Shown here: piece after piece, positions 1 to 29,343 of the stretch
Position numbering within the stretch: the first letter of the stretch is position 1
Layout of the letters: every line of letters starts with the position of its first letter
Assembly (NCBI GenBank): GCA_002269645.1
Contig: NIVC01002228.1
Location: 1 to 29,343, forward strand
DNA from: Macrostomum lignano
Lineage: Eukaryota
Reading direction: 5' to 3'
DNA length: 29,343 nucleotides
Made by a program: the position numbers and the translations under genes
The notes under the pieces: generated by a model
What the model was told of the DNA's origin: nothing
Databases searched by the model: none
The model's input: the letters and a program-made list of their open reading frames with translations, nothing else

Positions 1-75
1 AGAGCCGTTCAGGGTCGCCAGAGTCACTAGTGAGTTGTCTAACCATTCTAGTCACGGTAACGTTTTCAACGGGCT
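1..75 (-). CDS. UBR4: UBR4 putative exon 6 (partial, runs off the window toward the UBR box)
   Basis: Acceptor ttgag|AG at 76/75 is in phase 1 with the exon 5 donor and reads EPVENVTVTRMVRQLTSDSGDPERL, matching the acidic stretch just before the UBR-box CTF motif. The GAG acceptor is weak. Confidence 0.5.
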
Positions 76-195
76 CTCAATCAGACATTTCACAATTCAA
101 AAATTCAAGAAACCGCGTCTATTCGAAAACCAATAAATCTACTCGACTCTCTTAAGAAAAAAATCATGCATTTGATCAACTACTCAAGTACCCAC

Positions 196-1645
196 CGGAT
201 GCTTCAGACGCTCTCCTATCGGTTTTCTGCTGACCCTGTTTCAGTTTAGCTTTGTTAGCCGAAGCTGACTGAGCCCCCAGTACAGCTAGCAGGTCGCGTA
301 GATAAGTCAGAATCTCTGTGACAGTCGCGTCTGGCAGTGGTTTCTCTTCGATATCTTTGGCAGCCTGATTCAACCAGTCTAAGCACTGCCTAGCAACTGA
401 CCGATGCCCGGAGCCGCCATCGGCAAAGGCTAGTGTGACCAACACAGCTAAATAAGCCGGAAAATCTCCAGTACTATGCAGCATCCTAGCTGACGGAGTT
501 TTCAATGCTAATAACTCTTTTAATAATCTTCTAGGAAGCTTAGACGGTAGGCGACGCGACTTGGACGATTCTTTAACTAATAGTTCGGCAAACTGGGCCA
601 GCTCTGATAGTTTAGTAGAACAGTCAGCTGTGAGCTTATCCTCTAGCCAAGATTGAATCATTTTATCGCTAACATCAGCAGCATTGTCGGCTAGAGATTT
701 GCACAGGGCGGTTAACGGATGCTCCGGTGGGAAGCCGGAGGAGTCCTCCGAGCTGCCAGACTCGCTGCCAGATGGCAAGGCGTGCAATCTAGTTAATAGA
801 CGATTGAAAAAAGCCAAGGAATCCTGCGAGCCGAATAGTACAGCAGCTAGGCTGTCCGGTAACTGTTGAAATGTTGACTCTAGTAGTTTGACAGCGGAGC
901 TATTGTTAGACGACAGCGTTGAGGTCATAAGAGCGATAGTGTCTCGTTGCATGGCCTTCCAAATAGGATGATTTCTAGCTTCAACAGGCCAGGCGCTATG
1001 GCTAGCATGTGGATCAGTGAACAGATCGTGCAGCAGATTCGATAGGCAATGCAGCAACAGCAAGTCGTTGCCAGAGTCGCCGCCTATTAAAGAGAGCGCA
1101 GCCTCGTGAATTGGTCGATAGGCGTAGCCGAGACGAATAGCGGCTAGTCTGGGCACGCCGCCAACCTTGGTTAGTACCGACTGAGTTGATGGCCACCAAT
1201 GCTGCAGAGAGCGTAACAGACGGCCAAGGCTACAAAGCAGACGTTTATAAGACAGACAGGCTGGGCCAGTCGCCGAGGACTGAGCCAAGTGCAGCAGCAC
1301 AGTCTGCTCCATCAGCGAGTGGGCCGGCGTACTACCAGACTGCTGCTGACAGCCTCTACCGTCTAAAGCATCGTAGACGTCCATGTTCCGCCGAATGTGC
1401 TCGGGTAGACAAGCGGAAGAGTCCTTGAACCCGCCTGGGCCGGACAATATAGCCAACAATCGGCGGCATAATTGCAATTCGTAATCGGCTAAGCCGCAAT
1501 GCTGACTATCTGTCTGCACTAGCCAATCAATTATGGCTTGGCCGCACAATTCCGCAATGTCTATAAGCGGCTGACGCAATCGATTAGCGCAGGCAAGCAC
1601 GCTGGCTGGCGTGTCAGCCGACGACAGCTTGGCGAGTGCAACCAC
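196..1645 (-). CDS. UBR4: UBR4 exon 5
   Basis: Lies within ORF 176-1672. Acceptor ctccag|GTG at 1646/1645, donor G|gtgggt at 196/195. Motifs LSYKRLLCSLGRLLRSLQHW, LCKSLADNAADVSDKMIQSWL, DFPAYLAVLVTLAFADGGSGHRSVARQCLDWL and EILTYLRDLLAVL align by memory with human UBR4 LKHTLLSLVRLTGDLIVW, LCGSLAQLACVEPVRLQAWL, GFPELMVVMATLASAGQGAGHLQLHNAAVDWL and HIMSYLADVTNAL. Confidence 0.85.
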
Positions 1646-1745
1646 CTGGAGAATGTGGGGACGAATTTGCAATTATCTGGCTACCAATTGGCTCAGAGCA
1701 GTCACGTGACAAGTTAAACGCACTAACTAATGAGAATGAGATTTT

Positions 1746-2079
1746 TTGATTACAGACGAGTTTACCGCAGAAGTTTTGGCACCCTGGCGCACTTTAAGCG
1801 CATTCTGCCGACTCCCTGAGCAGGCACACAAGCGCGCGGATATGTACGCAGTCATGAGCACGGGCACACACTCACACAGGAGTGTACAGCGGCCCAAACT
1901 TTATTTTATCGTTAGGCATGTACACTTCACAGTGCCTTGGGAGTTGGCCCTCAAGGCCGTTAATTGCACAAGCAGAGCCAAGCCGAGATTCCAATTCAGC
2001 CCCAACTTAAAGTGACTGCACTTGGAATCGAGCCTGGGCCGCTGGCACATCAGAGCGTCGCGCAGGCCCCCTTAGCCCT
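1746..2079 (-). mobile_element. Probable tRNA-derived SINE in UBR4 intron 4
   Basis: The minus strand has a B-box-like GGCTCGATTCC about 45 nt into the insert, ends in CTGTAATCAA, and is flanked by a candidate 7-bp TSD AAAATCT (2080-2086 and 1739-1745). It is more GC-rich than the other introns. No clear A box. Confidence 0.5.
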
Positions 2080-2091
2080 AGATTTTCGAAC

Positions 2092-5000
2092 CTGTGGCGT
2101 GCAAGTTTCGAAAATCTTGACATCAAAAGTACAAACCTTTCCACCCGAAGCTGACACCAGCCGACGAGACGAGCTGGCGGTCGATTCCGAGTCGTCGCCG
2201 CCTTCGCCGCCAGATCTTAGATCGGAGAAAATCGCCGACAGGCAAGCAACCGCGGCGTCTAACATAGCAACTGGTAGAGGATTTCCACAGCTACTATTAT
2301 TAGTAAATTCGCCAAATTTTACATCCTTAAAATAGCTTTCAACATAGGCAGTCAGGGCGGCCAGAGTGCCGCAGGCGGATAATTTCTCTTCAAATAGGGC
2401 GTCGATCCAAGCCTGACCTGTAGATTTGGCCAGATTAGCGAACACCTGTCGCCTGGCAGTGAAATAGCGACTATTTAGCTGGGCAACGCAGTAGAGATCG
2501 AATCTGTCAGCTAGAATATCACCGCTAGGCGGCTCAAGTCCGCCGGAGTCGCAGGTGCGAAGAAACCAACCAGATGGCGGCAGCAGGTTCAATAGTCGAT
2601 TAGCGGCGCGCCAATGATATTCGAGGGCGCGCATCGAATCGGGTCGATAGTCGGCCGTACTATTATTTGACAGAGCGTTAACACGCCAGGTTAGGCGTAG
2701 CAAGCCTAAACAGGCCGAATAGATCTGATCGTAAGTATCCGGGTTAGACATGAGACAGTCTAGCGCTAGATTATCCGGCTTACTAACTGAAGGCGCCGGG
2801 ACTGGCGGCAGTTCGTAATAAAGCAACCGATTTGCCAAATCTTCGTCCGAGGCCACGGCGGCCAGTGTTCCACACGAGGCAGAGTCGGCGGCTGTAGCAG
2901 CGGCAACAGTCGCCTGCGAACTGGTTGGCCTAAGAAATTGGCCAAAGAATGAATACTTCAACTGTCGCATCAAATTGTCTGGCGGATCGTAATAATACTG
3001 CACAAACGACGCCATCAGTAGGCAGAGACGACTAATTGGCAACGGATTTAACAGCTGCGTCGGTTTCTTCGCACCGACGATACCAACTGGCAGAAGAGAT
3101 TAACGGTTAAATTCAGCGCCTCTCGACGCTGTTGTCGGGCAAAGAACAATAGTTGCATCAGTTGGGCAACCTCCGGCCCGAGATCCGAGGCGCCGCTACC
3201 GCTAGATGTCAATTGATTCGGCCAGGTGTACAATAGTTCGGCATTTCTAGCTAGCCAACCGGTGCTTAAACTGGCAAACAGTCTCAGCCAGAGACTATCC
3301 AGCAATTTGCGATCCTCCGCCCCTGTAGATCTGCCAGCTTCTAGGCGAAGAAATATCACTTGAACTGCAACAGACAGAGAGCGCCAACTTGAGCGCAACG
3401 GTAACGGCTGGTTCGATGCATCAATAGGAAAGCCAACAGCGGCGGACAGACTGCTGCGAAACTGATCCGTCTGACCCGTCGGGCACTCAGTCAGCAACGA
3501 GTGCAGGCAGCGGTGAAAAGCTACTGACGCTGAGCTCAGAGCCGACTGCAGCGAATTTGATAGACCATTTGGCCAAGCATCGAAATTCGATAATATGCCA
3601 GCAATTGTGGCTGGCGATAGAGGCTGCGGCTTCTGAGCCTGCTGAACAGGCGATAGACAAGCGATTAGGCGACAGAGTTTTTCTACAACTAGCAACAGTT
3701 CGGAGGGCTGAGGCTGCGCTAGTGTCACACTTTGCTGCTGTGGCTGCTTCTGTTGCTGCTGTTGCGACGATTTCTGCTTCTGCTGTTGTTCATTCGTGGC
3801 TTCTTCAAAAACGTTGCCAAACAATAGGCCGCCAGTTGAGTCGCTATCGTCAGACGAGGCGGACGAATCGCCGGCAGATGAAGACGATGAAGATGAAGGA
3901 GGCTGAGCGGAGACGCTACCGCTAGACAGAGGCACGGCAAGGCGCTGCTGCTGCTGGCGCGGCTGCGGCGCCTGCAACTGTTGGCTCGCAGTTTCAAGCG
4001 CCGAGCGCAGATACAGATCCAACAGTTCCAACAGGCACTGGCAAGAAGCCACATTGGCTAATAACCCGCGCAATCTCTCGGGCGAATGATAAGCGTCTAG
4101 CGGACGAAGGTCAGCCACCGATGACGAAGCGGAAGATTCTGCTGAACTGGCTCCGGTCAGCAGCAGTGACGGACTGTCTAGCAGAGCTTTTAACGACCGC
4201 GAGACGGCTAAAAGACCCGCTGGACCTAGAAGCAGCTGGTGCTGCTGAGTTTGCTGGGTCTGGCGCCCTAGCATAAACTGCACGGCCCCATTTAAGCCTA
4301 GGGCGCCGCAGGCGAAGCGGAGATTGCGCCTAGCAAACACAGCGCCATCTCCATCGGCGGCGCTAACAGACGACGGCTCTAAAAGTCGGTCGACAATTCG
4401 CCAGGCGGCTGAGATCAAAGCGACTGAGTCTGCGGTAGCTTGACTCGTTGACGCCGAAGATTCTTCTTGAGCACTAGAAGCCGTTTGTTGTTGCTGAGGG
4501 GAATCGGGCCGGCCAGCCCAGGCGGTCAGGGCGGCAAACTGGGCTGCGATGGCCAATTCTATCAGCTGTACAGAAACGGCGCCGCCGGCGCTAACGGCGC
4601 CAATTGCCACGCCGAGCGACACGATTCGATCTACCAAGTCAAGCTCGATTAGAAGCTGCTTGGCTGGCAAACTAGCAGCCGCTTTCGAAGCCGCTTTGGT
4701 AGTAGCCGACGAGGACGACGCTGTCGAGAAGAAGCTGACTGCAACGGTGCCGCCGTCCGATAAGCAGTTTAGTCGGCTTTTTGCGCACTCCAGCAGGCGT
4801 TCGACAACGCCTAGGCTGTACGCGACAGCGCGACAGCGAGCTAAAACAGCGGCTCGAACAGTCGGATTAGCGTCATCAGCGTATTCAAAATTCGCGGCAA
4901 CCTCCTCCGATGTGGTTTTAGCCGCAGTGGACTTGGCAGTGGCAGCGGTTTCGTCATCAGCTATTGGCTCGTTGAGGAATTCCTCAATGGCGTTGGCGTA

Positions 5001-5192
5001 CACTCGAGTGTCGCGATCCAGTCGGCCAGTCAAATTCGGCCAGGTCAAAGCGGCCGCCGCAGTCTCAGGCAGAGGCCCCGACGTTGCCGACGAGGAAGTT
5101 GAAGCGATGACGGATTTCGCTGCAGTCAGATCGTCGGCTGATAACCCGCCAACGCCGCGGCACAGTAAGTTAAGCGTAGCAACAACATCCGC
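2092..5192 (-). CDS. UBR4: UBR4 exon 4 (3.1 kb; ORFs 3048-5048 and 2050-3042 joined by a one-base frameshift near 3065)
   Basis: Acceptor caacag|GCG at 5193/5192, donor CAG|gttcg at 2092/2091 (phase 0 to exon 5). Motifs SSDDSDSTGGLLFGNVFEE, DLGPEVAQLMQLLFF, YYYDPPDNLMRQL, YDQIYSACLGLL, ALEYHWRAANRLLNLLPPS and MLDAAVACL parallel the UBR4 N-terminal alpha-solenoid region. Confidence 0.88.
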
Positions 5193-5269
5193 CTGTTGGG
5201 ATTATTGAATATTCTTACATATAGTAAATATACAAAGCCTACTTGTATGCAAATAATATACAAACTTAC

Positions 5270-5358
5270 AAAGTCATTATCTGGCGACAGAAGCTGAACC
5301 AAATTGTTGACAAGGGCCGAAAGAGCAGATAAGATGATCTTTAAATCGGAGCTGTTAG
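5270..5358 (-). CDS. UBR4: UBR4 exon 3
   Basis: tttcag|CT ... TTT|gtaagt, 89 nt, phase 1 to 0; reads ANSSDLKIILSALSALVNNLVQLLSPDNDF and bridges exons 2 and 4 in frame. Confidence 0.75.
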
Positions 5359-5456
5359 CTGAAATTTGATATTTTAAAAATATGAAATTTTAATAATTTT
5401 GGACGCACACTTGAAATAGACAACATAGTGTAGTCGCAATAACAAAAAAATCTTAC

Positions 5457-5545
5457 CTCTTAGAGCAGAGTCGTAGAGCTCGTGACAGGCAACAATTACC
5501 AGCTCCTTTCTCATTGGAAAGTTGACAAAGTAGCTTTTCCAGTCC
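5457..5545 (-). CDS. UBR4: UBR4 exon 2
   Basis: tctag|G ... AGA G|gtaaga, 89 nt, phase 2 to 1; reads DWKSYFVNFPMRKELVIVACHELYDSALR. Confidence 0.7.
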
Positions 5546-6827
5546 CTAGACAATTGATGCAGCAATTCATAATATTATGCTAACTAAAAATATGTAAAAT
5601 AGCACAAAACTTAGTAGATTCTAAAGCTCCATTTTTAAGTCTATTGACTACTTGGAATCATGATTTAAATTGCCCATTATATTGGCAACAAATTCAAATC
5701 AATAAACAATTCATCTGGTCTTTTTTCTTATTATCTCTGCTTTTCAGCTTTTGGTTATAAATTTTGCAATTTATCTTTAGTCTAGAATAATTGCATATGT
5801 ATTTAGGGGTACAATAATATTGTATAAACTAGAATCAATTTTATATTTTGTTTCAATGTACCAGGTACTTAAAACTATTTCAATTTTGAAGGTTCAATAA
5901 AAACTTTAACATCATATACATAGCTAATAAACTTAAATCAATGCTCTCAACACAAGATTCTAGAGTCTAATACCAAGTGATAGAATAAAAACATAAAAGC
6001 AAAAAGCAAAAAGCAAATGTCAGAAAAACCAAAAAATAAATTTTTTGTTGCTCATTTTAAAAGAATAAAACATAAGAATCATAGAATAAATAATAAATTA
6101 GAATAGCAATGCAAGTACAGACTGAGTTTATATAATACTAATTATAAAATGTTATGACTTTTATTTAAAAGAAATTACTAAGTTTATTAGAGAATTTATG
6201 ACAGAAAATAAAATTTCTAAATTAATGCAAATAACACAATGCTGAAATCTAATATGGAATAACTACATCAAGTTAAATATTATAATAACAAGATTTTTTA
6301 AATTAAATCTAAATTAATTAAGACATGATTTTTATATAGGCTATAGATATGAAATTATAAGGTTTATAAATATTAATCTTCTTGGAAATAGGCTTAGCAA
6401 TAAAGGCCATGTCCTAGTTTCCCACATTAAATTATTCTGATACCAAGTTTTAAACAAATAAACTAAAATAAGTTTCCTGAAGTATACATAAGTAAAAGTA
6501 TAGCTTTTAGTCTTCAATAAATTAAAATACATGTATGCTTAAACTGTAAGTTTACTAATAAAGCTTACTATGAATTTTATACCTAAAGTTACAAATGGCA
6601 CTAGTGATAACCTTTTCAGTTTTTGACTCTCACTTTAGCAAGTTCCTTTGGCAGTAACTATTCCAAGAAAAGTGCTTTGGCAACTTTTTGTACTAGGTGC
6701 CCCTATAATCTAGATCATGGCAGGCATATATTAGAATGAAAATTCATGTTATTTAATTATAAGCCAACATAAAATAATTTTTTATGCCAAGTGCAAAGTT
6801 GTTTATATGCCATTTTTTGACAATATA

Positions 6828-8129
6828 CCGGGTGTCCGGATTGAACGGAAACGCTGCTGATTTTTTGAATATTTTTTGCAATTTCTCAGCAAGACAAGCA
6901 GCTGTACCATTTATTTTTGACAACAGTAAACAGGAAGGTGTCAGCATTGTTCTCATTCAAAATGGCCGCCATTGGCCGCGATCACGCGCTCCAGCCTCTT
7001 CCTGAACTGCTGGCACACCTTCCTCACATAGTTGGTGTCCATTCTCTCCCACGCCAGCCGAACAGCAGCCTGCAGCGCTTCCACACTGCTGTGGCAGGAT
7101 CTGCAGGCCTCGCTCTCCACACGCTGCCAGATTGAGAAGTCCAGCGGATTCAGGTCCGGACTGGAGGGCGGCCACATCGTCTTCGGCCAGAAGTTCGCCA
7201 TGTTGTCTGCCAAGAACTGCTGGGTTGTGGCCGCTGTGTGAGCCGGAGCACCGTCCTGCTGCCACACGTACTGTCCGTCAGGGTACTGCTGATGCAGCCA
7301 AGGCAGCACGTGCTGCTGCAGCAGCTGCTGGTAGCATGCAGCATTCACTTTGGTGCCTGGGTTGATGAAAATGGGGGGACACCTCCGTCCATCACTCGCA
7401 ACGACGCCCAGCATCATGATGGAGGCCGGGTGCTTAGACTTCATACTGTACTTCACGTGGGCAGGTGTGTCCGCGCTGCTGGCGGCGCTGATGTAGCGAG
7501 TGTTGCGCCTGTTCACGGCTTGGTCACAGGTGAACAGTTTCTCGTCGCTGAACACGCGCACCAGCGAGCCGTGGTTCTTCACCCACGTGAGCAACTGCCT
7601 GCAACGCTTGAGACGCGATACCTTCTGCTTCGAAGTGATGAGGTTCTTCGGCACCACCACTCTGGACACCATGCCGAGGTCTTCTTTGACGAGCTCCGAC
7701 ATTGTCGTCTTGCTCATGTCGTGCTCACGTGCCAGTCGGCGAATCGACCTTCGGGGATTTCGGTTGACCTTCGCCCGGACGGCTGCGACGGTCTTCTTCG
7801 TCCTTTTTGTCCTCGGACGACCACCCCCATGTCTTTTGGTGACATCTCCTGTGTCGTTCAGCAGCTTCCTCACAGTGAAAATCCTCTTTCTGCTCACATT
7901 GAGCACTTCTCTGATGTCGCTAGTTGACTTTCCAGCGCAAAGTAATTCAGCGATTGCTCGTCTTTGAGCCTCGTGCTCAGCCATGGTTAGGAATAAAGCT
8001 GCAAGAGTGGATGTATTAAATTCTGTGATTTCTGCTGGTTCTGACACCCATGCAAAATTTTGAATTTTGCGAAAGATTACGTAATTAACGACGTTTTAAG
8101 CAGCGTTTCCGTTCAATCCGGACACCCGG
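6828..8129 (-). mobile_element. Tc1/mariner-superfamily DD37D (maT) DNA transposon, apparently intact
   Basis: Perfect 31-bp TIRs CCGGGTGTCCGGATTGAACGGAAACGCTGCT at both ends, TA flanks (TATA on each side), one uninterrupted transposase ORF. Confidence 0.95.
6953..7984 (-). CDS. DD37D mariner-type transposase (343 aa from the ATG of MAEHEAQ)
   Basis: N-terminal HTH region (GGGRPRT), catalytic motifs VFSDEKLF, WQQDGAPAH and SPDLNPLDFSIW. I count 37 residues between the second and third Asp. Confidence 0.95.
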   Translation of the reverse strand: MAEHEAQRRAIAELLCAGKSTSDIREVLNVSRKRIFTVRKLLNDTGDVTKRHGGGRPRTKRTKKTVAAVRAKVNRNPRRSIRRLAREHDMSKTTMSELVKEDLGMVSRVVVPKNLITSKQKVSRLKRCRQLLTWVKNHGSLVRVFSDEKLFTCDQAVNRRNTRYISAASSADTPAHVKYSMKSKHPASIMMLGVVASDGRRCPPIFINPGTKVNAACYQQLLQQHVLPWLHQQYPDGQYVWQQDGAPAHTAATTQQFLADNMANFWPKTMWPPSSPDLNPLDFSIWQRVESEACRSCHSSVEALQAAVRLAWERMDTNYVRKVCQQFRKRLERVIAANGGHFE

Positions 8130-8455
8130 TATATGTATTAAAAATATAAGAGTTTTATTAAACTTTAAAACAACTGTTTTTAGCTAATAACTGATATTCT
8201 TTATTTTAATTTTGGTTTTCTTATAAATTGCATTATATAAATCATAATATTCTTTATTTTAGTATCTAATTATTTTTAAAGAGCTTTTGTTAGTTGTATA
8301 TTTATTTTTACAATTACAATAGCTCTGAACTTGGCTATTTTTTGTATACCAAATGTGTATACTTCATGATAAATTTAAAAATGCCAAGTGTATGCCAAGT
8401 TTGTCAATAAGAGCAAAAATATGCTGGAATTTCTTAGGCCTAGCATAAAGGCCAC

Positions 8456-10333
8456 TAGTGTTCCGCCGCTGCGAGTTTTGACCTCCGTAACCGTAACAGT
8501 AGCCGTAAGAAAGAAGCAACTTCCGTAGCCAAATTTTGCCGTCATTACGGGCTAAAAAAGTCCGTAACCATAATTTGCCGTAACTGTAGCCGTAATGTAT
8601 AACAAAAATTGATATTTTTTCATGAAAAGTGGGGCAGACAGAAAAGGACAGATAAAAAGGATAAAAGGATAGCAATAAAACGTACTTGTTGTTCGTTCAT
8701 GCATTAATATTAATTTATTTTTTTCGTAAATATAATATCTTTATCTAAGTATTCTATAGCATTGTTGTATGCAATTGTGTGCTTGGTGCCTCTTTCAGTT
8801 TTCTGTGTTGTGATTCTGTTTTGTTTCGCTACAATATGCTAAGGAGCTAAATGCTACATATGGCTAAGAAATAAGAATGCCAGATTCTTAGTCTCTTGCA
8901 GGCTTTGACTGGCTCTCTCTGTCTTGCTGCTATCATGCTATCGCTATGCTATGCTATGCCGGATGCCTAATGAGAAAATTTGTGAAAAAATTCATTTTTT
9001 GTTTTCAAAAAGTTTTGTAGATATTTAGAAACTTAACAAATGTAAAAAATAATAATAACTAGTAAAACAAAATGAAAACTGGTTGAAGTTGATATAAAAA
9101 ATTTTCTTTTATAACACTAAACAGTTAAAAATAGATAATTTTTGTTACGGCTACCAATTACGGCAAGTCTAGAAAAATCTCCGTAATCCATAACCGTAAG
9201 CTCAAAATATGTCTGTAACCGTAATCCGTAATGAAAATACGGCTTCAAAAGTGTCGTAGCCGTTGTAGAGATCTCCAAACACAGTAGCCTACTAAAAGTA
9301 GTAACATAAAATTATGAACACAAATTTAAAAATAGCTATGTGTCATACTCTATTTTTAGTAATACCAGTCATATCACGCAAACAGCGAGTGACTATGCTA
9401 TTGTTCGAAAAAACCGGTTCTTGACATCTATTTTTAGAACTTCCAAATATGGTAAATGTTAACCTGAATGTGACCCAAGTCTCACCCCTTTCTATTCAAA
9501 AACCCCACCTGTCAAATATCAATAATAAAATTCCTTTCGTGAACTCATCAAAAAACCAGTTTTGAGCTCAAGGTCGACTCAAGGCCAACAAATTGTGTAT
9601 AAATATAAACGAAAAATCCGAGCTGAAATCTCAGACTCGGAGCAGCCTCTGAAGATCTTGAAGCTTGCTGGAGCAGCTAAGCGGGGCTATATCTCTGAGG
9701 AAGAGAAACACCAATTGGTAAGCTTTGTTCAAGTCTTCGTTATTTTGATTATTGAGAGCGATTGTTATTGCCGGCCGTTACTGTTCAGTTGATTTTATTG
9801 AGTCTATTGAGTTTGAGGCCTCCCTTTTTCCTAAGGGATTGGATAGGATCTGCGGACCGATTCCGATACCCTTAGAGGATTATTGATTTGATTGATTTTG
9901 GTTATCCTAGATTAACCGATAGGAGCACACGACTCCGATTCCATTAGTTCTAGAAGAAGACGCCCTTTCTGGAGGACCTTGTATTGAAGTTGATTTTGTT
10001 ATTAGGGCGCATCGTTGACATTGATTTCGGCACTCGAGAATATATTGAATTCTGCACTTGAAGAAATACTGCGACGTCAATTTAATTGTTACGCTCTCAC
10101 TTTCGGCCGATTCTAGACTTCAAGGAGACTACCCCAGGAGGAACAGCTCTACGGAGACGAGCTCTACAGACACGCGCGACAAAGAAGAGGAGCCCGCAAC
10201 AGTAAGTGATCACTGATTTTGTTCCCAGGCTTAAGTGTCTGGAAGTGGGAGTTTTCGGGGGACTGATCACCTCCCGAATCAACTCTTCACCGTAATTTGC
10301 CATAGCCATAGCCATAATTACGGCGGAACACTA
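8456..10333. mobile_element. Non-autonomous hAT-type DNA transposon (1878 bp)
   Basis: Perfect 13-bp TIR TAGTGTTCCGCCG / CGGCGGAACACTA, perfect 8-bp TSD AAGGCCAC (8448-8455 and 10334-10341), and about 15 subterminal CCGTAA/TTACGG hexamers. No transposase ORF. Confidence 0.9.
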
Positions 10334-10954
10334 AAGGCCACCTTCCAGACTATGGGGTAACCCATTATGCTATGGCATTATTATATTATATAATGCTGTT
10401 TCTAAGACTTCCACAGTTTAAATTAAAGACTTATATATCTTAATCTTAAGTGTAAGGGGCCTATTTTAGTACTATAAATTATTTTGGTCTATTTCATTTT
10501 TTTAAATTTGGTATCAAAATAATTTTAATGTGGATAATTAGGACATTCCTACAATAAATAATTATGTTAAAAGCTAAGCCAACTTGGTTAGGCCTATAAT
10601 AGGCTTACAAGTTAGTTGATTTTGTGATAACAAATTTGACCTTTTTTATTTCCCTTTTTGTAATGCATGCCATACTTTTTGAAGTTAAAACAAGCAAATA
10701 GCAGACTAAAATCTAGACCCATAGTCCTATAGTAAAGTATAAGTCTAGGCCTAGGCTTAGCTGCTTAGGCCCTATACTAATAGAATACTAGGCCTTAATA
10801 TTAATTAAAGTGCAATATTAAACTAAGCTTAACTAATAATGATACTTTATTTTATAAACTAAGCATAGGGTTATATTATTAATTCAGATGTATATTGTTA
10901 AATAGCTTAGAAATAATAATATAGGCTACTTGAACTAGCTAAACAATGGCATAC

Positions 10955-11046
10955 CATATCATAATTGAAGAGCACAACTCCTGTACTGATCGCGCTTCGT
11001 CAAGTAATAGCGGAACCAATAGGTTCGCGTCTTTTTTTCTTTCCAT
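10955..11046 (-). CDS. UBR4: UBR4 putative first coding exon
   Basis: ATG at 11046, MERKKDANLLVPLLLDEARSVQELCSSIMI, donor TG|gtatgc in phase 2, matching the exon 2 acceptor. Weakly resembles the UBR4 N-terminus (VRPLL...ELPQLVASVI). Confidence 0.6.
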
Positions 11047-12109
11047 AGCTAGCCAGTCGACTGAGTGGAGAAAAATATAGACTAGAGCTAGAGGCAACTA
11101 GAAAGCCTGTCGCCTACAGATGATACCAGCTAACCAGCTTAGTCTATCGTCAAATCAGCAAAACAATTACGAAACTACCACATTAGAGTAGTCTGAAAAG
11201 ACTGACACAAAGTGTCAGCTTAGTTGATTACTATAGAAATTTAATTCAGCTTATTTATTTAAATTTTCTGATCAAGACAGGGCGATTTTGGTTAAGAAAC
11301 AATGGTTAATTTGTGAAATAAGGAATTTGCTAAGAAATTATGTCTTGTTTTTGTACACACGGCCTAAATAAATTTCAAGAATACTAAAATATAAAAGTGC
11401 AATTAAAATTCAATTATATGCAGTAAAAATTAAAAAAATTTTTTAGGAAATCATAGATACATAAAAACGACCAACTATTCTATCAGTTTTGTTTTACTGC
11501 GACTTTAATATTACTTGAAACAATGCAGCTCGGAGTGTAATTGATATAATTAGGGTGTACCGTGTTGGTATTATAAGAGGTAAGTCAATTTTTTGAATTG
11601 TCTCTCCTCTTATAATATCTCATATTGTCATTTACTTAAAGTTTTGTGTTGTACGGCTTCTCTCCGTTCTGATGCAAACCTCTAAAGTACGGCTGAATGT
11701 AGTGTACATGTACTTCAAGCTATATGCATGGCTACGATCGTACTTTGGTTTTGGCCTCAAGTCACAGAAGAGACATCATGTGTGCACCCAACAACACAAG
11801 CCTATGTGCAGAACACCTGGGCCGGTGGGGTTGATTTTTGCTGATTTATTCACAACCAACAAAGGCGTACCAAACGCATTAATAATTAATTTGGTTGTAG
11901 ATTTTGACATAAGTAGAACATGTACATGTATATATTACAAGCAAGCAAAGCAAGGATACAAACCTTAGAGATTTGTATATTTAGATTGCAGTCAGCTGTG
12001 TGATATTTGACATACCATGGAGAAGTTTGATCTTCACTTTTATAAATATTCGACAAGTCAAATATGGCTAATGGACACTTCGTCGATCAAATCCTTAGAC
12101 GACCTGCAT

Positions 12110-12550
12110 CAGATCGAGGCGTCACCATGGATTTTATGGTGGGGGACAAAGCCAAGAATTGTACATTTTGCATGACTAAATTCCTAAATTCGAAATCATT
12201 TTTGCGCCACAATCACTCATTTTAGCGCCGCAGGCACTCATTTTAGCGCCGCAGGCACTCATTTCAGCGCCGCAGGCACTCATCTTAGCGCGCCGTAGTC
12301 ACCATTTTGGTGCCGCAGGCGCTATGTTTTGTCACCCTGAAGCAAAATTATTCATTTCCGGTCAGCAAAGATAGGGTCTATTATTAAATTTTTTACATTA
12401 TTTTACACGCGATTTTACACGCGACCCATTTCTAAACGTCGCTGCTCCATAATGTGGGGGACAAAGAATCGGCATGTCCACCACCATAGCGTGGGGGGGG
12501 GGGGGCGGGGCCGTCATGTCCCCCTTGGTCCCCCAGTGGCGACGCCCCTG
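12110..12550. mobile_element. Degenerate GC-rich MITE-like element with an internal 21-bp tandem repeat
   Basis: Imperfect terminal inversion (GAGGCGTCACCA vs reverse complement GGGGCGTCGCCA), duplicated GTGGGGGACAAAG, GC-rich island in AT-rich flanks. Ends uncertain. Confidence 0.35.
12215..12320. repeat. 21-bp tandem repeat ACTCATTTTAGCGCCGCAGGC, about 5 copies
   Basis: Directly visible: three near-perfect and two degenerate copies. Confidence 0.9.
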
Positions 12551-13111
12551 GCCAGCATACAGTGTCATTTTATATTAAATGAGCAGCATTTCATTAAGTA
12601 AAAAGCAACTGCTCACCTGTGTTTTATACGCAGTTTTACACACATAAAATACATTTACTACTTGTCCTTGATTATTGCTTTTGTTTATTCTTTTACAAAA
12701 CTGAACTACATGTACGAGCTATATAACGCTATTTAAATTTTGAGTATAATACATAAGGTACCCGTGCATATTGCAAGGGTGTAAGGGTGTAACATGTACG
12801 TGTACAGAGATTAGTGGATTTTGTGGATTTTAATTAAAATTACGTACGCATTTGATTTAAAGCTATTTAAAAATAGACGCTTAAAGTAAACACAGATAGT
12901 ACGTTACATGTCTCTTGGTCTTATAAATCTACACGAGAATTCGCTACAAAAGTTACATTGTCGTTTCTTTCTTAGATGTACATGGTTTACACGTACATGT
13001 ATACAATTGCCTAGAAAGCGTACAAAAGTAAAAAAACTACGTTCGAGAGTAGAACGCCGTTTTCTGCAGTTTTGATCTTTCATAAAGAAAACCGATCGAA
13101 GCGACCCATTT

Positions 13112-14251
13112 CTAAACGTCGCTGCTCCATCGCGGGATGTCGGGGCATTCCTGCAGCAGCCGGGCAGCCGCATCGCCCGTCACCAGGGCAGTTAGCAGAC
13201 GCTGGTCGGAAGCTCCTTCACCGCCGTAGGGATTGGCTGCCACCGCAACAACAGCCGTCGAAGCTGTCATCCGGTCGGCTTTCTTGGCCATCAGACATCC
13301 GCCAGCTCGAACCCGGTGCACGTCATTTCCCCAGCAGTCGAGCACGGTGGCCCAGCCTCCGTTGATGACGATGAGCACACCCTGAAGGTCGCTGCCTGGC
13401 AGCAAAAGCGGCTGCCCATCTGCGAACCGTTTCAACTGGAAGCTGCCGTCAACCAGCTCGGCGAGGCGCCCGATGGAGACACTCGCCAGGGCTGGCGACC
13501 TGCTCAAGCTTTGAACAATTTGACTCCGTCTGCGGCGGACAGCCGGCAGGACGAAGGTCCAGTCCAGCACCCACAGGGAGCCTGGAGACAGCGGCTTCAC
13601 CGTGGCCTGCAGGTGCTGATGCTGCTGCTGATGTTTACTGACGGCAAAACCGACAACTCCGCTGTCTCTAAACAGGTGCAGCACCTGGCCACTGGCTTTG
13701 TCGGGCACTTCAGTCTTCACCTGGTAACTGCCGCTGCGAATCACCATTAGGTTATCGGTTGGTATGGTGTCTCCTGGAAATTATCGAGCAAATTATAAGT
13801 AATGAGCATTTGAAACTGTGACAGACGAATGATTACATGTAGATGTACTCGTAGTAGATCAGCAATGACAAGCACTATAAGAATGTCTGCAACTCACTCA
13901 GTCCAACCGGCTGCACGCGCATGGCGTCAGCAATTCTCTCCAGGTCGCTGTCCTCGAGCACATCTAAATATGAAGCGCTCCTAAGCGCTTTAACTATGCT
14001 CAACCGGTCTTCCGGCGATTTCTCGTAGAATGGCTGAAAATTTTAGTATAACTGGCTGTGAGCTTGGGACATGCGCGTCTAATTTGCACCGCAGAAGTGT
14101 CAACATTTCATCAGCAGATGCTTACCAAATTGGCCAGAATTTTTTTGTCGTTAAAGTCATAGCCGATGTCAAGTTTGTTAAAAAGAGTAATCAAGGACTT
14201 GCTAATCAGATGGGCTGGCTTTAATATAGGCAAGGAAGCGAGCTGGGCCAT
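13112..14251 (-). CDS. PKG/PKA-R-like tandem cyclic-nucleotide-binding-domain protein without a kinase domain (3 exons, ~307 aa)
   Basis: Exons 14126-14251, 13898-14033 and 13112-13773 with canonical GT-AG sites and consistent phases (0, 1). LPFYEKSPEDRLSIVKAL...LERIADAM, QATVKPLSPGSLWVLD and LAELVDGSFQLKRFADGQPLLLPG parallel PKG1 LPFYPKSPQSKDLIKEAI...IVDCM, TATVKTLVNVKLWAID and [20 protein letters not shown]. A further upstream exon cannot be excluded. Confidence 0.75.
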
Positions 14252-14800
14252 GGTGCCAAGAGTTAGCTTCGGACAAGGTGACTAAGACTGTTCGAAACGC
14301 TTAGAGAATCGATCCTGGCCCGCTTTCTCACCGCTCCGAGGTGCGGAAACTGACCAGCTATATAGATAACTCTACAAACTCAACAGCTTCGATTTTGTGG
14401 GCGAGTCCAAAGCAAATTTTTTCGCTCCGATTATTTCAGCAATTTTCTTTTTAAATCTAAATAATTTGTTTTGCATCAACTGTTTTGCTTCAATCTCGGA
14501 TCGAGTAGAATTACCTCTGCTAAAGGGACCTTCTGCCAATTTTGAATCCCTTCAACTGGCGCCGCTGAATACGATTGAAAAATAAAAATTGGAAGAGACC
14601 TAGGTTATTACAATAATTATCGTTTTTGCCATAGTCAAAAGCCTAGAAAGCAACTTTTCAGGAAAATTTACCTTTTAATTATTGCTTTGCGAGGCCGTAA
14701 TCAGAGAATTACGGCGAAACAACTGCTAAATATGGAATTTTTAGGTAGAAAAATTGTTGCGAAGATTGCTGGTACCAGGTCTGCCGCAATTGACTGCTGC

Positions 14801-15172
14801 CAGTGACGTGTGACTATCAGTGACGTGTGACTATCAGTGACGTGTGACTATCAGTGACGTGTGACTATCAGTGACTTGACTAATAGTGACTTGACTATCC
14901 GTGACGTGTGACTATCAGTGACGTGTGACTATCAGTGAAACTTGACTATCAGTGACGTGTGACTATCAGTGACGTGTGACTATCAGTGACGTGTGACTAT
15001 CAGTGACGTGTGACTATCAGTGAAACTTGACTATCAGTGACGTGTGACTATCAGTGACTTGACTATCAGTGACGTTGACTATCAGTGACGTGTGACTATC
15101 AGTGACGTGTGACTATCAGTGACTGTGACTATTAGTGAAACTTGACTATCCGTGACGTGTGACTGCCAGTGA
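14801..15172. repeat. 17-bp minisatellite CAGTGACGTGTGACTAT, about 22 copies
   Basis: Directly visible tandem array with shortened variants (CAGTGACTTGACTAT, CAGTGAAACTTGACTAT). Followed by AACCTAACC-type low-complexity sequence at about 15225-15295. Confidence 0.95.
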
Positions 15173-16229
15173 CAACTGCCGGCAATTCGATTATTTCATA
15201 TTGACTGCCAACTCTATCCCCATCACTAACCTTACCTGCAACCTAACCTACCAAACCTAAACCACATAAAATAAACCCTAATCCTGACTAACCTAAATAA
15301 TCGAGAGTCAAATGACTTGTATCCAGTATTTCAACCAACTGTTCTTGACTTGCGCTGATTCCACTTTATATAATTTAGAAGATACCATGATTTCGGATTT
15401 TTATCATGTTTGATTCATTCGTATAGTGTAGCTGTACATGTACCAGATACAAACCGGCACCAGACACACTACAATACACTCGGCCCGGGTCCATATCTGA
15501 TGGAACTGCCTTTAAGGGATCCCCTCTCAAGCCATGGCTGATTTTCTAGACATCGCTACCTCTAGGGAAAATTCCGCAGTTAAGAATGCCCATTTTGCCT
15601 CTCCGATGTTGAGAATACGAATCACTTCATCTGTGAATGCCCCCCAGCCTTTACTCAGGACAGGCTCACCTACCTCGGCCCAAACCCGGACGTTTACAGG
15701 CCCGGGAATTTCTGCAGTTCGCTATTTAAAGGCTAAGGGCTACTGGGCGAGCGACCATTTAACTCGCGTCGGCACCAGCACCACCGGATCTCCCGACACC
15801 GAAACACAAGCTGCCCAGAGACCTCTGAAGCTAAGTCAAGTGACGAAAGTAAGTCAAGTCTTTAAATTGGGAGGGGGGTGATTTCGCTTCAAAACGCTTT
15901 CATCTACTGAACAGTTTATTCTTCAAAATAATCCGTGCATAAATTATCGGATTACGGTGCAGACGCAGAGTGACTACTGCAGTAAATCAGTGAACTGAAC
16001 GCTACATGTATAACAAAATTAACAAATATAAGTATAAAAATTTAACGTAAATAAAATTATTTTAATAATATATAAAGCCAGTAAATATGCACGTCAGTTT
16101 CATTTAAATATTAAAGTATTGACTTGAAGTTTTCAAACACATTAACATTTCTCAAACAATGTGTGTACTTAGGCTTGTGGATTGTACATGTACTTCAGAG
16201 ATCATTAGATTCTAGCTCATTCTAGCTCT

Positions 16230-16235
16230 TTTATT
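16230..16235 (-). terminator. Candidate polyadenylation signal of DEG/ENaC gene 1
   Basis: AATAAA on the minus strand about 60 nt after the stop codon at 16292. Confidence 0.4.
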
Positions 16236-16291
16236 GTATCTCTGTTTTAGGGCATTTGGAAATTCAAACTGTTTAAGCTAAAAAAAACCGC

Positions 16292-19200
16292 TCAGAAAGC
16301 GGTCATTATGTCCGCCTCGTTGGGGCCATGTACCTCGGAATCCTTGAGTTCATTGCTACCAGCTGCTGAGCAACCCTCGGATGCGCTGGGCCTCTGTCGC
16401 AATTTCGCTGCGAGCCTTTGGCTAATGTAGATGAGCAGCTCGACCACCTCGCAGACAGTCAGAATCGAGACGCCTGACCAGAGACCCAAGGCGCCTGTAG
16501 ATTGAAAAAAATCGTTTACGATTCTAAGTGGGAATTCGATTGTCTACGTCTCTACGTAGCAAACAATTCGAATTAAATTTTTGCGATCGATACCGAAGTG
16601 AAATCATAGTGTATAGGTCACTCTGAAGTAGCTTTTACAACCCCTAGGAACTGGCCTGTACTGGACTCTATAGGTGCAAGTTTTGTTTTAGTTCTCCCGA
16701 CTTGCTTCCGCTTTGAGATCGCATTGGACTGAAACTCAACGCTGCAAAAGCTTTGGGAAAATTTTCAGAAACTTTTTGACGAAGTTTCGGTGCATTTTAT
16801 TGCTTTTAATTTTTACCACACCGTGATCTGATTCGAAACGCATGCTCGTAAAATATGAACGATTTCCTCCTATGTCTGCAACGAGATTCTTGGTAGGGTA
16901 GGCCTCCTCTTCGGTGATCTCCTGACCTTCGGAGGTCCACGCCTGAACTGTCAGTCTGGCCAGGCGGTTCTGCAGCGACTCGAGCTCTTTTTCGAAGCCC
17001 AGAATGTCCTTGGCGCTCTGATTGGCAAAAGGCACCCCGGTGAGGCTAAGTGACTTCAAGTACGCTTGGTAGAAATTGGCTACACCTCTAAGACCGCTAA
17101 CGCTGGTCCGGTAGCCGTAGTTGCTTGCAAGCTTCTGCAATAGCAGAGTGGATCTGGCAGTCTTCAAGTTAGGCCACGGATAAGTGACGTAACGGACACT
17201 GTAGCCGTCTGTCCGACACGGAGACTGACAGCGCTTCATCGCCTCAAACTCGTACTGGTTTATCCGCGATACCTGCTCATTGTACCGTATCTCAAGATCG
17301 ATAGACAAGTTGCCGATGTCCTTGGCGTCGAAACAGTAGCTGTACTGGTCGAATAAGTCCACCTTGACTGGCAGAATCGACGGTAAACAGTTGCAGTTTT
17401 CGATGAACTGCTGTACAATGTACGAATTGATGCAATCCTCTCTACCGGAGACGTTGAACTGTCGCTCAGTGGCAGTCAGAACGCTGGATAAACGTTAAGT
17501 TATGACCAGTGAAATATCATGCACTTTTATCTGTTCTACGCTCGTACCTTCGATGCTAGCTAAAGCTCAACGCAATTATTTCTCAAGCACTGACCTTGAA
17601 CTGTTCGGCAGTAGCAGCATCGCCCGGAGTCTTCTGATCATCTCAGACCAATTCTCAGAGTGGCCGACCAACTCTGCAGCTTCCTCCATTCTGAAGAATG
17701 TTTAATTCAGTTCAAAGGAGCCATTGAAACCTTCTGCTTTAATTTGCCGTAGGCAATTTTCAAGAAAATTTAATGTCACTGAAGAAAGTTACCTACTTTA
17801 GGTCTTCGTTTGACATGGACTTCTTCCATGACGGCAGTCGATATACAATTGGCTCGGTGGTCTCTAGGCACGGCCTCGATGCAGTTGAGAGTCTGGAGTA
17901 TCTTTCGAACCTGAGCTGCACGTCCATGCGTTGGGAGGCGGCCACGTCGATGCCCTTGGACGACCAGGGGAACGAGTCTTCCGGAACAATGATCGCCTAG
18001 GAGTGGAAGGTTGTGGTAATAGTTTTGGATTTACGTGGGGTTTCTGCACTAGACTTCTTATTTTACAATCATTTGAGACATTTGACAATTTCATTTGAAT
18101 TTTTTAAAATGTTTCGCATTTTGGCACAAAATAAAAGAAACATGCTTTCTAAGTCTTTCCAAGGTAGGTTCAGTCAAGTCTGCATTGACTTTCTGGATGT
18201 AACTTTTTTGTTACCTCAGGGTTAGCTTAGCTCTCGCTTTTGAGTTTTTAGTGTACAGTTTTGTGTGTTTTTGTCTTTGACTTCAGTCATTTTTATGATT
18301 CGGTGCAAAAATTTTTAATGACTACACCTCGATCAACTTTCCTTGTGTGCCTTTACTGATTCGCAAATGATATCTCATTGTGCACTTTCACATCCGGATT
18401 GTGATTCCTCTATCAAAAACACACCGCTTACCTTGAAAGCCAGGTCGCTGATCTCCAAGCTCATACCGTTATGAAACGCACTGGTCATTTCGGGCATGTC
18501 CTCGACTGTTTTCCCTTTAGAGTCTGTGGAGTCGGTGAAGTACGTTATTGACAGCTGACTCCCTGCTAGCTGGGTGCTCGACATGTTGGCGATGAAGCTC
18601 TGCTTGAGAAACTGGTGGCACATTCCCAGCTGCGGATGGTCGATATTGACGAAGTGCTCCTTGGTGCATTTCTGGCCAGCGAAGGTGCAGTCGGCCAGGC
18701 CGATGCTGAGGTCGTTGCTGAACTGCCTGGCGAGCAGGTGGCTGCCGACCGAGTCAGTGAAGACGCCTCTGACGCTGGTTTCAGCAGCTGAAATTTTTGT
18801 GCCGACAGGCAATGCGTGAAGCTCAGAATTTATAGTTTTAACAACTTTTAGGCTCCGACTTACAACAAGTAGGAATTGTGCAGCGTTCGAATGCCATCTC
18901 AAAAAACTGAGTTTGAAAAATTGGTACCGACATTGTGTGCAGCAGAGATGGATCGGCAAAGCAGACGGGAGAATTGGAGATTAACACTGGGTGCCGTCTG
19001 AAAGTGATGTTAAAAATGAGATGCAGTCGTTCTACAGCTGCTTGCAAAAAATGAGGCTAGTGAAACTCACGTGAAGGTGCCGTTCTCAGTTTCCGCTAGG
19101 TCAATAACTATGCTCACTGGACGACAAAAGTTGTCGCTGGTGTTCCCAATACGGTCGGGGGTTTGAATCTTTAGTCGCAGCAGTTTTTCAACAAAGCGAA

Positions 19201-22152
19201 CACCTGAAATGCAATATTTATCAACTATAGTTCGGCGCATTGGGTTCACTTCACGTGCATGTTGATTTAAAAACATCCATTCAGACGAATGAAAAGTTGC
19301 TGTTTTAAGATAGTGGGTGTGTGCTTTCTTGCTAATAAGATCGTAGCTAGATAGTCTTACTCCATCCACTCCCTAGGTGTGAAACTAAAACGGATACCAA
19401 AAATAGCACCAGCAAATCACTTGAACAATCGGCCTTCAAAATGTTTCTTTCCCTAGTTCGTTAGTGCCATTTTTGGTTTGCTAGTTTCCAACCGAGTACA
19501 AAAAATTGAAGAAATTGTTTTCCCTAGCAGAGATTAGAAAGTTCAGAAACGTACAAACCTTTATTGAGTTTCATCTTCATCTGCACGTTCTCCACGCTAC
19601 TCCAAGGCAAACAGTCCCGGCCCGACTCTGTCCAGTTCGTCCGACCAGTGTACACCACATTCGCTCCGGCATTTTTGCTCACGGCGCAGTCGAACTCTTT
19701 AGTAGCGGCTGTAATGTGCTGCGTTAGTTTGTTAGATAGTTCGCAACAGGCCACCCGCAGAGAATCGCCTAAGCTACCGAAGTTTCTTTCACCAGCCCTA
19801 AATTGATGTCTCAGTGAACGGAATGAATACTAGCTTCTTCGACTGCTTTGGCTGTAATCAACACCATTGACTCACCGCAGTAAGGGACGTCGCACAAGCC
19901 AGCGTTTAGTCTTTCAGAGTCCATGAAGAAGCAGTAGGGTCCGCCTGAATAAGCTTCCAATTGACCAAACCTTCCAATATGCATTGGTTTGTCTTCTAAA
20001 AGAAGTCACGGATTAAAGCTGATGGAGAAACTAATTAGCTTTATTAATTAGAGTATATTCAGCACACAAACCAACATCCCGGATGATCATAACAGCAGCG
20101 GTCCTGTCTGATCCGCATGGCTCCGTTTTGCTGTTGCCGCACTGCCTGTCGCAGCTGGTCCAGCTCCCGTCGGCCAGAGTGGCAGCGGCCTCGGAGCTGC
20201 CGCAGAGGCAGTCGCCGCGGTTCAGCAGCGCTGCAAACGGAGCGTTGAACTTGTCGCAGCACTGGGCGCACGGCTCAAAGGCCTCCAGGCCTCCGCTGTA
20301 GCACGTGATGTTGAAAGCCGTGTCCGCTGTCACTGGGAAGCAGCCAATTATTTCCCGTCTGGGTCCTGTGTGAGCGCATGGAGTGCGTCAGTTCAAGAGT
20401 GAGAGAGTCAGTCAGTCAGTCAGTCAGTCAGTCAGTCAGTCAGTCAGTCAGTCAGTCAGTCAGTCAGTCAGTCAGTCAGTCAGTCAGTCAGTCAGTCAGT
20501 CAGTCAGCCAGTCAGTCAGCCAGTCAGTCAGTCAGTCAGTCAGTCAGTCAGTCAGTCAGTCAGCCAGTCAGTCAGCCAGTCAGTCAGTCAGTCAGTCAGT
20601 CAGTCAGTCAGTCAGTCAGTCAGTCAGTCAGTCAGTCAGCCAGTCAGTCAGTCAGTCAGTCAGTCAGTCAGTCAGTCAGTCAGTCAGTCAGTCAGTCAGT
20701 CAGTCAGTCAGTCAGTCAGTCAGTCAGTCAGTCAGTCAGTCAGTCAGTCAGTCAGTCAGTCAGTCAGTCAGTCAGTCAGTCAGTCAGTCAGTCAGTCAGT
20801 CAGTCAGTCAGTCAGTCAGTCAGTCAGTCAGTCAGTCAGTCAGTCAGTCAGTCAGTCAGTCAGTCAGTCAGTCAGTCAGTCAGTCAGTCAGTCAGTCAGT
20901 CACTCACTCACTCACTCGCTAAGTCAGTCACTTACGAGTTGCAATTGGGAGAAACTCTGTCAGCGGCAAACCCGGAGGTAAGCGGCACCTGGACTCAGTC
21001 TCTGAGAAGTTGAGTTTCATCAGCAAGCCACCCAGTACTTCAGCATTCGAGCTCCCTCTCTGCAGCATGCGTGCTGCATCATTCCATCGCATGCACTGCT
21101 TGTAGATCACGTAGGGCTGTACAGGTGGCTTAACCGAATAGTTTCCAAGTGTTTTTGAATCGGAAGGATCAATCGTAATACTAGATGGCCCATAGACAAC
21201 TGCATAGCTTGCGTTTCCAAGGTAGTTACTTCCGTCGAGACTTCTCCTACAGTCGGAGCTTTTATTTTTTGCTGCAAAAAATTGTTTTGACTCGCATTTT
21301 TGCGGGAAAATCTATTTTCACGCATTTATAATGCTGGAAATACATCGCTTAAAATTAATTTCAAGAATTTATAGTCACTGCTGAGTTCGTCTCGTAGAAA
21401 AGCAGCTGTAAGTACGAGTTATTCAATGTATAAACCGACTTTTAGTCTCAGTACTGTAGCTTCTACCGGGGTTATGGGGATCTTTAGATGCTTACAGTCT
21501 TGCAGGTGCCAAGTGGATATCTAAGCTTAGTCGTGGAGGTGTCAGGTCGATCTCTAAAGCTAAGTAAATCTCGAAGGACCCGAGGTGAAGCTTAACTACA
21601 CAAATTCGCAGGTTGTAGAAGGAAGCAAACATAAATTTAGAACTTTCAAGGCAGCTTACACTTTACTAGCAGTTTCAGTTGGCTCATCACGGCTGATTCA
21701 GTTTGCTCCAATGCAATCAAAAACGCTTGCGTCGGCTTGTTAAAAAAAAGAGTTTCCGATTTAGACAAATCAAAGTCGTAAAGTTTGATTTTTTCGCTTG
21801 TGTTACTCTTAGAGCCGAGCTCTACATTGTAAATATCCGATGTCGACAGCATCGGAACAATTCTACTCATGGTGACGGCGTGAGTCGGGCAGATGTACAC
21901 ATCCGGGAACTGGTACGGCAGAGTGGACACCGTTATTGTTGTTAACACCGGAGCCTGCTGGTACCTGTCGAACAGGGTGTACAGGTGGTAGCCGAACCCG
22001 CTGTAGGTAGCCAGCAGAAAAGTGAGCCATAGTGACCTGCCGATGAAGCTGGACTGCTCAGAGAATCTGCCCAGTCCGTGAGCACTTGTGTAGCTGCAGA
22101 ACTGCTTGACAGGTGAGCTCAGCTCATGCTGGTCAGCGGGTTCGCTGCTCAT
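16292..22152 (-). CDS. DEG/ENaC (amiloride-sensitive/ASIC-like) channel subunit with kringle-WSC-kringle insertion, ~12 exons, ~1100 aa
   Basis: Exons 21660-22152, 20936-21271, 20072-20365, 19876-19944, 19559-19768, 19071-~19340/19375, 18864-18997, 18432-18787, 17797-17996, 17595-17690, 16867-17483 and 16292-16494. Hallmarks: TSAHG, TM1 (RSLWLTFLL), FPDVYIC, DCTFAGQKC...HPQLGMCHQF, thumb cysteines CINS...CNC...CQSPC, YPWP, ADIGG-ALGLWSGVSILTVCE (TM2 with GxS filter). All junctions are phase-consistent except exon 5/6 (acceptor unresolved), and the penultimate donor reads GA. Confidence 0.9.
18864..19768 (-). other. Kringle domain 2 of the DEG/ENaC protein (exons 5-7)
   Basis: DCAVSKNAGANVVYTGRTNWTESGRDCLPW ... 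DNFCRP ... SPVCF ... ERCTIPTC gives the six-cysteine kringle pattern, with a long insertion between C2 and C3. Confidence 0.8.
20072..20365 (-). other. WSC domain (single symmetric phase 1-1 exon)
   Basis: IIGCF ... CAQCC ... FAALLNRGDCLCG ... SCDRQCGNSKTEPCGS fits the WSC cysteine pattern (GCF...C..C...A...G..C.CG...C...C.G....CG). Confidence 0.85.
20407..20930. repeat. (TCAG)n microsatellite, about 125 units, in intron 2 of DEG/ENaC gene 1
   Basis: Directly visible, with occasional CCAG variants and a TCAC tail. Confidence 0.98.
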
Positions 22153-23759
22153 CGCTGGGGTTCGTCTGGGATGCAGCTAAAATGGAAGCTAGTATTATCT
22201 TTCTGTCTATATAGCCTATTTGCTGAGCTGCTGAGCTCCCTATATAGCCTATGGCTGCCAACTTTGTGTTCTCTCCCGTTAGGTGTAGCAGGCTCCCCGG
22301 TAAGTCAGCAATGGATTTGGTCCAGCCAGTGGCTGCAAAGTTATTTAATTATTTATTTTTATTCCGCAAAATATTTTAGCTAATTAGCCACATCAATAGT
22401 CATCAATCAAGTCATTATATATCGACTATTTCAAGCCGCATCAGTGAGTAGTTGACTAATAAAATTTACTGACTTTGAAGTTGTCCGGCGGGGGGGGGGT
22501 TTGATACTACAGCAGATCAGAGTGACTAATAGACCCGCAGTCAGCTAAAACCCAAGCTGCCATGCATGCCATTCACATGACCCTGAGACCGCTCAAGCAT
22601 ACGGATGCATACACAGCGGCCCTGTCTTTCTTATTTGCACGAAAATTGCTAGAAAAAGTGGCAATAACCATAACATGCAATCACTCTTACTGCAGCAACG
22701 GGATCGCAAGCCAAATGTCGTATAAGGCTTAACTACATTGAGCTACATTGAGTCGTAGGATGAATAGTCGAGGGCGCTTCTCTGCGGGTGGGGGGGGGGA
22801 GTTGAGGAGGCGATTCTCTGCGGGTAGGGGGGTCGATGGTGATTCTTTCGGTGGGGTTTCACTTGGACAGGTACTGACAAGTGTCACTGCAGGCAGTTGT
22901 TGTGCACCCGGCTTACTTTCTCACCGTCGGAAATTTGCTACACGTAAAAGTTCTACGTCACCTATACTGGCTGCATGCATGTCAAGGACTTCTAATCTAA
23001 AGCTTTCTAATTTGTCTATGGCAAAACCTCATTTAGCGCAATGCATTTAAAAGAAAAGAAGACAGTTGCATTTGAAAAAACACAACAGTATTTTGATCGT
23101 TTTCGCTCTTCAGTACTATAGCTTTTTGCAGTTCATTTGGGTTTACGCGCATTTATTGCAATTTAATCTAAGATGATTGTTACACAATTGCAATGTCGAA
23201 AAGCGTGCATTAAATCCTATAGTCTATGGTCACTCCCCATCTCACGCCAACCAAAAAGCAGAGGACCAAAGGAGAGGACCAAAAAGTACTCTGCTGAACG
23301 CAGTGTGAAGTCTATCGTCATTGATGGTCCTAAAATTAAAATCCTGATTAAGTAAGTACGTGCAGACTTTTTTTAAGCATGGAAGCTATTGAGAAGAAGC
23401 ATGAGTTATGCGTTATTCGTTTTCTGTTTTTCTCGTTTTCTATCAAATACACATTAATTGTTTATTAGTCTATGGTACACCCGGTCTTTCCCGAAACCAA
23501 TAAATCATTTAATGGGCTCCGTTTGAAGACCATTGTAATTATACTTTTACCCAGACGCAATGAAAAAATATTTTGGCCATTATTCCACAGTTTTGATGTG
23601 TACCATAGACATTTGGATTGAAAAAATCCATCGCTCAGTATTTTTGTTAATAAATACAGAACAACAAGAAGTAAATGAACAAAAAGGAAAAATCATTAAA
23701 ACTAAAGTACCAGCTACACGAAAAGAGTTAATAATAAATGTCACAGCTAGTGCAGTTCA

Positions 23760-24190
23760 TCAGTTTGTAGTCGAATTTGACAATGTAAAAATCAATTTGT
23801 CACCCAAAGTGAAACATGAACAGTTCTCAAAGCCGCAGTTTTCAAAGATGCTCGACACTTTAGCCTGATGATTTGGCACTGCAAAAGGAGTTGGTCTATG
23901 TTGAATGTTTTCTATGAAAGAGAAATACAGGTGCTCAAGTATAGTTGCCGAACTTACCATTTGAAAGATGCACGTCTTGGTTAAGTTGGCATGCGACTGA
24001 TGAGCTTCGTCTGATGAGCTTCTTTGGTACCGCAGTATCCAAGCTGGGATTCTTTGGGACTGTCGGCTGCTCGACTGAATCGATTGGCCGCTTTCAGGCA
24101 TCGTTTATAGCCGTCGAGGCGTTGAAGACTGCATGGTCGCGTTTTCTTCCTAGGTAGCGCCGCACGGTTCGTTCAGTCGTCGACAGGAAG
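23760..24190 (-). pseudogene. Crypton recombinase C-terminal tail fragment (2 exons)
   Basis: ERTVRRYLG...DA*KRP...LSN, then a 46-nt GT-AG intron (gtaagttc...ttcatag), then ENIQ...SSIFENCGFENCSCFTL, resembling the F-x-NC-x-F-x-NC tail of Crypton-type proteins. In-frame TGA at 24094-24096. Confidence 0.6.
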
Positions 24191-24966
24191 ATTTTTTCAA
24201 TTAATAAGCGCGGCTGTTTGACGAGATGCACTATAGCCATAGTTGTTCGACAAGACAAATAGCTTTTTCTCCCACTACTCGCTTTCCTCATACTTCCTCA
24301 CTACTCGATTTCTTGCAAGACGCAAGCAAAATCAGCACTCACAGTGTTGTCTATGGTCAAACTAAGCCACACAACTCAGTCGTCTATGGGTAAAACAACT
24401 CTTAAAACAGCCAATTGAAGCATGATAAAAAGTATGGAATAATGACCGCGACAAAAGTGTGAATAATGGCCGCAAAAGTGTGGAATAATGATAGATTGTG
24501 TATATGGTTTTGGAGGTAGACAATGATAAAATTTTCACGAGTGGCGAAGCCACTGAGTGACTAAAATTTATCATTGTCTATGACAAAACCATATACACAA
24601 ACACATTGTCTCATGAATGTATTTTTAGAAGCCTAAAATAATGACTCCTAAGCATGGAATAATGAGCGTACAGCATGACACAATGACTGCGCGCTGAGTT
24701 AAAAGTATAGATACAATGCACTTGTATAGTATGCAACTTCGTTGAATAATGGCCATAGACACTCGTGCGCTACGATACTATACAATCTACCATTAAATGA
24801 TTTATTGGTCCCGGTATAGAAGTAGTTGTACCATAGACTATTGATTCCTTGCTGCCAGGGCGCCCATTAAAGGTCAATAAAATAAGCAATTGGATTTTAT
24901 ATGATAAAAGCGTGCATTAAATGTATTATCATTTGTTAACCATGTCGTAGTATTTCGCAGAAACAT

Positions 24967-26280
24967 TAGATAGCGCTCTACCGTTCGTGTGCTTTTTTGG
25001 CCGGTGATCTTGCAAATGTCAGCATTTAAGAAGCTATCATCGGCGAGTTCTTTCACAACTGTTGGACGCACGCAGTGGGCGGTGAACCGACGACTAAGTC
25101 CAGCAGCTTGTGAAATGGTCGACATGAGACTCGCCAAGGTGTTGACACCGACAGGCTGTTTAGCACAGTACCAATTAGACGTTTTCCAGTTGGAAACTTT
25201 TGGCTTCAAAAAGAAAGGCGTGCCTGGAGTAGCACCAGAGCTGCTGCTAGAAATCGACTCGCTTTGCTTACGTAGATACATCTTTAGTGCCTCGACTGGG
25301 CACTTTTCTGCGATTGAGACCATCACCGCGTTCTTGTAGTCATCGCACGCTTCTCGGTTGAGGCTGTTGCCTACATTCTTAACTTTGCCAAGCCTAAGCC
25401 GCACAACCTCCGCTCCGTCGGGCCTCTTCTCAAAGATAAAGCTGTTCTCACTGATTCAGCGACGCCACTCGCGTCCCGGATTTCCAAAGTAATAGATGCA
25501 GTTGTAATATACTTCGTGCAACAACGCCGTCGGATATTCTCTGCTGAAGTAAGCGGCCAGTTTGCGCAAATCGTCCTCCTCCAGGTCTTCAAAATGTTTA
25601 GATCTGCCACCTGCACTGATGAAACTACGAGCCAGTGCTTTCAAGGTCGCATTGGCATTAGAGAACTCTCTGTCGGAAATGATATTCATTCGCCTGGTCT
25701 TCATCAGATGTCGGTACAATGCCGCTCGCATACAAATCAGAGTAGACGATGCCGGAAGGTTGCCGTCACGCTTCCTGAAGGTTCCATAGAACAACCGTAG
25801 TGCAGATGCAATGGCCTCAGCGGAATTGGTTTGCAGATCGACACGGGCCTAAAAAGTTACGACGTTCAAAAGCAATACAAGAATTGACGAAAAGACCTAT
25901 AGAAAATCTGAATTCAAAGCATGTAGAATACAAAGATTAACTGAAACCACAGGATATCTGATTTCGAAGCAACTAACCTCGGGATGTTCATCCATGAACG
26001 TGTTCAGCTTTTTTTACATAACATTCGGCTTGCTGTCTGCTACTGGCGTTCTCTGCTGAGCGTTCCAACTCGGAAATCGCAGCCTCCAGCCTGTTTAAAT
26101 CAGGCTCGGTGCTCATCAGCTCCTCCAGCATGGCGTCATCGATATCTTCGGGCAAAGCATAGTTGGTGTCCAGCGGTCCATTATCAAGCTCCTCCTGCGT
26201 CCGATCGCGAGCATGTTGTTCGAGTGTTTTATCCGACTCGACAGAGGACGGGCCGCTAACCATCTCGTTGGGAAATCTAA
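24967..26280 (-). pseudogene. Crypton/DUF3504-like tyrosine recombinase, disrupted
   Basis: LRLFYGTFRKRDG...STLICMRAALYRHL, YFGNPGRE, FFLKP...NWY...PVGVNTL...AAGL...FTAHCVR...KITGQKS...ERY. Intron 25849-25977 (GAG|gttagt...tttag|GCC). Lesions: extra base in the T7 run at 26009-26015 and in-frame TGA at 25456-25458. Confidence 0.85.
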
Positions 26281-28251
26281 GTATTGAATCCTATATTTGC
26301 CAATGTAACGGAGCTTTTGTCTATGGCAGCAAGGCTGGCAGAGTGGCATTTAATTTGGCAGAGATCGCCTTCTACGGGGTGTCAATCGCCAAGGCAAGTT
26401 GTTCGAGAGCCTCTGATCCAAATGCTACTCGATGCAGTTGAAATGAATCCTTTGTTGACGTTGTAGAAGTGCAGCAGAAGTTGAAGGAACAGTTCCAGTT
26501 GGTCATCAGATTTCGACTCCTCAGCAGAGCTCTGGAAAAGCGACTGAAAATTGTTGGTAGAGACGCTGACATTCCAACGGTACGCAACAACCCACAGACG
26601 CTTGAGAGGGGGCAAGAATTTGCCGAATGGCTCACAGGCGTTTGGATCATAGATCTTATATTCCCTAGATAAGCCACTTTGTATGGCGGTAATAGGGAAA
26701 GTGCGACCGCTGTTTTTCGTCACTTGTGCCAAAAATGACATGCATGGGTTGCTTAAATTTTGAGTTCAGTAGCTTAGGGACATAGACGCAATTTTTTGAG
26801 AATGTGATAAAACTTTTAATGAATTAAATAAAGAGCTACTTAATCAAATTAGGAATGGTGCATGCACTGCAGAGACTACTGACGAATTTGAACTCAGTAG
26901 TTGATTTTCGCGCTGTCGCGGTATGCAAATTTTTTTACATTAGCTTCTATGGCCACATTAGCGGCTAATGAGTGGCCCATCTTGTGTATATATGATCTTT
27001 GGTTTAGTTTAGACCAAATTGGTGCTTGTCGGACCAAATTAGATGCCGATGTGCCAGCCTTGCTACCATAGACAAAAGCCCCATTACATTGGCAGCGGGC
27101 TGCAAAAGCTGCTATTATTTTTCTAACTTTTTATAGACAAATTTGTATAAATTGTAAGTGGAAGGCAGCGAAAACCAGTCTCTATAAAAAAAGTTTACTA
27201 TGCTCTTAGCTTTGAGTTGGTATCATGAGTTCAGGAATTTTGAACGATCTAAAATGAATTTGAGCTGGTGAAGTATCAAGCTTGTACCCCCACGTTTTCA
27301 GCTTTTGGAAGCGCCTCAATTTTATTAATTGGCTAAAAGTTGCAGCAAAACTCAGCCAAAGAGCTCTCTTGCCAGTTCATATTACTGATTTCCCTGAATC
27401 CATCCATGAAGGATCCGGATTTAATCGGACGACCAGCACCGGACAAATGGCGTTTTCTATCTTTCTACACTTTGCTATGCTGTACACTCGTGTAGTATTT
27501 GCAGCAATACTGAAAAAGGGCGGCACAAAAGTGCAGAAGCGCATGCACGTCGTCATCGTTCGATGTGAAGGCTATGAAATTTCAGGGACTACTAAAGCTT
27601 TTAAAGCTCAATTTGGAATGGAAACCAAACCGCCAAGGGCGGGATATCGCAATTTCCCGCTGGCATAGAGATTGGCATAAAACGTAAAAGTATAAAACCT
27701 GAAAACGACATTTACTCTGTTAAAGCAATGTCTTTTTATGATTGGCTTTCAATCCAGTAAAGTTCTAGTAGGACTTGCCTGTTACCCTTCCTGCCAAACG
27801 GTAGGATATTCGATTCACGATGTCCTGAAAGGGCAGGGCGGAGGAAAATTTCTATCTAAAAAATGTCTGAAATGAACGCGCGCAAAGCAAAGTGTACAGA
27901 GCCCATGCTGCTTCCGCACTGCACACCAAGTCCGATGACAGCAAAATTAGATTTCAAAAACACCATCACCAAAGCGAGTTAAATGTCTGCCTGCTGGAAT
28001 ATTGACGCAGCTCAGAAAAAAATCCATCTACCGATCATTCACCATCCACCGTTTCACTGACGGGGAATCCGCAAACAGATGCTCCGCCAACGATCGGATC
28101 AGACTGCATGCACTTTTACACGGCTTTTTGCTGGCCAATAACTGGCTGGCTGGCTGATCAGCAAACACATAAATGCAGCAGTGCCTCAATTGAAATGCTT
28201 CCAATGCTTCAAATCCTGCTCAGCATCAGATAGTCACCAACCAGCCCAACG

Positions 28252-29135
28252 ATGAGCATGGAACCCGCTGACCAGCATGAGCTGAGCTCACCTGTCAAGC
28301 AGTTCTGCAGCTACACAAGTGCTCACGGACTGGGCAGATTCTCTGAGCAGTCCAGCTTCATCGGCAGGTCACTATGGCTCACTTTTCTGTTGGCTACCTA
28401 CAGCGGGTTCGGCTACCACCTGTACACCCTGTTCGACAGGTACCAGCAGGCTCCGGTGTTAACAACGATAACGGTGTCCACTCTGCCGTACCAGTTCCCG
28501 GATGTGTACATCTGCCCGACTCACGCCGTCACCATGAGTAGAATTGTTCCAATGCTTTCTCAACGCGACATTTATAATGTTGAGCACGTTTCGAAAAGCA
28601 GCAATCCCAGCGAAAAGATTAAACTGTACGAATTTGACTTGTCGACACCCAGACGCTTCTATCTAAACATGCCGACATATGCTTTTCTGCGTGCCTTAGA
28701 AGTTACGGAGCAGACAATGATAGATCAGCTACAGCCTTCAAAAAACGGTAGGGATTCTGCCAGATAATCTAGAAACCTTAAATCCATATACTCAAAATGA
28801 CTCATATTCACTTCAGCCAAAAGAGGCTATGCCTGCCGGACCAGCCTAAATGGTGAGGAGTACATTGGAAACGCAAGCTCGGCAGCCGTCTATGGGTCAC
28901 TAGCTTTTCTTTGGAGTCTATCGACTACAGAAACACAGCTGGGCCACCTGTACCGCCTTACATAGCCTACAGCAGTGCATGCGATGGAATGATGCAGCAC
29001 GCATGCTGCAGAGAGGAAGCTCGAATGCTGAAGTACTGGGTGGCTTGCTGATAAAACTCAACTTCTCAGAGACTGAGTCCAGGTGCCGCTCACCTCCGGG
29101 TTTGCCGCTGACAGCGTTTCTCCCAATTGCAACTC
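28252..29135 (+). CDS. Second DEG/ENaC-kringle paralog, exons 1-2 (continues off the right edge; exon 2 frameshifted in this sequence)
   Basis: Exon 1 is 28252-28747 (donor G|gtaggg) and is nearly identical to copy 1 over HG/TM1/FPDVYIC. Exon 2 is 28817-29135 (ttcag|CC ... C|gtaagt), kringle start ACRTSLNGEEYIG; it is 319 nt and appears to lack two single bases. Confidence 0.8.
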
Positions 29136-29343
29136 GTAAGTGACTGACTTAGCGAGTGAGTGAGTGAGTAAGTGGAGTGAGTAAGTGAGTGAGTAAGTGA
29201 GTGAGTTCAAGAGTGAGTGAGTTCAAGAGTGAGTGAGTTCAAGAGTGAGTGAGTTCAAGAGTGAGTGAGTTCAAGAGTGAGTGAGTTAAGAGTGAGTGAG
29301 TTCAAGAGTGAATGAGTTAAGAGTGAGTGAGTTCAAGAGTGCT
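29136..29343. repeat. (GAGT)n microsatellite grading into a 16-bp unit GAGTTCAAGAGTGAGT, intron 2 of DEG/ENaC copy 2
   Basis: Directly visible; truncated by the window end. Confidence 0.9.

What the first reader, a model, noticed from the sequence alone, without database searches (positions are those of the whole stretch)
16292..22152. DEG/ENaC ion channel with a kringle-WSC-kringle sensor module in its finger domain
A complete channel (HG motif, TM1, palm, thumb, TM2 with G-V-S filter) is interrupted, right after the post-TM1 strand where the variable finger lies, by about 440 aa of extracellular modules spliced in frame: kringle 1 (split by a WSC domain) and kringle 2. The finger is the established ligand/protease-sensing region of this family. 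Kringles bind proteins and protease-pathway ligands, WSC domains bind glycans, and the two co-occur in Kremen receptors. I do not know of this architecture in a characterised DEG/ENaC. It suggests a receptor-channel gated by glycans, microbes, matrix tethering or proteases, in a ~1100-aa subunit about twice the usual size. A second copy nearby implies a family.
Basis: partly seen in the sequence, partly recalled or inferred. Interest (0 to 1): 0.9.

Follow-up and report, generated by a model that had tools for sequence, protein, structure and literature searches.

The report
Flatworm sodium channel carrying kringle-WSC insert
This is a real gene of the flatworm Macrostomum lignano for a DEG/ENaC-type sodium channel subunit with a 389-residue block of extracellular binding modules (a kringle with a WSC domain nested inside it, then a kringle-like module) spliced into its gating "finger"; the design defines a small, unstudied, lineage-restricted family.

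Summary
On the minus strand, 22152-16292, twelve GT-AG exons join into one 1058-aa reading frame. It has the HG motif, TM1, a 389-aa insert (exons 2-7, 21271-18864), beta-ball, palm, thumb and TM2 with G-V-S.

Pfam gives ASC at 124 bits and a borderline WSC. Kringle stays below threshold. When the WSC is cut out in silico, module 1 becomes a recognisable kringle (plasminogen E=7e-8). Module 2 is only kringle-like.

The organism is Macrostomum lignano. At least eight deeply diverged paralog lineages (about 30-50% identity) keep the same insert, cysteines and intron phases. RNA-seq-built transcripts of several paralogs contain it. Nothing like it appeared outside this species among 1.84 billion representative proteins or in the literature searched. 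It is already in UniProt as uncharacterised "WSC domain-containing protein".

Caveats:
- This copy has lost the canonical donor before TM2, possibly through one missing T.
- The neighbouring copy has two 1-nt gaps.
- The insert block is phase 1-1, so a skipped isoform would stay in frame.

Most likely function (inferred): a trimeric Na+ channel whose finger-mounted module binds a glycan or protein ligand, or a matrix tether, and biases gating. Verdict: new variant of a known kind.

The parts
21660..22152 (-). Exon 1: N-terminus, HG motif (TSAHGLGR), TM1, beta1-beta2, first finger helices; donor AAGT|GTAAGC, phase 1
   Evidence: Pfam ASC 63.9 bits on this ORF alone; splice site and phase; identical in P0001
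20936..21271 (-). Exon 2: kringle 1, N-terminal part (C1, Y-x-G-N-x-S, long loop, C2-x-x-W, N-F-S-x-x-E-S-R-C3-R-x-P-P-G); phase 1 to 1
   Evidence: cysteines invariant in paralogs; kringle match after WSC excision
20072..20365 (-). Exon 3: WSC domain, one symmetrical phase 1-1 exon nested inside kringle 1
   Evidence: Pfam WSC 28.3 bits; paralogs 39-43 bits; PDB profile hits to yeast Wsc1 and Kremen1 WSC; Foldseek Wsc1 TM 0.55
19876..19995 (-). Exon 4: linker plus kringle 1 C-terminal part (GPYC4FF...C5DVPYC6); phase 1 to 1. An alternative acceptor at 'tattcag' is used in UniProt model P0001
   Evidence: the longer form matches paralogs P0002, P0007, P0009, P0010 and P0159; HGF/plasminogen kringle alignments
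19559..19708 (-). Exon 5: kringle-like module 2, start (DC1...YTGRTNWTESGRDC2LPW); phase 1 to 1
   Evidence: Pfam Kringle 17.5 bits, sub-threshold; tPA, HGF and ROR1 kringle hits at E about 1e-3
19071..19203 (-). Exon 6: module 2, middle (IQTPDR...DNFC3RP...); phase 1 to 2
   Evidence: invariant T-P-D, N-x-C-R
18864..18997 (-). Exon 7: module 2, end (PVC4F...C5TIPTC6); phase 2 to 1; end of the 389-aa insert
18432..18787 (-). Exon 8: last finger helix and beta-ball (ADCTFAGQKC...GMCHQF)
   Evidence: aligned to FaNaC 184-241, ASIC5 and ENaC gamma
17797..17996 (-). Exon 9: palm strands (AIIVPEDSFPW...)
   Evidence: 73% identity to P0002
17595..17690 (-). Exon 10: variable 32-aa segment
   Evidence: same size (96 nt) and phases as in P0002 locus L001
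16822..17483 (-). Exon 11: thumb (CxxxxxxxxxxCxC...), palm and pre-TM2 ...NLVADIGG. The paralog-type end is at 16867, but there the intron starts GA, not GT. The next in-phase GT, at 16821, adds 15 aa
   Evidence: Pfam ASC 41.6 bits; donor comparison with L001 and L002
16292..16494 (-). Exon 12: TM2 (GALGLWSGVSILTVCEVVE, G-V-S filter), C-terminus, stop TGA
28252..29135 (+). Second, divergently oriented copy: exon 1 28252-28747, 69-nt intron, exon 2 28817-29135, then off the window. It corresponds to UniProt P0003/P0004 and has two 1-nt gaps relative to P0003

Best explanation
This is a gene of Macrostomum lignano for a subunit of a lineage-restricted DEG/ENaC subfamily. A cassette of six exons (389 aa, 22 cysteines) was shuffled, in phase 1, into the finger region of an otherwise ordinary channel. 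The cassette holds a kringle with a complete WSC domain (one symmetrical 1-1 exon) nested between its CRxPxG and GPYC motifs, followed by a second, enlarged kringle-like module. That part is shown. The rest is inferred. The protein assembles as a trimeric amiloride-type Na+ channel. The three cysteine-rich modules sit at the outer top corner of the extracellular domain. In the nearest solved relatives, this is where the finger helices bind the agonist (FaNaC) or carry the protease-sensitive inhibitory domain (ENaC). The module binds an extracellular partner, most likely a glycan or glycoprotein through the WSC face and the variable kringle-like surfaces. The partner could be a soluble cue or a fixed matrix or mucus tether. 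Binding or pulling moves the finger helices and so biases thumb, wrist and pore opening. The many paralogs, with near-identical cores and sharply diverged finger and module-2 surfaces, suggest a family of sensors with different specificities. The copy in this window may be impaired or mis-assembled at one splice donor just before TM2.
For: Gene model:
- Twelve GT-AG exons give a continuous 1058-aa ORF.
- ASC scores 124 bits.
- P0001 is 97% identical with the same exon chain.

Transcript support:
- Paralog proteins P0002, P0010, P0155, P0159 and P0007 carry BOX15_ locus tags. Those gene models come from a genome-guided RNA-seq transcriptome (StringTie/TACO, TransDecoder).
- They contain the insert inside one ORF.

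Conservation:
- The same intron positions and phases are found in loci L001 and L002 and, as far as it could be mapped, L003.
- All insert cysteines are invariant across lineages that are 29-49% identical to P0002 over the insert.
- Insert identity tracks channel-body identity.

Domain identity:
- The WSC is supported by Pfam, a PDB profile search and Foldseek.
- Kringle 1 with the WSC excised hits only kringle proteins. Plasminogen scores E=6.7e-8, and the alignment runs across the excision joint. Pfam Kringle matches 6 of 6 members.
- Foldseek's top hits for the whole insert are the Kremen1 ectodomain (E=5e-5) and Wsc1.

Position:
- The flanks abut as in a canonical channel. The deletion construct aligns contiguously to ASC HMM positions 1-285.
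- The site falls between FaNaC residues about 166 and 184.
- The finger alpha1-alpha3 helices form the FMRFamide pocket and the gating lever in FaNaC, and carry the protease and ion sites in ENaC (PMC11026163).
- The topology is coherent: disulfide-rich secretory-pathway modules lie in the extracellular loop.

Diversification: copy 1 versus copy 2 is a mosaic. dS is 0.045 over codons 1-100 and 0.026 over the kringle 1 C-half. The finger helices are saturated and module 2 is only 36-64% identical.
Against: - No functional, expression or binding data exist for any member; the mechanism is inference from position and domain types.
- Kringle scores stay below Pfam's gathering score. The module 2 model (pLDDT 72) finds no kringle by Foldseek. 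The whole-insert model has only pLDDT 60.
- The canonical kringle lysine-binding site is occupied by the WSC insertion, so kringle-type ligand binding is not expected for module 1.
- In this window the donor before TM2 is GA. No RNA-seq-derived (BOX15_) protein for this particular copy was returned.
- The cassette is phase 1-1, so an insert-less isoform is possible.
- The copy 1 / copy 2 mosaic may be gene conversion rather than diversifying selection.
Confidence: 0.6

Rival explanations
1. The cassette is not a gating sensor. It is an anchoring or assembly module that fixes the channel to glycocalyx, mucus, cilia or a partner protein, or helps folding, trafficking or subunit sorting among the many paralogs. 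Gating would then be set by something else (constitutive, pH, peptide).
For: In Kremen1 the kringle and WSC form a rigid protein-protein scaffold rather than a lectin (PMC5014086). Foldseek's best hit is Kremen1. WSC and the kringle 1 C-half are the most conserved insert parts between copies 1 and 2, at 91% identity and dS 0.026, which fits a constant partner.
Against: The insertion point is the most gating-relevant and ligand-relevant corner of the family. A pure anchor could sit anywhere in the loop or at a terminus. Module 2 and the finger helices diverge fast between recent copies.
Confidence: 0.22
2. The cassette is an autoinhibitory finger domain released by proteolysis, functionally analogous to the ENaC GRIP domain.
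For: ENaC carries its protease-sensitive inhibitory domain in the finger (PMC6197857 listed). ENaC gamma has extra residues in the same stretch. A furin-type RPRR lies at the kringle 1/WSC junction in this gene and in copy 2.
Against: The RPRR motif is absent from the other paralog lineages (SRSVFRH, SRSLLQR and others). The 22 cysteines would hold cleaved fragments together by disulfides. There is no sequence relation to GRIP.
Confidence: 0.08
3. The copy in this window (and/or its neighbour) is a decaying duplicate. The family is real, but this locus does not make a working channel.
For: The exon-11 donor reads GA where paralogs have GT. The best rescue adds 15 aa between DIGG and ALGLW, inside the start of TM2. 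Copy 2 has two 1-nt gaps and a premature TAG relative to P0003. No RNA-seq-derived protein of this copy was returned. The published M. lignano assembly is highly redundant, with 180 Mb of duplicated blocks.
Against: All twelve exons are otherwise open with intact splice sites. One missing T (GGAGG[T]AAATC) restores a good donor, and single-base gaps are typical long-read assembly errors. Exon 1 dN/dS between the copies is 0.23. The UniProt models P0001 and P0008, from another assembly, are 97% (P0001) and about 86% (P0008) identical and open.
Confidence: 0.25
4. Annotation artefact: the kringle/WSC exons belong to a separate nested gene, or are cassette exons that are normally skipped.
For: The block is phase 1-1, so skipping keeps the frame, and the deletion construct is a perfect 669-aa ASC protein at 132 bits. 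Some UniProt models skip exon 4.
Against: The insert has no start codon, signal peptide or stop. RNA-seq-assembled ORFs of at least four paralogs read through it. Every family member found, including fragments, carries insert sequence, and no insert-less relative was found. Cysteines have been conserved across deep paralogs for as long as the channel body.
Confidence: 0.05

Closest known systems
FMRFamide-gated Na+ channels (FaNaC; PDB 7yvb, 8on7) and DEG/ENaC channels in general
   Same: Best solved sequence relatives (E=2.5e-22 and 1e-17 with the family profile). Shared features are the HG motif, two TM helices, beta-ball and thumb cysteine framework, and the GG-x-LGLW-x-G-x-S TM2. The ligand and gating site lies in finger helices alpha1-alpha3.
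   Different: There are 389 extra residues of foreign modules in the finger. Identity to FaNaC is low. No peptide-gating evidence exists. The M. lignano DEG/ENaCs tested by others (Mlig049925, Mlig051885, Mlig041003) are different genes.
ENaC alpha/gamma/delta with the GRIP domain
   Same: A family-specific domain inserted in the finger that controls gating. Extra length lies in the same stretch between beta2 and the CxFxGxxC motif.
   Different: GRIP is a beta-strand elaboration with furin and prostasin sites, not a shuffled kringle/WSC cassette. There is no sequence similarity. The insertion point here appears closer to the last finger helix. Protease motifs are not conserved.
Kremen1/2 (Kringle-WSC-CUB Wnt co-receptors)
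   Same: The only well-studied animal proteins that combine a kringle with a WSC. Best Foldseek hit of the insert model (E=5e-5). Profile hits to both its kringle and its WSC.
   Different: In Kremen the domains are in tandem and followed by a CUB domain and a single TM helix. Here the WSC is nested inside the kringle, there is no CUB, a second kringle-like module follows, and the carrier is an ion channel.
[quoted passage not shown]
   Same: A precedent for DEG/ENaC subunits that acquired an extra extracellular cysteine-rich module. These are also uncharacterised: no currents were seen in oocytes.
   Different: Different module type (EGF) and different phylum. I did not examine where the EGF sits.
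Yeast Wsc1 cell-wall mechanosensor (PDB 7pz2)
   Same: The WSC domain matches by profile (E=2.5e-5) and by fold (TM 0.55). It is a precedent for a WSC acting as a glycan-matrix-attached force sensor (PMC9024836).
   Different: Wsc1 is a single-pass signalling sensor, not a channel. The WSC here has 10 cysteines rather than 8. Conservation of the aromatic clusters was not tested.

Membership tests
DEG/ENaC (Pfam ASC, PF00858) | Match to the ASC profile above the curated cut-off | tested here: met
   124.4 bits against 23.6 for the spliced protein, and 132.1 bits for the insert-deleted construct
DEG/ENaC (Pfam ASC, PF00858) | Short N-terminus with HG motif, TM1, large cysteine-rich extracellular loop, TM2 with G-x-S filter | tested here: met
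   TSAHGLGR at residues 22-29; TM1 SLWLTFLLATYSGFGYHLYTLF; CxFxGxxC beta-ball; thumb C...CxC; GALGLWSGVSILTVCE
DEG/ENaC (Pfam ASC, PF00858) | Intact pre-TM2/TM2 junction (...D-I-G-G-x-L-G-L-W...) | tested here: inconclusive
   Both halves are present, but the intron between them starts GA in this window. Paralogs have GT (L001, L002). The next in-phase donor adds 15 aa. One missing T would explain it
DEG/ENaC (Pfam ASC, PF00858) | Trimeric, Na+-selective, amiloride-sensitive current | not testable with these tools
   Needs expression and electrophysiology
Kringle (PF00051) | Score above Pfam gathering threshold (34.3 bits) | tested here: not met
   Module 1 scores nothing as encoded. With the WSC excised, the P0002 member scores 27.7 bits (E=3.4e-6), the best E-value of the six, and all 6 members match at E<=1. 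Module 2 scores 14.5-17.7 bits, with 7 of 8 members matching, best E=2.5e-4
Kringle (PF00051) | Six-cysteine framework with Y-x-G...S-G-x-x-C-x-x-W, N-[YF]-C-R-x-P and P-[WY]-C-[FY]...C-x-[IV]-P-x-C motifs | tested here: met
   All six cysteines and the flanking motifs are invariant in both modules across the paralog lineages. Both modules carry large extra loops
Kringle (PF00051) | Family profile retrieves solved kringles specifically | tested here: met
   Module 1 without WSC: 59 hits, all kringle proteins, with plasminogen at 6.7e-8, HGF 1e-6, tPA K2 1e-4 and the Kremen1 kringle 1.5e-4. Module 2: 39 of 40 hits are kringle proteins, but the best E is only 1.4e-3 and mostly covers the first 25-35 residues
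Kringle (PF00051) | Kringle fold | tested here: inconclusive
   The whole-insert model (pLDDT 60) aligns to Kremen1 KR+WSC over about 200 columns, but the TM score is only about 0.2. The module 2 model (pLDDT 72) gives no significant PDB match
WSC (PF01822) | Score above Pfam gathering threshold (27.8 bits) | tested here: met
   28.3 bits on the exon-3 ORF and 23.5 bits within the whole protein. Paralogs P0010, P0012 and P0013 score 39.1, 41.1 and 43.0 bits
WSC (PF01822) | WSC fold / similarity to solved WSC domains | tested here: met
   Profile hit to Wsc1 7pz2 at 2.5e-5 and to the Kremen1 WSC at 4e-5. Foldseek gives 7pz2 at TM 0.55, probability 1.0, and also the glyoxal oxidase WSC
Kremen-type receptor | Tandem Kringle-WSC-CUB ectodomain on a single-pass membrane protein | tested here: not met
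   No CUB hit. The WSC is nested, not tandem, and the carrier has two TM helices of an ASC channel
ENaC GRIP-type finger domain | Finger insertion with conserved polybasic protease sites flanking an inhibitory tract | tested here: not met
   Only one RPRR motif, restricted to the copy 1/copy 2 lineage. No similarity to ENaC in this stretch

The most novel reading that the evidence does not exclude
A self-contained receptor-channel. The finger-mounted kringle(WSC)-kringle-like module is itself the agonist or tether receptor, so that binding of a glycan or glycoprotein, or mechanical pull from a glycan matrix, directly opens a DEG/ENaC pore. The eight or more paralog lineages, with fast-diverging module surfaces, would form a flatworm-specific chemosensory or mechanosensory repertoire. 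This would be a new gating modality for the superfamily and a natural example of domain insertion creating a ligand-gated channel.
Probability: 0.25. Interest if true: 0.85.

Novelty: new variant of a known kind. Interest (0 to 1): 0.62.

Why it matters
DEG/ENaC channels are gated by very different stimuli: protons, peptides, proteases and force. Structural work points to the finger as the place where this diversity is encoded. This family is a natural experiment. Whole, recognisable binding modules were exon-shuffled into that spot and kept through many duplications.

If the module controls gating, three things would follow:
- It would add glycan- or matrix-dependent gating to the family's repertoire.
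- It would give a built-in candidate for the long-sought extracellular tether of mechanosensory DEG/ENaCs.
- It would show how nature builds a ligand-gated channel by domain insertion, which is useful for channel engineering.

The nested WSC-in-kringle is also an unusual case of one disulfide module inserted into another through a symmetrical 1-1 exon. Macrostomum lignano is transgenic-ready, so the idea is testable.

The limits are that everything functional is inferred, the family is so far confined to one species, and this particular copy may be defective.

Tried and rejected
- Bacterial-style ORF listing was only useful for finding exon-sized open frames. The gene had to be spliced by hand.
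- Pfam on unspliced pieces missed kringle 1 entirely. Only excising the WSC in silico revealed it.
- The search for homologous proteins with the insert profile returned just 4 proteins because of its word pre-filter. The exhaustive representative search was needed.
I therefore used P0001 and P0002 subsequences.
- AlphaFold of the whole insert was only moderately confident (pLDDT 60). The module 2 model found no kringle or anything else in the PDB, so I do not call module 2 a bona fide kringle.
- The nested-gene hypothesis is rejected. The insert has no start codon, signal peptide or stop, and paralog transcripts read through it.
- A search for an insert-less sister channel with the ASC-only family profile found only M. 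lignano members or C-terminal fragments that still begin inside module 2.
- Literature searches found no description of this architecture. They covered ENaC+kringle+WSC, Macrostomum+amiloride-sensitive, and the six Mlig gene identifiers.
- dN/dS on deep paralogs was not attempted because synonymous sites are saturated. Within the window only exons 1-2 of copy 2 are available.
- A megablast of the transposase-like ORF against phages was irrelevant and empty.
Full report
**1. What is in the sequence**

The window is eukaryotic DNA, with alternating GC-rich exons, AT-rich introns and microsatellites. On the minus strand between 22152 and 16292, open frames carry pieces of a DEG/ENaC channel, a WSC domain and a weak kringle signal.

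I read the strand base by base and chose GT/AG sites that keep the frame. This gave twelve exons:
- exon 1, 22152-21660
- exon 2, 21271-20936
- exon 3, 20365-20072
- exon 4, 19995-19876
- exon 5, 19708-19559
- exon 6, 19203-19071
- exon 7, 18997-18864
- exon 8, 18787-18432
- exon 9, 17996-17797
- exon 10, 17690-17595
- exon 11, 17483-16822
- exon 12, 16494-16292

Together they make one 3177-nt CDS of 1058 aa.

The spliced protein scores 124 bits on Pfam ASC (cut-off 23.6). If exons 2-7 are removed, the flanks abut as in a canonical channel: ASC scores 132 bits and residues 18-331 align contiguously to profile positions 1-285.

**2. Independent support for the gene model**

The organism is the flatworm Macrostomum lignano. 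UniProt entry A0A1I8HN37 (P0001, 658 aa, 97% identical) has the same exon 1 to exon 8 chain. It differs only in an alternative acceptor in exon 4.

Paralog P0002 (BOX15_Mlig006056g1, 1049 aa) aligns end to end with my model at 51% identity. I mapped it on its locus L001. It has the same introns at the same positions and phases, with exons 9 and 10 of identical size (200 and 96 nt) and insert exons of 292-303, 122, 142 and 134 nt against 294-336, 120, 133 and 134 nt here. Locus L002 (P0007) shows the same phases. In L003 (P0010) the first five insert boundaries are likewise phase 1, after which the mapping stalled.

The BOX15_ annotation is not ab initio. It is the Mlig_RNA_3_7_DV1 genome-guided transcriptome (StringTie/TACO on RNA-seq, ORFs by TransDecoder; PMC5730564). 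Assembled mRNAs of several paralogs therefore read from exon 1 through the insert into the channel body.

No such transcript-derived protein was returned for the window's own copy.

**3. What the insert is**

*WSC (exon 3).* The evidence is:
- Pfam gives 28.3 bits on the exon ORF (cut-off 27.8) and 39-43 bits in paralogs.
- The family profile hits yeast Wsc1 (2.5e-5) and the Kremen1 WSC (4e-5) in the PDB.
- The AlphaFold model of the P0002 insert (pLDDT 60) is matched by Foldseek to the Kremen1 ectodomain (E=5e-5) and to Wsc1 (TM 0.55).

*Module 1 (exons 2 and 4).* As encoded, it gives no Pfam hit. Its cysteine pattern fits a kringle interrupted after C3 (C1...YxGNxS...C2xxW...NFSxxESRC3RxPPG [WSC] GPYC4FF...C5DVPYC6).

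I tested this by deleting the WSC in silico from six paralogs (A4). The result:
- All six then match Pfam Kringle (best E=3.4e-6, 27.7 bits, residues 51-118 on profile positions 20-79).
- The profile retrieves only kringle proteins from the PDB: plasminogen 6.7e-8, HGF 1e-6, tPA kringle 2 1e-4 and the Kremen1 kringle 1.5e-4.
- The alignments run straight across the excision joint (CRsPpgseGPyCF against CRNPDADKGPWCF).

Kringle 1 split by a WSC is therefore confirmed. The score remains under Pfam's 34.3-bit gathering value.

From my knowledge of plasminogen kringle 4, the WSC sits where the anionic centre of the lysine-binding site lies (the D-x-D before GPWC). A classical lysine-binding function is therefore unlikely for this module.

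*Module 2 (exons 5-7).* It keeps all six cysteines and the YTG..N.T.SG..C..W, NFCR and C.IP.C motifs. It is about 60 residues longer than a kringle. Pfam gives only 14.5-17.7 bits (7 of 8 paralogs match, best E=2.5e-4). PDB hits are nearly all kringles, but the best is E=1.4e-3. Its own AlphaFold model (pLDDT 72) has a long helix and a three-stranded sheet and matches nothing in the PDB. I call it kringle-like or kringle-derived. UniProt names a fragment of this region in another paralog 'Kringle domain-containing protein' (P0160).

*Exon structure.* The exon 2/3, 3/4 and 4/5 junctions and both outer edges of the cassette are in phase 1. The WSC is one symmetrical 1-1 exon. This is the classical signature of exon shuffling of extracellular modules (established knowledge). 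It also means that exon skipping would stay in frame.

**4. Where the insert sits in the channel**

The nearest solved relatives are Aplysia FaNaC (7yvb, E=2.5e-22 with the family profile), Malacoceros FaNaC1, ASIC5/BASIC, ENaC gamma and ppk26. The residues before the insert align to FaNaC up to about residue 165. The residues just after it align from FaNaC 184 into the CxFxGxxC beta-ball motif, which lies about 30 residues downstream.

The cassette is therefore in the distal finger, among helices alpha1-alpha3. The exact helix boundaries were not resolved.

In FaNaC1 these helices form the peptide pocket, and their movement starts gating. The same corner carries the protease and ion sites of ENaC (PMC11026163).

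**5. Family and distribution**

An exhaustive HMMER search with the insert profile against 1.84 billion representative proteins found nine proteins at E<1e-30. The seven that span most of the insert are all from M. lignano. All weaker hits match only the WSC part or only the kringle part, and are multi-WSC or multi-kringle proteins of other organisms.

With the other searches this gives at least eight lineages below about 50% identity:
- the window pair (P0001, P0003, P0004, P0008)
- P0002/P0005
- P0006/P0007
- P0009
- P0010/P0155/P0013/P0166
- P0012/P0159
- P0017
- P0167/P0168/P0032

All of them carry insert sequence. The short entries are C-terminal fragments that still begin inside module 2. 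No insert-less close relative was found.

All 22 insert cysteines are conserved. Per-exon identity of the insert (about 25-55%) tracks that of the channel body (about 30-75%). The cassette has therefore been part of the gene, under constraint, through the whole radiation.

Full-text literature searches found no description of the architecture or of these gene identifiers. The M. lignano DEG/ENaCs tested in oocytes by others are different genes. The nearest precedent for a composite DEG/ENaC is C. elegans EGAS ('EGF plus ASC'), which is also functionally silent so far.

**6. Blemishes of the window's copies**

- *Copy 1, donor before TM2.* Paralogs join ...ADIGG to ALGLWSG... through GGGG|GTAAGT (L001) or GGAG|GTAACT (L002). 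The window reads GGAG|GAAATC. The next in-phase GT is 45 nt downstream and would insert 15 residues into the start of TM2, which is probably harmful. A single missing T (GGAGG[T]AAATC) would restore a good donor.
- *Copy 2.* This copy lies on the plus strand: ATG 28252, exon 1 to 28747, exon 2 28817-29135. It lacks one G in each of two places (the G-run 28894-28896, and 28972) relative to the UniProt model P0003. This gives a frameshift and a TAG.
- *Interpretation.* Single-base gaps are typical of long-read assemblies. The Mlig_3_7 copy of paralog P0007 also looks frameshifted. I therefore cannot decide between assembly error and decay.

Between the two copies, exon 1 has dN/dS 0.23. The pair is a mosaic. 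Codons 1-100, the kringle 1 C-half, the WSC and the palm are nearly identical (dS 0.03-0.05; 87-91% protein identity). The finger helices, the kringle 1 loop and module 2 are strongly diverged (dS saturated; 36-68% identity). This indicates either gene conversion or fast evolution of the exposed surfaces.

**7. Interpretation**

*Shown.* This is a bona fide DEG/ENaC gene family. A conserved, transcribed, cysteine-rich kringle(WSC)-kringle-like cassette sits in the extracellular finger.

*Inferred.* The cassette is a binding module placed on the gating lever. The most economical mechanism is that binding of an extracellular glycan or glycoprotein, soluble or as a fixed tether, is transmitted through the finger helices to the thumb, wrist and pore.

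*Rivals.*
- A pure anchoring or assembly role.
- A protease-released inhibitory domain. An RPRR motif exists only in this sub-lineage.
- For this locus specifically, a decaying duplicate.
- An annotation artefact, which is very unlikely.

**8. Verdict**

The functional interpretation is plausible but untested. The architecture is already deposited as uncharacterised predictions, yet it is apparently undescribed and confined to one flatworm. It is a new variant of a known kind, of moderate to high interest to channel biologists.

Noticed in passing
window 28252-29343 (+): The second channel gene copy is divergently oriented about 6 kb from the first. Relative to UniProt P0003 it lacks one G in the run 28894-28896 and one at 28972, giving a frameshift and a premature TAG. 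This is either an assembly indel or a pseudogene.
   Followed up: partly
window 16860-16870 (-): The exon-11 donor reads GGAG|GAAATC where paralog loci L001 and L002 have G|GTAAGT and G|GTAACT. One missing T would restore GTAAAT.
   Followed up: yes
window 20406-20930 and 29139-29341: Large microsatellites start directly after the exon-2 donor in both copies: (AGTC)131 in copy 1, and (AGTG)n with 16- and 32-nt units in copy 2. They look like arrays seeded on the GTAAGTGACT/GTGAGT splice-donor motif.
   Followed up: no
window 22152-18432 versus P0003 (copy 2): Divergence between the two neighbouring copies is a mosaic. TM1/beta1-beta2, the kringle 1 C-half, the WSC and the palm are near-identical (dS 0.03-0.05). 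The finger helices, the kringle 1 loop and module 2 are strongly diverged. This points to gene conversion or fast-evolving surfaces.
   Followed up: partly
window 20350-20365 (-), protein ATRPRREIIGC: A furin-type R-P-R-R motif lies at the kringle 1/WSC exon junction. It is present in copies 1 and 2 but not in the other paralog lineages.
   Followed up: partly
window 176-5048 (-): Three large open frames of a Ser/Gln-rich gene match the N-terminal region of E3 ligase UBR4 (Pfam E3_UBR4_N, 52 and 24 bits). The gene runs off the window start.
   Followed up: partly
window 6953-8047 (-): An intact 364-aa ORF with HTH and DDE_3 transposase domains (Tc1/mariner-like) forms a GC-rich island (0.57) in AT-rich DNA.
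   Followed up: partly
window 24874-25794 (-): ORFs with weak DUF3504 / phage-integrase (tyrosine recombinase) similarity lie between the two channel genes. This may be a Crypton-like element remnant.
   Followed up: no
window 14801-15173 and 12196-12320: Tandem arrays of a 17-nt unit (22 copies) and a 21-nt unit (6 copies) lie downstream of the channel gene.
   Followed up: no
L002 16490-17349 and 20353: In paralog P0006/P0007 the segment QEISEEEAYPAKNLLADIGG is a separate 63-nt micro-exon about 800 bp downstream of ...LTSYG. The UniProt model P0006 skips it. The NCBI model P0007 is frameshifted in the palm exon.
   Followed up: partly

What the first reader, a model, noticed from the sequence alone, without database searches (positions are those of the whole stretch)
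19876..21271. WSC domain nested inside a kringle by exon shuffling
Kringle 1 cysteines 1-3 (DCRR, QCMRW, RCRLP) are in exon 2 and cysteines 4-6 (GPYCF, LCDVP, PYC) are in exon 4. The WSC domain is exactly one symmetric phase 1-1 exon between them, and exons 2-5 are all phase 1-1, the established signature of module shuffling. This is domain insertion into a kringle loop rather than the serial kringle-WSC order of Kremen. Because the exon is symmetric, skipping it would regenerate a contiguous kringle, giving a possible splice switch of ligand specificity.
Basis: partly seen in the sequence, partly recalled or inferred. Interest (0 to 1): 0.72.

Follow-up and report, generated by a model that had tools for sequence, protein, structure and literature searches.

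The report
WSC domain nested inside a kringle
A flatworm (Macrostomum lignano) sodium-channel gene of the DEG/ENaC family carries, in its outer loop, a kringle module split in two by a complete WSC module encoded on one exon; this domain-within-domain design is real and kept in all diverged copies of the gene, but nothing shows it acts as a splice switch.

Summary
Exon coordinates and phases are exactly as stated (ex2 21271-20936, ex3 20365-20072, ex4 19944-19876, ex5 19708-19559, all phase 1-1).

- **WSC:** exon 3 alone passes the Pfam WSC threshold, but only just (29.0 bits against 27.8).
- **Kringle:** the flanks fail the Pfam Kringle model (13 bits). With the WSC removed, a profile-profile comparison with 129 canonical kringles gives 98.3% probability (E 1.5e-14), end to end, with all six Cys aligned. 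Exon 2 covers kringle columns 8-68 and exon 4 covers 69-91.

- The gene is a complete 12-exon DEG/ENaC channel of Macrostomum lignano.
- The kringle[WSC]-kringle cassette is itself nested in the channel's extracellular domain between phase-1 introns.
- Exon 4 probably starts at 19995, which adds a linker conserved in every paralog.
- The same exon and phase layout holds in three RNA-seq-based paralog models at 34-45% identity.
- The architecture turned up only in this species.

Exon shuffling fits but is unproven: no donor gene or empty site was found. The splice-switch idea has no support: every deposited model that spans the site keeps the WSC exon. Structure prediction was weak to moderate.

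Verdict: a real, undescribed variant of known parts, of moderate interest.

The parts
21660..22152 (-). Exon 1 (phase 0-1): start codon, DEG/ENaC N-terminus with the HG motif (YTSAHGLGR), TM1, and FPDVYICP after TM1
   Evidence: Pfam ASC 61 bits on residues 18-151; splice mapping
20936..21271 (-). Exon 2 (336 nt, phase 1-1): N-terminal part of kringle 1 with Cys1-3 (DCRR, QCMRW, RCRLP). It includes a family-specific insertion of about 30 residues between Cys1 and Cys2, and the linker LPLTEFLPIATR.
   Evidence: hhalign of this part alone against kringle columns 8-68: probability 94.7%, E 6e-8
20366..20935 (-). Intron 2 (phase 1), mostly an (ACTG)n microsatellite of about 131 units at 20406-20930
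20072..20365 (-). Exon 3 (294 nt, phase 1-1): the complete WSC domain with 10 Cys
   Evidence: Pfam WSC 29.0 bits alone, threshold 27.8. It is one phase 1-1 exon in paralogs too. Paralog P0007 matches the yeast Wsc1 structure 7pz2, E 2e-6
19945..19995 (-). 51 nt read as intron in the deposited model but probably coding: the conserved C-side linker (E)DKPMHIGRFGQLEAYS, reached from an upstream acceptor ttttag|AA at 19995
   Evidence: Open in frame. Matches xxP[LMV]x[IV]..F..L....GPYCF in all paralogs, whose exon 4 is 123 nt
19876..19944 (-). Exon 4 as annotated (69 nt, phase 1-1): C-terminal part of kringle 1 with Cys4-6 (GPYCFF, LCDVPYC)
   Evidence: hhalign of this part alone against kringle columns 69-91: probability 96.3%, E 1.5e-9
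19559..19708 (-). Exon 5 (150 nt, phase 1-1): N-terminal part of kringle 2 (Cys1-2)
   Evidence: Pfam Kringle positions 8-35, E 0.002. Multi-kringle proteins match the ex4+ex5 part of the family profile
19071..19203 (-). Exon 6 (phase 1-2): middle of kringle 2, with NFCRP (Cys3)
   Evidence: Custom kringle model on kringle 2: 36.8 bits
18864..18997 (-). Exon 7 (phase 2-1): C-terminal part of kringle 2 (PVCF ... RCTIPTC). The cassette ends here at a phase-1 intron.
16292..18787 (-). Exons 8-12 (18787-18423, 17996-17797, 17690-17595, 17483-16861, 16494-16292): the rest of the DEG/ENaC extracellular domain, TM2 with GLWSGVSILT, and the stop codon. The boundaries of exons 9-12 are guided by homology and approximate.
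   Evidence: Pfam ASC 134.7 bits on the 1048-aa model. Colinear with the RNA-seq-based paralog P0164, 50% identity over 1029 residues
28252..29137 (+). Head-to-head paralog (protein P0002): exons 1 and 2, carrying the N-terminal part of its own kringle 1. The window ends in its intron 2, which also starts with tetranucleotide repeats.

Best explanation
The region encodes part of the extracellular loop of a complete DEG/ENaC-family channel subunit of Macrostomum lignano (12 exons, about 1048 aa).

**What is shown**
- At the variable 'finger' position, the channel's extracellular domain is interrupted by a cassette of two divergent kringles.
- The first kringle is itself interrupted, in the hairpin between Cys3 (CRxPPG) and Cys4 (GPYCF), by a complete WSC domain with conserved linkers on both sides.
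- This layout, its exon structure and its phases are conserved in every paralog examined.

**What is inferred**
- In a kringle, all three disulfides (C1-C6, C2-C4, C3-C5; established knowledge) join a Cys in exon 2 to a Cys in exon 4. The two halves must therefore fold together around the base of the WSC domain.
- The WSC is then displayed from the loop that in plasminogen-type kringles carries the acidic residues of the lysine-binding site. Here that stretch reads PPGLP, so kringle 1 is probably a scaffold rather than a lysine binder.
- The WSC exon is constitutive.
- The arrangement most likely arose when a phase 1-1 WSC exon was inserted into a phase-1 intron of a kringle. This happened once, before the family diversified, inside a kringle cassette that is itself bounded by phase-1 introns in the channel gene.
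- Functionally, the kringle[WSC]-kringle module is probably a binding or tethering head for glycan, matrix or a ligand. It sits on the part of the channel that controls gating in ASIC, ENaC and FaNaC channels.
For: **Gene model and phases:**. The model matches P0001 at 100% and is colinear with the RNA-seq-based P0164.

**DEG/ENaC identity:** Pfam ASC 134.7 bits. The closest solved relatives are FaNaC, ASIC5 and ENaC. The insert falls between FaNaC residues about 155 and 207.

**Split kringle**
- hhalign 98.3%, E 1.5e-14, with clean controls and complementary halves.
- A custom kringle model scores higher when the WSC is removed, in all six lineages: 16.6 to 25.6 bits for the window gene and 20-27 to 31-39 bits for paralogs.
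- MAFFT puts six Cys, Tyr, Trp and Arg in invariant columns and opens one gap at the WSC.

**WSC:**

**Conservation of the layout**
- All diverged paralogs show the nested layout.
- The K1N / WSC / K1C / K2N exons are phase 1-1 in P0005, P0007 and P0157. Those models derive from an RNA-seq transcriptome (PMC5730564).

**Structure prediction:** an AlphaFold2 model built with a kringle-containing alignment gave pLDDT 88-96 on both kringle halves and pTM 0.65. Its only notable PDB matches are Kremen1 (kringle plus WSC; E 1.8e-3, probability 0.87-0.91) and yeast Wsc1.
Against: - Pfam's Kringle model does not recognise kringle 1 (13.1 bits against a threshold of 34.3).
- A 3-sequence profile found nothing in PDB sequences.
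- With only family sequences, AlphaFold2 was poor (pLDDT 57) and Foldseek was not significant.
- The better model used an alignment containing canonical kringles, so its kringle fold is partly imposed.
- Between Cys2 and Cys3 the models predict helices, which a canonical kringle lacks.
- The window gene's own transcript was not seen; P0001 is a predicted model.
- No function, ligand or expression data exist.
- No donor gene or empty site supports the exon-insertion step, and ostracod kringle exons have no intron at that position.
Confidence: 0.8

Rival explanations
1. Splice switch: the symmetric WSC exon is regulated and optional. Skipping it restores a plain kringle with a different ligand specificity.
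For: - Skipping is in frame, because the exon is phase 1-1.
- The exact ex2+ex4 product still matches the kringle profile end to end (94.6%, E 6.7e-8).
- The deposited model uses a different exon 4 acceptor from the one the paralogs imply, so some splice variation at this spot is possible.
Against: - Every deposited family model that spans the site includes the WSC exon, including five RNA-seq-based ones.
- The WSC and its linkers are kept in lineages down to 34% identity.
- The WSC is about 91% identical between the two paralogs in this window, while kringle 2 is 34-58%.
- The models lacking an exon drop exon 4, which would break the kringle. P0003 is demonstrably mispredicted.
- Being in frame is a general property of all class 1-1 exons.
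Confidence: 0.08
2. Two remnants rather than an insertion: the ancestor was kringle-WSC-kringle in series. The first kringle lost its C-terminal third and the second lost its N-terminal two thirds, leaving pieces that only look like one split kringle.
For: - Kremen shows that kringle and WSC can be serial neighbours (PMC5014086).
- The gene does contain a further kringle downstream.
- No empty-site ancestor was found.
Against: - The two pieces cover kringle profile columns 8-68 and 69-91, with no overlap and no missing column.
- Each piece keeps exactly three invariant Cys. By the known kringle pairing, these can only be satisfied by the other piece.
- This scenario needs two exactly complementary deletions; insertion needs one event.
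Confidence: 0.07
3. Annotation artefact or chance: the flanks are merely Cys-rich sequence, or exon 3 belongs to another transcript, so the nested architecture is a gene-prediction error of the kind common in metazoan databases.
For: - Pfam Kringle fails on kringle 1.
- P0001, P0002 and P0003 come from a predicted gene set that contains clear errors.
- Published work warns that gene-prediction errors distort the apparent domain architectures of metazoan proteins (PMC3927609, listed).
Against: - Independent RNA-seq-based models of four paralogs have the same order, exons and phases.
- The reading frame is open through all junctions.
- Profile and alignment evidence holds against negative controls.
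Confidence: 0.03

Closest known systems
Kremen1/2 (kringle-WSC-CUB Dickkopf co-receptors)
   Same: They are the closest characterised proteins that combine a kringle and a WSC domain (recalled; Kremen was not among the top 150 library hits, and no other protein there had both domains), and the two domains pack tightly in the crystal structure (PMC5014086). They are the best PDB match of the predicted model (5fwt, E 1.8e-3).
   Different: In Kremen the domains are in series, followed by a CUB domain and a single membrane anchor. Here the WSC lies inside the kringle's Cys3-Cys4 loop, there is no CUB, and the host is an ion channel. This gene is not a Kremen family member.
DEG/ENaC channels (FaNaC, ASIC, ENaC, MEC-4)
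   Same: Pfam ASC 134.7 bits, the HG motif, two TM helices and the TM2 G-x-S motif. The closest solved relatives are FaNaC and ASIC5. The finger region is the variable, gating-relevant part of this family (recalled knowledge).
   Different: The literature search found no described member with kringle or WSC modules. Here about 380 residues of mobile extracellular modules replace or extend the finger, bounded by phase-1 introns.
Canonical kringles (plasminogen, tPA, HGF, invertebrate multi-kringle proteins)
   Same: Six Cys, Y-G, C-x-x-W, CRxP, P-[WY]-C-[FY] and C-x-[IV]-P-x-C all align. Both are class 1-1 modules.
   Different: - Kringle 1 is interrupted by 125-150 residues (WSC plus linkers).
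- It carries an extra insertion of about 30 residues after Cys1.
- It lacks the acidic pair after CRNP (inferred from the alignment).
- It is predicted to be helical between Cys2 and Cys3.
- It scores below the Pfam threshold.
- The ostracod kringles closest in sequence are single exons.
Other nested extracellular modules (laminin L4 domain inside a laminin EGF-like module; integrin beta I domain inside the hybrid domain)
   Same: One folded domain is inserted in a loop of another small disulfide-rich or beta module. I recall these examples from memory; they were not tested here.
   Different: The domains are different. I know of no report of anything nested in a kringle.

Membership tests
Kringle (PF00051) | Score at or above the Pfam gathering threshold (34.3 bits) | tested here: not met
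   ex2+ex4 fusion: 13.1 bits, covering only profile positions 57-79. Full protein: 16.7 bits, from kringle 2.
Kringle (PF00051) | End-to-end profile similarity to bona fide kringles, with six Cys and the signature motifs in register | tested here: met
   hhalign 98.3%, E 1.5e-14, columns 8-91; controls give 3.1% or less. Invariant C, Y, C, W, C, R, C, C, C in 50 sequences. The reference kringles score 205-300 bits on Pfam.
Kringle (PF00051) | Triple-disulfide fold (C1-C6, C2-C4, C3-C5) | tested here: inconclusive
   AlphaFold2 with family sequences only: pLDDT 57. With kringles in the alignment: pLDDT 88-96 on both halves, but the fold is then partly imposed. No coordinates were available to measure Cys distances. 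Foldseek found no match at E <= 0.001.
WSC (PF01822) | Score at or above the Pfam gathering threshold (27.8 bits), and the Cys pattern | tested here: met
   Exon 3 alone: 29.0 bits, which is marginal; 23.5-25.1 bits in the context of longer spliced sequences, the exons 1-4 product and the full model. Paralogs: 39-41 bits. P0007 against yeast Wsc1 7pz2: E 2e-6. The eight canonical Cys are present, plus two family-specific ones.
DEG/ENaC (PF00858 ASC) | ASC domain, HG motif, two TM helices, G-x-S in TM2 | tested here: met
   134.7 bits against a threshold of 23.6. AHGLGR, the TM1 stretch and GLWSGVSILT are read directly from the model. FaNaC, ASIC5 and ENaC are the best PDB sequence hits. Channel activity was not tested.
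Kremen | Serial kringle-WSC-CUB ectodomain on a single-pass membrane protein | tested here: not met
   The WSC lies inside the kringle. There is no CUB hit. The host is a two-TM channel.
Class 1-1 module moved by exon shuffling | The domain coincides with an exon or exon set flanked by phase-1 introns | tested here: met
   The WSC is one phase 1-1 exon in the window gene and in P0005, P0007 and P0157. The whole kringle cassette (exons 2-7) is also bounded by phase-1 introns.
Class 1-1 module moved by exon shuffling | An identifiable donor gene, and a recipient with an empty phase-1 intron at the insertion site | tested here: not met
   - A whole-library search found the architecture only in M. 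lignano, and no protein among the top 150 hits outside the family has both domains.
- No insert-free close DEG/ENaC relative was retrieved.
- Ostracod kringle exons have no intron at the site.
- This is absence of evidence; sampling of flatworm genomes here was limited.

The most novel reading that the evidence does not exclude
A two-level nested head (WSC inside a kringle, kringle pair inside the channel's finger region) is a built-in tether or receptor for extracellular glycan or matrix. It would gate a DEG/ENaC channel directly, as a self-contained mechanosensor or ligand sensor. Splice choice at exon 3 or at the two exon 4 acceptors would tune it.
Probability: 0.15. Interest if true: 0.75.

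Novelty: new variant of a known kind. Interest (0 to 1): 0.55.

Why it matters
**Domain evolution.** Mobile extracellular modules are normally strung in series. A class 1-1 module fixed inside another class 1-1 module, and that pair fixed inside a channel's ectodomain, is a clean and datable case of nested exon shuffling. It shows that the kringle's Cys3-Cys4 hairpin tolerates a whole domain.

**Ion channels.** This is a DEG/ENaC subfamily with recognisable binding modules at the position that controls gating in relatives. That gives a concrete handle on what opens otherwise orphan flatworm channels. The idea can be tested in M. lignano, where transgenesis is established (PMC5730564).

**Annotation.** Standard domain models miss the split kringle entirely.

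Tried and rejected
- **Pfam Kringle** on the ex2+ex4 fusion and on exon 2 alone: below threshold or nothing.
- **hmmsearch of PDB sequences** with a 3-sequence WSC-deleted profile: no hit even at E 10.
- **AlphaFold2 with only six family sequences:** pLDDT 57, Foldseek not significant.
- **A mixed alignment of family, kringles and WSC fragments:** MAFFT misaligned the kringles onto the WSC, so it was discarded.
- **Search for an insert-free close DEG/ENaC relative** to show an empty site: only family members came back.
- **Looking for an intron at the insertion point** in the closest canonical kringle gene (Darwinula stevensoni): none, each kringle is one exon.
- **Using P0002 and P0003, which lack exon 4, as evidence of alternative splicing:** rejected, because P0003 contains a frame-shifted exon 1 peptide and both are predicted models.
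- **The high GC content of exon 3** (0.63) as a sign of foreign origin: exon 8 has a similar GC3, and paralog WSC exons are not GC-rich.
- **Literature search** for kringle or WSC in DEG/ENaC channels or in Macrostomum channels: nothing found.
Full report
**What the window is.** The sequence comes from the flatworm Macrostomum lignano. My spliced reading of exons 1-5 is 100% identical to UniRef A0A1I8HN37 (P0001), and every relative found is from that species.

**Checking the observation**
- I required GT-AG introns that reproduce P0001. They are preceded by ex1 22152-21660 (phase 0-1) and followed by ex6 (1-2), ex7 (2-1) and ex8 (1-0).
- Exon 3 alone reaches the Pfam WSC threshold, narrowly: 29.0 bits against 27.8.
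- Intron 2 is almost entirely an (ACTG)n microsatellite of about 131 units.

**What the gene is**
- Exon 1 is the N-terminus of a DEG/ENaC (amiloride-sensitive sodium channel) subunit (Pfam ASC).
- Extending the model by homology gives 12 exons and 1048 residues. It ends in a TM2 with GLWSGVSILT and scores 134.7 bits on Pfam ASC.
- It is colinear over 1029 residues with P0164, a complete paralog model from the RNA-seq-based NIVC01 annotation (PMC5730564).
- The closest solved structures by sequence are FaNaC, ASIC5 and ENaC. The inserted region falls between FaNaC residues about 155 and 207, which is the finger region.
- The kringle[WSC]-kringle cassette (exons 2-7) is bounded by phase-1 introns inside the channel's extracellular domain. 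The nesting therefore has two levels.

**Is the split kringle real?** Pfam says no for kringle 1: 13.1 bits, C-terminal part only. A small profile also found nothing in PDB sequences. More sensitive tests say yes.
- A whole-library HMM search with the cassette profile retrieved multi-kringle proteins that match the exon 4 plus exon 5 segment. Pfam scores these at 205-300 bits as kringles.
- From them I took 129 canonical kringles.
- The family kringle 1 with the WSC and linkers removed matches that profile end to end: hhalign 98.3%, E 1.5e-14, columns 8-91, all six Cys aligned.
- Controls were clean. The reversed alignment, ten column-shuffled alignments and the family WSC all give 3.1% or less.
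- The exon 2 part alone matches columns 8-68 and the exon 4 part alone matches columns 69-91. These are exactly complementary.
- The window's exact ex2+ex4 product, as a single sequence, gives 94.6%, E 6.7e-8.
- A custom kringle HMM scores every lineage higher once the WSC is deleted.
- Unconstrained MAFFT of six family sequences with 44 kringles puts the six Cys, Tyr, Trp and Arg in invariant columns. It opens one gap of about 154 columns in every canonical kringle, between CRNPxx and PWC.
- The known kringle disulfides are C1-C6, C2-C4 and C3-C5. Each therefore links exon 2 to exon 4, and each half keeps exactly three invariant Cys.

**Structure prediction**
- With only family sequences the model was poor (pLDDT 57). 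Foldseek listed kringles first but without significance.
- I then predicted paralog P0157 with kringles in the alignment. Both kringle halves reached pLDDT 88-96 (pTM 0.65).
- The only notable PDB matches of that model were Kremen1 (E 1.8e-3, probability 0.87-0.91) and yeast Wsc1.
- This is supportive only, because the alignment partly imposes the kringle fold and I could not inspect coordinates.

**Conservation**
- The nested order is present in all diverged family lineages, at 34-47% identity in this region.
- Exact splice mapping of three RNA-seq-based paralog genes shows the same layout: K1N exon, one WSC exon (276-312 nt), a 123-nt K1C exon and the K2N exon, all phase 1-1, then phases 1-2 and 2-1. 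These are P0005 at L001, P0007 at L002 and P0157 at L003.
- All paralogs have a conserved linker of about 17 residues before GPYCF. The window encodes the same motif, in frame, just upstream of the annotated acceptor, behind a good acceptor at 19995.
- Exon 4 is therefore most likely 19995-19876, which leaves a 76-nt intron comparable to the 87-nt intron of P0005.

**Distribution.** In a library of 1.8 billion representative proteins, the full architecture was found only in M. lignano. Of the top 150 hits outside the family, 44 have kringles only, 94 have WSC only and none has both.

**Origin**
- The phase pattern fits Patthy's rule that class 1-1 modules are inserted into pre-existing phase-1 introns (PMC3927616).
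- I found no donor gene and no empty site. The closest canonical kringles, from the ostracod Darwinula stevensoni, are single exons with no intron at that point.
- Kringle 2 of the same gene has an enlarged Cys3-Cys4 loop with an intron in it, but in phase 2.
- I rate exon insertion as the most likely origin, at about 0.55, but unproven.

**Splice switch**
- Skipping exon 3 is in frame and would leave a kringle-like sequence.
- Every deposited model that spans the site keeps the WSC exon.
- The WSC is among the best conserved parts between the two paralogs in the window.
- The models that drop an exon drop exon 4, and one of them is visibly mispredicted.
- If there is splice variation here, the two exon 4 acceptors are the more concrete candidate.

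**Function (inferred)**
- The insertion sits where plasminogen-type kringles carry the acidic residues of the lysine-binding site, and that stretch reads PPGLP here. Kringle 1 is therefore probably a scaffold that presents the WSC.
- The whole head sits on the gating-relevant finger of the channel. This suggests a role in ligand, glycan or matrix binding.

**Literature.** Searches of the held library found no description of kringle or WSC modules in DEG/ENaC channels or in Macrostomum channels.

**Verdict.** The evolutionary mechanism is plausible and the splice-switch idea is unsupported. It is a new variant built from known parts, of moderate interest.

Noticed in passing
window 28252-29343 (+) versus 22159-20902 (-): A second copy of the channel gene (P0002) lies head to head about 6 kb away. 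DNA identity between the copies is a mosaic:
- 92.5% over the 5' part of exon 1
- 95% over the 3' part of exon 2, running 34 nt into intron 2
- much lower in between
At protein level the WSC is about 91% identical, but kringle 2 is only 34-58%. This could reflect gene conversion tracts or uneven constraint.
   Followed up: partly
window 20406-20930 and 29139-29343: Intron 2 of both paralogs begins with long tetranucleotide arrays at the same position: (ACTG) of about 131 units in one, and (AGTG)/16-mer repeats in the other.
   Followed up: no
window 24874-25800 (-): ORFs between the two paralogs have weak DUF3504 and Phage_integrase (tyrosine recombinase) matches. This suggests a Crypton-like element or a gene derived from one.
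   Followed up: partly
window 6953-8047 (-): An intact 364-aa ORF with HTH and DDE_3 transposase domains (Tc1/mariner-like). It is GC-rich (0.57) and embedded in AT-rich sequence (0.28-0.36).
   Followed up: partly
window 176-5048 (-): Large GC-rich ORFs with matches to the N-terminal region of the E3 ligase UBR4, probably exons of a UBR4-like gene that runs off the window.
   Followed up: partly
window 14801-15173: A 17-nt tandem repeat (CAGTGACGTGTGACTAT) of about 22 copies, roughly 1.1 kb downstream of the channel gene's stop codon at 16292.
   Followed up: no
window 19071-19203 and 18864-18997 (kringle 2): Kringle 2 also has an enlarged Cys3-Cys4 loop (about 30 residues against about 11) with a phase-2 intron in it, and a long Cys4-Cys5 spacing. 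The same loop is therefore expanded in both kringles of the cassette.
   Followed up: partly
protein P0003 (UniRef A0A1I8HMR1), a near-identical copy of the window gene: This deposited model contains the peptide NDNGVHSAVPVPGC, which is a frame-shifted reading of exon 1 (compare ORF 21863-22030). It also lacks exon 4. It is a mispredicted database entry.
   Followed up: yes
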